From the NCBI GenBank assembly GCA_004431415.1, contig QPMI01000063.1:124001-188000 (forward strand): a DNA stretch of 64,000 nt. Direction: 5' to 3'. The stretch is from Cyanophora paradoxa CCMP329 (Eukaryota; Plantae; Glaucophyta). The stretch's first letter is position 1; each line of letters begins with the position of its first letter. The position numbers and the translations under genes were made by a program. The notes beneath the pieces are model-generated. The model did not search any database and had not been told where the DNA came from. It worked only from the letters and a program-made list of their open reading frames with translations. This document shows, one piece after another, positions 1 to 64,000 of this stretch.

Positions 1-3000
1 CCGAGCAATCGCACTCGCCTGCGCTGCGGCACTATTCGGGCGCCGGCGACGAGGTCTTTGATCCCGCCGATGACGTCCTGGTAGCGGGGTATCTCGACGG
101 GGTCGGCCGTGCCGACTGCACATGTACACTGTCGTCAGAACGGCAAGCGGAATGAGTGCACGCGGGACAGGTCGGACCCGGACAGAGCTGCGTGGCTGCA
201 CAAGGGACGCAGGCGGTCGCGCCATCTTCGCCCGACATAAAGCCCGGCGGGCTGCGCGCGCGACGCCTGCATGAGCCACCAGCGCAACTGCTTTTGTGCA
301 AGCGGCACCGACCACGGCGTGCAGTAATCCATGGACACGTTGCGGTACTGCCCACGAGCGCAGGGGCTGCAGAACGCTTGGGTTTCGTCCGACTGCAACC
401 GCATTCGGCGAAGGTCAAATAAGAGAAGAACAATGATCGCAATTGTGAAATGAAAATACGCACGACTTCTCCGCCAGGGCATCGCGTGCAGCCCGGGCTC
501 CCGTTGCCGGAGACGGTGTTGCGGGGGCACTTGATGCAGGACATGGCGCCCGCCGGCCGGTACATCGACACGTTGCAGGCGATGCACTCCGTCCCGAGGT
601 CGTTGGCGACGAAGCCCTCGGGGCAGGGCGTGCAGGTCGGGTCTGGCAGCCAACGTCAGCGCGCGCAGAGGGCGAATGCAGAAAAAGTTCGGCATCGAAC
701 CTCCAGGCAATGCGGTCGACACAGAATCGCATCGTACGCACGTCCCGTTAATAGGCATGTACCCGCCTTCGCAGTCTGTCGTGCCGCATTACGAACGATG
801 CGAACGACGAAAATGCGCCGGTTGTGTGATTGAAACTGCGAGAATTCGAGAGCTCGCACCGACACATTCGGCCCTGTCCTTCCTCGGCACCTTCCCCGGG
901 GGACTGAGGGAGGAGGCGCGGCGTCGGCACACAGTGACGCGTGACGCTTAAGCTTGCGGGTATATATATATCTGCCAAAGCGCACCACGGCTCGCACTGC
1001 ACCATGCCTTCCCGGCGCGCGGCGGTCGTGATCGGGCACGGCTGGCATGTGGCGAAGTGTGAGTCCCTGTAGGACCCCTGCAACAACAACCAGCGTCAGT
1101 GCTCTGCGCAGAGGCAGAAGAATCGCGCGGCAACCCACCAGCGGGCACGGCAGGCATGAACGGAAATCGGGTGCAGAGTAGAAGCCCAGCGAGCAATTCG
1201 TGCAGTGCTCGAACGTCCCCTCCTTTGGCGCGTACGTCCCAAGCGGACACTGCACCAGAAATGAGAACGCGCACTTTGCGTTCGCAGGAAATGTACGCAG
1301 AGATAGCGCACCTGCAGGCACTTGCGTGGGCGGGAGGTGTTCTTCGGGAGCCACTCGAAGAAGCCGGCGTCGCACGGGATGTAGCGCGTGCTGTCGTTGG
1401 ACGCAAAGTGGCCCCAGGGCGGCTCCAGGCAGCTCCCGCTCGTCGCCAGAGGAGACCAAAGGCCCTATTAATGCGTGGCGAGTAAGCTGTCAGCGAACGT
1501 AAAGCTACTGGCGTCCGGTTCCAAGCGCACAGTTTTACACGGCAAGCATGCGTTCTGCGAAGCCGAGTAAATGAGCACAAGCAGGCATTTATTGGAGCTG
1601 GGACAACAGACGGCGCACCGAGTCCCCGTGGAAGGTCCCCCCGCGGCAGGGGAGGCAGCCCGACCGGTCGTCGTTGCTGATGTAGCCCGGCGTGCACGGC
1701 GTGCACTCCGACGCCCCCGGCGCGCTCCAGAATCCGTCCTGACGCCACCGGTGACCTTGGCGCCGGAAACAAGCAGAAACCATGGCGTGATGAGCACCTG
1801 GCAGGGCACGCAGGTGCTGTTTCGCTCGTAGAAACCGGCCCGGCAGAGGTTGCACTCGGCCCGGTTCAGGGAGCTCTCCGTCCCGCGCGGGCTGCCGGCG
1901 CGAGGTCAGCGGACCGACTGGCTCGCTGCGTTCTACAGTGCGATATCACCGCACCACATATTGCAGTACCAGAAGCCCTGTGCGCTCGTGTATTGACCGT
2001 GCGGGCACTGCGGCGAATTTCAACATTAATCTGTGGTTGCGGCATTGACGTCGAGCGAGAAAGGAAACGGCGCGCCTGCTCGCAGGACGTCATGTTCTCC
2101 GCCCTGTAGTACCCCCGCGAGCACGGCGTGCACCCTTGCCTGTCCGGCGTGGGGATCATCCCCCGCGCACTGTGCATCGCAAGTAAGCGGCGCGGTCGAC
2201 GGCGGATGCATACGCCTACGGGGCGGAGCCCACCAGGTCTTGCAGCTCGTCATTCCGCGGTCGGGGGCGTACATCAGCCCTGCGATCCTTTCAGACCTAC
2301 GACTGCTCAAAGCAGCCAAAGCCGCAAGCAATGCGAACCGATGCAGTCGATGCACTCCCAGCCCACCTCGATCGTGCCCCGCTCGCACACGTCGCACGAG
2401 GTGGCCTCGAGGTCGGGGCGGCTCCCCCGGTCGCACATGGTGTAGTTGCGGCTGCCCGCCGCCGCGATCGCCCCGCGGGGCGCCCGCTCGCACTCGACCA
2501 TGCCCTCGTGCCGGTAGAACCCCGGCAGGCACGCTGAGAATAGCAGAGTCAGAGTGAGAAACAAGATGCGAGTTCCATCGTGGGAGGATGTCGTGCGCAC
2601 GGACGCAGAACTGGCCGTTGGCGGCCGCGACGGTCCCGTTGTCGCACTGCTCGCAGCGGTCGAGGCCGGGCGTCGCTGCAACCCAGTTCGTTTCGCACAA
2701 GATGCAGGAGTCGTTGACCTGGTACGAGCCTGCGAGAAGGTGTGAGCTCCCGGATCCGTTGGAGCAGAAGACAATTAAAGTATCCACCCGCGGGGCAGGG
2801 AATGCAGATCGCCCGGGGCCCGTCGGCCACGTAGCCCGCATCGCAGACGGTCCAGGTGGGCGAGCCGGCGAGTGCCACGGAGCGGAAGGGGACGGGCGTG
2901 CAGTCGGTCATGTTCTCGCCGCGGTACGTTCCTGGAATGGCCTCAGTACGACTTCCTCGCCTGCAGCTGCTCGGCACAATGTGGAAGGCGTGCGGACCTG

Positions 3001-6000
3001 CTCCGCACGGAACGCAGTTCTGGAGATCGGCCGCCGAGACGTATCCGGGCGGACACTGGAGGAGCATGTTACGCCAAAATGCCACAACCGCGTAACAAAC
3101 CGAAAATCACACCAGCTCGCAGGCCGTCATGTTTTCAGCGGGGGTGATCGTGTTTGTAGCGCAGGCGCGGCAGGCCCCGTCGTCCTCGTACGACCCTTTC
3201 GGGCACGGCAGGCACATGGTGGCGATGTTGTTAGCGACCCACCCCGGCTCGCACGGCTGGTACCACGAGCGGTCCGGGATGGAGACGGTCTTGTGCGGCA
3301 CAGGCTCGCATCGCGACATGTCCTCTGCCCGGTACGTTCCTGCACGGTCGTCAGTGTCAACGATTACGTTGATAGGTGGAGTCAAAAGCAAAAGAGCGAT
3401 GCCTTCTGAGCACAGGAAGCAAGTCTGCTGGTCGGCTGAAGCAACCTGTCCCGGGGGGCAGCGCGTGCAGTTCGCGCTGCCCTCAAACGAGGCGACCATA
3501 TTCTCGGGGCAGCTGCGCAAAATGCACAATGTTAGCAGCGTCATCATCGGAAATATTCAGAGTGTATCGGGCGCGCTGCGCGCACTTCTGGCAGGTGTTG
3601 TTAAACTTGTAGTACCCTTTGCTGCACGGCAGGCAGGTGTCCCGCGCCTGGTTGGCCACGTAGCCGTCCTGGCAGAGCACGAAGGACGGCGAGCCCTCCA
3701 TTGCGACTCCGTTCTCGGGGACGGGCTGGCACGAGGCCATGTCTGCCCCGCGGTACATCCCTGGCAAGCACGTCAGCTGCGCATGCTACAAACGTGGGAT
3801 AGAAAAGCAAATAGGCTATCGCACCGGCCGGGCACGGAATGCAGGATTGGAAGTCGCTCGCGGAGACGTATCCCGGCGCGCAGAGGCTGCAGATTGGGGT
3901 CCCCTCCAACGAGGCCACAGCGTTCTGGTCGCACCTGCCAAGATCGTCAGTGCTGCATGCGAACACGGCATATTAATCGCATTTAATAATGCGCACGTGA
4001 GGCAGTTGTCGTCGAAACGGGAGGTCCCTGCAAGAGAGGAACGCGATGTTCAGCGAACAGCGATGGAAACATTCAGAGCGCGGCGATACTTCAGAACTAG
4101 CGATGGAAAGATGGAAACGGCGATGGAAAGAACTAGAGCGCGGCGATACTTCAGAACTCGAGCGCACCTTTCGGGCACTTGAGGCACTCGCTCCTCTCGA
4201 CGTTCGGGACCGAGCCGTTGCCGCAGACGGAGAAGGCGGACGAGCCGACCAGCGCGACGCTCCGCGCCCCGACAGGGAGGCAGATGGTGGAGTTGGCCGG
4301 CCTGTAAGAGCCCGGCGCTGCGCGCACATCAGCGACAATCCTCGAAAGGCTCGTCGCGTCGGCGGAATCGTGGCTCACTGCATTCGAAGCACATGGTGCG
4401 GTCCGGCGACGAGTACGAGCCGAGCGGGCAGGCGGTGCAGTTCGTCGAGGCCTCAAGCGGCGCGATGGTGTTCACTGGGCACGGGAAGCAGATGCCGGGG
4501 GCGTTGGCGTCCTCGTACGTCCCCGACGGGCACTGTTCGCCGCGAAGTTAAATTGATTAGCGCGAAAGATTCACGGTGCGGACGCGACGCACCGGAAGGC
4601 ACTGCAGGCGGTCGGGAAGGCTGATGTACCCGCCCGGGCACCGGCTGCATCCCAGGCCAGTGGGAGACGCGTAATCCTGGAAGCACAGATCGCAGGCGCG
4701 AGCGCCTTTGAGGCTGATCTTGACCTCGAGCCCCGGCGGACACGGCTTGCAGCCGTCCCCGTTGTCGTTGGACAGCTGGTTCGCGGGGCAGGTGAAGCAG
4801 CTGCCGAACTGGCCGGCGCGGCTCCAGCTTCCTATCGGGCACGGCTCGCACGGCTCGTTCTCGCGGGGCTGGTACCAGCCGGCCTGCAGCCAGGCACGCT
4901 CAGTCAGAGGAAAGCAATTTGGTCGCATTTATGTGATTTCTGACCGTGCAGTTAATGCAGTTCGACCCTTCTTTGTTTGGAAAGCTGCCGAGAGAGCCTG
5001 CCATGCACATATAAATGTCAGTTATGCTTCATTCTTTCTCGAAAATGATGTGAGCCCGCTCACAATATGAACAGCGGTCGATCGTTCCATAAAAGGAGTA
5101 CTGGTTTGCGGGGCAGTTGAGACAGAAGAGCCGATCGTTTTCGTTCTTGAGAAAGAGCCCGGCCAAGCTGAGGAATTGCGCGCGTGAGCGGCGGTGCCGT
5201 TCTAGGAAGCGAGAGCCACGAGCGCGCACCATTTGAAGCACTGGCGTGTCCAGCGGTCGCTGACGGTGAACGCGCCCGTCTCGCACGGCGTGCACGGCAT
5301 CCCCTCGGACAGGGCGTACTGGTTCTGGGGGCAGCTGTAGCACCCGGAGCTCCCGGCGGCCGACCACGTCCCCGCGGGGCACGGCAGGCACGCGGTGGCC
5401 CCTCCCGTGCTGTAGGTCCCCGAGGAGCACCGCTGCGCCTCCGCCTCGATGAGGAGCCCCGCGCGCGCCGAGAAGAGGCCCGGCGAGAGCGGCGTGCAGA
5501 GGTCCTTCACCGAGACCGACCGCTTGAAGACGGCGGCGTCGGCGTTCCAGACGGTGCCCGGCGGGCACTGCGTGTGGAGCGAGATCAAGGTGGCCGGGTC
5601 CGACACGGCGAAGAGGACGACGGGCAGCTCGGGGACGGGCCCCGAAGCGTTCCGCACGTCGAGCCCGAACGCCGCCGCGTCGAGGGCGCTGTGGTCCTCC
5701 ACCGTGTAGGCGCCGGCGACGTTCGCGACCCAGCTCTCCAGCACGATCGCGACGCTGACCGACGAGGCGTCGAAGGACGGGCCGTCGACGCCCTTGATCT
5801 GGAGCAGCTGCGACGAGAGCGCGCGCTCGTTGGCGCGCTGCAGCCGCTTCTCCTTGATGAGCCGCGGCCTCGTGCTGTTGCTCGTGGCGAAAGAGAACGA
5901 GCGCAGGGTCACGGAGGAGTGGACCTCGCGGACGACGTAGAGGGCGCCGTCCTTGTACACCGCGGCGGCCACCTGGGGCGCAGGGTTAGAGTTGAGGCGG

Positions 6001-9000
6001 AGCAAGGGCCAAGAACGGCGAAACGAGTATGGAAAGGGGGCACCGAGGTCCAGTCCGCCAGGGACCCAACCCAGGTGGACGCGCCGTAGATGCGGACGCT
6101 CCCGTTGAGCTGCCCGGCCATGCCGCTCTGGTACCCGTCCGCCTTCGCGACGCGGAAGATCTGCGGCGGGCGCTGTCGTCAGGACGCCGGCGCGCCGGGG
6201 CGAAGCGCTCGCGCCCAGAGGGCTCCCGCTCGCCTGGTCGCCCGTGACGTAGAAGCTGTACACGGACCCCGGTGCCTCCACCCAGCGGCCCTGCGCCGCG
6301 TCAGCCGAGCCCGGGGCCTCGCGTGAAGGCTCGCAGCTCGCGATCGCTCGTCTCAGCGATCGCGCACCTCGAGATACCCGAAGCCGCGGCCGGCCATCAG
6401 AGGCCGCTCGTTCTGGACCTGGAGACGATGGGGTGAGCGCTGGGCGATGAAGCCTCCAGAGACCCCAACTTAAATTCGGCTCACAATCCAGTGCTGGGAG
6501 AGGGGCAGCGTGTCCGTACGGAGGACCTTCGGCGGCCCGTGCATCGCCACGCCCGACCGGTACGTGTACGACGAATTCGCGGGCGAAGCGCGCTCCGTGA
6601 GGCTCGACTCATGCACGGCCCCTGGCGGCGGACGGTATTAGTTTTAGACGTGCATGTAAGATTAATCTCGAGCTCGCAAGGAAAGAATCCGCAACAGAGA
6701 GCGCACAGGAGAAGATCGCGGTCACGTGGGCGATGTCGAGGCCGGGGCAGACGGAGGCGCCGACGAGCTCGACGGGGCACGTTGCGGGGCTCGTGGGGAA
6801 GAAGGGCAGGCGGACGAGCGCGTGGTAGCGCAGCGGGCCGCCCTCCTCCGTCCGCCCGTCCGCGCGCAGCTCGACGATCGAGGCCGGGGGCAGGTACGCG
6901 TCGGCGAACGAGGAGCCCTTTTCGCCGGGCCAACTGCGCGTCAATCCGTCAAATTAAACCCGAGTTTAAATTTCAGCGGAGCCGAGCGTGCGCGTGGATA
7001 ACGAAATGCCATTTGGCGCACGGGAGGCGCTTGTAGACAGTTTCGGCGTTGTGCGAGAAGCCCGCCGGGGCGATGGCGGCGAGGTCGAACGCGAGCAGCA
7101 CGACGCCCGTCTGGGGCGCGCAGGCCTGCCGCCCGACCGGCACGCGTGAGGCGCCCGCGGCGCCACGGCGAGGAAGAGACGGCAGGGCGGACCTTGATGA
7201 GGGGGAAAGAGGCGATGGGCCCCGAGGAGGCGTAGCTGGCGAAGAACGCGAGGCCCCGCTGCGGGAAGGTGAAGACCTGCGCGCCCGGGCCCCGTGATCA
7301 GCTTTGCCGGCGCAGCTTTGAGGGGCGCGGCGCGAGGCGTGGCCGGACCTGGACGTCCTCGAGCAGCAGCGCCTCGAAGCTCTCCCCGTAGCTCCTCTGC
7401 ACGTCCTCCGCCGCCCGCGAGCCGCCGGGCGACCGCCCCAACGACGCCGGCTCCGCGTCGTAGACTGCGGCAATTGCGTTGGCAATGCATTTCATGGAAG
7501 GGCCAGATCGAGAGCAGCTGCGAGGCGCTCACAGGGCGTGCACTCCTTGGCGAAGTAGTCGTTCGCGAACGACTCGAAGCCGAGCCCGGAGTCCATATCG
7601 TCGTCGCCCGCCCCTTGGGAGTCGAGCAGGCTAAGGTACTCGGTCTGTGGATCGCAGTGAGCAGAGCCATGAGCATGCATGCTTGGAGCTAGAAAGGCTT
7701 GGCTCGCCTGAACCCTCGATAGCTTGCTCGAATCAGCATCCGGGGCGGTCTGTACGCCACGAGTGAGCACAGGGGCGGATTCGACGGGCGGGATGCGACA
7801 GCTGTCGAACCGTGGGCGTGAAGATGGAAACCGATCCGAGGGCGACAGCCCACAGTTCAGCGCAGCCTCCCTCCGCCGCTGCGGCCTTCGGCCCAGACGT
7901 CTGCGCCGCACCGGAGTTGAGAGGGCCTCCCACCCAACCTGCAGCTGCACAAATCGAACGCACCGCGTCATAGAATCTCCGCTCGTACAGAGCGTGGAAC
8001 AGGCGGAAGTCGTGGGAGAAGTTCCGCGCGACGTCCACGAAGAGATACGGGTCGGGATCGCCGGAGCTCGAGGAACAGACCTCCCTCGGCCATGGCCGCA
8101 CAGCGCCGAGCGCGCCGGGGTCGCACGACCCGTCGAAGGCGTACGCAGCCCATCTCTGGGCCGCAAAATAGTGGCAGGCGGCGTCGGTGCATGCGGCCGG
8201 CGGCTGGAGGCACGAATCGAGGGTCGGCCCCAGAAGGTCTGCCTTGCCCGCAGAGGTCGCCCCCCAGATCCAGTTGCCCCGGTGCGCCTCCAGGGCGTGC
8301 GGGGAGAACCGCCGGTCGGGATCGACCGCCAAAAAGGGGAGCATGGAAGAAAACGCAAACTGCGAGCTCTCCGAAACCACGCCCTGCGCGCGACCGGTCA
8401 CAACGTGTCTCCCAGCTCGAGCTCGCGGCGGGCGCTTGCGCGCGTGCGCTCACCGAGTAGCGCTGCAGCGCCGTGCAGAGGGATGACTGCAAGTTGTAGT
8501 CGCAGTAGACGAGTTCCCGGCTCTTCCTGAAGACGAGGGCCATGCGGGTCGACGCGGCGCGGCTGCCGAGCGGGTAGCCGGGCAGCGGGGCGGCGTAGAC
8601 GAGCTGCCGGTCGACGTCCTCGTCGTCGATGTCGATGAGCGGGCGGGTGTACACGTTGTACACCTTGCTGTTCCCGGCGGGGAGGAGCGCTGCACCGGGG
8701 CCGGGGCCGGCGTGAGGTTCGAATCGAACAGCGTAAATTTGAAGACAGCAATCACCGGACTGGGTGGGAAGCGAGCCGCCCGGCGGCACGGTGACTGTGA
8801 CGTTCGCGGAGTCGGGCGAGAAGGCGTCCGCGAGCGTGCTGGCCAGCGCGGTGCACGAGAGCGTGTACGGGCCCTCGTAGGAGGGGACCGTGTTGAGGAC
8901 GAACGTCTCGCCAGCGGCCGCCCCGGCGTCGTCCACGGACTTGACCGCGCGGTACGGGCCGCCGAGGCCGCCGCAGCGGACCTCGACGTTCGCGATGAAG

Positions 9001-11750
9001 CTGCCCGTCTGCCACGTGACGGAGACCAGGACGCTCGTGGAGGTTGTGGCAGAGGCCGTCAGGATGGTCGGCGCCGGGATGGTCATGCCGGAAGCGCCCG
9101 CCGGGCAAGCAAAGTAGGCGTCGTCGTTGACCTGCGGATGCCATAAAGAAAACGTGCGACAAAACGGCGAGGGAGGGGAATGAGATAGCTCGCCAGCGCG
9201 GTTCGGTTGTTCCCGGAGCCGTCGAGGGCGCGCCGCGTCCCGACTCCCGATGTCTTGCAGTCATCGAAGGGGTAGTGCAGATGGATCAACGAGCGCGTCG
9301 GCCCGACGTTGAAGTAGTGCTCCATGACCTGCTCGTCCGTCCGCGTGCCGCTCCAGAGGCGCAGTTCGGTCAGGATAATTCCGTGGAAAAACGGCCTCCC
9401 CTTCGATCGCGAGACGCGCCAGCGTTAGCGCGGCAGACGCGATCAGCTGCGAGACGGACAATCGGAGCGGACGCACCCACTCGTTCCCCTTTCCGATGAA
9501 GTTGGCGGTGCGCGCGACGGTCTTGATGGACTTGATGGTTGTCGTCGTGATGAGGAGGCCGTCCCGGTGCGCCTTCAGGGTGCTGTCGCCCGCCGCGTTG
9601 GGAGGGCCGAACTGCAGCACGATGTACTGCCAGGACCCTCCGATCTGCGCGTTGACGACCGCCAGTTAGGAACTGAAGTCAAAGTGCAAGAAGTCGAAGT
9701 GAAAGTGCAAGCGCAAAGGTGTGAGTGCGATCGCAACTGGGTCTCACCGTTATTCCATTAGTGCTACCAGTAAACACGTCCACTTGGCCGACGCGGGTAG
9801 ACCCATTAAAAACCTCGACGCGCAGTGCGAAACGTCCAGCCGCAACCTGCCCGGTGAATTCAGAAATGCACAGAGCGAGCTTGAGTGGCGGATCAGGTCC
9901 GCACAGTGCACTGAGTGGTGCAGGCGCTGATGATCTGTTTCGAGAGTCGACAGGTCAGAGCGGCGTGAAACAACCCCGCTGAACGGAAGCGCGTCGCGGT
10001 GGCGGCGCACGAGGGAGTCGACGTTGGACTTGGTGGAGGCGGAGAGCGGGTCGTAGTTCCCGAAGTCGAAGAGCACGGCCCCCTGGACCGGGACCTGGAG
10101 CGGCCTCACCCACACCTCGAGCACGACGCTCCCGCCGAAGGTCAGGGCCGGCATCGCCAGGGACCTCGGGCCCTGGGCGCCGTTGTTCGTGCCCAAGACG
10201 ATGCCGGTTTCTGTACGGATCAGCAAACGGAGCGTCAGTAAAATGCTTCCGGGGCTGGGCCTCGTGAGACGCGGCCGACCGAGCGAGGGCGAATATCGCG
10301 GCGGGCAGTCGGGGAGGTTCGCGCTTCGCGTCCTCGAGTTACCGGACTGCCGATCGACCCGAACCGTAAGGCGCAGCAAACAGAGAAGGGCCCCTTCCGG
10401 CAGCGCAAGCCGTGCGGCGCACCCGATCGCACACGTTGCCGGCGCCGCACTGGAAGACGCAGTCGAAGATGTCCATGCGGACGTCGAGGTAGCGGCCCCG
10501 GTTCGTCGCGACGGCGTTGCTCGCGTAGGCGTTCCAGATCTCGCCGCCGGAGAGCACGCCGGCGTACCACCCAAAGTAGGCGACTCTCGCGTTCGCGATG
10601 GTGTACCCGGCATTATAATTGGTCCACACTCGCGACGTCGCCCACGATTCTGCCCGCCACGCTCAGCTGGCGCACCGGTACCAAGATCTAGAGATGGCCC
10701 ATGGACAGAATCTAGTCTCACTGTAAGGCAGTCCACCGGGGCGGCCGTATCCCCCAATGTGCTGCCCGTTCCGGAAGAAATTGAGGCCCCCACCTCCGTG
10801 CGTGAACGCGAAGTGCTGCGCAGAAAAAACGATCGCCCCGCGCGGCTTCAGAAAAGAGCCCTAAAATTGAGCGCGAACACGGCACGCGCTGACCGTCCAC
10901 TCTCCAATCTGCAGAGCAAAGGAAAGCAGCGCGTGAGGGGCTCCACATGCTTGCATTTCACAGCACATTGCAGGTTGCGCACCTTGAATCCGTATGTACC
11001 GGTTATGTAGACCTGGAACGCGGCAGTGCCGCCATCGCAGTAGGTACTGCACGGGTCCTTTCGATTAGAATTGCTGCATGAAAAGGGAAGCGGAGCCGCT
11101 CACCAGGACCAAAGGAATGACGCGTACCCCGCTGCGTATCTCTGACCGCCCCCCGCCAGTACGTTTCCGTTTGCGTCGCAGTTGTCGCCTTCCGGACAGA
11201 ACCTGCAGGATCAAACATTGAGACAAGGCTCCGGAGTTGCGTGCATGGTCAGGTGCGGTTGGGCGAACCACAGCGACATTTCTTGGTCCAACTCCTGAAA
11301 GTAGTCGTATCCTGGAAACGGATAAAATTTCAATATCTGGGGGCAGTCAGTCGGAATCCGCGTTTAATATCATCGGTTCCCAAATCTAACTTCGCGCACA
11401 TCTTTGAAGGCCAAAATGCCGGTGTACTTGGCCTGTCCCTGGTTTATTTTCAACCTGCAGCAGCAGCCGACCTCGTGAGCGAGCAGACCCCGTGAGCGAT
11501 CCGCGTCAGCAGGCGGACCAGAACATGAAGGTCGTGTCCCCGCCCCAGCCCCAGTTCACGTTCCAATAATTCCCCCAGATATATGCGCCTGCATAGTGCA
11601 CGTGGTGTCAACGACCCAGACCTCTGGATTCCGGGGAGAATTCCGAGGTTCGCACTTCTGGTCGGAGCTGCGTCGGCGTGGAGCCCGAGCTGGCGGGCGC
11701 ACATCGCCAGGAGCGCGATCTGGAAGAGGCCGCGCAGCTGGAGCTGGAGC
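1..11750 (-). CDS. Very large multi-exon secreted/surface protein: LamG/ConA-like jelly-roll domain(s), an FN3-like domain and a long array of Cys-rich ephrin-receptor-like (GCC2/GCC3) repeats. Boundaries approximate; could be more than one gene.
   Basis: Minus-strand exons: GGSVVLEVWVRP..GAVLFDFGN (~10050-10140); WQYIVLQF..HRDGLL..RTANFIGKGNEW (~9480-9635); ELRLWSGTRTDEQVMEHY..HYPFDD..DGSGNN (~9205-9370); FN3-like PAPTILTASATTSTSVLVSVTW..YTLSCTA (8770-9086); many C-x2-C-P-x-G-x-Y repeats from ~150 to ~5450. Possible signal-like segment LFQIALLAMCARQLGLHADA near 11670-11730. Confidence 0.7.
4061..4160. repeat. Intronic tandem duplication (60-bp period)
   Basis: AGAGCGCGGCGATACTTCAGAACT at 4075-4098 and 4135-4158, plus repeated GATGGAAA, inside an intron of the Cys-rich gene. 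Confidence 0.8.
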
Positions 11751-13574
11751 CTGCGGGCTGCGAGGCGGCAGCTGCGCGGGGCCGAGAAGCCGCGCCCAGC
11801 CGCCGGCGGGCTGTAAGCCGTCGGCTGGAGCGCCAGCGAAACCCTCTCGACTGGGCGATTGCGAGCAGCCGCAGCCGTTTGGTCCGCCGAACAACCGCGA
11901 TCGCGAAGACGTCGGGCTTCGCTTTGCGCGCCAGCTCGCAGCCGCCGGTCCGCTGGCTGGAGGCTCCGTGAACGTGGGGCATCCCGTCTAGATCTGATAC
12001 TAGTACTAGTGCCGGGCATCGCTCGGGGTGCGAGCGCTTCGCTGGCTGCTCCCACTCTCCTGGATAAGCTCCCGCCTCGCTGCTGGCGCCGCGCACGGCG
12101 ACGGGATGCGTGTCCGCGGCCGCGGCACCGCTGGGATATCGATTCGTCGAGGACGTGCCCCGAGAGCGGCTGCAGCCGAGCGCGCACGTCGCCGAGCACA
12201 TTGCGGATGCGCGCCGCAGCGGACAACGTTAACATTGCGATGATGAGCGCCAGGACGCTCACGTGCACGCTGGCGCCCGCGCCCGCTGTATGCACACGCG
12301 CAGCTGGAGTCGATTCCATCGCGGCGTACGCGTCGATCTCCCCCGCGGCCGAGCTCCGCTGCAGCTGTGCGCTGGCCCGAGCTCCCCTCGAGCTCCTTGG
12401 CGCCTTCGACGTCGACGGGGACGGGGTCCTCCGGCGGGCCTTTCTTAGCCTGCAGCTCCAGAGTGAATTGCAGAGACGGGAATATAAAGGATTTTAATTT
12501 AATTGCATCCCGTCTCGGCATCGCCTCTCGGAAAAGCAATTAGCAGCCTTAAGCTCGTAGCTGAGCTCAGCGGCCTCGGCCGATCGCGACGCTAGCCTAA
12601 AGTGGAATTCGATGATCTAGACCTTGCTTCATGCACGTGCACGGCCAGCGAGCGAGGCTCCGATCGCGAGGAGCGATCGCGAGGGCGTGCACAGCGCAGC
12701 AGCGCTTCGAATTCCGAGGAGGGCACCGCGCTGCGCGCACCTTCGAAAAGCATCCTCGACAGTGCCAGTGCACAGGCACTCGAGCTCCGTACACACCCTC
12801 GCCTGTTCTACAGCTGCGCGCGCGTGCGCGTGCGCATACATGCGCGTCAGCTGCAGGCATCGGTCAATCGATCGCGAGGGCCTATTCCGCCACAGCGCGG
12901 CTACGTATGCGCATGTATACTGTAGAACTAGTAAATTTAGTACAGGAAAATAACTAGTATACTTCGCCGAAATTTAAACGCCACTTTAGCAGCTGGTACT
13001 ATAAATATGCAGCAGACAAAATATTTCTAGCTCTCCGGATCCAGTATATATATGCATATGCATGTCTGTCAGCTGAGGCCCGGTTCAACGCGCGAGCATG
13101 CGCGCGCGCGCACCGGGGAGGCGATCATGATCAATATGCAAGCTATGACCAGCGGCAGGCTGGGACTGCGGCAGCACCCACGCGCAGCACCCACGTGCAC
13201 GCGCAACCGGCGCCATGATGCTCTCGTCGGCGTTCGGAGCCCAACCGGAGCCAGCGCTGCGCATGCTACAGCTGCGGCTGATCATGAGCTGTCGCTTCTA
13301 GATCTATTGTACATCATGTAGCCCCATGTAGGCTGATGTAGCGCACTGTGAGGGCAGTGCTCAGGGCACTGCAGCCCCCTGCAGCTGAGGCTCTATGCTA
13401 GCTAGCGAGTAGTAGCGACTCAGTAGTAGCGAGTCGTAGACTCGTACTAGTATACTAGTACGTAGTAGCGACCGTCGGACAGCCTACTTAGAGCCTAGCC
13501 TAGTAGCGTCACAGTAGTAGCCTGTGATAGTAGCGTGCGCCCTGCTAACTAGTAACGCTTTCCGTGTCACGAGT

Positions 13575-13876
13575 CCGTGTGGCCGGCACTAAATTACCGC
13601 GGCATAAATTACCGCGTTAGAAACTCCGGCCCGAGGGTGGCCAAAATACCGCGGTACCAAATTACCGCGTTTTAAAAAACTGGAGGCTTGTATGGGGCGG
13701 TAATTGTTGGGGGTACTGTATGGAGCGATTTGGCTGCAGCTTATTACCGCGGTACCAAATTACCGCGTTTTAACAAATTCTCGGCGCGGTAATTAATTTG
13801 GTACAAATTCTCGGCGCGGTAATTAATTTGGTACCGCGGTAATTAAGTGGGCGCGGTATTATAGTGCCACACGGTA
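13575..13876. mobile_element. Degenerate MITE, CCGT..ACGG-TA termini (Tc1/mariner/pogo-like)
   Basis: Left CCGTGTGG(CCGG)CACTAAATTACCGCG versus right CGCGGTATTATAGTGCCACACGG-TA. Many subterminal AATTACCGCG copies in both orientations. Internal ~30-bp tandem duplication at 13773-13833. Confidence 0.7.
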
Positions 13877-14203
13877 GCTTGGACTCCAGCCTTGGAGGCT
13901 GGAGCCTGGAGCCTGCCGACTCGCCGCTGGAGCTTGCGATTGCAAGACAGCGCTAGCGCTGCAGCCTGCAGGCTGCAGCTGCCAGGCTGGCCAGTGGCCA
14001 TATATATATGCATCATGCATGGCGTGAGTTGTGTCACACACACAGCTTACAGTGTGTACAGTACTACAGTGTACTACGGTACCCCCTGTAAGTTCTGTAA
14101 CCCCCAAACCTCGGACGTCCGGGCCCCCGGCCCCCCGGGCCCCGGCCCGGGCGGCCGGGCCGGGCTCCGCAGACTGACCGCAGTCCCTACTACTCCGGAT
14201 CCC

Positions 14204-14460
14204 TACCGTAAAACACTTAAGTAATGCGCCGGTAAGTAATGCGTTTTTGGACCCGGACCCCCAGTTCAGTTAATTATGCGCTCCCGAATTAATGCGTTTT
14301 GAAGCCTTTGGCTGTGCGAGGGGGGTACATACCGCAGTTCTCTTAGCGCTGGCTTAGCGCTATTAATGCGCCCCCAAATTAATGCGTTTTGTCAGCGGAA
14401 AACGCATTATTTCGGGACCGCATTACTTAAGTGTCCGCATTACTTAAGTGTTTTACGGTA
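14204..14460. mobile_element. Intact ~255-bp MITE with TA target duplication
   Basis: Perfect 25-bp inverted repeat including the TA: TACCGTAAAACACTTAAGTAATGCG ... CGCATTACTTAAGTGTTTTACGGTA. Subterminal TAATGCG repeats. No coding capacity. Confidence 0.9.
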
Positions 14461-14749
14461 GTACCAGGTACTCCGTACTCGGGACTCGGGACTCGGGAGA
14501 GTCGGGAGTCCGGCGGGCCGGCGGCGGCTCCCGGGCCCCGGCCCCCGAGTCCCGGGCCGGGCCGGCCGGCCCCCGGGCGAGTCGCCGGCGACCAGTAGCC
14601 TGGCGCGGTTATTCTTCACCAAAAAAACAAATTACTCTTCAAGCGCAGTTGCAACTTGCAAGTTGATAAAAATTCACCGAGTCATGCATGATCAATTCAA
14701 GAGCGACGTACTGTAACGCCGACGTTACTCTAGGAATGCTTTTTTAGCC

Positions 14750-15002
14750 GATGTTTTAAATTGCCGTAAATTTCCGAGAAGCCGAATTCAGCAATTTTAA
14801 GCCACGGCAATTCTCAGGGGGTAGGGCTAAACGGCCGCTTCTGTGTGGCGCTGCATTGGCGCAGCATTGGCGCTATATATTATTTTAATTATGTAGAAGA
14901 AATTCAGAGTTTCGGTAATTTATCGCCACGGCAATTCCGGTTTTGGTCGAATTAATTCGACAATTGCAATTTAACTACACGGCAATTTAACCACGTACAC
15001 GG
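14750..15002. mobile_element. Truncated MITE-like fragment (one end recognisable)
   Basis: Repeated CACGGCAATT/AATTGCCGT motifs ending in ..ACGTACACGG, the same terminal type as the neighbouring elements. No matching left terminus seen. Confidence 0.45.
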
Positions 15003-15139
15003 GGGCCGGGGCCCGGAGCCTGGGCCGGTCCCGGACTCCCGGCCGGAGGGCCGGACTCCGGGAGTCCGGCCGGACTGGCCCACTGGGCCAGTGGTCACGG
15101 AGTGGTGGCGCCGCCGGGCCCGGCGGGCCGGGCCGGCGT

Positions 15140-15275
15140 GTCCGTTCTCTTGATCCTTCTTGAATCTTGATAATGTGATTTGTGATACTAGTAGTCTGCT
15201 GAATCTTTGATTTGTGATTTGTCATCCTTAATATCACTACCTACGGGGGGTTCCGAGGGTTCGCCTCACCGTAGT
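15140..15275 (-). repeat. Dispersed repeat copy 1 (hairpin followed by GTAG; possibly a Helitron-like end)
   Basis: Shares ~100-130 bp with 55380-55510, including TTTGTGATT..ATCCTTAATATCACTAC..CTACGGGGGGTTC. Confidence 0.65.
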
Positions 15276-15635
15276 CTCTAAAAAAAAGCCATCGCCTCAG
15301 AAAGTTGACAGATCTAGAAACTACGCATCGTAACGCATGCGCATCAATGGACATTGACTCAGTGAGCGCGAGCTGCGCGACAGGGTTCGGTTCGCCCGGA
15401 TCGTGCGCCCGCGGCCTGTGCCGCGGTGGGAAATTGGGAATGCGGGATGGTTTTAATTTCGATGCTATCATGTCATGATCAAGAGCCTCGGAGGCCCGCG
15501 CGCGGCCTACAGCAAATAGAACGGACAGTCGACGATCTCAAGACCTGAAAACTTGAAACAACTCTGGAAATCTCGATTAAACATCAAGCAATCGCGATCG
15601 GCTTATGCTCATCATGGCATCGACTAATTATTAGC

Positions 15636-18600
15636 TTAAGCGTCCACGGACATGGAGCGGGACAGGGTGCGGTACGCCCGGACCGGGCGGCTGCGATCGA
15701 GAGAGGGCCGTGCCGGCAGGTCAGAGGGGGAGCGGGGAGGAAAGACAGGGCTCGAGGGCCCGGCTGCCGGCCGCGGGCGGGGCGGGGCGCGCACCTCCGC
15801 TGCTCGTCGGCGCCCGGGGCTGCACGCGGGTTGCGGGACTCGGGGGCGGCGGTGCCGCGGCGGGCGAGGAGCTTCCCCAGCGCCGGCGTCATCGCCACGA
15901 TCTGCGGGGGCGGGGCCGCCTGTCAGCCGCAGCCGCCCCCCGCCAGCAACGCCGGGGGCGGGCCTCCGGGGGCAGCATGGCGGTGATCTGGTCGATCTGG
16001 TGCGACTCGAGGTCGAGCTGGCGCGACATCGGGCGGAAGACCGCCGCCCACGTCCCCGCCCCGAAGCACACCTGCCGACGCGATCGATCGCCTGGATCGC
16101 GGGCGGGGGCGGGGGGGGCGGGGGAGGGCGGACGGAGAAGACGAAGAAAAGGGCCTCGGCGATGGGGAGGAAGCGGGCGCGGTCGAGGCCCCGCCGGTAC
16201 AGCGCCCCCGCCGCCACGTCCAGGCTCTAAGCATGCACGCCCCTGTCAGGACGAAGGGGAGGCGGGCAGGCCGGGGACCGCGCGCACGTGGAGGAGGGCC
16301 TCGAAGCGCGCCCCGTCGATCGGGCCGCCGCCGCCGGCCTCTGCCGCCGCCGCGCGCCCGGCGGCCCCGTCACGTGGCGGAGCGGAGCGGGGCCGAGCAG
16401 AGGCGCGGGACGCGGGGCGCACCGGGGGGTAGGCGGCGAGGTAGGGGGCGTAGGCGCGGGAGGAGGCGTTGGGGTAGGCGGCGGGGCGGGCGGCGGGGCG
16501 GCGGCGGCGGCGGCGGGTCCCCGCGACGGCGTCGAGGAGCCTGCGGCCGTGCTGGAGGGCCCATGCGACGCCGGCCTGCACGCCCTCCTCCGTCCCGTCG
16601 AACAGCGGCGCGCAGCCGGCGCCGCCCTCGAGCTCGCGGGCGAGGCACTGGGCGAGGGCGCCCCCCTGCGAGGCCGGCAGCGAGGGGTCCCCCGGGTACC
16701 CGAACGCGTTGACCGCCGCGGGGCCCCGCACGATCTCCTGCGCCGGCCGGGGCCGCGTCGGGGGCGGCGCGGGGGGCTGGGGGGGGGATGGGCCGGGAAG
16801 GGGGAGGGGGCGGACGCTGTGCAGGCGCGTCAGGTTCCGCAGCAGCGAGTCGAGGCGGGCCGCCTTCTCCTCGGGCTGGAGCAGGTACCCGTCTGCCCGG
16901 CGCCGCCGCGTCAACTCGGGCGGGGCGGGGCGTGAACTCGGGCAAGGCGGACCCGGGAGGAAGAGCTCGCGGGAGAGGAGCCGCAGCTCGGCGGCCGTCG
17001 ACGCGCTGCCGGCCGCGCGCTCAGCAGGGAGTCGAGCGGAGCGGGGGGCGGAGCGGCGGGCACCGGAGGGAGGCGGCGCGGAGGAGGGAGAGGACTCCGA
17101 GGGTCTCCCCCGTCACGCTCGACGCCGCCAGGTACGACGCTGCCCGCCCCCGCCCCGCACCGCCCCGTGAGGCCCTCGGAGAGAGAGAAGGGAGGCGCTA
17201 TCTAAGCTGGGCAGGGCTAAGATAAGCTGCCCTGCGCGCGCCGCACCGAGGAGGACGGCGCCGATGATGACGAGCGCGGCGATGTAGCGCCGCATGAAGT
17301 GCGTCAGCTTGTCCGCCGGCGCCTTCGACGCCGCCCCGGGGCCCCCCGCCCCCGACGACGGCGCGGCGGCCGGCTCGGGGGCCGGAGGCGGGGCGGAGCC
17401 CAGCGCGGAGCCGCCGCCCCACGCGATCGAGTGCGTGCGCCGCGACGGCGAGGTCAATGCCACGAGCGGCACGCGCTCCGGCGTCTGCGCCGGCCACGCG
17501 CGTCGGGCGAGCGGCGGAGGGGAGCGGACGCGGGGGCGCACGGGCGGGGACGCCGGGGAGGGCGACTCGTTGTCGGATGGGGCGACGGAGGCGAGCGGGT
17601 CGAGGGCCGGCGCGTACTTGCGCGCCGCGGGCCGAAGGCCGAGCGCCCCGCGCCCGCCCCCGCCGCGCCCGCCAGCGCCGCCGCCTGCGCCTCGGCCTCG
17701 TCCGCCACAGACGCGATGCCCATGCCGGCCACGCGGCTCTTCGAGCGCGGCAGGTGGCCCGGCCCGTGCGCGCCCTGCCCGCCCCCGCCCCCGCCCCGCC
17801 GCCGTTGGAGCGGCGCGGGCCGGCCCGTCCTCCGCGGCGGCCGCCTGCCGGCTCGGGAGACGTGGCCCTGGGAGGGGTGCGCCCGGTGCGTGCGCGGCGC
17901 CAGCGCCTCTTCGATCGCGTCCGCCTGCGCCGCCGCCGCCGCCGGCGTCAGCATCGCAGCGCGGCGCGGAGCGGGGCGGGGCGGAGCAGAGTCGGCCTGC
18001 CTCGTCGGCGTCGGCGGCGGAAGAGAGGATGGGGAGGCCCGGCACGATGCCCTGCCGCGCGCCGGCGGACGTCAAGAGGGCGCCGCGCGCGCGCAGGCGG
18101 GACGGCGCGGGCGGGCGGGGCCGACCATGGCGGCGGCGAGGGTGCCGACGCCGCGGCGGCCGCGCTTGAACGACGTGTTGCGGGAGAAGCTGACGGTGCC
18201 CTGCCGCCCGCGCCCGCTCGGAGGGGCGCGCGACGGCGACGGCGGCGGCGGCGGCGCCATTCAGAGGGGCGAGCGGGCGCACGGGCGGGTGGCCGTGGGA
18301 CCGAGGACGCTCGAGCGGCGCCGCGGCGTCTCGAGGACGCCCACCCCGCGGCTGGCCGCCGCCGCCGCCGCGTGAGGCGGGGGCGGCGGCGCGGCCGCGC
18401 GGAGACCAAAGCGCACCCGGACGCGTCGGCCGCCAACGTCGACCCCAACGACCCCAACCCGACCCTGGAGCAGGCGTCAGCTCCCGCTGAACGCGCCCGC
18501 CGGTCCGGGCGGGCGTGGCGGGTGGCGGCGCACGTCGACGCGCTGGCGTTGGCGGAGGGCTTCACCGCGAAGCTCGGGCTCCGCCTGCGCGGCCCTCAGA

Positions 18601-21600
18601 AAAGGCCCAGGCCGAAAGCAGCGCGCCGCGCGAAACAAATAAATCAAAGCGGACCCGGCGGCGGCGGCGGTAGCGGCTTTAGCGTTGAGGGGCCCCGGGA
18701 GGGGCGCGGGGGCCGGGGAGAGGGAGTGGTACGCGACGCGGGCCTCGCCGATCGCGAAGCGCACGTGGAGGGCCGGGCCGCCGCCCTCGTCCACCGCCAC
18801 CACCGTCACCTGCGCGCGGCCGCGGACGCCCGCCAGCGCTCAGATGGGGTCCCCGGGCCGGCGGGGCGCCGCGGCCGGCGCCGCTCGCCTCGCCGGCCGA
18901 GTCCGCATGGGCGGTCGCCGCCCGCTCGCCGCCGTCTGCCGGCGCGTCCGGCGCGTCCTTCGAAAGCGGCGGCGCGCCCGCCTCGGCGCCGCTCTGCGAG
19001 GCCCGCGCGGTCGGGCGCCAGCCGGCGCCGGGGGCGGGCGCCGGCGCGGGCGCGGACCTCGTCGGGATCGGCGGCGGGCCCCGGGGCGGGCCCCTCCTCC
19101 TCCTCGCTCCCCCCGTCCCCCTCCGACGACTCGCCGATGTACGGCTTCGCCACTGCGCCGCGCCTCAGGCCGGCGCGCCCGCGCGCGGCGGAAATCGAGA
19201 GCGGAGGGGAGGGACCGTAGAAGGAGGCGACGGTGGCGATGGCGGAGGAGGGGATGCTGGCGACGAGGGCGCCGATGCCGCGCCGCTGCGCCTGCACGTA
19301 CCGGATCGCCGGCGAGAAGACCTGCGGGGAGGCTCACGAACAGGCGAGAGAGAAAGAGGAGGAGGCGGGGCGGGGCGGGGCGGGGCGGACGAAGAGGGCG
19401 AGGAAGAGGAGGTTGAGGGCCATGAGGTACGAGAGGGCCTCCAGCGCGAAGAGGCAGCCGCCCGAGACCCCCGCCACCGACCCTGCAGGGCTGAGCTGGG
19501 GCCGGGCCGGGGAGGGGCGGGGCGGGGCACCGTGGTGGGCGTCGAGGAGGTGGGAGAGGCCCGTCGGGGCGGAGAGCGCTCCGTTGTCGAACGCCGCCCG
19601 GAAGTCTGGGGGAGGCGATGCCTCTTCAATCAAAAGGGGCGGGGCGGAAGGCGCGGGGCGGGCGGCCCGGGCACCGGCGTCGAGGCCCGGCGCGGCGCCC
19701 GTGCCGAAGGAAAGGCCGGCGACGTGCCCCGCGAACGAGAGCCCTGCGCACCAAGTCGGCCGGCCGCGGCCCGAAGGGGCGGCAGGGGCGGCGGGGGCGG
19801 CAGAGCTCGCGGGGCGGACCGCTCTCCAGGAGCGAGGCGGCCGAGAGGCTCCACACGTACCCGTCCCCCGAGACGGACCCCTCGGGGGCCGGCCCCGCCC
19901 CCTGCAGCCGCCGCAGCAGCAGCATGCTCGGCACCTGCGCCCAGAGCGCGCGCGTTAGACCGTCGGACGTGGCGGAGCGGAGCAGAGGCGCAGGAAGCGG
20001 GCGGGCGGGCGGGCGCGCCGTGGGCTGGAGGGCGAGCTCCTGCAGGACGGGGTCGCTGGTCGCGGGGATCGCGGAGGGCATGCTCCCCTCGAACCCCACC
20101 GCCGGCGCCGACCCCGGCTTCTGCCACGGCGTCGGAAATTCAAAGGAAATTCAAAGCGGGGGCGCGGATCTCGCTCGCCTGCTCGCCGTAGACGAGGGCG
20201 ATGTGGTTGGCGAGGAACTCGCCGGCGGCCGTGCGGGCGGCGGCAGCGGCGGCGCGCCACTCGCCGGGCGGGCGCCCGGCCGCCTCGAGGAGCGCGGCGG
20301 AGCGTGCGCCGTGCAGCGCCTCGAGCGAGAGCAGCGGCTGCCGCCCCAGCACCCGCATGCGCGCCTGCCGCGGAAATTCGAGGGAAATTCAAGCCGGCGG
20401 CGCAGCGCGCAGGCGGGCACCGTGGAGACGGAGAGGGCGTCGCCGAGGCGCGCCTGCCGCCGCGCCCGAAAGGCCTCGGTCGGGAGAGAGGCGGGAGCGG
20501 GCGGGCGGGCGGGCGGGGGCGGGGCGGGTGCGCACGACGACGACGAGGCGGGCGGCGACGAGGAGGCAGAGGACCAGCAGCGCCAGCCGCACGCCTGCGC
20601 GGGCGCGCGGGGCGGGGCGGCGGCGTGAGCGGCTCTGCGGCCCGCGCGAGGGGGTGGCCGGCACCGATGCGGAGGTTGCGGCGGGCGGAAGATTTGCTGT
20701 CGGCGTCCTCGTTCCGCTGAGGGACGCTCGCGTCGGCTTCGCGGGATCTAGGGGCCGGGGCCGGGGGCGGACCTTGAGGACGGCGAGGCGGCGGCGGCGG
20801 TGCTCCTGGAGGATGAGGATCGCCTCCCCGCCCTCGGGGCTCGACGTCGACTCCACGCGCCCCGGCCCCGTCCCCGGCTCCGTCTCGGCGAGCGGGTGGG
20901 GCGACCCGTGGTGCGACTCGGGCGGGGGCAGGCCGGAGGGCCTCGGGGGCCCCGCGTGCGAGAGGGCCGGCGCGCGGGGCGAGGCCCCCAGGCGCCCCTC
21001 CTCGGCGGCAACCTGCGGGCCGCGCAGAGTTCGCTCGCTCGCTCGGACGGACCGCTGAGGTGCGCCCCGGGGCGCGCACGCTGGGCGAGTCCTCGAGCTC
21101 GTCGGCGTATGCGAAGAAGGCGTTGGCGATCGCCGGGCGGTTCGCCACGTCGCGCAGGAAGACGGCGTACGAGCGGTAGAGCCTGGTAGACGGGCGGGCG
21201 GGGTCGGCCGGCGCGGGCGCGCGGCGCAGGTTGCGCGCGAGGGCGGGCGCACTCGGGCTGGTCCGGGAATTTCGCCAGCGCCGCCTCGAACGACTCTGAG
21301 GCGAGAGGGCCGCGTTGTCGGCGAGAGGGGCGGAGCGAGAGGGGCGGGGCGGAGGAAGGGCGGACCCTGGGCCTCGCGGGAGGACTGCCGGATCTGCTGG
21401 AGCCGCGTCGCCAGCGCCTGCGCCACAGGAACGGGCCTCAGCGGGGGCCCCCGAGCGGGCCGCGCAGCGCAGGGGCGGCCGGGCGCCGGGCGGACCTGCA
21501 GGTCGCGCTCGGAGAGGGCCTCTCCGGCGCCGCCGGCGTAGCGCGAGTGCTTGGAGCACTTGCGCGCGAGGAAGCGCCAGAAGATCTTCCCGGCGGCGGG

Positions 21601-22115
21601 CGGGGACGGCCTCAGCGGGGGCGGGAGCGTGAACGAAAGCGGGAGCGGGCCGGGCGGACCTTGATGTGGGCGAGGGCCTGGTTCGCTGCCGAGCGCGCCT
21701 GGAACGAGCGCGGCGGCGTCGGCGGTGTCGGCGTCGGCGGCGTGCGCGCGGGCGAGCTTGGGTGGGGGCGCGGGGACCCGGGCACCTGCTCGGCGACCTG
21801 GACGAGCTCGAGGGAGCGGACGAAGCTCATGCTGTCCTGCGCCGCGCCCCCGCTGGCGACCTGCCGCCGCATCTGGAAGATCCAGAAGCGCAGGTCGATC
21901 GGCGGCTCCCGCGCCGTCGCGTTCTTGATCCGCCCCGCCGCCGCCTGCGCGGGGGGGGCGCGCCGCGCCGCGCCGCGCCGCGGGTCAGAGCCGGCGCGGG
22001 GCGTGCGCGGGTTCGGGGGCGGCCGTGCCTGCGCCCGGCCCGGCCGGTAGGAGAGGAGGAACGAGGCGTAGCAGAGCTGCGGTGCGGGTCGGACGAGGCG
22101 GCAGGGAGAGGGAAG

Positions 22116-22165
<50 letters not shown>

Positions 22166-24463
22166 GGGGGGCGGGGGGTTGCGGACGTGGACGTAGGGGC
22201 TGTCGGCGAACTGCTGGCAGCCGCGCTGGTAGAGCAGCTCCGCCATTGCCAGGCTCTCTGCAAGCCGGGCGGGGGCCGTGCTCACTTGGTCCGCGGCGCT
22301 GTCGGGGGCGGAGGCGGAGGGGGCGGCGGGGGCGCACCCTCGTCCATCCTGGCGCGGAGGCGGCGGGTGCAGACCTCGACCTGCCATGCCGCCCCGCGTC
22401 GGCCCCCCGCGTGCGCGAGGGCGGAGGCGCGCGCTGACCTCGCTCTCGAGGAGGAAAAGCATCTTCTCGGCCTGCGCGGGCCCTACCGAGAAGGAGGGGT
22501 ACGACGCGGCCGTGCGGGAGCTGCGGGTCGCCGGTTCAGCCAGGGGCGGCTCCGCCGCGGGCGCGGCGCGCCGCGGCGCGGCTGCCGCGCGCTCACTTGG
22601 GCGTCGGGGGCGAGAGCATCGAGAGGGCCTCGCGCTCGCAGCGCCGGCAGAGCCGCTGGAAGCGCTCGCCTGCGGCGACACGGCCCAGGGTCGGCGCCGG
22701 GGCCAGAGGGCGGCGGGGGCGGCCGGGGCGCACGGGAGGCGTAGGAGGCGGCGAGGCCCCCGACGAAGCAGAGGAGGATGAGCACGATCGAGGTCGCCAG
22801 GCTCGCCGCCGACTCTGAGCCTGCCGCGCGCCGCCCGGCCGGCCGGTCGGCCGTCGGCGCCGGCGCTGGCAAACGGGGCGGGGCGGGGCCGCACCGGGCG
22901 CGAAGCTCCGCTCGAGGATCGCGTTCGAGGCGACGAACAGCAGGACAGTGGAGACTGCCGCAAGGCGGCGTCGGAAGGCGCCGCGAGGGCGGCGGGCGGG
23001 GCGCGGGGGGAGCGCACGCGCGTAGGCGCGCATGTGGTTGACCCAGGGGAGGTAGAACGGCTGCGACGCCACGACGTAGACGCAGAGCCCCGCCGCGCTC
23101 ACTGCCGCCCCGCGCGCGTCGAGCGCGGCGCGCGGGGAGAGGGGGGGGGGGTACGCTCACGGGCGAGGACGGCCTTCTGGGCCCCGAGGTTGGCGGGGAG
23201 GAGGACGGAGAGGAAGACCAGCACCGTCCGCGCCGCCGTGTACCTGGGGTACCGCTCGCGCCCGCGGGGGGGGGTACCGTGAGGGCGGGGGGTACGCGCA
23301 CATGATGTTGTAGAGAGCGCGCGGCTTGGCGTCGAGCGCGTTCGAGAGGGGGCTCGTGTCCGAGAGCAGCCCGGCGATGGTGAGCGCGTACGGCTGCGCA
23401 GGGCGAGCTCGGGGAGGGGTACGGGGCCGCGGGCGGGAGGAGGGGGGGGGAGAAAGCGGACCACGCCGAGGATGAGGAAGAGGAGGGAGAGGACGGCGTA
23501 GGGTACAGCCGACGGGGACGCATACTGGGCGACGGAGGGGCAGGCGCGCCCGTGGCAGGCCGCCTGCGCGAGAAAGAGCCGCAGCCAGAAGATGTACTGC
23601 CGGCGGCGTTGGCGGCGGCGGCGGCTTTTAGGAGTGGGGGGTACAGCGCACGATGGCGGTGGCGAGGAGCTTCGCGATGCGCTTCAGAGCCTTCACGCTG
23701 GACACGCGGAAGCTGGGCGACTGCCGCACGCGCGCGCCGGCCCCGTCGGCCGCGGCCGGCGCGCGGCGCGGGCCGGGGCGCGGTGCTCGCGCTGGCGCAC
23801 GCGGAATGTGAAGAGGACGAGGAGGGTGAGGGCGGCCTGGGCGAGGTGCAGCGCCAGGACCGTCCAGAAGACGATCAGGGCCCAGACCTGCCCGTCCACG
23901 CTCCCGAACATCGACGTCGAGAAGAGATCCCCGACGAACTCGATCCAGGAGACCTGCCGCCGGCCCCGGTCAGCGCCGCGCCGCGAAGCAGAGGCGGGGG
24001 GGCAGCCGATCACCACCCGCGGATCCCATCCCACGCCGGCCTGCGCGAGACGCGGGGTCCCTCTCAGCTCCCCGCGCGCCACGACAAGCGAGGCCGGGCG
24101 CCGACCTTGATGGTGAGATTCAGCAGCTGCAGGTAATCCAGCACGAAGTCCACGAGCGGCCAGAAGTACGCCGAGAGCGGAGAGCGCCTCCGACCCCTGC
24201 GCCGGGGGCGCGCGCCGCGCGCGGTTGACTTGGGGCGGCTGCGAACGACCGCGCGCCCCTGGTACCTCTCGGTCACGACTGTGAGAAGCGAGAAGGCCAC
24301 CTGCGGCGGCACGCGAAGTGCGTAAGCGTGCTGGAGGGGAAGCGCGTGGCTGCAGATCGAGAACGTGCGGTGCGGGTCGAGCTCTGTGTGGCAGCGGGGC
24401 GCGCGCGCGCACCTCTTCCGCGGCCAGCCGCTGACCGGCAATGCCAGCGCCCGTGCCGATCAT
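15636..24463 (-). CDS. TmcB/TmcC (tiny macrocysts)/FXL-like polytopic membrane protein, many exons; start codon uncertain
   Basis: N-terminal multi-TM exons (WPLVDFVLDYLQLL; WALIVFWTVLALHLAQAALTLLVLF; SQPFYLPWVNHMR). TPR-like helices AELLYQRGCQQFADSPYVH..YASFLLSY..PPIDLRFWIF and RLYRSYAVFLRDVANRPAIANAFFAYADELE (~21090-21185). Further TM pairs, with IPSSAI and C-terminal FRPMSRQLDLESHQIDQITAMLPPE. Stop at 15636 after RTLSRSMSVDA. Confidence 0.75.
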
Positions 24464-25127
24464 CTCCTCCGACTTCCGCACCTCCCTCTCACTTACACCA
24501 CCGACCGCAGCACGCTGCCTTAGCTACGCGCATCCAGCGATGCAGCTAGCGCTTGACAGATTCCGCTGATGCGCCGTACGCGTGGTATGTGAAAGCCGCT
24601 AAGCCGCTTGGGCTCCTATCATGCCAGTGATGCCACACGCTGTTCCATAGTGCTCAATGCACTTGAAGTGCGGCTGTACCCCTCGCCGCGAAGCTTGCAC
24701 GCGAACCCTTCGGCGGCAGCCGTCCTGGCCCGTGCACAGCGGTGCACAGCGCTTCTAACTTCTCTTAGCACACAACCACACGAGCCAGGGCACTTCGAAT
24801 TCTCGCCGGAAAGGCGCACACCTGAAAGCTTGACCCGTCAACGCCGCAGCGCTGCTGATTCGCAGTATCTCCGCTCTACCAGCGCGCAGCAACGGCGCCG
24901 CTCCGCGGGGTGCCAGTTGCAAGGCGCGATTAGCTAGCTTGCAAAATTGAGCAAGCCCCGCCGCCAGCACGGGAGGCACGACAGCCGTCAGCTGGAAACT
25001 TTCCGAGGAGATGAGAGCAGAGCACTGACCAGGTGGACCGTCTGATCGCAACTAGCTCACCGGAGGCGGCTGCCGTGGCGGCGCCGGCGGCTCTCGGATC
25101 GGAGGTGTCGTACGCGTCGGCGCTGCA
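24464..25127. promoter_or_regulatory. Candidate bidirectional promoter between the Tmc-like gene and the rhodopsin
   Basis: About 660 bp of lower-GC sequence between divergent start codons. No specific motif identified. Confidence 0.35.
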
Positions 25128-27165
25128 ATGGCGTCGGCGGCGGGCGCGGCCGCGGGTCTTCTGTCAATCCCAGCTGCATGGCTCGACTTCTCCAAGTGCG
25201 TTACGCGCCCTCCCCGCCCCGCCCCCACCAAGCGCGCGGCCGAGCGAGCGTGCGCCCGCGCGCAGGCTGTGGGCCTTCGACGTCTACATGTCCTCCAGCG
25301 CCTTCATCAGCACCACCGGTGCGCCGCGCTCGAGGAGGCCGCCCCCGGGACCTCCCCTTCCGCGGCGCCTGAGCCTCGACCCCGGGCAGTGATCCGGTCG
25401 CACCTGGACCATGTGCGGGCGGGGGCGAGCTTCGGGCTGGACGGCCTCGGCCCGCAGGCGGTCGCCGCCCTCTGGGTCGCCTGCGCCCTCCTCGCCGCCG
25501 TCACCGCCGCCTTCTTCCTCCTGTGCGCCCCCCGCCCCTCGCCGCCCCGCCCCGCCCCGCCTGCTCCGCCGAGCGGGCGCCGAGCGGCTGCGCAGGACGC
25601 TGACGCGGACGGACCTGGAGGCGCACCACGTGCTCTCGTTCTTCATCACCGGCGTCGCCGCCTTCTGCTACTTCGTGATGGCCCGCGGCTTCGGCGGCGT
25701 CGCCGTCTTCGACGAGGACGTCGCGGGGCGCGCCCTCGCCGCCGCCGCCGCCTCCGCCCCGGGGCCCCACTCCCCCTTCCGCATCCTCCTCTGGGTACGC
25801 TACGTCGATTGGAGCGTCAGTACCCCCCTCATGGTCCTCAACGTCTGCTACCTCGTCGGCGCCAGGTACCCCCACCCCCCGCCCCGCCCCGCCCCGCCCT
25901 GGCGTGCGCGGTACCCCCCTGAGGTCCCCCCCCTCCAGCGCGATCACGACGTCGCTGCTGGTCGTGATCGACGTGCTCATGATCCTCTGCGGCGCGCTCG
26001 GCGCCCTCTCGTTCGGACACGTGCGCCGTACCCCCCCGCCGCTCCTGTACCCCCCCCTGATGCGCCGCAGAGCAAGTTCTACTGGTTCGGCTCGGGGGCC
26101 GTCCTGGGCACGATCATCTTCCACCAGCAGGCGCGCGCGCCCCTTGTACCCCGGCGGCGCCCCCCGACTCCGGGGCGACCCGTACCCCCTTCCTCCCGCA
26201 GATGACTCGGCTGTTCAAGTTCGCGCGGGCGCGGGGCCCCTCCGTGGAGCGGCAGTACGCTGTCGTCCTCTCCGTCTGGGCCGCCCTCTGGATCGCGTAC
26301 CCCGTCGCCTGGATCATGTGCGAGGGTCCGCGTACCCCTCCCAGCGCTCCTACCCCCTTCGCCCACTATCCAACGCGCCGCCCCCCCCAGGTCTCCGCAT
26401 CGTCGGGACGGAGGGCGAGATCACGTGGTACGCCTGCATGGACGTCCTGTTCAAGGGGATACACGGGGTGCGCGGCGCTCCTTCCGCGCCCCCTTCGACA
26501 ACGCCGTACCCCCTTAAGCCCGCGGCCGGCAGGTGGTGATCCTGTACGGGGGCGGGCTGGTGGCCTCGGCGCGCGTGGCTCCCTCCGGCTCCTTCACGGG
26601 GCAGCCGGCGGGGCTCACGCCGGCCCCGAGCGGGGCCGGGCCCGGGGCCGGGGCGCGGGGGGGCGCGCAGCCGCCCACGAGCCGGAGCCTCGCGCCGGCC
26701 TCGTCGAACGCGACGGGCCTCCGCTCGCGAAAGGCGGCCTCCTCGCGCCGGGACAGCGGCGGCGCGCGCTGGGGCTCGGGCCCCGAGAGCGGCTCGGAGG
26801 ACGGCTCCGACTCGGGCGGCGAGCGCTGGGAGCGCCGCGAGAAGCCGCCGGCCCCCAAGCCGACGCTCCTCACCGTGCTGCGCGAGGAGCCGTCCCGCTC
26901 GCCGGCCGCCCGCCGCGCCACCAGCTCCGCCAGCCTGAGTCCCAGCCCCGAGCCCTTGCTCCTGCTCGACGCCCTCGCGGGGCCGAGCGGGGAGCGGCAC
27001 CCCTCCAGCGGCCGCGCCGAGCGGGAGCGGGAGCGCGGCGGCGGCGCGGGGCCGGGGCCGGCGAGCCCCTCCTTTGTCGCCGGCGGGCCCTTCGCGCGGT
27101 TCTTCGGGCCCCTGGAGGGCCCCGGCCCCGCGAGCTCGAGCTCGGGCCCCCCGCTCGGCACCTGA
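25128..27165 (+). CDS. Microbial (type-1) rhodopsin, 7 TM, 9 exons, with an N-terminal extension and a ~200-aa disordered C-terminal tail
   Basis: Exons ~25128-25195, 25266-25318, 25390-25522, 25596-25865, 25939-26020, 26071-26130, 26202-26325, 26391-26467, 26533-27165 splice in frame. Helix C WVRYVDWSVSTPLMVLNV; helix D IDVLMILCG; helix F LWIAYPVAWIMCEG; helix G EITWYACMDVLFKGIHG with DxxxK and the retinal-binding Lys. Confidence 0.95.
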
Positions 27166-28089
27166 GCCCCGGCCCGGACGCGGCGGCTCGCTGTGCTCGC
27201 TACGCCCACGGCTGCACCGCGGAGGCCCGAGGTTTTCGCTATCTATCGATTTAAACAATATGAACAATAACACCCGGCTTGGTCCTTCCAGCATCTAGCT
27301 ATAGATCTAATTTAGCGCCGAGCAAGGCGGAGGAAGTACCCCGCATGCGCAGACAGGGGCAGGCGCGCGGAGAGTCCAAGGGCCGATCTAGATCTCGAGG
27401 CCCGACGTCGACGACGGGTACGGGAACGCGGCGGAGGGGAATTCGAAGGAAGAGGCGAAGAGGGAGCCGATCGCGGGGATCCGGAGGGGACGGGCCGGGC
27501 CGGAGGTACGGTATGGGAAGGACCACGAGCCTCGGATCGGAGCGCTAGCACTGCCTAGCAGGCGATGGAGACCACGATCGCTGCCGGCACCGATCGCGAA
27601 GCTAACGCCGTGACGTCGACGAGGGGGCAGCGAAGGGTCGCGATCGACTGCACGTGGCGCCGGATCGGAACAGCCGCAGCTGCAGACGACACCGGGGCCC
27701 TGCGATGCAGCTGGGGCCTGCAGCTGGGGGGCGCAAGGAGAGACGAGCCTCGAGCTCGGAGCCCGATCGCGAGCTCCGAGGACGCAACTTGGCAATTAAG
27801 GGCCCGACGAGCTCGAGGGCACCGGCGCCCGGCCGAAAGTTGCCCGAAACTCAGCGGCTTGGGTTAAAAGAATTTGCTAGCTGAGCGGCTATACATCATG
27901 CCATGATGATGATGGCATAGGAAATTAACTTAGTAGTAGGTAAACCAGAAATGTCACTGTCTCAACGTGTGGCCACTGGCCATGCCACCGCCACGGCACC
28001 TGTTACAGTGTCACTGAGTCACTGTGTGCACGTGCACGGTGCACGTGCTCCACTGCTCGTACGCATGTCTAGATCTCTCGATTCTCGAG

Positions 28090-28593
28090 TAGGGCTGGGT
28101 CCAGTGAAACCAGTGGAGGGTCGAGGGTCCCACTGCACTGACTCAGTGGAGATTTTGGCTCACTCGCACAAAGAAAATTGTATGGGACCAGTGAGCCGGA
28201 CCTCAGCCAGCGCTGCGTGGGGGGGTATCCGGCGCCAAAAATTAGGACCCATCCGCCACCTAGCAATTTAGGTGGAACATCGTGGGGGTACTTAACGTCG
28301 GAGTGCCGCAGGCCGCGGCGCGAAGGGTGTACATGTGCACGTGCAGCGTCGAGAAGCACTGCATTTCTGACAATGCCTGCGTTGCAAATGACCTCTAAAC
28401 ATATCGAAAGCGCTAGCCCGTGGAAACAGTTCAGGCACGTGGTGCCTTGAAGCTCAGCGAGATTTAGGTCGTTTTTGGTCGTTTTTCGTGTAAAAGAACA
28501 CGTACCCCCCACTCACTGATAGTCACTGAGTGAGTTTGACGCAAAAAGCCCACTGACTGAGTGGACCCGTGGGCTCCACTGAACCCAGCCCTA
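28090..28593. mobile_element. hAT-type MITE (~500 bp)
   Basis: Termini TAGGGCTGGGTCCAGTG / CACTGAACCCAGCCCTA with subterminal CACTGA/TCAGTG repeats. Flanking TTCTCGAG occurs on both sides, but the right copy is offset by a 6-nt insertion. Confidence 0.75.
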
Positions 28594-29188
28594 CTAGTAT
28601 TCTCGAGTCACTGATCGAGTCTTGGGCCTCTTGGCGAGCCCCCCGGCCTCGATCGCGACTCGCGAGCATGCGCAGCAGCTGCAGAGTCGTCGGCGCGGAG
28701 TCGACGTCGAGCTCGGGCTCTATCGCGAGCTCGAGCTCTCAGGGCTCTAGCCTCTAGCTCTCTGCAGCTGCCACGTGCACGCGCATGCACGGCTTGGAGC
28801 CGTCATAACCAGCTAGGGGGGTTCAAGATTAACCAGAAAAAAAGCACGATCATGACGTACCCTACTGTACCCCTCCTACGACGTACCCCCCTATGACGTA
28901 CGGCCGCGTCCGGACTCCGGATCCGGAGTCTCCGGAGTCCGGACTATCTTCAAAAAAGGCTTGAACTTAGCAGCCTTGAAGCCTTGTGTGCACTGTGCAC
29001 GTGGGCCGGGCCGCGGCCCGCGGGCCGCGGGGCGGCGGGGGGCTCCGAGGCTCGCGCGCAGGCACTGCGGGAGTCTGCGGCCCTTAGTCAGTGACTAGCC
29101 CCTTATAATTAGTCTGCGGGCAGTCTGCGGCAGGCTGCCGGCAGCTCGGTTATAATTATCCCACGTACGCGCGCGTGCAGCTGCAGAT

Positions 29189-30953
29189 ATGGAGAACTCG
29201 AAGGAAGAGATGCGGGACGGACAGCGGGGCAAAGAGTCTCTGGTGCCGGCGCCGGCGCCAGCCGCGGCGGATCCGGATCGATCCCTGGAGCTGGACGAGA
29301 GCGCCACCAAGGCGTTGCAGGAGCTGGAGGAGGAGCAATGTGTGCGATATTGGAAGGGAAAGTCTGGTTGGCAGCGTTGTCTGCAGGTGCGCTTGCATTG
29401 AAGCCTTAAGCTTATTCACGGCTTTTGTTCGGAGGCCTAGGCCGGCTTATCCGCCCCCGCGCGCAGATCCCTCTCGTCGGCGTGTTCTTTCAGGTTCGCC
29501 ACGCATATGCATGGTGGGTCGACGCCCACGTCGCGCGAGCCAGACGCATTCGCAGGGATTCGACAAGCGAGTGGAACCCTGGGCGCGGGTTCCCTTTTTC
29601 AACATGTTCTTCGCAATGACCAATACGGCCTCGAACCGCGTGGGTCTCGATGAGGTCCGCAAGCAGGTCGAAGTGCGTGGATCCGTCCCTATATATAGCT
29701 AGGCCTCCGGCCTGGATCCGATGATCCCTTCGAATTCCGGATCCGGGATCCGACGCCTGCTTAAAAGCTTTCCCGGCCCGGCCCCCCGCAGGTTGTAGCG
29801 CTGATGGTGCATCTCCGAGACTCTGAGAGGCGATACTTCACTACCACTGCGCATGCGTGCTGATCGTGAGGGGCGCGCAGGCAGCACTCGCCATCAGCAG
29901 CACGATCTCCCTCTCCACTGCTGTTGATTTCAATGAGCTTCGCGAGGTGCGCTAGCGCTAGCGCCGTGGTGCTCGATGCTGCAGACGTACGCGTGCTCAT
30001 CGATATCGGTTCGGCAGGCCGACATCAGGCTCGCGACGGCGCCGTACGCGCTGCAGGGCGAGCTGGTGGCGCCCTCCACGGATCTCTCCAACTCCATCCT
30101 CATCTCCCTCTCTCTGAACACAATCGTTATCGTTTCGGGTGCCTGCCCTCTGAATCTTTTTTCTCGGGCTCTCTCATTCTTGCCTCAGCCACCTTGTTCT
30201 TCGTGCGCCTGGTCGAAATCGACCTGCAATTGCTAGAATTCGAAATCGATCTGGCGATGGATCGATATCTAACCATATAGATCTGACCGCCAGATGATGC
30301 TTTCTCAAGTTTCGATGGGTGGCAGCAACGATATTCCCAAGGCGCGCCCATGAATGCGCCTGCTTAAATTCCCAGCTTATTTTCTATCGCAGCCACTGTA
30401 CGTGTACTTCATCGGGCCTGCCGTGACAATCAATGCTTCATTCTTTCTCATCTCAGTCATTTTCACTTGCAGGTCCACTCTAAAGCTTGTCCCCCACCCC
30501 GCGCGTTTTCTGACCCATGATGCTCTGCAGAGCGCTAGCGAGGGTTCTGGCCATCAAGTTTCCGGACTATGCGATCGAGCAGCAAGGCACGAGCGACCTC
30601 ATTTTCAACTGGAGCTCCAATTCGGGCATCATCTGGGTGCGCCAGCTGCAGGCGCCCCTCGGAGGCCTAGGTTCGCTGCCTGCGCATGCCGATGCGTGTG
30701 GCTGGCCTCGCAGCTGGGTGGCGCGGTGATCATCCCCGTCACCCTCTTCGTCTTCTGGGCCCTCGTCTCCCAGGTGCGGGTCGCCGGCGCCCTCCCTTCA
30801 ATTTCCGCCCAGGGCGAGCTCGAGCTCACGGGCCGGATCATCCGATTGCAGTTCGTTTATCATAACATTAGCTATCGGACAGCGGGGGAACAGGCGGCCC
30901 TCAAGAAGCAATCCGCCCGCGTCGTCCCAGTCACTGATAGTCATGCTCTGTGA
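29189..30953 (+). CDS. Hypothetical ~4-TM membrane protein, ~12 short exons
   Basis: Exons join as MENSKEE..WQRCLQ / IPLVGVFFQ / GFDKRVEPWARVPFF..KQVE / VVALM / AALAISSTISLSTAVDFNELRE / ..SILISLSLNTIVIVS / ATLFFVRL.. / AYFLSQPLYVYFIGPAVTINASFFLISVIFTC / ..LGGAVIIPVTLFVFWALVSQ / FVYHNISY..HAL*, with GT/GC-AG borders. Confidence 0.7.
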
Positions 30954-31737
30954 GTGCGCACGTGCTGTTTAATTTACTATTATAATTAGGTATCCACCCT
31001 GCCCCCCCGGCCCGGCCCGCTCGTCTCAGGATGTGCAAGGTGGGGTTTGTTATTTCGAGGGAGAGGCAGGTTTGGGACCCCGGCCCAGATCTCGAGGGGG
31101 TGGCGATAGGCTGGGAGCGCTGGCAGGCTGGGATCCCGAGCGCTAGCGCTGGCAGGCTAGGCCGGGAGCGCTGGCAGCAGTCTCGGAGGACTGCAGCTGG
31201 CCCGGCCCGGCGCGCCGGCGCCGGCGCCGGCGGGGAAAAGGGGGGGGAGGGGGCCGGGGGAGGGGGGGAGGGGGGAGGGGGGGGGTTAATATGCATGTGT
31301 CAGTGCCAGAGTGTACATATGCATGTTCCGTGGGCGGCGCCTGGCGGCGAGCGGGGCGGGCGGGGCGGCGCAGTCGCGCACTTTCCTGAGGCCAGCTGGC
31401 CAGGTGAAGGTTAACGCCGAAACTTGAAACCGATCGCGATCGATCGCGCCTCCCAGGATTCGAATTCGAACCCGAGTCTCGCACGCGGCCGCGGGCCACG
31501 CGTACGCGCCGCGCGCGGCCCAGCCGCGGGCGGGCGGGCCGGGGCGGGACGGCGCAGGACCGGCGGCTTGAGCGCTTGACTCGCCCGCCGCGCTTTTATC
31601 TACGGATACATCGCTTCAACGCGTCAGACGAAGGTTATAATTACGCCAAATTCGAAACTGCAGCTGATCATGATCGCTCTGACGCCGGGACGGGTACATC
31701 AACCGCTTCGTTTGCGTCGGCGAGTGTCGGCGGAGCG

Positions 31738-34700
31738 ATGCTGGCGTTTCTGCTGCCGTCTCCGGTCCTCGGCCGGCTTGGCCGGCTCGGGCAGATCACG
31801 TCGCCCGCCAGCGGTCTCGCGCTTGGTCGCCGTTCAGCCAGTTCGGCCGTCGGCGCAGGACTCGGCACCCGCGGCTTCCTAACCGGCTCCGAAAAATCCC
31901 GGAGCTTCTTTGGGGCGTGCGTGCTCCCCGCGTACGTGCTGGGGCGTTCCGCCTCCGCCTCGTCGCGCTTCTTCGTGTCCGCCGCCCATGCCGAGGGTTC
32001 GCCTCCGACGCTTCCCTTGCCGCGCACGGCTGCTCTGATGTGTCTGCAGTGCCTAAGAACCCCGAAAAGGCCCGCATCGTCATCGTCGGTGCGTACGCGT
32101 CCCGGCGCCGGCCCGCGGCCGCCGGGCCGTATGCATATGCGTCGGGACGTCCCGCGCGGACCGCAGGCTCACGCCGGCCGCGCCTCGCAGGCGGTGTCGC
32201 CGGCGGCGCCACGGCGTCGGCGCGGGCGCGCCGGGTGAACGAGAAGGCCGGTCCGCCTCCGCCTGTGGCCGCGTGCTCGCGCGCCCGGGCCGGCCCCGCC
32301 CGACGCGCCCGGTCGCAGAGATCACCATCCTCGAGCGCGGTGGCTACGTCTCCTTCGCCAACTGCGGTGCGCGCCGCCGCCGCCGCCGCCCGCCTCGCCG
32401 GCCCCCTTCGACGCGCGCGGCCGCCGCGCGCGCAGGCCTCCCCTACTACCTCTCCGGGGACATCGCCTCGCGCGACAAGCTCCTGCTCCAGAACCCGCAG
32501 GTCCCGCCGCCCTCGACGCGCCCGGCTCGTTCCCGGGCCCGGCGCCTGAGCCGGCGGCCGCGCAGGGATTCAAGGACCGGTACAACGTGGACGTCAAGGT
32601 GCGGACGGAGGTCGTGCGGATCGACCGGGCGCGGAAGGTCGTCGTCGCCCGCAACGTCGACACGGGCGCCGAGTCCGAGCTCCCCTACGACCGCCTCGTC
32701 CTCTCCCAGGGCGCCGTGCGCCCCCGTACCCCCCCCCCGTACCCCCTTCTCCGCCGCCCCGTACCCCGCCCCGACCGGCGCCCCCCAGGCGCCCATCGTG
32801 CCCGACTTGCCGGGGGCCACGGCCGCGCACGTCTTCACCATCCGCGACCTGGGTACGCGATCGCCTCCGCCCCTGTACCCCCCTCCCTCCCGGAGCCTGA
32901 CGTACCCCCCAGACGACACGGACCGGATCCAGGCCTTCCTGAACAAGAACACGGCGAAGACGGCGGTCATCGTCGGCGGCGGCTTCATCGGTGCGGCCGC
33001 GCGATCCACCCATCCGAGCCACGCGATCCATCTGTCCGAGCCCGAACCCCCCAGGGGTGGAGATGGCGGAGGCGATGGTGGCGCGGGGACTGCGGACGAC
33101 GCTGCTGGAGCGGGGGGCGGGGATCATGCGCGGCGTCCTCGACGCCGAGTTCTCCGACCTCTGCACCCGCGTCCTCCAGAAGGTCCGCCCCGGCTTCGGC
33201 CGCGCCCTCGAGTCCACGCCGGGGCTCTGGAGCTAGGGCTCTTGCGCCCGCCCGCCCCCTCCTGACCATGGGGGGCCGGGCAGCACGGCGTGACGGTGCT
33301 CGCCAACTCGGGCATCGCCTCCGGTGCGCCCGCCCGCCGACTCATGATCAGGCGGCCCGCGGCGGCCTCCGACGAGGGCGCGCAGTGGACGAGGGGAAGA
33401 AGACGGTGGGGCTGGCGGACGGGCGCGAGCTCCCCGCCGACCTCGTCATCATGGCCGTCGGCGTCCGCCCCGAGGTCGCCCTCGCCAAGGTAGCCCCCCA
33501 AGCTCTCCCCCCCCTCTTCCTCGCCCTAACGGGATGGACGGAAAGGCCGCGGGGCTGGAGGTGGGCGCGACGGGCGGCGTGGCGGTGAACGAGCTGATGC
33601 AGACCTCGGACCCCGACATCTTCGCCGTCGGCGACATGGCCCGCCTGCTCGGCTCTGCCTTTCCGCCCTCTCTCATCCGGCCCGCAGGCCGAGGTCACGC
33701 ACCGCGTGACGGGCCGGAAGGTCCGCGTGCCCCTCGGCGGCCCTGCCAACCGCCAGGTCCGCCCCGCCGCCCGCCCCGCCGCCCGTGCCGGCTCCGCCAA
33801 CCCGCCCCGGCCCGCCCCCGCAGGGCCGCGTGGCCGGCAACAACGCGGCGGGCGGCCGCATGGCGTACCCCGGCACCCTCGGCTCCTGGGTCGTCAAGCG
33901 CGTACCCCCCGCACTCCGCCGTACCCCCCCCGCGACGGGGGCTCACGCGTACCCCCCCGCAGGCTGTTCGACCACACGGCGGGGGCGACGGGCCTGACGG
34001 AGGACACGGCGCGGGCCGCGGGGCTCAGCTTCGGCGCCGTCACCGTCCACCCCAACCACCAGTGCGGCCGTACCCCCTCCCCTCCCCCGCCCGCGCCCGC
34101 CCCCGGCCTCACTCCTCGACCGCCGCCGCGCAGCGCCGGCTACTACCCGGTACCCCTCCGACCTCCGACAGCGACACGCGCGCGCGCGCGCGGCCTGACG
34201 CCATCCCCGCAGGGCGCGGAGCCGCTGCAGCTGAAGCTGATCTTCGAGAAGGGGACGGGCCGCGTCCTCGGCTGCGAGGCCTTCGGCAAGGCGCGCCCCG
34301 CCCCGCCCCGCCCCGAAGCGACTCTGCTGAGGGGCGCCGGGCCCCAGGCCGGGGTGGACAAGCGGGTGGACGTGGTGGCGGCCGCCATCGCCGGCCGCAT
34401 CTCCCTCGAGGAGCTCGAGGAGTGCGCCGTACCCCGCCCCCCCCCCCCCCCCCTCCCCGCCCCCCCCCCCCCCCCCCCCCCCCCCCCCGCCCGCCGCTGA
34501 GGCGCCCCGCCAGCATCGACCTCTCGTACGCGCCGCCCTACAGCAGCGCCAACGACCCCGTCAACATGGGCGCGCGTCCTCCTCTCACTCGCCTGCTGCG
34601 GCTGAGCCGCTGAGCCGCGCGCCCGCGCAGCCGCCTTCGTGGCGAGCAACGCGAGCACGGGGTACAGCCCAGCGATCACGCCGGCCGAGCTGGTGCCCCT

Positions 34701-35116
34701 CCTCAACGACCCCGCCGGTACACCCCGCCCCCCCCCCTCTCGAGCCCCGCCTTGCCTCGCGCGGTCCTTAATTACGCCGCGTCAGTGGCGATCGTGGACG
34801 TGCGGGGCGCCGGGGAGTGGGAGGCGGGCCACCTCGCCGCCTCCAACGTGCGGAACGTGCCCCTGCCCGAGCTGCGCGCCCGCCTCGGCGAGATCCCGCG
34901 CGACCGCCGCGTCGTCGTCCACTGCCAAGTCGGTGTGGTCGTACCCCCCCGCCCCGCCCCGCCCGCTCCGCATGACCTGACGGGGCGGCAGGGATGCGGG
35001 GCCACATCGCGCTCCGCTGCCTCGTGCAGAACGGCTTCTCCGACGTGCGCAACGTCACGGGCGGCTTCAAGAGCATGGCCCAGCACGCCGCCCTCCCCGT
35101 CGCCAAGGGCAAGTGA
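31738..35116 (+). CDS. cdr: CoA-disulfide reductase-rhodanese fusion (CoADR-RHD / NADH-dependent persulfide reductase-like) with a putative plastid transit peptide
   Basis: IVIVG-GVAGGATASARARR (FAD-binding); YVSFANCGLPYY (redox Cys); VIVGGGFIG (NAD(P)H-binding); TSDPDIFAVGD; PLGGPANRQG; HAGYYPGA; GVDKRVDV; LSYAPPYSSANDPVN. C-terminal rhodanese VDVRGAGEWEAGH..VVVHCQVGMRGH..VRNVTGGF. N-terminus MLAFLLPSPV.. is Ser/Arg/Ala-rich. About 20 introns. Confidence 0.95.
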
Positions 35117-35385
35117 GGGGACCGGGCCGCGGGCCGGGGCCGGGGCCGGGCCGCCGCCCCGCCGGCTGCACCCCCTATTTTACTATGATTACATGTATAC
35201 GCACGCGTACCCAGCGCACTAGAGTGACCCAGTGCATGAAGCTTCCGAGTCTCGCACTGCGGCATATCTTACAACACTGTGAACGGGCGATGCCTTTTCA
35301 AGGCCTGCGCATCTGCTGCATCTGCAGCTGCGGCCGGCGTGCCGGGGGGGCCCGGGCTCCTCCGGCCCCTCTCGGCCCCCCGGGG

Positions 35386-36169
35386 TCACCTCCGGCCCCT
35401 CTCGGCCTCTCGGCTCGGGTCCCGGATCGTCTTCCGCAGCTCCTCCTGCGAGAGCTGCGGCCGCCTCGCAACCGGCCCCGGCGGCGCCGCCGGGGCGGGG
35501 GCGGGTGGCGCACGTCGGAGAAAAGGCCCTTCTTGGCCTCGCCGCCGGCCGGCTTCGAAGCCGGGCTCTTGAACCCGAACACGCTCATCGGGAGCCCCAG
35601 GCCTGCGCGCGCGCCGCACCAGAGGCCCGGCGGCCTTCAGAGACAGCTGCAGCGGCGGCGAGCGCGACGCCTGGCGGCGCACCGTATCCGAAACCAGCTG
35701 CGGGAGCGGAGAGAGCGCGTCAACTAGAGATGCTAGGCTGGGATACGATGCGGCCAAGGCCGGCCGCGGCCTGGCAAAGCTAGGCCTAGGTAGCTAAGGC
35801 TCGAGAAGCGTCGGCGCACCTCCGATGCCGCAGGCCCCGCCCACCGCGGCGCCAAAGTGCAAGCCCGGCATAGAGCCAAGGCCGATGCCGATCCCTGCGC
35901 CCCGCGGTGAGCCCGCGCCGCGCAGCTAAGGCGAGACGCCTGCGCCTGCGCTCCGCGCGCACCGCCCGAGAGGCCGACGCCGACGCCAACGCCGCAGCCG
36001 ATGCCAACTGCGACGCGGCGTCAGCGCGCGCGCCCGGCAAGCGCGCGCGCGAATGCGGATGCGGACCGCCGACGCCAGGCCCTAGCGGCTTCCCGTTCCA
36101 GCGCGCTCGAGGTATCCTGATCCCCACAAACGGCACGTAGACGTGCTCTGGCCCAATCTCGAGGCCCAT
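35386..36169 (-). CDS. Small Gly-rich (Gly-zipper) membrane protein, TGD5-like
   Basis: Spliced reading MGLEIGPEHVYVPFVGIRIP..GPGVG/VGIGCGVGVGVGLSG/GIGIGLGSMPGLHFGAAVGGACGIG/AGFGYG/LGLPMSVFGF..SD/LSQEELRK..GRR*. The GxGxGCGxGxG pattern matches plant TGD5-type glycine-rich proteins. Confidence 0.65.
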
Positions 36170-36436
36170 CGCCGCCGGCCCCGATGACAACTTTTTTTCG
36201 GAGCCGGGTACAACTTCTGAAAAGCGAGCGGTTTGAAGAGCGGCCCGGTCTGCGCCGACGATATTCCCTCGCACGCAGACGCGCCGCCGACTGAACCAAC
36301 CGCACAGACCGCTCCCGCAGCGCGGAGCCGACCAGTTGGCTCTCTCGGCAACGAGACGCGCGCGCCCTGCATGCGCGCCTCCGCGGCGGCGCCGAATGCG
36401 ATTTCGAGCTCGCGAAGTCTCGTGCCGCACGCGGCC

Positions 36437-39400
36437 ATGCAAGCGCAGCGTGGCATGCAGCGCAGCCGGAACAGCATGGCATTCAAGCTGACGGCCGGCC
36501 TGCTCTCGACGTTCCGCGCGATCTCATACGCATACAGCGCCCGCCACAAGCGCCGCAGCGGCCTATCTCCCCGCAAGCGGATCGACGGGTTCGTGCCCGC
36601 TGCGCTGCCTGCGCATGGGCCAACGCTCCCGCTCTCCCCGGCCCGCGCGGCGCGCGGCCACCAGCGCCGCGCTTCATCCCTCCGCGCTGCGTTCTGTCAC
36701 TCGCTATCAAAGAGCGGCGGGCCGCGCGCTTCCGCCCGCGCCGCGCCGGCGCCGCGCGGCGCCGCTAGCTCTCGGCGCCGGGAAGAGGCGGCCGCGTCCG
36801 TCCAAGGGCCCCGCGGCTGACACCCGCGGCGGCAGGTCGCCGGAGGAGGTGCCCCTCTTCGCGGAGGGCTCGTACCTCGGCTCCCGCTTCGTCCTCATAA
36901 AGATGCTCGGCTCCGGCTCCTTCGGGCAGGCGCGCCCGGCCCGGCCGGCCCCGCGCGAGCCCCCACTGATCGACGCGCGCTGATCCTCGATCTCCTCCCG
37001 CCCGCCTCCGCTCGCGCAGGTCTACAAGGTGGGCGGGAGCCCCCGGCGTCTCGTTCCCGCCCGCTTCAGCCCACTGACCGTCTTCCCCCGCCTCTACTGC
37101 TTTCGCGCGGCGTACCCCCGCAGGCCTACGATAAACGCCTTGATCGACTCGTGGCTCTGAAGATCATCAAGGACGCCACGCGGTGCGGGCGGACTTAGAC
37201 CACGCGCCCCGTACCCCCGGCCCGACTCCCCCCCCCCGGGGTACGGCAGCTTCGACTTCCAGACCCGAAACGAGCTCGAGGTCCTCAGGCTCCTCCAGAG
37301 CCCCGGCTTCTCCGCGCCCCCGTCCATCGGTCCGACGTACCCCTTCCCTTCTCACCCCCCCCGGCTCTGATCGCGTACCCCCCGGTCCGCAGTGAAGCTG
37401 CTGGACCAGGTGCAGGAGGGCCAGCACGCGGTCTTCGTCTTCGAGCTCCTCTCGCAATCCCTGTACTCCCTCCTCCGCTCCTGCTCCTTCCGCGGCGTCG
37501 GCCTACCCCTCGTCCGCCGCGTCGCCGCCCAGGTCCCTATCCAGTACCCCTCCTCCCTTCCCCCCGACCGTTGATAGCATACCCCTCGACCCCGCAGCTC
37601 CTTCGGGTCCTCTGCTTCCTCGCCCAGCCGTGAGTCTCGGCTTACGTACCCCCCCCCCCCGCCCCCCCCCCCAGTCTTGCCGACCCTGCACCCGCAGACA
37701 AGTCGACATCATCCACTGCGATATGTGCGCTGCTTCCGACCCCAAAGCGCGCCCCGCCCCGCCCCGCCCGCCTGACAGGCCCCGCAGAAAGGTCCCACGC
37801 GCCCGGCGCCGCGGGCCGGGGGCGCCCGCCCGCGCCCCGGACCTCGAAACCTGGCGTACCCCCCGCGCAGCCCGAGAACGTTCTGCTGGTGGACTCGAAG
37901 CGGTCCGAGGTGCGCCTCTACCCTTATTTGATTCGCTCAGCCTACCCCTCCGCTCAGGTGAAGCTGGCGGACTGGGGCAGCGCCTGCCACTCCTCCCATA
38001 CCCCCTTCGCCTACATCCAAGCGCGCTTACCCCCCTTACCCCCAACCCCCCTTCATCTCAGTCCCCCTTAATTCTCCCCCCGCAGAGCCGCTTCTACAGG
38101 GCCCCGGAGGCGCGCCGGGCCGCACCCCTCGCTCCGTCCCCCCTCCGAGCGCCGCCTCCCCGATCGGCGTACCCCCCCTCAGGTGATCCTGGGGGTGCCC
38201 TACACGCGCGCCATCGACATGTGGTCCCTCGGCTGCACCATCGTGCCCCCCCCTTTCCCCCTCCCCTTTCTCCCCCTCCTCTTAACTTCCCCCCCCCCCC
38301 CCCCCAGGCGGAGCTGCACGCGGGGGCGCCGCTCTTCGACGGGCGCAACGAGTTCGAGCAGATCTGCAAGATCGTCGAGGTACGGTACCCCCCTGCCCCC
38401 TAGAACCGGCTTAGATCCCCCGGCGCCCCTTCATCGACCCCCCTCCCTCCACCCCCGCCCTCCTCTCCCTCCCCGACTCTGACGCGGCGGGGCCGGGCCG
38501 GGGCGGCGGCGGTCAGGTGCTGGGCATGCCGGCCGAGGGGCTCCTCCTCCGCGGCTCAAGGCCCGCCCCCTCCCCACCCCTTCCCCCCCCCCCCCCCCCC
38601 CCCCCAACGCCCGGGCGCGCAGTCGCGCTCGTTCTTCGGAGGCCTCTCCTTCGGGCGCCCGCGCCTCCGCTACTGCCCCTCCCTCGGGCCCCGCCCCGTG
38701 GCCCGCCCCTGCCACCGTCCACGCCCCTTACCCTCTGATGTACGGGTCGGACGGCGCGCTCGCAGGTGCCGCAGGGGCGGCCCCTCGCCTCCGTGCTCGG
38801 CATCGCCACGGGGGGGCCCCGCGGCCTCTTCGCCGGCCAGCCCGGCCACTCCCAGCAGGTCCGGCCCCGTACCCGCCCCCCCCGCTCCCTCCTCCCCTCA
38901 AACGTATTCCCCCCCCCCCCCCCTCCCCGTTAGGAATACGCGGCGTTTCTGGACTTCGTGAAGCGGTGCCTCGAGCTCTCCCCGCACGCCCGCCTCACGC
39001 CCTGTGCGCCCGTACCCCCTCCCGCTTTCCCCCCCCCCTCCCCCTTCCTGCCTGCACTGACCGCGGCCTGCGCGCGCCACGGCCGCCAGTCGAGGCGCTG
39101 AGGCACCCGTTCCTCGCGGGGTTCGCGCCCGAGCGCCCGGCCGCCTCGCCGGCGCTCCCCGCGCTCCGGGCCACGCCGCCCCCGCGGGGACGGGCCGCCC
39201 CCGCCGCGCCTCGGCCTCCTCCGGCTCCTCCTCGCACGCCGACACGCCCCCCCAGCTGCTGCAGCGCGCCGCTCCCGCCCCCTCCGCCACCTCCTTCGCC
39301 GCCCGCGCCGCGCGCTGCGCGGAGGACGCGCATGCGTGCGGGTACCCCGCCGACCGTGCCGCCCCAGCGCTCGCGATCGGAGTCGGGTTCGGGGGCGCCG

Positions 39401-39574
39401 CCGCGGGGCTCGCGCTGCGCCAGGCGAACCCCTTCGGCTCCTTCATCGCCGGCTAGCGCCCGCTTTGGCTCCTTTGGCTCAGCCCCTTACCTTAGTAAGC
39501 TTCCCCCCCGCCCCGCCCCGTCCCCACCGCCCTTTCCCACCTCCATTCGCGTGATACGCCTAGTACTAGTCTAG
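36437..39574 (+). CDS. DYRK-family (DYRK1/Yak1-like) dual-specificity protein kinase; start and C-terminal end approximate
   Basis: LGSGSFGQVYK, VALKIIK, FVFELLSQSLYSLL, IIHCDIKPEN, ADWGSAC..FAYIQSRFYRAPE, AIDMWSLGC, PLFDGRNEFEQI..IVEVLGMP, EALRHPFL. N-terminal KLTAGLLSTFRAISYAY resembles the DYRK1/Yak1 pre-kinase helix. Confidence 0.92.
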
Positions 39575-40016
39575 AACCACTTCGCCGAAAGCTTCGATTC
39601 GGATTTTGAATTGGGGTACCCGGCGGCGGCTCACTGTATATGCAACATGTACAGTACTAGTTGTTGGGCGCGCGCAAGGGCCGCGGCCGTGGCCCCGGCC
39701 GGATCCGGAGGCATGCATATGTACGAAATGTACATGCATGCATATGCAGCTGCGCATGCAGAATGATGCATTGTACATGTCATGCACACGATTCACGTGC
39801 ACATGATTAACAGTGCCTCCGTCTCGTGGCGCCCTTTTCCCCCACGTGCACCCACGTTCAACCCGCCGACGTCGACTCGTATTTAAGCCTCGGGCTTCGC
39901 CGGAACCCCCCCGATCGGTTCCGCAGCTTCGACGGGACCCCCCGGGGGTCACAATCAGCGCGCTGCCCGAAGGGACCGCAGGGGCCGACGTCCACGCGGC
40001 CCAGCGGGCCGGCCCG

Positions 40017-43000
40017 TCAGCCGGCGGCGGCGCTGAGCTCCTCCTCGCCCTCGCCCCATGCCTCGCCCCCGCCCTCGCCCCCGGCGGCAGCGGCCATCTC
40101 CAGCGCCGTCACGTCCTCCAGCGTGATCTGCCCCGCCGCGAGCCGTGAGAGAGCGACATTGCGCGAACGGACGGGGGCTCTAGGCCGAGCTGCCCGGCTG
40201 TGCGGAGGCGACATCGCATTGCGCGAACGGACGGGGGCTATGGGCCGGGGCGGGCGCACGAGGTCGGCGCGGGGGTCGGCGGCCGCGACGCGCACGAGGA
40301 TCCGCTCGCCCAGCGCCGCCTGCCGCGCGATCCGCATGCTGCCCCCGCGCCCGCGCCCGATCAGATCGTATCATATCAGATCTGATCCGATCAGATCGGA
40401 TCTGACCTGAACTCGAGGCCGAGGTCCTCGAGGATGACGGAGGCGACGGGGCCGCCCTCGCGCACCCACCGCAGCACCACCGCCGAGTGCACCTTCTCCG
40501 CCCCTGCGCACGCCCCGAGCGGCGTGAGCCACCGCCGAGTGCACGTTCAAGGCGGGGCGGGCCGGCTGACCCTCGCGGCGGAGGTACTCGAGGGCCCAGT
40601 AGCGGTTCGTGGCGCGCTCCACCGACGAGGCCTCCCCCTGCGAAGGGGAAGGCGGAGGGTTTGAAGGGGCGGAGTTGGCGGAGGGGGCGGGGCGGGGCGG
40701 ACGGAGGAGACGGCGGCGGCGGCGATGGCGTTCCGCATCTCGTCCCCCGTCAGCGGCGGCTCCCGCCCCTACACACGCAGAACCAGCAGTCAGCGGGGAG
40801 GGCCGAGGCGGGAGGGCCTCGGGGGCGGAGGCACCAGGATGTGTGCCTTGAGCTGGTAGTGGACGAGTAGGTCGCCGTAGCGCCGGATGGGCGACGTGCA
40901 CTGCACGTAGCACTCCAGCCCCAGCGACGCGTGCCGCTGCCGGAAGCCGGGGGTGAGCGCACTGGGCAGAGAAGCCGAAGGGGGCGGGAGGACCTGGGGG
41001 TGCAGGGTGACGCCCGACTTGGGCATGCAGCGCCGCACCGCCGCCCCCCGCACCTGCGCAGACGGCGGGGCGCTCAGGGTGGGCAGGAGGGGGCGGCGCG
41101 CGGGGCGCGGGGCGCGCCCAGGGGTGCCCGAGGGCGTCGAGGGCCTCGTCGCTGGGCAGCTCAGGCTGCGGCTGCGCGCGCGGCCCGAGGTCACGCGGGA
41201 CGGCATGGAAGCGAGGCCTGGGCGGGGGCACCTGGTGGCGGTAGGGGAGGGGGATGGCGTGGCGGGCGCCGTAGCGGCCGGCGAGCTCCCCGCACGCGAT
41301 CATCATCTCCGCCACCAGCTGCCCCCGCCCTCAGCGAGAGGAAGGGGGGGAGGGGCGGGGAGGGGGTACGCGCGCCTGGCGGGCCTCGCCGATCTCGAGG
41401 ACCTCGCACGTGACCTGCGCCGCCCGCCCGCCCGGGCCGGGCCGGTCAGAGAGGGCCGGCGCCGCCGCGGGAGCCGCCAGCAGATCTAAGCAAGCTCCGT
41501 CGCCCGCCCGGCGCACCTCCATCTCGTCGCCCTCGCCGCGGACGGCGACGCGCCCCTCCGGCATCCCGATCGTCACCGCGCCCCGCCCCTGCACCCGCGC
41601 CCGCCCGCCCCGCCGCCTCAGCGGTTCCCTCGGGCGGGGCGGGGCGGGCGGACCTCGCGCCAGCGCTGGCGGAGGCGCGCGGCGTCGGCGAGCGCCTGCA
41701 GGTCCTCTGCGGCACCGCCGGCGCCGGCATCGGTCAGCTTCGGGATCGACGGAAGGGTTCGGGATCGAAGGAAGGGTTCGGGATCGAAGAAAGGAGGGCG
41801 GGGCACCCTCGGCGGCGAGCTCGAGGGCCTCCTCGACGTCCTCGTACGTGAAGCGCGTCGCCGGCCGCACCCGCGTCACACGGATCTGAGAAGGAGAAGG
41901 GCAGAGCTCAGAAGGGCGAAGAACGGGGGGAGGACGGCGGGCTGGGGGCGCCTCGTAGTCGTCGGCGATGGCGCCGTCCTCCTCCAGCGTGAACGCGAAC
42001 GAGAGCGCCTCGCACACCTGGGGCCGGCGGAGAGGCGGGGCGGGGCGCTGTTGGGCGGGGCCAAGAGGAGGAGGAGGGCGGGCAGGGCGGGCGGGCCTGG
42101 TTGGCCCGAAGAGACATGCAGCCCGTCGCCAGCTCGTACGGGAACATCGGGATCGGGCCCTACCGAAAGAGGGGGGAGGGGGGAGGGCCAGTGAGGGAGG
42201 GGTACGGCGGCCTGATAGGTGCAGGGAGGGGTTCGGACCGTGGGGAGGTACACCGTCGTCGCCCGCCTCCTCGCCTGCGCGGCGACGGGGTACGTCGAGA
42301 GAGGCGGGGGGGGGGCGAGGGGGAGGGGGGCACCTCGACGTCGAGGGGGTCGCCGAGGCGTACCCAGCGGCTCGGGTCGGCGATGTGCACCCAGATGCGG
42401 AAGCGCCCGCCCTCCAGCCTCTGCGCACGACGGGCCCGCCGCCTTCAGGCCCACGCTCGCTACGCTCAGCTCTGCGGGCGGACCTCTATGCTCAGGCCGT
42501 CGTCGATCTCCTCCGTCTCCGCGTCGTCCACCGTGAAGACCTGCGCCCAGCTCGAGTCGGGCCGGGCCGGGCCGGGGGCGTGGGCGAGGGGGGGTACGCG
42601 TGCGCACGCGGTGGTGGGTGAGGTCGAGGCGCTCGGCGGCCGCCTCGTCGGGTACCCCCTCCTCCGTGAACGAGCCCAGGGGCGGGATCGAATCCGGGAA
42701 CGACGTCGGGATGCCCTGCGAGGGTATTGAGGCGAGGTAGGGGAGGAGGAAGTGCCGGGGGGTACGGCGCACGGCCTTGCGGAGGGCGATGTTCTCGTGG
42801 GGGGACCAGAGGCCGGCCCGCACCAGCGTCTCGAAGGCGGCCGACTGCACGGGGGGCCGCCCCACCGCGTGCAGCACCTGCGCGGGCGTTGAGGGGTAGG
42901 CGGAAGCGAGGGGGGTACAGGCGGGGCGGCACCTCGAGGCTCCGGCTCCGGGCCGCGCCGGCGTCCTCGCCGAACATCGCGAACCTGGAGGGGGGGGTGG

Positions 43001-44219
43001 GGAGCTGGATCGTGTACTCCGGCGGGGCCGGGCGCCGGCGCCGGCGCGCGCGCACTCTTCCATCCAGGAGAGGCGCTGGCGATCCTCGTCGGACCAGTGG
43101 GAGGCGGGGACGGCGCCCTCCGCCTCGAACGCCGCCCGCAGCTTCCCCACGAACGACTCGAACTCGAGCGCCCGCGACGCCTCCGCCGCCGCCACCGTCC
43201 GCAGCTCCTCCACCAGCGCCGGCGCCCGCACCTCGTACTGCGTCCCCACCTGCCCCCCTTGAGAAAGAAAGGAAAGGAGAGAAAAAGGAAAGGAAAGGAA
43301 AGGAAGGAACCTTTGCCTTGAAGAAGAAGCGGTCCTCCTGGAGGAGGCTGTGGACGGCGTAGAGCTCGTGGGGGCCCGTGGAGGAGAAGATGAGCTCCGC
43401 CAGCTCCGCCACCTCGACCACCGCGCCGCCCGCGCCCGCCCCGCCGTCCGTGAGGTAGTCCCACGCAAGCTCCAGCGCCGCGCTCCCCTCCGCCTCGCCC
43501 AGCTCCCGCGCCTGCGCCGCCGCGCCGGCGCCGGTCAGGGGCGCTTCCGGGCGGGCGGGCGGGCGGGCGCGGCCGGTCGCCGCGGGGGAGCCGCGCGCCT
43601 TACTCGCGAACGGGGCGACGTCGGCCGGCTTGAGGCCCGCGCAGCCGGGCGGGATGAAGGAGATCTGCTTGGGGTGCACCGAGGCCGCCTTGCCGGCGCC
43701 GTCGGCGATGAACCAGTTGCGCTTGCCGTCCTTCTTCTCGAGCACGCCGAGCTTGCGGTCTCCGGACGTGCGGTACTCCACCAGCAGCCCCGGCGCGAGG
43801 CGCACCTGTACGCGCGCCAAGGGACGTGAGATTCTTAGCCGCCAGCGCGCTGCGGCTAGCTAGGCGCCCGCAGCGGGCGGGATCGCGTTGCGCACTCCCA
43901 GGACGACGTCCTCGTCGGCCTTGTCCTTCGCCGCAGCGATCGGGGGGAGCGGGGCCGGGATCGGGCGCTGCGGCCTCGGGAGCTCGATGCGGGCCCATCC
44001 GCGCAGGTGCGGCGCGAAGACCACGCGCTGCCGGTCGGGGCGACCCGCACAGAGGTCGAACGACTGCCTCGCGGCGCCGCAGGCCCGGTTCGCCGCAGGC
44101 TGACGGCTCGAGGCCGGGCGGCCAAGCGGCTCGACGCACGCGGCGGCGGGCTGTTCCGGCTGCAACGAGGGCGCCGCGCGCGGCGCCTGGAGCGCCGCTG
44201 GCCCGCCGAAGCTCGCCAT
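40017..44219 (-). CDS. rnb: Plastid ribonuclease II/R (RNB domain), cyanobacterial/plant RNR1 type, with a transit peptide
   Basis: MASFGG.. presequence; GLLVEYRTSGDRKLGVLEKKDGKRNW; catalytic VFTVDDAETEEIDDGLS; WVHIADPSRW; ARRRATTVYLPT..PMFP; LVAEMMI; HASLGLECYVQCTSPIRRYGDLLVHYQLKA; RYWALEYL. Confidence 0.93.
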
Positions 44220-44879
44220 CCCGCGCCTTCTTCTGCTTCTTCCCCCCTCGCTTCTTCCCCCCTCTCGCGCTTCCCCCTGGTTGCGCGGCGCCCAGCCTCG
44301 CCGCGCGATGGCGCAGCTCCGGCTTGCTGGTTCGGTCACAGCAAATGAACCGGGCGGCCCGCCGCTGCCCCTGGCGCTGTTCGCCGGAGGGGGCACTCAT
44401 TCGGAGCTGGCTCGACGAAGGCAGCCCGGGTGCGCGCAGCGCGGCGCGAATCCCCCGAAGCTCCGCTAAAATTGAATGGCTGCACAGTCGGCGCGCCCCG
44501 CATCCCCAGGCTGGCTGGCTCGCGGGCGCGGGCTGCGCGCGCGGCGATCCTGGAGGCAGCGCGATCATCGCGTTCGCTCCTAGCGTTGGCGCGATCATCG
44601 CGTTCGCTCCGAGCGTCGGCGGCGTCTTCAGCAACCAGCGCGCGCAAGCAAGCGCCCGATCGGCAGCTTCCCGCGCATCGCCCGCGGCCGCCGACTTGAA
44701 CCGCGGGCGGCGGCGCTCCCGGCCAGGCCCCAGCCACCCATCCATCAGCTTCGAAGCCGGCAGCGGCTTCCGCTGCGCACGATCGGCCAGCCCGCGCTGC
44801 GCGCTCGGCCCGGCCGCCGCGCTTGACCCGTGTAGAGGGCAGCGAGCGGCGATCCGCCCGGTTGCGGGCGGGGCGCTGC

Positions 44880-47800
44880 AGGCGAGCCGAAGAGTTCTCC
44901 TGTTCGGAGACCGAGTCAGAGCGCCCAGCGCCCCGCCCGTCTCACCCAGGTGCGCCCCAGCACCCTTCGTACACTGAACCCCCCTCGAGCCCCCGCGCCG
45001 CCGCCCCGCGCGCAGGGGCGAGGGCGGGTCGGGGGACTGCCTCTGCAGCTTCGCCGCGCGGCGGGCGGCCCGGGGTATCACTCTCGCCGAGTTCCTCGAG
45101 TCGAAGCGCTCCGAGTTCCGAATGGTCGCCTCCCTCGCGAACCGGGTTCGATTCCCCCCCGGCCCGTTCCGTCTCCCCGGTCCGGTTCGACTCCGGCCGC
45201 AGGCGGACTTCCGCGTGCTGGGGCGGGAGTACCCCGCCCTGCTCCGCTCCGTCGAGGCGTACCTCCTCGTATCCCTCCTCCAGCTCCGCACCGCCGCCGA
45301 CCTCGCGGTGCACCCGTACCCCCCCACCCGTGACCCGGCGCCCTCCTCGCATCATCATCTGATCCGGTACCCCCGGCCCGTCGCAGCCCCCGGGCCCGAG
45401 CTCGCGCGCGTCGCTCCGCGCGATCGAGGCCGAGCGGCACTTCTTCGAGATGCAGCTCTGCAACGCGCGTACCCCCCGCCCTTGCGGTCGTACCCCTCTA
45501 ACTTCCCTTTCGCGTTCAGGTCCGCGACCGGCGGGAGGCGGAGGTGGACGAGCTCATGCGCCTCGTAGAGGTGGGGCTGTACCCCCCCCCGGCGAGTCTT
45601 CCCCCGTTCTGAATCGGGGTACCCAGGCGGGGGAGGCGGAGGGGGACGCGGCGCTTGCGGCGCTCGCGGCCGACGCGATGGCCCTCGCCGCGCCCGTCGC
45701 CGGTTCGGATCCCCGCGGGGCCTCTTTCATCTGAGCGTCGCCCCGCGCCCACGGTCCGCAGGGGACCCGCGGGAGGAGCCGGTGCCGCAGCGGCTGCGGG
45801 CGCGCCTGAGGGACCCCACCGTCCGCTTCTGGCGGCGCAAGGGGCCCGCCGCCGCGCCCGGCATTCCCATCCTCTTCCCGGTCCGTCCGCCCCCTCCCGG
45901 GGCGGAGCGGCATCTCTTTCTTACGCTCCTTACGCCCCGCGCATGCGCAGGGCGAGGAGCCGACCCCGCCGCCGCCCGCCGCCGACGCCGAGGCGGGCCC
46001 CTCCGCCCCGGCGACTGCGGCTGCGCGGGAGGCGGAGGGGGCGCCCCTGCGGGGGGTGCCGGAGCTGGTGGAGGCGAAGCGCACCGAGCTCCAGCGCCTC
46101 GCCGCCCTCCTCGAGGGTCCGCCCCAGCCCGCCCGCCCCGCCCCCTCTAGGGCCGCGCCAGGGCCCTCTGGAGCGCATTCGCGCTTAGCGTAGAGCGGCC
46201 CGCCCCGCCCTCCTCGCCTGACGGCCGGCTGGCTGCGGGGCGCAGGGATGCGGGCGGGGGCGGGCCCCGAGGAGTACGACGCGGCGCTGCGGGGCGCCGA
46301 GGCCTACGCGGCCGTCTCCCTCCTCCAGGCCCGCCCCGCGCCTGATCCCCACTTCCCTCTCTCCCGCCGATTGTGAGGCCGCCCCGTCCCCGCGCAGATC
46401 GACGCCGTCGCCGAGGCCGTGGTACCCCCCCCCCCACCTTCCCCCCACCATCTCGACCCCCTGCCTCACGAGCCAACGCAGGCGGAGCGGCTGGGGCCGG
46501 GCCACGGGTGGGCGGGGCGCCTGCGCGGCCTCCGCGCCGCCTTCGCCGAGCACCGCGACGCCCTCCTCGTGCGCCGTACCCCCCGGCGGCCCGGGGGCCC
46601 CGTCCCCGCCGACCGCAAAGGCAATCTAGAGCCGCCGGCCCTCCCCACCCTCCGCTCCTACCCCCCTCTCTACTCCCCACCCCCCTCCCAGGAGCCGCTG
46701 CAGGCATTTTAGGCTAGACCTGGGGCCCCGCCTCTGTAGAAGGCCCCTCCCCAAGCCTCTTCCGACGCGGGCTGGGGGCCCTCCGCAGGGGCGCGAGGCC
46801 AGCGAGCGCGCCGACGTCGAGGTGCCGCACCCGTCCCCATGCACCGCCGCCCCCGCCCGACTCCGCCCTCCCCGCCCCCGCCGCAGGGTCTGATCGAGCA
46901 GGCGGAGTTCGAGGACGAGGAGTACGAGGACGAGCCGGCCCTCTGCTCCCTGGCGCACCGGCGGGGCATCCTCGGGCGGCCTCTGGCCGAGGACCCCAGG
47001 CGCGCAGTCCCGCCCCGGCCAGAGCAAAGCCGAGCCGCGCAGAGCTCGGCCCGGCTGAGCGGATGGGCCGGCAGGGAGGAGCCGGTGCCGGGGGCGATCG
47101 GGGCGCTGCTGCACGCGTGCACGGCGCGCTTCTGGGCCGGCGAGGCCCCCGCTGTCGGGCCCGAGCTCCTCGCCGCCCTCGAGGCCCGCCCCCGCCCTTG
47201 CTCTCCGCTTACTCTTTTGCTTATTCTTCGCCGCAGGCGATGCGGACGGCGGACGGGGGCGCCCCCGAGGACCCCGGCTGGCACGAGGAGGAGCCGGTGC
47301 CGCACCCCCCAGCGTTCAGAGGCCCGCACCCCTCTGACGGGGCGGCAGGCGTGCCCGGTGGAGGCGAAGAAGCGGCGGGAGGCGCGGAAGGCGGAGGTCG
47401 GGCGGGTCGCGGCGCTGGTCGAGGCGGAGGGCGCCGGGCCCCCCGAGTGCGAGCGCGTCGAGGTCCGCCCCGGCCCGCCCCGGCTCGAACCCCCCCGGGT
47501 CCCTTTCTTCATCCTGAACCCTCCCCTCGGGCAGCTCCTGCGGGGGGCGGAGGCGTACGTCGCGGTCTTCCGCATGCAGCGCCGCCCGGTGCGTTGTACC
47601 CCTCTTCCAAAGAACCCCTTGCGCTCCGCTCGGGCCGACGGCCCGCGGCGGCAGGCACGGGGGCAGGCGAGCCCAGCGGGGGGGGAGGAGGCGGAGGCTC
47701 TCCTGGCCCGGGTACACGAGCTGAAGGAGGCCGCCGACCAGAGCCTGGAGGTGCCGCACTGTACCCCTGCACCGCCGCCACGCCACCGCCCGACTCCGCG

Positions 47801-48028
47801 CCCCGCGCCCCGCCGCAGGTGCTGATCGAGCAGGCCGAGTTCGAGGACGAGGAGTACGAGGATGAGCCGGCCGTCTGCTCCCTCGCGTACAGGCGCCGCG
47901 CGCTGCGGGACCCGCTGCGCGCCGACCCGCGCGACGAGTCGCTGCCCGGGCGGCTCCGGTCTGTGCTCCTGCCCTCCACCCTCCGCTTCTGGCTGCGCGA
48001 GAGCGCCCCGGTGGGCCCCCGGCAGTGA
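44880..48028 (+). CDS. Hypothetical protein built from three diverged tandem repeat units; start not resolved
   Basis: Recurring motifs: LLRSVEAYLLVSLLQ / ALRGAEAYAAVSLLQ / LLRGAEAYVAVFRMQ; LIEQAEFEDEEYEDEPA.CSLA.RR (twice, near-identical, ~46890 and ~47820); EEPVP..TVRFW / EEPVP..TARFW / DESLP..TLRFW. Confidence 0.7.
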
Positions 48029-48890
48029 CTGCTGGATTCTCGTCTTTGCTGAAGGGCTCCGGGGCATGCAGAGGGCGACTGGGGGTCGCACCAAAGCGGA
48101 CCCCCCATCGCCAGCGCCGGCGCCGGCCGCGGCGCCCGCCCCGCGGCGGCGGTCCGAAGCGGGGGCGGCGGGTGCCGGCGCCGGCTCCGCCCGGAGGCGG
48201 GAGCCGGGCCTGAGCATCTGAACTTGAGATCCACGAATACTAGGCTCAGATTCAGACGAGCCGCAAATTTTGGTTCGCTATATGCAATTGGTAGGGCTTG
48301 CGATTCAGGGCCAATCATTGAATGGTCACGAATTTAACGTAAACGTAGCTAAAGTTTTCGAATCAGGCTTCAAAGAAATTCTCGATCAACTAACTATCTA
48401 GCTATCTGGCTCTCGAATCGGGCAGGCCACGAAGCAGGGGATATGGCGCGCATGGTTGCCGGGGGCAGAGGCAGAGGGCCTGGGGGTGGGGGCCCACTCG
48501 GGGGAGGGCGCGCGGGGTGCATGTACATGCGGTGCAATAAAAATTAAATTAATGGTGCACGTGGCTCACTCGCCGACGAATTACGCCCACGAGCACCTTG
48601 TGCATGTCCCGCCTCAGTGAGTATCGCATAGATCGTGTGTACAGTGTACTGTATTCTACCCGAAAGCGAAAGGCGAAAAGCTAACAACGTTTTAACAAGC
48701 GAAAAGCGTGATCTAATATTAATATTAAATGTCACCTTAAGCTTGTTTGAAAATCTAATTACTTGTTTTTGAAAATCTACTTAAGGCGCCTTGGATAATA
48801 TCTAATCATTGAATTCTGATTTATTTCCGGAGCCATGTGCACATGCATGGATCCGACGTCGACCGTCGGACGCCGCGGCCAGGACTGCAA

Positions 48891-51800
48891 TCAAGCGCGT
48901 CCCGCGGCCGCGAACAAAAGAGCGAGCGTCGCTGCAAGAAGAGCGAGCACACTCTGGGGCCCGGGGCCAGCAGAACGCGTCGCTGCTGATGAAGGCCAGT
49001 ACGGCACGCCAGCGCTGCCGGCGCCGACATTGGCGTTCGTGGTGGTCACAGGGAGCGTCGACATCAGCGAGAACTGTTGAAAGCCACACGCTCATAATCA
49101 GAAGGTAATTCCGATGGCCAAGCCCGCGAGCTGGGTCATCAGTTTCGCACCGGCGTGAGGTGGTTGCAGGTGGCGGTGTAGGCGCCGGCGGAGGCGGTGG
49201 CGGCGGAGCAGACCTCCCAGGCCTTGCTGGAGGCGTTGAAGAAGACGAGCGAGACCGCCTGGCCCGCCGCGATCGTCACGCCGCTGGCGACGGGGATCGT
49301 GAAGCCGACCCCCGAGCCGAACTCGCTGCTCAGCTGCTTCGCCCTGCCGGCGTCGTCGAGGCCCGTCGCCGTGACGTCCAGGATCGGCGCGACGAGGCGG
49401 TAGCCCGCCGGCGGCGCGGGGAAGGACGACGCGTTCGAATACACGCGCACAAGGGCCTGTTCGGGTTTCGGAGGTAAGGGGCCCGAACAAAGGAACGGGG
49501 ATATCAATGCGCACCTGGAAGTTCTTGCCACCCCAAGCGTTGGTGGGGAAGGTGATCTGTCGGGTAGAATGTATACGTAAGCACACGGAGCGCGAGCTTG
49601 AAGCAAAAGAATCAAGCACCGCCGCCCCCGGAGCGTCGGAAATGCCGCCGACAGTGACCCTAGAGCCGGCCGAGGGGCACGCCTGCTCACGAATCCGTGA
49701 GTCGAGGTACGATGGTAAAAGACTGGCGAATGCCGCGGACCTTGAAGCCCCAGGGGTCGAACTCGGTGGCGCGCGTCGCCTGCGTGTCGCACGGCGTGTC
49801 GGGGCTGCTCAGCGAGATCTGAGTTCTGAAGGTCAGCCCCCGCACGATTCCGACGGCCCCGAGCCTAATGCGCGGCACCTGGGCGGCCACTTGGGTGAGG
49901 GCGGTCTGCGTCTCGGCGCGGATGGAAGCGGCGGCCGTCGAGGTGGCGGGGATCGCGGAGAGCAGACCCGAGAGGCTCGTCTGCAGGCTCTGCGCGGCAC
50001 CTCGCGCTCAGCCGACATTCGGTCTCCAAATTGAGGACACCGATATCGATATCCCTCACCTTCGCATCGATTCCTGCAGTCGTTGCGAGATTCTGCGAAT
50101 TCTATCATCAGAGCCCTGGAAACACAATCGATATCAATACCGCGGTAGGAGCTTTCGCACGGGGTTGGCCTTGATGACGTTCATGAGCAGGGTGGCGCCC
50201 TGAACCGCCGTGGCTTCCGAGACCGCGCCAGTCTTGGCGGCGACGGGCGCGACTGACGAGAAGAACGTGACCAGGGCTCCCGCGTTCTGCGGCCGAGGAC
50301 GGAGCACAAAAATCGCGCCCTCGCATCAAAACGCGCGCGGTGGCAAGAATTCGAGGAACGTAATTAAATAATATAACGCCGATGCTGCGTACCGCGGTGT
50401 TGGTGAGATCGACTCCCGACTTGGTTGCCTCCGTCGTCACAGCCTGTAATTTGTGGAATTTAATTGTTTCATCGGCGACCGGCAAGTTACTTCGATTCCC
50501 GTATATATATAAAAACTCGAGGCAGCCCGCACGGTCATGACGTTGGAGACGACGGCCGAGAATGACGCGAGGAGGCTGTCGATCGCGCCGAGCGCCGCGC
50601 GGCGAAGGCGGCGGAGCTGGACGCCGGTCGCCTTGCTGTAGCGGTCCTTGAGGGTGCCGACGAGCGCCAGGATCTTGTTCATCTTCGTCGCGAAGTCGTC
50701 GCCGCTCTGCGCTCGCCGGACGCGGAAGCAATTCAGCAGACGGGGTGCGATCAAACGGTCGTGTTTTTAAAATTGAAGCAGGTCCAAGGGCGCACGTTCA
50801 GGATCGCCGTGACTTCTTTGTTGACGGCGTCCACTGCCGCCTGTGGAGAGCAGTGGGGTGTAAGGTATATTATCGATGCAAGAAACGCCGCGGCCGGCAT
50901 GCGCAGCGCCCACGGACGTTGAAATCGGCGACGACGTTGCCGGTGTTGGGGACGAGCGCCTTGACCTCGACCGCTGCGGCGATCGCGAAGGCCGTCGTGC
51001 GCCCCGCGCCGTCCTCCACCGCCACGCTCAGCTTCGCCGTCCGCGTCGCCCCGCTCTGCGCACGCGCAAGATTTGCGATTCAAGTCAGCTCAGCGGCTCA
51101 TTGTCACAGAGCGGATATCCTTCACATCCGGGGCGCGCACGTCGGGGAAGAAGAAGACGATGGTCTCCGTGAGGACGTCGACAGCCAGGGGCGAGCTGGA
51201 ACCCTCGGACGTCACGGTGTACTTGAGGGGCCTCGAGGCCGACTGCCACCCCGAGCACGTCACCTGCAATCGCAAGCACGCGGGTGAGTGCGCGAGTGGA
51301 CCGCGCCCCGGCCCGAGTCTGCAGCATCGCGCACCGTAACCTTCTCCACGCCCGCCTGGACCGAGAGAGGGGACACAGTGCAGCTGCCACCGGACGGGGC
51401 CGCCCCCTCGCCTGACCGCAGGTGACTCGATGATGAGAAAATATATAATTAGAAAAGGTCAAATAATTACTCACTGGTGGCCACGGGTGTAGGAGTTGCA
51501 ACTGTCGTCCTGCATTACCACGCAAATTAGATATATAGCAAGACTTCGAATCATACAGAAACGGGTGTGCGGTGCTTGCGCGCACTCCGCCATTACCACC
51601 GGTGGCGAAGGGGTCTGCGTGCGCAAAGACATGCAGTGAGCCTCTCACAGTCGGTCACAAGCTTAAGATTAAGGCAATTCCGACTACCGGAGAGGCCGTG
51701 GGAGTCGGGCTCGCCGTTGGCGACGGGCTGGCAGTCGGGCTAGGACTAGGGGTCGGCCTGGCAAGCGAGTCCGGAGTGAAAATCGGAAATGAAACGGAAA

Positions 51801-53290
51801 TGGAACGGTCGATTACAGAAAGACACGCACGAAGGAGTCGGGGACGGGCTTGGCGTCGGGACGCAGTTAACTGCGGGCAAGAGGCACGGCCAGCTTATTC
51901 TTTTTCAAGTTACGAAGTGACGAACTATATCCCCCGTCAAGTCGAACCTGAGCCTTGGGCTTTGAAGCCCGGAAGGTTCGCCGTTGAAAAATCGGACTGG
52001 AAAACAAGGAACAGCTTGGCAGAAGAGTCCGTCACAGTGTATGGTTGCAACTGGGGGTTGTTGTCGACCGTAATGTTGCCGCCTCCAAGGCCTGAGAGTG
52101 GAGTAAGGCTGGTCAGCGTGTTCGTTCCCGTCGCCGCATAGATCTATTTTGAGATGTCAGGACACAGAATATTAACGTCAGGCTTTCAAAATCACAAGCA
52201 CGCGCGTATACAGTATCGAACGGGATGGAGCCACTCTCAACCGGCTCGAACATCAGATCCGAGAAGGACAGCGACACCGTGCTCGAACCCATGCAAGGAG
52301 CTTCAGGGAGTTCGAACAACCTTCGGGCCGGCGAGACATGCGATCAATTAATTAATATATTGCAACGTTCAACGTTACCAGGGGGCATAGATTGACTGCG
52401 TACCAGAGGCCGAAACTCGAATCCGCGTACGGCCCGAAGTTGATGGAGGACGACGCTTGATATTTGGCAGACGTAAAAGCTCTCACGCCGTTGCGAGCGT
52501 TGTATCCGTCGCTGTCGACGATATTCGGATCCAGAGGCGGAGCGCCCGTTGGGGTCGCTGTTGCGGCGGTCATCAATATATATATCAACTCAGCGTTGGT
52601 TGATCGACACCCGACGACTCACTTCCGGTCTTGGCGACGCTCCAATATCGGGCGCTGAAGCTGATCTCTACTTCCGTCTGGGAGTGGTAGCACCAAACGA
52701 AGACCCTCGACGAGGCCGACGTGACGATCGAGCCCGTTCGAAGGCTGCTTCCAATAGCCAGCAACGCAGTCGCAGAAGACCCGACGTCCACGATCTGCCG
52801 GAAGAATCTAGCTATTCATACACGGTGCGTACTACAGGCCTATAGCTAGGCCTAGGCCCAGAATGAATACACGTGGCGCACCCGCAGGCCGGTCCCATTG
52901 TATATGAAATATTGAACATTGTCTGTCCGGAATTGCTGCGCCACGATCTCGAACCTAATGACCTGGTCTTGCGGTGCCGAGATGGTCCTGCGCGTCGCAT
53001 GTGTGATTAACTTTGCGCCGCAGTGCTATCAATGTTCGCGCGTACCAAGCTAGAGACTCGTTGGACACGTAAGAGGTTGTAATAGAATTGCCATTGACTT
53101 CGACAACAGTGTACGGCGTGTAGGTCACGTTCAGGAAGGCGGGCACCGAAGTTGCCGTTAGCGCATCGGTGGTCTTCGTCGTCGCACCGCTCACCCGTGC
53201 GCCTTCGCCGTTCACAATCGGAGCCGCGCAGGCAGCAACGATCAAGCCCAGCAGCAGGGCTTCGCAGCCGCGTTCTCGCCGGAACAACAT
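48891..53290 (-). CDS. Surface protein paralog A: signal peptide, CUB-like pair, Pro/Ser linker, REJ-type module, GAIN/GPS, GPI-like signal
   Basis: Signal MLFRRERGCEALLLGLIVAACAAPIVNG. CUB VSLSFSDLMFE..FDTV..KLFLVFQSDFSTANLPGFKA. REJ APSGGSCTVSP..VTCSGWQSASRPLKY..VAVEDGAG. GPS AWEVCS..YTATCNHLTP/FSLM. Tail VPYWPSSAATRSAGPGPQSVLALLAATLALLFAAAGRA*. Confidence 0.8.
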
Positions 53291-53438
53291 CGCGGCCGAG
53301 GTAAAGAACTCCCGCAGGGCCGCAGGGCCGGCAGTCGGCGCACGTGGCAGAGCTCGAGTGATCGGTCTCTCCCGCATGCGCAGGCGGCACTGCCGCGGCA
53401 GGCCAAAGAACAACATCGCGGCCGAGGTAGAGATCTAC

Positions 53439-53693
53439 TACCGTAATGCAGAATATTAAGGTCTGTACTTTATTATGTCGTCCCGAAATTATGTCGCCTA
53501 AAACTTGACAAAACGACATAATTTGGGGACGTCATGATGGGGCGCGCAATGAAGTATCCCCCCACTTTTACCGCCCCATACAAGCCTGAAAAGTTCATGC
53601 CGACATAATTTGGGGACGTCATATTTCGCATAGAGAAGGCTCGGGTTTTAAAACGACATAAATTTGCATGACATAATATTGTGTATTACGGTA
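53439..53693. mobile_element. ~255-bp MITE with TA target duplication
   Basis: TACCGTAATGCAGAATATTA versus TAATATTGTGTATTACGGTA (imperfect TIR); subterminal CGACATAAT repeats. Shares TTACCGCCCCATACAAGCCT with the 13575 element in the opposite orientation. Confidence 0.85.
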
Positions 53694-54499
53694 CTAGCCT
53701 AGTACTAGCTATAGGCTAGTACTACAACTGTACTAGCCTACTAGGCTAGTAGGCTAGAAGTCTAGAACTCCCGCTGCTGACTCAGTGCTGAGTCCCGCAG
53801 GGCCGGCGCTCAGCGGCTGGCAGCCTGGCAGTGGCTGGCAGAGCCTCAGGGCCTGGCACAGTGGCACTAGGATGCCACTAGCCTGGCAGTCCGACGGCGG
53901 CTCCGACTCCAAGCCTCCGACGTCGACTCGCCGACATCGCCGTCGACTCGGCGTCGAGTCGGCGACTCGGCGTCCGCCGTCCGGTCGACCGGACGTCCGA
54001 CGGTCGAGTCGCCGTCGAGGCTGATCCCGTCCGATCATGCCATGATGATCATGAGCCTCGGAGGACGGTCGACTCCGGGTCGAGACCGTCGAGCCTCCGA
54101 TCGCGAGGCTCGGAGTCGCCGACTCGGCGAGTCGCCGGTACATATATATCGGTTGATGAATCGGGTAGCTAGCTATATATAGTACAGCTGAATTGTACCG
54201 GTACTGCCCTGGTCCGGTAGTACTACGGTACCACAGTACCTACCGGTATACAGCTGAATTGATTTTTTTTGGTGAATTACCTGCAGCTGCATGTATATAT
54301 ATTGCTATATATGTGTATATATATGCGCAAATAATGTTTGCACATACGCGCATATATACGCGAAAAGGAGTTCAAGCTGTGAGCCTGTGACTCAGCTGCA
54401 GTCGTCCATTAATATTGCTTTGCCGATCCCGGATCCGCAACCTCGATTCAGTTTAGACACTTCGCCAGCTTCGAGTCTCCCCTCTAGATCTACCGGTAC

Positions 54500-55029
54500 T
54501 AGGGCTGCGCACAGTCCACCTCAACCCCCACCCGGTCGGTGGGCCCGCTGACTGTTACCCGCCGGTGGCGGTCGGTGGAGGGGGGTACTTGCTGCAGTGC
54601 GTGAAAATTGACAGGAAATTCGCTTAATTCTGCACAGCTTCAAGGCGCTACGCGCCTACTCTGTTCCCAACTGCCGAAAGCAAGTGCTTTGGGGCGAGTT
54701 CAAGCCAGTTGTGGGGAAGCTGGGGGGTTGATGCCCAGGAGGGGGGTACGGGATAACGCGATCGATGGCGTCAGCTCCCTTGGGCTCCGTCGGATTGAAG
54801 AGCGCAGGAGCGCAGGAGAGCAGGAAGATGAACTAAGCAGGACTTTCCTGGCCTGGGTGCACGGAATATGTAACTTTCGCGCGCGAGAATATGAAATGTT
54901 CGCATGCCTACCCCCCCCAGAATTTTTATTTGTATGGTACCGGGCGTTGTATGGCGGTGGGCCAGACTTTCCACCCGGTCGGTCGGTGGGAGGCCGCCAC
55001 TGCCACCGGCCGCCACCGGCCCAGCCCTA
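54500..55029. mobile_element. hAT-type MITE (530 bp) with a perfect 8-bp TSD
   Basis: Termini TAGGGCTG...CAGCCCTA flanked by ACCGGTAC at 54492-54499 and 55030-55037. Subterminal CCACC/GGTGG repeats. Confidence 0.88.
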
Positions 55030-55379
55030 ACCGGTACTGGTCCGGTAGTGGTGTCCTTTGTTTTGCCCCTCCTAGTAGGCTCCTACTGTTCTGCCGCCTC
55101 CGCCTCCTGTGACAACGTCTTCTAGTTCTGCTGTTAGCTCCATCTCGTCGTCGTCGTCTAGATCTGCTGGTGCTGTTGCCTCGTCTCTTGTCCCTGTATG
55201 TGCTATTGCTAGTGCGAGTAGTATTGTCGTGTCTTCGAACTCTAGATCTGGATCTTCAAGGCTTTGACTGTAGTTCCTCGTACTCGTTCTCCTTATTTTC
55301 TGCGCACCCGTGCTCCCCGTCGTTCCGAAGTTCTCCTCGTGCTCGTTCTCCTTATCCTTTGCGTTCTTATGATCGTGCC

Positions 55380-55510
55380 CCTTCTCGTGATCCCTCTTGA
55401 TTGTATGTTTTGTGATAGTTTGCAACTGCTGTATCTTTAATTTGTGATTACTTTGTTATCCTTAATATCACTACGTATACCTACGGGGGGTTCGCCCCAC
55501 CGCGGGTTTT
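55380..55510 (-). repeat. Dispersed repeat copy 2 (see 15140-15275)
   Basis: ATCCTTAATATCACTAC..CTACGGGGGGTTCGCCCC. The minus strand reads GGGGCGAACCCC (hairpin) then CCGTAG. Confidence 0.65.
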
Positions 55511-56060
55511 CATGACGCCGTTAATTTGGTTCACGGCGCTAATCAGCGAATTAATCTGTATCGCTGCTAGGCAGGGCCAGCGATTCGGGGTCAACGATCG
55601 AACATTTGACGTAGCGCTAGCTGAAGAAATTCGAATTCTCGACCGACTGACTGTCATGATCAATTGCAAGCTCACGACCATCACGAATCGGGCAGGGTAC
55701 CGGTACCATTGCGAGGTGCCGCATCCGGCCTAACTTCTGGCTAACGAACTTGCCGTTTTGCGCATCACATTGCAATTGAATCGACGTTAGCTGCACATTG
55801 CAATTGCAACATTGTAAAGCAAAACCGTTTATTCTCATGGCGCCGGCTAGCTGCGAAAAGCTAGGACGAAAGCGACGAAACACTGATCTAAGTGCACCTA
55901 AAAAAAGACTATATATAGCTAGCATGAGATCAATATATATTTATCGATATCGGATTATGCACATATGAATATTAATGCGAGTAGAGCAGCTGCAGAGCAT
56001 TGCTGCGGACATCAGAAGAATCAACGCGTACGCGTTCCGGATTCGAACGTATTAGCAGAA

Positions 56061-59000
56061 TCAACGCGCGCCGCGAAGTGCGACGAAAGCGGCCACAACT
56101 GCCCCCAGAACAGCCGCGACTACCGAAGGGACGAGCTGCACACTGGCCGACGGCCAGTACGGTACGTTCGCCGACAAAACCGTGCTGCCGCCGGCAATTA
56201 GCGTGAACTGCGGTGCACACGTCAGCGTTTCGACGACGGCACGCAGCTGGCAGCGCAAAGCGGCGCGCCGGCGTGAGGTGGTCGCATGTGGCGGTGTACT
56301 TGGCCGACCCGGGGGCGCTCGTCGCGGGACTGCACGTGGTCCACTTCTTCCCGGCCTCGTCGTAGAAGGCCAGGGAGACGCTCTGGCCGCCCCCGACCGA
56401 GAGCGTCGCCGGCATCTCGAAGCGGATCTTGTCGGGGAAGTCCTTGATGAAGACGGCCTTGCCGTCGCTGCCGAGCTTTGTCGCGGTGATGTCGTAGACG
56501 GCGGAGGCGACGCGGTTGTTGGCCGAGGGGCCAGGGAAGTCTCCGGCGTCCGGAGTGGAGACGGAGACCTGGAAATCGCTCGTCGACGCGCTGGCCGGGA
56601 ACACGAACTGCGGAATTCGAAGATGCGAATTATAGTTATGATTTCGAAATGGTGGGCGGGAACACAAGCCAGCGCACGGTAGCCGATCCCACGGTGACGG
56701 TGAGCGACGCCGCCGTCCCCGGGCAGACCTTGAAGCGGTACGGGTCGATGTCGGACGCGCGCTCCTGCACGCCGCACTTGGCGTTCGCGTCGCTCAGCGT
56801 GATCTGCTGCGCGTCAGGGGCGAGCTGCGCAGCAGCTTTGCAGCTGTGAGCACGGATACCTGAGTGGAAACGGTGGCGAGGGCGGCCTGGGTCTGGGTGC
56901 GGAGCGTGGCGGCGAGGGTGGACGTGGCCGGCAGGGCCGCGAGCATGCCGGCGAGGCTGGACTGGAGGGCCTGCAATTGGAGCCTTCAGGTGCTGGGGAT
57001 GGTAATTCGAAACGCACGCTTCAAACGCACCGCTGCATCCACTCCAGGCGTGCTTGCGAGAGTCTGGAGAAATAGACCTCGAGGTTCAGCTATCGTGCAC
57101 ACGCGAGCGCGTGCATTTGAATATTGTGCGAGCTCGAGAGCGTACCGGGTTCAGTTGAATGACTTCCATCAAGAGCGTGGTGCCCTTGATAGCATCCTCT
57201 TCCTGCGCAGAACTCAGCGCATTTCTATGTGCTGGTGTAATTCAAAATCTTTATTCGTTTGCAGACGCACCTTGAGAGCTCCTGTCTTGGACGCAATGGG
57301 CGCGACGGCGGCGAAGAAGGTAACAAGAGCGCCGGCGGTCTGCGCCATCGAGTAACGTTCATCGCGGTGGTAAGGGCGGTCGAAAATTTGGCAAGGATGT
57401 CCGCCTGCCGGAGGGAGCGGCGCATGCGCATCTGATGCCGATGCCGAAGTGTCGTGTTTGTGGCCTTGGAGTAGTACGTCTTGAGGGACTCGATGTTCGC
57501 CAGAATCTTCGCCATCTTCTCCGCAAACGGAATATTCGAGTCCTGCGAAATCGATTGATAATTATATAAGAAGAATTCGCTTTTGCTATAGCTAGTTCCG
57601 AAATACACTTACAGCGACGATAGCGGCCATCTGTTTGTCGAACTCCACAAGCATTTGCTGTGTGCACAGATTGGAGTAAATGATTAATATTGCTCTCTCA
57701 AATGCACGCGCATCCGCGCACGTCAAATTGGGCGACGGGGCTGGCGTTGGTATCGACGAGCGGGTTGACTGTGATTTGACCGTCGATGGCATACTGAGTG
57801 GAGAGCTTGTCGCGGCTGGCGTCCGTCACAGTGACCGTGAGCGTCGTCGTGATGGGGCCGTTAGCAGTGGCGCCCTGGCCATGGTACCGGTGAACTTCGA
57901 TCAGGTGGAGGCCGAAAGGGCCTGGAGGCAGCTCTAGCTACCGCGGGGAAGAAGAAGTCGAAGGTTTCGTTGAGAGAGTTGCGTGCGAGAGGCGCGTTGA
58001 AGCCCTTGGCGCTGAGCGAAAAGCTGAGGGGCAGAGTGCTCCCAACCCAGCCGGAGCATGAGACCTGCACCAGGTCGGATATCAGTACCAGTCGAGATAG
58101 TTATAGTGCGATTGCAAGGGTAGCCGCAGCGCTTGCTGCGCGCATACGACTGACCGTCACTTTGTCGACAACGGCCTTGACGGTTGCCGGACTCGCGGTG
58201 CACGTCCCCCCGGATGGCGGCGCGCCTGTATTCGAATATTAATATTTAGTTATGGGGCTCGGCGAATGTGCCCTAACTAGCTATAGAGCGGCCGTGCGCA
58301 CCGGCGGCGACAGGAACAGGAGCGGGAGTTGGGACGGGCGGTGCTTCCACGGCGGCCGCCGGCGCCGGCGTCGGGGTGGCCACGGTTGCAGGGAGCTCGA
58401 CTGCGGTTTCCGCGGCGGGCGTGGGCGACGGGCTAGCGCTGGGCGTCGCGGAGGGCGACGGGCTCGGGCTCGGGCTCGGAGACGGCGTTGGAGTCGGCGT
58501 AGCGCAGGAAACTGCCGCCCGTGTGAGGCGCGGAAATATATTTGAAGGAAGCTGAAAGGCAGCGAAGGTGCGCACGTGACACGCTCGCCTCGATTCCATC
58601 GCCGTTGTTCCCTCCGTTGTACAGCGCGAACATCGCCACCTCCGTGTGGTTCGGGCTGGTCGTCAAGGTCGGAATGCTGACGGGCATGACGCCGTAGCCT
58701 TTCGGAATGCCAAGGGGAGAAGAAGATTGCGAGCCATCCAGTTGAGTCATCTGCAGCAAAATGTTGATGGCAATTCATCGAGACACTCCGATAGCGCTGG
58801 CCTTGCATGCTTACCGAGAGCCAGTCACACATGTTCGGCGCGCAATTTTCGACAGAGAACTTGGGGAAGGAAATTGCGAGCGAAGGAACGCCGTGGGCAG
58901 AGACGCAGCTGGCAATTGCATCGCTTGCAGCCTTCAGATACCTGTTATATATATGGTTCGATTGCGATTTGCGCATCCGCTTAGTTTCTAAAGATATAGA

Positions 59001-62000
59001 GAGCCTCACAGCAGCCGAATGGATGTGCTGGAGCTTGTCATGCTGGGAATCGCGATCGACTGCACCGAAGTGCGGACTGGCTGGGTGGCGAGGTTCTGGA
59101 TGGTGAAGCCGCTGACGGTTGCCGCGGGCGACAGGAAGGTCGTGTTGACTGCAAAGAGCTTGAATCATACAGCTTGCGTACGGATCCGGACTTTAGCTAG
59201 GAGAATTGAGCCACGTACACGTGCTCTTTTGTTGCGCTCTTATGTTTATGCTGAATGTGTAGTTGCTGCCGGCGGTGTAAAGGAATACAGAGCTCGAATT
59301 TGCGGTAAACCAGGCCGTCGATCCTGAAGTGCGAGCGGCAAGGAGCACAGGCGGCTGCACGCCGACGTCGAAGACCTGTGCATGCGGTCCCACCCCACAC
59401 GAACTTTAATATTCGGCAACTGCTTTCCTACCGCGCCGCGGCACTCGCACGCACCCATAGTCTTCCCAAACTCGAAGTGAGGAGTCTCTCGGCATTAATC
59501 TCGACAAAGTCATCCTCACCAGGCGCCTTGACCAGCCTGCGTTCAATGTTGTTGAGACGCGTGGCTCACGGACAGCAGTTCGCTATCTTGCACGTGCATG
59601 TGCATATATATACATGCACGTGACTCACCAGCCGGCCTTCTCGTTTTCCGGATAGGGGAGATTACCACCCATAGCGAATTCTATTGGTGTTGAAACGTTT
59701 CGTGTCGCAGTGAAGACGCCTTTGTCGCATATGACTGGGATTGACCATGATCGCATTTAGGATACCGTTGAGCATAATTACAATTATATAGTCTGGTTTC
59801 AATATCCCGCTCACCTCGGACATCGGCCACAAAAGCGCCAGCCGGCTCCACTTTGTAAGCATCGACGTCGTAGGACCGTGAGCCCTGATTATTGAACATC
59901 GATCGTGTCAGTCATGGTCGGACGCTTCGGAACAATGCAAAACAATTGCGTGTGCGTGCCTGGTAAAATCCGTCCGAGTGGAATACAACGAGCAGCTCGG
60001 CTCCCGGAGTTGGCATGGCCGCAAGGGGGGGGTAGGTCGTGGTGCCCCATCCAAGTCCCGATCGGGGATAGCTCGGATGGGAGGGCAGCTGCCTGGTAGA
60101 AGTTGGCGTGACCTCAAAAACCTACACGTGCACTCGCGATGTCAGGAATCGTATCGGCGCATTATAATAACCGTCCTCCACGCACAAACATGGCGTCGCA
60201 GAAGCAGAGTTCGCCATCGAGTTCGAGCCAGCGGAGGGAGAGAGTGGAGCGGGCTCCGCATCCAGACTCGGTCAACCTAGACACATTTGGCATCTTTGCG
60301 TACCTGAAAGACCACAATGAGATCAACTCGAATTGGGAAGAACAAATATACATAGCCGAACGAGCTCGCGCGATCGGGAATGTCATCGGTCGCACCAAGC
60401 TCCCATGAAGTCGCCAGAGTAATTTTTGATTCCTATTTCGGCGGGTGCTCCGATGTCTGGGTGTAAAGTACCAGATGTAAAGTTCCGAGTTTCCCGGGTT
60501 GAGGTCAGAGTCGCGGGGCTTGACGGCGTCACTGCGCACAAAATTGAAATCGAGCCATTTTTATATATTTAATTAGCTATAGCCTGGCGTGAGATCTCAT
60601 GATCAGACGCACCACTTGTCTTTGCCTTCGAACTGTACTCGGCGGTAAAATATAGCTCCGCGTTGACGTAGTTCCTCGCTTCTAACGCAGCAGAGTGGAA
60701 GTCGTCGCCGGGGTACCAGGCGAAAAGGAACAACCGGCTCGACTCGCTTGTGTACGTGGTCCCCACGACCACCGAGTCCGCGAGGAGCCTCGGCGGATTG
60801 ACGCCGTAGTCGATCAACTGTCATCGGTATCGGAAATATGAATATTAACTCATACACGACGTCCATATCTTCAGCGACTTGCATGCGTGTGCACCTTTAG
60901 GGAGTTCGCGGTCGGCTCGGAGGCGTTGAACTTGACCGATGTGAACGTGATTTGAACGCTTTCCGAGTCCGACGGGGCGTAGAAGTTCCTGAGGGGCTCG
61001 CGGCGTTAGCTGTGATGATTAATTTTTACAGAGAGGGCTGATATAAGTGGTTCGGGGACACGCCAGCCGGCCACTTCGTTGAAAGGCCCGCCGTTGTGCA
61101 CTCCCTTGATTGTCTGTGTCGTTGATGTCGCTGCCACCGCCCCCGGAAGAGTCCCGCACACCGCTGCGCGCGTTTTAATTTAGGACGAAAAGAAATCCAG
61201 AGCAAAAACTGATCGTGAGTGCGTGCTCTCACCCGAAACACTTGCGCGGAAAGCGCCGCCCGGCACCGGGTCCGCCGCATCGGCAGTTCCCTTACTGCCT
61301 TGATTCTGGTGGTTGGAGTGGAAGATGGCGACAAGCTCGGCCCCAGGTGTCGCGGTGAATGCAGGGAAATTTACGGCTGACAATCTGAGCAGCAAATAAT
61401 GAAATCATAAAAAGATTTAAGAATTAAAACCTTCGTGTCAAGCAAATTTAAAGTGAGCGCACGTAGGCTTGCCCCAGCCAACCCCAGATTTCGGGTAAGG
61501 GGTCTCGTGTGCGACAAAGCGAACGGAGCTGCTCGTAATCTCGAAAACCTAACGACAACGCGGGTCAAGCGATGCCGAAGGCGCAGATTTTGAAACGGTA
61601 GCCGACGGTCAAGAAGCACTGGTAGATCAAGTACACGCACATACATCACATCGAACCATCCGCTTGCCTGGCCATCGATCTCGAGCCACGTGTGTTTCAA
61701 GCTGCAGCTCGAGTCCTCCGCAGGCAGCGAGACGCGCCTGAAAAACATTTATAGCTTATGTGCGCGATCAAAAACGTTTTGCAATTGAAACTTGTGCACC
61801 ACGCGTGCATCTGGTAGGCGGTGTAGGGTTTCAGCGCGATGTCAACAGGTCCTCCTGGGAACGGGCTGAGAGATAACGAGTTGAATATCCGAGTCTGCCC
61901 CGAACTCGAACTCAGGGTCGCGGCGTCGGACGCAGTCGCTGCGTGCGCGCGACGCATGCGGCTCATGATCAGCGACACGAAAAGTGGGGGTTTTTAGAGT

Positions 62001-64000
62001 CCTGATCGCGGAGGGTGTGTGCGTACACCCGCTCTTGGCGATGGACTTGTATTCCGCCACGAAATCGTATGTTTTTCCACTCAAAACGTCCCAAATGAAA
62101 AGAAGGACTTTGTTAGAAGCGGACGTATACGTAGTCCCAACGACCGGCGGAGCCGCAAGAAGCCTCGGGGGGGAGACGCCAACGTCGAGCAGCTGCGAAT
62201 AGGTTTCGCAGGCTTACACATTCGCTCTTATCGCAGTTGCGCGCCACGCATGCGCAATTGCAAGCATGCGTACCTTCAGAGAGCTGTCCGTGACAGCAGC
62301 GCCTCGAATCCACTGACCGTTGAGCTTGAACTGGACGACGTCCTGCTCTGTGGGAGCGGTGATGTACCTGCACGAGCAATGTAAGGGTTACATTTGCATG
62401 CAAGAAACGAAGATAGAAAACTTGAGGTGCGAACCAGGCGGTCAAGGCGTCGTACTGACCCATCTCGAAAGTCACAGCCAACGTTTTGGTCGTCGCCGCA
62501 GCACTCAGCGTAGACGGATCGGGCGCCAGTCCCGAAGGGCATTTCGCTGTGTTCGAGAAAAGCATGCAAAGTTTACGATTAGCTGCGACGAAACCGTGCG
62601 GCCTACAGCTGCGAGTCGAAAGGCCTAATTTATAAGGCAGTCAATGTCGCACTGAAAGCGTTTGCGCTGAAGCCTCCACCAGGGGTCTGATTGTCGCCTC
62701 CAGTGCTGCCCTGGTAGCTCGGATTCGAGACAAACACGACAACGAACTCGGCTCCTTCCGCAGCGTCGACGATGGGGAATGCGCTTGTGGTGATGGTGGG
62801 CTTGCCCCACCCCACGCCAGAGAGCGGATACGCCGCCGAGCCGCCGACGATTTTCGTTGATGTGGCAGTAATCTCGAAGACCTGCATAAGGGCGGGTAAA
62901 TCGAGCAGTCGAACACGCGCATATGCGTGCACGTGCACGTGTGTGCTTGCACGTCATGATCACATGCGAATTTGAACGCACATACATCACATCGTACCAC
63001 CAGCTATCTTCACCGTCAATCTCAGTCCAGCGCCAACTGAGACTGCAGCCAGAGCTTGAAAGCTGGCTCGATCGTTTGACAGTCCTACGCAAAATACTAT
63101 CACAACGAGTTGCAGGCAGTGGTACGTATACCGATGTCGCACCAGGCCTGCAAGTGGCTTGCCGGGTACGGCTTGATCTTGACCTCTTCGTAGATCAAGT
63201 CGGGGCGCAGCTCCACCGAGGCAGAAGCGAACGTTTTGGTGTCCTTCGCTCCAAGAGTAGCATCTGGCGAGGCCGTCGCTGCGCGATTCGGAATGCGCTC
63301 GTTAAATGCATTGGCGTTCACGTATGATGATGAGCTCGAGCTTACATCCGCTCTTTGCGATTGATTTGTACTCGGCCGTGAAATCGAGCTTTCCCGTATC
63401 CCCACGCGCGGCATAGCCTGCATTGTTGTCGCCGTGCTTGTGCAAGAACACGAAGAGCCTGTTCGAGGCCGTTGTGTATGTTGTCCCGACGACCGGCGGG
63501 GCCGCGAGGAGCCTCGGGGGGGAGACGCCGATGTCGAGAAGCTGCTCGAGCGGATCGGGATTGTGCATGTACAGAGATTGCGCCTGCGGCGGGCTACCTT
63601 GATGGCATTGTCATTGACGGTCGTTCCGTCGATGGCGGTCCCAGTGACCTTGAACTGGATCACGTCCTGCTCAGTGGGAGCGGTGACGTACCTGATGCGA
63701 ATTTGCATGAGCGTTAAATATTTGAGGCAAACTTCAATCTAGTGCTCGGATGCTAGTTAGCTTGAGTGATTGCGATTGCGCGCGAGCACCAGCCCATGAT
63801 CTGCACAGCAAAACAAAAGTCAAAAAAATGTCTAAAATACACAAACATTACATATATAAAAAGCGGCCGTCTCGCCTCGTCGTTGTAGTTGGCCTCGTAG
63901 AAGGCGGTCATGGTTTTGGTCGTTGAAGTAGCATTCAGAGTGCTTGGTACGGCCGGAATCTGAGGGCACTTGGCTGCGCGAGTGCCGGCTCATAATCAGG
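56061..64000 (-). CDS. Surface protein paralog B (5' end at or beyond the window edge): multiple CUB-like pairs, Pro/Ser/Thr linker, REJ-type module, GAIN/GPS, GPI-like signal
   Basis: Repeated D(V/I/Y)GV.PPRLLA..VVGTTYT..S.RLF..F.AEY.S.AK (~60620-60815, ~62030-62190, ~63350-63545). Linker TPTPSPSPSPSPS (58300-58505). REJ PPSGGTCTASP..VQVSCSGWVGSTLPLSF. GPS KWTTCS..YTATCDHLTP/FTLI. Tail VPYWPSASVQLVPSVVAAVLGAVVAAFVALRGAR*. Confidence 0.8.

What the first reader, a model, noticed from the sequence alone, without database searches (positions are those of the whole stretch)
48891..64000. Tandem polycystin-1/adhesion-GPCR-like ectodomains (CUB-REJ-GAIN/GPS) ending in a GPI-like signal instead of a channel or 7-TM domain
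Seen: both paralogs have CUB-like repeats, a Pro/Ser stalk, the motif PxGG.C..SP..V.CSGW...PL.(Y/F), a helical region, and a beta region ending W..C......T.TC.HLTPF. The ORF stops ~50-60 aa later with a conserved VPYWPS(S/A) followed by a spacer and a hydrophobic tail. Established: PP.GG.C.V.P..F.I.C.GW.D..PL.Y is the REJ-module signature of PKD1/REJ proteins. HL|T/S is the GPS autoproteolysis site of GAIN domains, which normally sits just before the 7-TM (adhesion GPCR) or 11-TM (polycystin-1) region. Small residues plus a spacer plus a hydrophobic C-terminus is the GPI-attachment pattern. Inference: these are self-cleaving, GPI-tethered GAIN receptors with no signalling domain. They could be sheddable or force-released surface coats, or ectodomains acting in trans on a separate channel, in a non-animal lineage.
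Basis: partly seen in the sequence, partly recalled or inferred. Interest (0 to 1): 0.8.

Follow-up and report, generated by a model that had tools for sequence, protein, structure and literature searches.

The report
Algal REJ-GAIN surface proteins without channel
The alga Cyanophora paradoxa has two neighbouring genes for surface proteins that carry the self-cutting outer module of the human kidney protein polycystin-1. They end in one short greasy anchor instead of a channel or receptor body, a layout I found in no paper, though this scan had already met the family elsewhere in the genome.

Summary
On the minus strand lie two paralogous, intron-rich genes of Cyanophora paradoxa, on public contig tig00000246.

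- **Gene A** (53290-48891) is intact: 24 exons, 901 aa, all introns GT-AG.
- **Its layout** is a signal peptide, two beta-rich modules, a Pro/Ser/Thr stalk, a REJ-type sandwich, a GAIN domain with H-L-T, a VPYWP linker, and 18 uncharged residues followed by "RA" and the stop.
- **REJ** passes Pfam's threshold on gene A's annotated product.
- **Pfam GPS** does not hit gene A. It does hit distant family members.
- **No multi-TM domain follows.** No TM-like segment lies downstream on that strand, and the next gene converges.
- **GPI anchor or short one-pass helix cannot be decided.** Cleavage and expression are untested, and no RNA contig covered gene A.
- **"CUB-like" is unproven.**
- **Gene B** (>64000-56061) has at least four module pairs but looks damaged in this assembly.

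The family was found only in Cyanophora. This scan already noted it on other DNA of the genome (s1-511157, s1-589913). It is a new variant of a known kind.

The parts
48891..53290 (-). Gene A, complete: 24 exons, 901 codons plus stop. It corresponds to public model tig00000246_g21518.t1, which is truncated at both ends.
   Evidence: Exon-by-exon translation with phases; all introns are GT-AG, 58-106 nt. Exons are collinear with the paralogue model P0002. P0021 maps here.
53225..53290 (-). Predicted signal peptide of gene A: Met, a basic n-region, a hydrophobic core and an A-x-A site.
   Evidence: By inspection of exon 1. No predictor was run.
51948..53224 (-). Two beta-rich N-terminal modules of gene A. 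Module X is exons 1-3 and module Y is exons 4-6. They are 'CUB-like' by pattern only.
   Evidence: Exons. X-type exons recur four times in gene B. Exon 6 lies nearest to CUB clusters by language-model features, score 0.92, which is weak. No Pfam or PDB hit.
51475..51870 (-). Pro/Ser/Thr-rich stalk of gene A (four short exons).
50918..51411 (-). REJ-type module of gene A (exons h, i, j). It carries the signature PSGG.C..SP ... VTCSGW...PLKY and is modelled as an Ig/PKD-like beta-sandwich.
49879..50840 (-). GAIN subdomain A of gene A (exons k to n): seven predicted helices.
49151..49818 (-). GAIN subdomain B of gene A (exons n2, n2b, n3, o). It ends in W..C...YTATC-N-H-L-T-P, with the H-L-T codons at 49162-49154.
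48891..49073 (-). Last exon of gene A. It holds the final GAIN strand (the tethered-peptide position), a linker, VPYWP (49007-48993), small residues S-S-A-A, a Gly/Pro spacer, 18 uncharged residues (48953-48900), R-A and the stop (48893-48891).
   Evidence: The same spliced ending is found in P0002, P0019, P0003, P0005-P0010 and P0022.
56061..58225 (-). Gene B, C-terminal half (REJ motif to stop): 12 exons, 41% identical to the gene A subfamily. Public model g21519.t1 (P0001) covers only the part after the frameshift.
57340..57356 (-). Gene B defect: a 17-nt GT..AG remnant sits where gene A has intron, 17-codon exon and intron (246 nt). Left unspliced, it shifts the frame.
   Evidence: The alignment shows that the missing segment is conserved in 9 family members.
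56208..56268 (-). Last intron of gene B, 61 nt, with a GC (not GT) donor directly after C-D-H-L-T-P. The H-L-T codons are at 56280-56272.
56061..56207 (-). Last exon of gene B: final strand, VPYWP (56165-56151), S-A-S, 20 uncharged residues (56135-56076), RGAR and the stop.
58276..64000 (-). Gene B N-terminal region: at least four X-type and three Y-type modules, then a Pro/Ser/Thr stalk (about 58660-58290). It runs off the window end, so the start is not in the window. Its exons were not curated one by one.

Best explanation
Gene A encodes a 901-aa secreted, membrane-tethered glycoprotein, and gene B encodes a longer paralogue.

**Order of parts:** signal peptide; beta-rich modules (one X-Y pair in A, at least four X and three Y modules in B); a mucin-like Pro/Ser/Thr stalk; one REJ-type Ig-like sandwich with the polycystin/REJ signature; a complete GAIN domain (helical subdomain A plus beta-sandwich subdomain B) with H-L-T in the turn before its last strand; a 25-40-residue linker with a conserved VPYWP; and one short C-terminal hydrophobic segment followed by 2-4 residues. 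There is no channel, 7-TM, PLAT or cytosolic domain.

**Most likely mechanism (inferred).** In the ER the GAIN domain cuts itself between L and T. The large outer fragment stays bound non-covalently to a stub of about 58 (A) or 46 (B) residues. That stub consists of the last GAIN strand, the linker and the anchor. Pulling on the outer fragment, or binding to it, can then release it. The protein would act as a sheddable adhesion or coat molecule, or as a mechanical fuse. Any signal would have to pass through a separate partner.

**Anchor.** It is either a GPI lipid or a short single-pass helix, and I cannot separate the two.

**Shown versus inferred.** The gene structure, the REJ match, the GAIN fold and the absence of a downstream TM bundle are shown. 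Cleavage, anchoring, location and expression are inferred.

Gene A looks functional. Gene B is probably disabled in this assembly.
For: - **Gene model.** 24 exons with consistent phases and GT-AG introns. The junctions are identical to an independent paralogue model.
- **Organism and annotation.** EukProt Cyanophora paradoxa tig00000246_g21518 and g21519.
- **REJ.** 27.4 bits against a gathering cut-off of 25 on gene A's product P0021. Paralogues score 34.1, 38.9 and 28.0.
- **GAIN.** The AF2 model of P0002:38-538 has pLDDT 77.4 overall and 85-92 in subdomain B. The top Foldseek hits are all GAIN crystal structures, E 3e-7 to 1e-4.
- **GPS by sequence.** Pfam GPS scores 24.2 against a cut-off of 22.5 in family member P0010. 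That member matches the GAIN-B exon profile at E 4e-15. A family profile weakly hits the GPS regions of ADGRF1, ADGRB2 and ADGRL3.
- **Catalytic motif.** H-L-T is conserved, and W, C, C and L are invariant.
- **No TM bundle.** No hydrophobic 19-mer occurs in any minus-strand frame within 4.9 kb after A's stop or 2.6 kb after B's stop. No Pfam domain is found there. A + strand spliced RNA contig at 47900-48234 shows a convergent neighbour.
- **A complete annotated relative.** P0022 (g21522), next door on the same contig, has a signal peptide, an ectodomain and the same kind of tail.
Against: - No RNA contig covers gene A in the one RNA-type run laid, and 17 RNA-type runs hold next to none of its words. 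Expression and splicing are therefore unconfirmed.
- The public annotation of gene A itself does not splice the last intron; it ends in HLTPVRN and a stop.
- Pfam GPS does not hit gene A, gene B or their closest paralogues.
- Only two of the four canonical GPS cysteines are present, and Pro follows the Thr. Cleavage may therefore fail.
- The fold was predicted for an 89%-identical paralogue with a shallow 15-sequence alignment, not for gene A's joined model.
- Gene B has a frameshifting 17-nt remnant and a GC donor.
Confidence: 0.7

Rival explanations
1. Same ectodomain, but the C-terminal segment is a genuine single-pass transmembrane helix with a 2-4-residue cytosolic end, not a GPI signal. 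The proteins would then be minimal members of the one-pass REJ-GAIN family of this genome that have lost the cytosolic tail.
For: - All eight tail-less family members end with an Arg or Lys within the last 2-5 residues, the positive-inside pattern.
- Uncharged stretches are 16-20 residues, and gene B's is 20.
- Family member P0009 has a 25-residue TM followed by a 60-aa cytosolic tail.
- Earlier scan notes describe giant one-pass REJ-GPS relatives. I did not check these.
Against: - The stretches are short and only moderately hydrophobic (Kyte-Doolittle mean 2.1-2.7 over 17 residues).
- They are preceded by small residues (S-S-A-A, S-A-S, G-x-S-A) and, in gene A, by a Gly/Pro-rich spacer of about 9 residues. 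This is the classic GPI pattern.
- The tail exon is the least conserved part of the protein, 38 of 60 residues against at least 90% elsewhere. That suits a signal which is removed.
Confidence: 0.45
2. The GAIN domain is a structural, non-cleaving module, as in some animal adhesion GPCRs. The protein would be a single-chain surface or matrix glycoprotein with no shedding mechanism.
For: - No Pfam GPS hit in genes A or B.
- One GPS disulfide and one of the two Trp residues are missing.
- Pro sits at the position after Thr in both genes.
- From my own knowledge: several animal GAIN domains with an intact H-L-T/S are not cleaved.
Against: - H-L-T is conserved in all 12 family members that reach the site, across about 40% sequence identity. 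That argues for selection on the triad.
- The motif sits in the correct turn of a confident model.
Confidence: 0.35
3. The locus is a decaying, unexpressed gene cluster. The genes would be pseudogenes or silent copies of a recently expanded family.
For: - No RNA support.
- Gene B has a frameshifting 17-nt remnant and a non-GT donor.
- Near-identical copies on other contigs (84-93% identity) suggest recent duplication.
- The public annotation breaks both genes.
Against: - Gene A has 24 exons with no stop or frameshift, canonical splice sites and an intact signal peptide and tail.
- The frames of all other gene B exons are open.
- Gene B's frameshift could be a one-base assembly error.
Confidence: 0.15
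4. Transcripts splice past the annotated stops into a multi-TM channel or 7-TM domain. The genes would then be ordinary PKD1-like or adhesion-GPCR-like genes, misread.
For: None found. In animals a GAIN domain normally sits directly before a TM bundle (PMC3321182; PMC12716839).
Against: - No TM-like 19-mer in any minus-strand frame downstream.
- No Pfam domain there.
- A convergent expressed + strand gene 0.5 kb after A's stop.
- Ten independent family gene models end the same way.
Confidence: 0.03

Closest known systems
Polycystin-1 / PKD1-like / sea-urchin REJ proteins (REJ module followed by GAIN/GPS)
   Same: REJ signature motif and a Pfam REJ match, followed directly by a GAIN domain with H-L-T close to the membrane. 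From my own knowledge: sea-urchin suREJ1 also has only one TM segment and a short tail.
   Different: - Only the last ~130 of the 452 REJ profile positions are present, forming one sandwich.
- No PLAT domain, 11-TM region or channel domain.
- No C-type lectin, EGF or PKD-repeat array.
- The end is a 16-20-residue hydrophobic stretch plus 2-4 residues.
- The lineage is a glaucophyte alga.
Adhesion-GPCR GAIN domains (BAI3 4DLO, BAI2 8OEK, latrophilin 4DLQ, CELSR1 8VY2, CD97)
   Same: They are the best structural matches, covering both subdomains. H-L-T lies in the turn before the last strand, and the last strand is hydrophobic like the tethered agonist.
   Different: - 9-14% sequence identity.
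- One GPS disulfide instead of two.
- No 7-TM domain for a tethered agonist to act on in cis.
- No HormR domain.
Single-TM isoforms of adhesion GPCRs (Drosophila Cirl-1TM, GPR126 isoforms; bioRxiv 10.1101/2023.01.11.521585)
   Same: A GAIN-bearing ectodomain held by a single anchor without a 7-TM unit. This isoform is reported to work by binding a 7-TM partner (abstract).
   Different: Those are splice isoforms of genes that also make the 7-TM form. Here the tail-less form is the whole gene and the whole family, and no partner is known.
Other REJ-GAIN/GPS genes of Cyanophora noted by this scan (giant one-pass forms with FN3 tails; s1-511157 'tail-less' paralogue; s1-589913, this same cluster)
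   Same: Same genome and the same REJ-GAIN-anchor core. s1-511157 describes the same tail type.
   Different: Those notes are unchecked by me, except that a third cluster member (P0022, g21522) exists. The giant forms are said to carry a long FN3 array beyond the TM, which is absent here.

Membership tests
REJ domain (Pfam PF02010) | Match to the REJ profile at or above the gathering score (25 bits) | tested here: met
   Gene A's annotated product P0021 scores 27.4 bits, E 1.7e-6. Only profile positions 311-442 of 452 are matched. Gene B, tested exon-wise only, scores 10.4 bits at the same profile positions.
REJ domain (Pfam PF02010) | Full-length REJ module (several hundred residues, multiple sandwiches) | tested here: not met
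   Only about 130 residues, one Ig/PKD-like sandwich, lie between the stalk and the first GAIN helix.
GPS motif (Pfam PF01825) | Match to the GPS profile at or above the gathering score (22.5 bits) | tested here: not met
   No hit at E <= 0.1 in P0021, P0002 or P0019 (gene A and its close paralogues), or in the exons of A and B. Met only in the distant family member P0010 (24.2 bits). P0011 scores 20.0.
GAIN domain | Fold: helical subdomain A plus beta-sandwich subdomain B, with the GPS strands integrated | tested here: met
   [not shown]
GAIN domain | Catalytic H-L-(T/S/C) in the turn between the last two strands | tested here: met
   N-H-L-T-P in A and D-H-L-T-P in B. The motif lies between strands 435-440 and 446-451 of the model.
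GAIN domain | Autoproteolysis actually occurs | not testable with these tools
   This needs a protein experiment.
Polycystin-1 family / adhesion GPCR | An 11-TM region with PLAT and channel domains, or a 7-TM domain, directly after the GAIN domain | tested here: not met
   The stop comes 48-60 codons after H-L-T. No TM-like segment or Pfam domain lies downstream, and the neighbouring gene converges.
GPI-anchored protein | N-terminal signal peptide plus a C-terminal signal: small residues at the attachment site and two positions after it, a polar spacer, and a hydrophobic end | tested here: inconclusive
   By inspection, gene A fits: S-S-A-A, a ~9-residue spacer, 18 uncharged residues, then RA. 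Gene B's spacer is short and hydrophobic. All tails end in a basic residue, which also fits a TM anchor. No GPI predictor was available.
GPI-anchored protein | GPI transamidase and biosynthesis genes present in the organism; lipid anchor shown chemically | not tested
   No reference sequence could be handed to the tools. The papers searched gave nothing on GPI in Cyanophora.
CUB domain (Pfam PF00431) | Match to the CUB profile; four conserved cysteines | tested here: not met
   Exon-wise Pfam gave no hit. A profile of four X-type exons gave no hit against PDB sequences. The cysteine pattern is absent. The only lead is that exon 6 of gene A lies nearest to CUB clusters by language-model features, score 0.92 with low recognition. 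The X-type exon gave nothing. Each module is split over three exons, so the whole-domain test needs the joined model, which I did not submit.

The most novel reading that the evidence does not exclude
These proteins would be one half of a 'split polycystin' system. A self-cleaved, lipid-anchored REJ-GAIN protein sheds its outer fragment under force. The exposed last strand, or the freed ectodomain, then gates a separately encoded PKD2/TRP-type channel in trans. If so, the REJ-GAIN sensor and the channel were separate partners before animals fused them.
Probability: 0.08. Interest if true: 0.85.

Novelty: new variant of a known kind. Interest (0 to 1): 0.55.

Why it matters
GAIN domains are known outside animals, in Dictyostelium and Tetrahymena (PMC3321182). 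The GAIN-7TM link is thought to have arisen in stem holozoans (PMC12716839). What the domain did before that link arose is open.

Here a REJ module and a GAIN domain occur together in a glaucophyte, the polycystin-1 arrangement, but tethered by a bare anchor with nothing to signal through. This suggests that the REJ-GAIN pair is older than, or independent of, the animal channel and receptor bodies. It also suggests that autoproteolytic shedding, not tethered-agonist signalling, may be the module's basic job.

It gives a small, intact gene (901 aa) on which cleavage and anchoring can be tested directly.

The practical value is also an annotation fix. The public models cut both genes into pieces and miss the signal peptide, the modules and the anchor.

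Tried and rejected
- **Pfam on 20 stop-free exon stretches.** Only two sub-threshold REJ hits, and no GPS or CUB.
- **RNA evidence.** The four runs that hold the stretch are DNA. One RNA-type run laid on 47900-53600 gave no contig over gene A, only a spliced + strand neighbour. Splicing therefore rests on paralogue models and splice-site logic.
- **Word search with a 212-aa stretch of gene B's N-terminal region.** It was meant to fetch an annotated model and found nothing.
- **Profile of four X-type exons against PDB sequences.** Nothing. The language-model look-alike search for an X-type exon also gave nothing.
- **Family profile against PDB sequences.** Only weak adhesion-GPCR GPS hits (E 0.04-1.4), plus spurious RecA concatemer hits.
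- **Big profile search.** The 3,000-4,000-aa bacterial and fungal hits (P0012, P0014, P0015) are low-complexity or repeat matches, not relatives.
- **Splice past the stop.** Rejected.
- Searches were made exon by exon by reference. Whole-domain tests used database proteins P0021 (gene A's annotated product) and P0002 (89%-identical paralogue).
- **Papers.** Searches for Cyanophora or glaucophyte with polycystin, REJ or GAIN, and for GPI-anchored GAIN proteins, found no description.


Full report
**What is there.** The window is GC-rich and intron-rich. The finding's motifs all lie on the minus strand. A translated comparison of 48.7-53.7 kb with 55.9-64 kb shows two paralogues that share about 500 C-terminal residues. 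I call them gene A (53290-48891) and gene B (beyond 64000 to 56061).

**Organism and annotation.** Exact look-ups name the organism and the locus. Gene A's C-terminal part is EukProt Cyanophora paradoxa tig00000246_g21518.t1 (P0021). Part of gene B is g21519.t1 (P0001). A third family member, g21522.t1 (P0022, 835 aa), lies on the same contig beyond the window.

**Gene models.** I read the minus strand in three frames and fixed the exons by coordinates.
- Gene A has 24 exons and 901 codons. All 23 introns are GT-AG and 58-106 nt long, with a local donor consensus GTGCG. Phases are consistent throughout.
- Each C-terminal exon maps, in order and without gaps, onto residues 39-538 of P0002. P0002 is an independent public model of a paralogue on contig tig00000767, and identity is 89%. 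This supports the junctions, including one 21-codon exon that I first missed.
- The public model of gene A is truncated. It starts inside the stalk, keeps one intron, and reads through the last donor to end in HLTPVRN and a stop.
H-L-T-P closes exon o at 49151, and F opens the last exon at 49073.

**Gene B.**
- It has the same C-terminal exons, with some introns gained or lost.
- It has at least four X-type and three Y-type N-terminal modules. Its start lies beyond the window.
- Where gene A has intron, 17-codon exon and intron (246 nt), gene B has 17 nt bounded by GT and AG (57356-57340). That is too short for the 56-121-nt introns seen here. Left in, it shifts the frame, and the annotators' model starts just after it.
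- The last intron has a GC donor (56268).
- Gene B is thus probably disabled, unless the assembly has a small error there.

**Family assignment.**
- Exon-wise Pfam gave only two weak REJ hits, at the same profile positions in both genes.
- A profile of the GAIN-B exons of A and B, searched against 1.84 billion representatives, found 11 proteins below E 1e-10. All are short Cyanophora gene models.
- On whole proteins, REJ passes Pfam's threshold in gene A's product (27.4 bits, cut-off 25). It also passes in three relatives.
- Only the last ~130 of the 452 REJ profile positions are matched. This is one REJ-type sandwich, not the long animal module.
- Pfam GPS passes only in the distant member P0010 (24.2 bits against 22.5). 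It gives no hit in genes A or B or their close paralogues.

**Structure.**
- An AlphaFold2 model of P0002:38-538, built with a 15-sequence family alignment, reached pLDDT 77.4 and pTM 0.67. It reached 85-92 in the C-terminal sandwich.
- Its parts are a beta-sandwich (residues 1-90), seven helices (97-286), a second sandwich (305-451) and a disordered tail with a terminal helix.
- The best Foldseek matches are GAIN crystal structures: BAI3, BAI2, latrophilin-1, CELSR1 and GPR110, with E 3e-7 to 1e-4.
- The related ZU5/FIIND folds score about 10.3.
- H-L-T lies in the turn between the last two strands. The last strand, the tethered-peptide position, is the start of the final exon.
- Across the family, one Trp, two Cys and the Leu are invariant. 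The first GPS Cys pair is absent, and Pro follows Thr in genes A and B.

**The end of the protein.**
- After H-L-T come 48 (B) or 60 (A) codons. They hold the last strand, a linker, VPYWP, small residues, 18-20 uncharged residues, RA or RGAR, and the stop.
- Eight other family models end in the same way. One (P0009) has a 25-residue TM and a 60-aa cytosolic tail.
- The rule-of-thumb GPI pattern is met well in gene A and less well in gene B.
- The ever-present basic residue at the very end, and the TM-bearing relative, fit a short stop-transfer helix equally well.
- The tail exon is the least conserved part of the protein. I leave the anchor type open, at roughly even odds.

**No hidden TM bundle.** No hydrophobic 19-mer occurs in any minus-strand frame from 44000 to 48890 or from 53440 to 56060. 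No Pfam domain is found there. An RNA-type contig with a + strand GT..AG intron at 48009-48071 shows that the next gene converges on gene A.

**N-terminal modules.** The repeats are real. 'CUB' is unproven: there is no Pfam hit exon by exon, no PDB profile hit, and no CUB cysteine pattern. One exon (gene A exon 6) lies nearest to CUB clusters by language-model features, at 0.92 with low recognition, which is only a lead. An X-type exon gave nothing. Each module spans three exons. The whole-domain test needs a joined model, and I did not submit one to any tool.

**Expression.** None was seen. The four holders of the stretch are DNA, and 17 RNA-type runs hold almost none of its words.

**Comparison and novelty.**
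- GAIN domains outside animals are known (PMC3321182).
- The GAIN-7TM module is placed in stem holozoans (PMC12716839).
- Single-TM isoforms of adhesion GPCRs exist in flies and mammals (bioRxiv 10.1101/2023.01.11.521585).
- I found no paper on REJ or GAIN proteins in Cyanophora or glaucophytes, or on a GPI-anchored GAIN protein.
- The scan itself had already noted this family on other DNA of this genome, and on this same cluster read in another window.
- My verdict is a real, lineage-restricted family. It is a new variant of the REJ-GAIN kind, with anchoring, cleavage and expression still to be shown.

Noticed in passing
window 47900-48426, + strand: An RNA-type contig shows a spliced + strand gene with a 61-nt GT..AG intron (48009-48071). 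It converges on gene A's 3' end. Its GC-rich ORFs (77% GC) gave no Pfam hit.
   Followed up: partly
window 53439-53600: DNA contig depth jumps from about 6-8 to 114-263, with many loose ends. A high-copy repeat therefore lies directly upstream of gene A. A ~22-nt stretch including the start codon occurs twice (near 53428 and 53302), giving an in-frame upstream ATG at 53416.
   Followed up: partly
window 16000-24000 and 32000-48000: Very GC-rich blocks (70-80% GC) with strong GC skew of opposite sign. They contrast with 52-62% GC over the two genes studied.
   Followed up: no
[not shown]
   Followed up: no
beyond the window end, same contig (P0022 = tig00000246_g21522.t1): A third family member with a complete annotated model: a signal peptide, a different ~370-aa N-terminal domain with no Pfam hit, GAIN, C-D-H-L-T-A-F, VPYWPG, and a hydrophobic end plus RRMW.
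   Followed up: partly
other contigs (P0002 and P0020 on tig00000767; P0019 on tig00021339): Three copies 84-93% identical to gene A, two of them on one contig. They are either a recent expansion or uncollapsed haplotypes.
   Followed up: no
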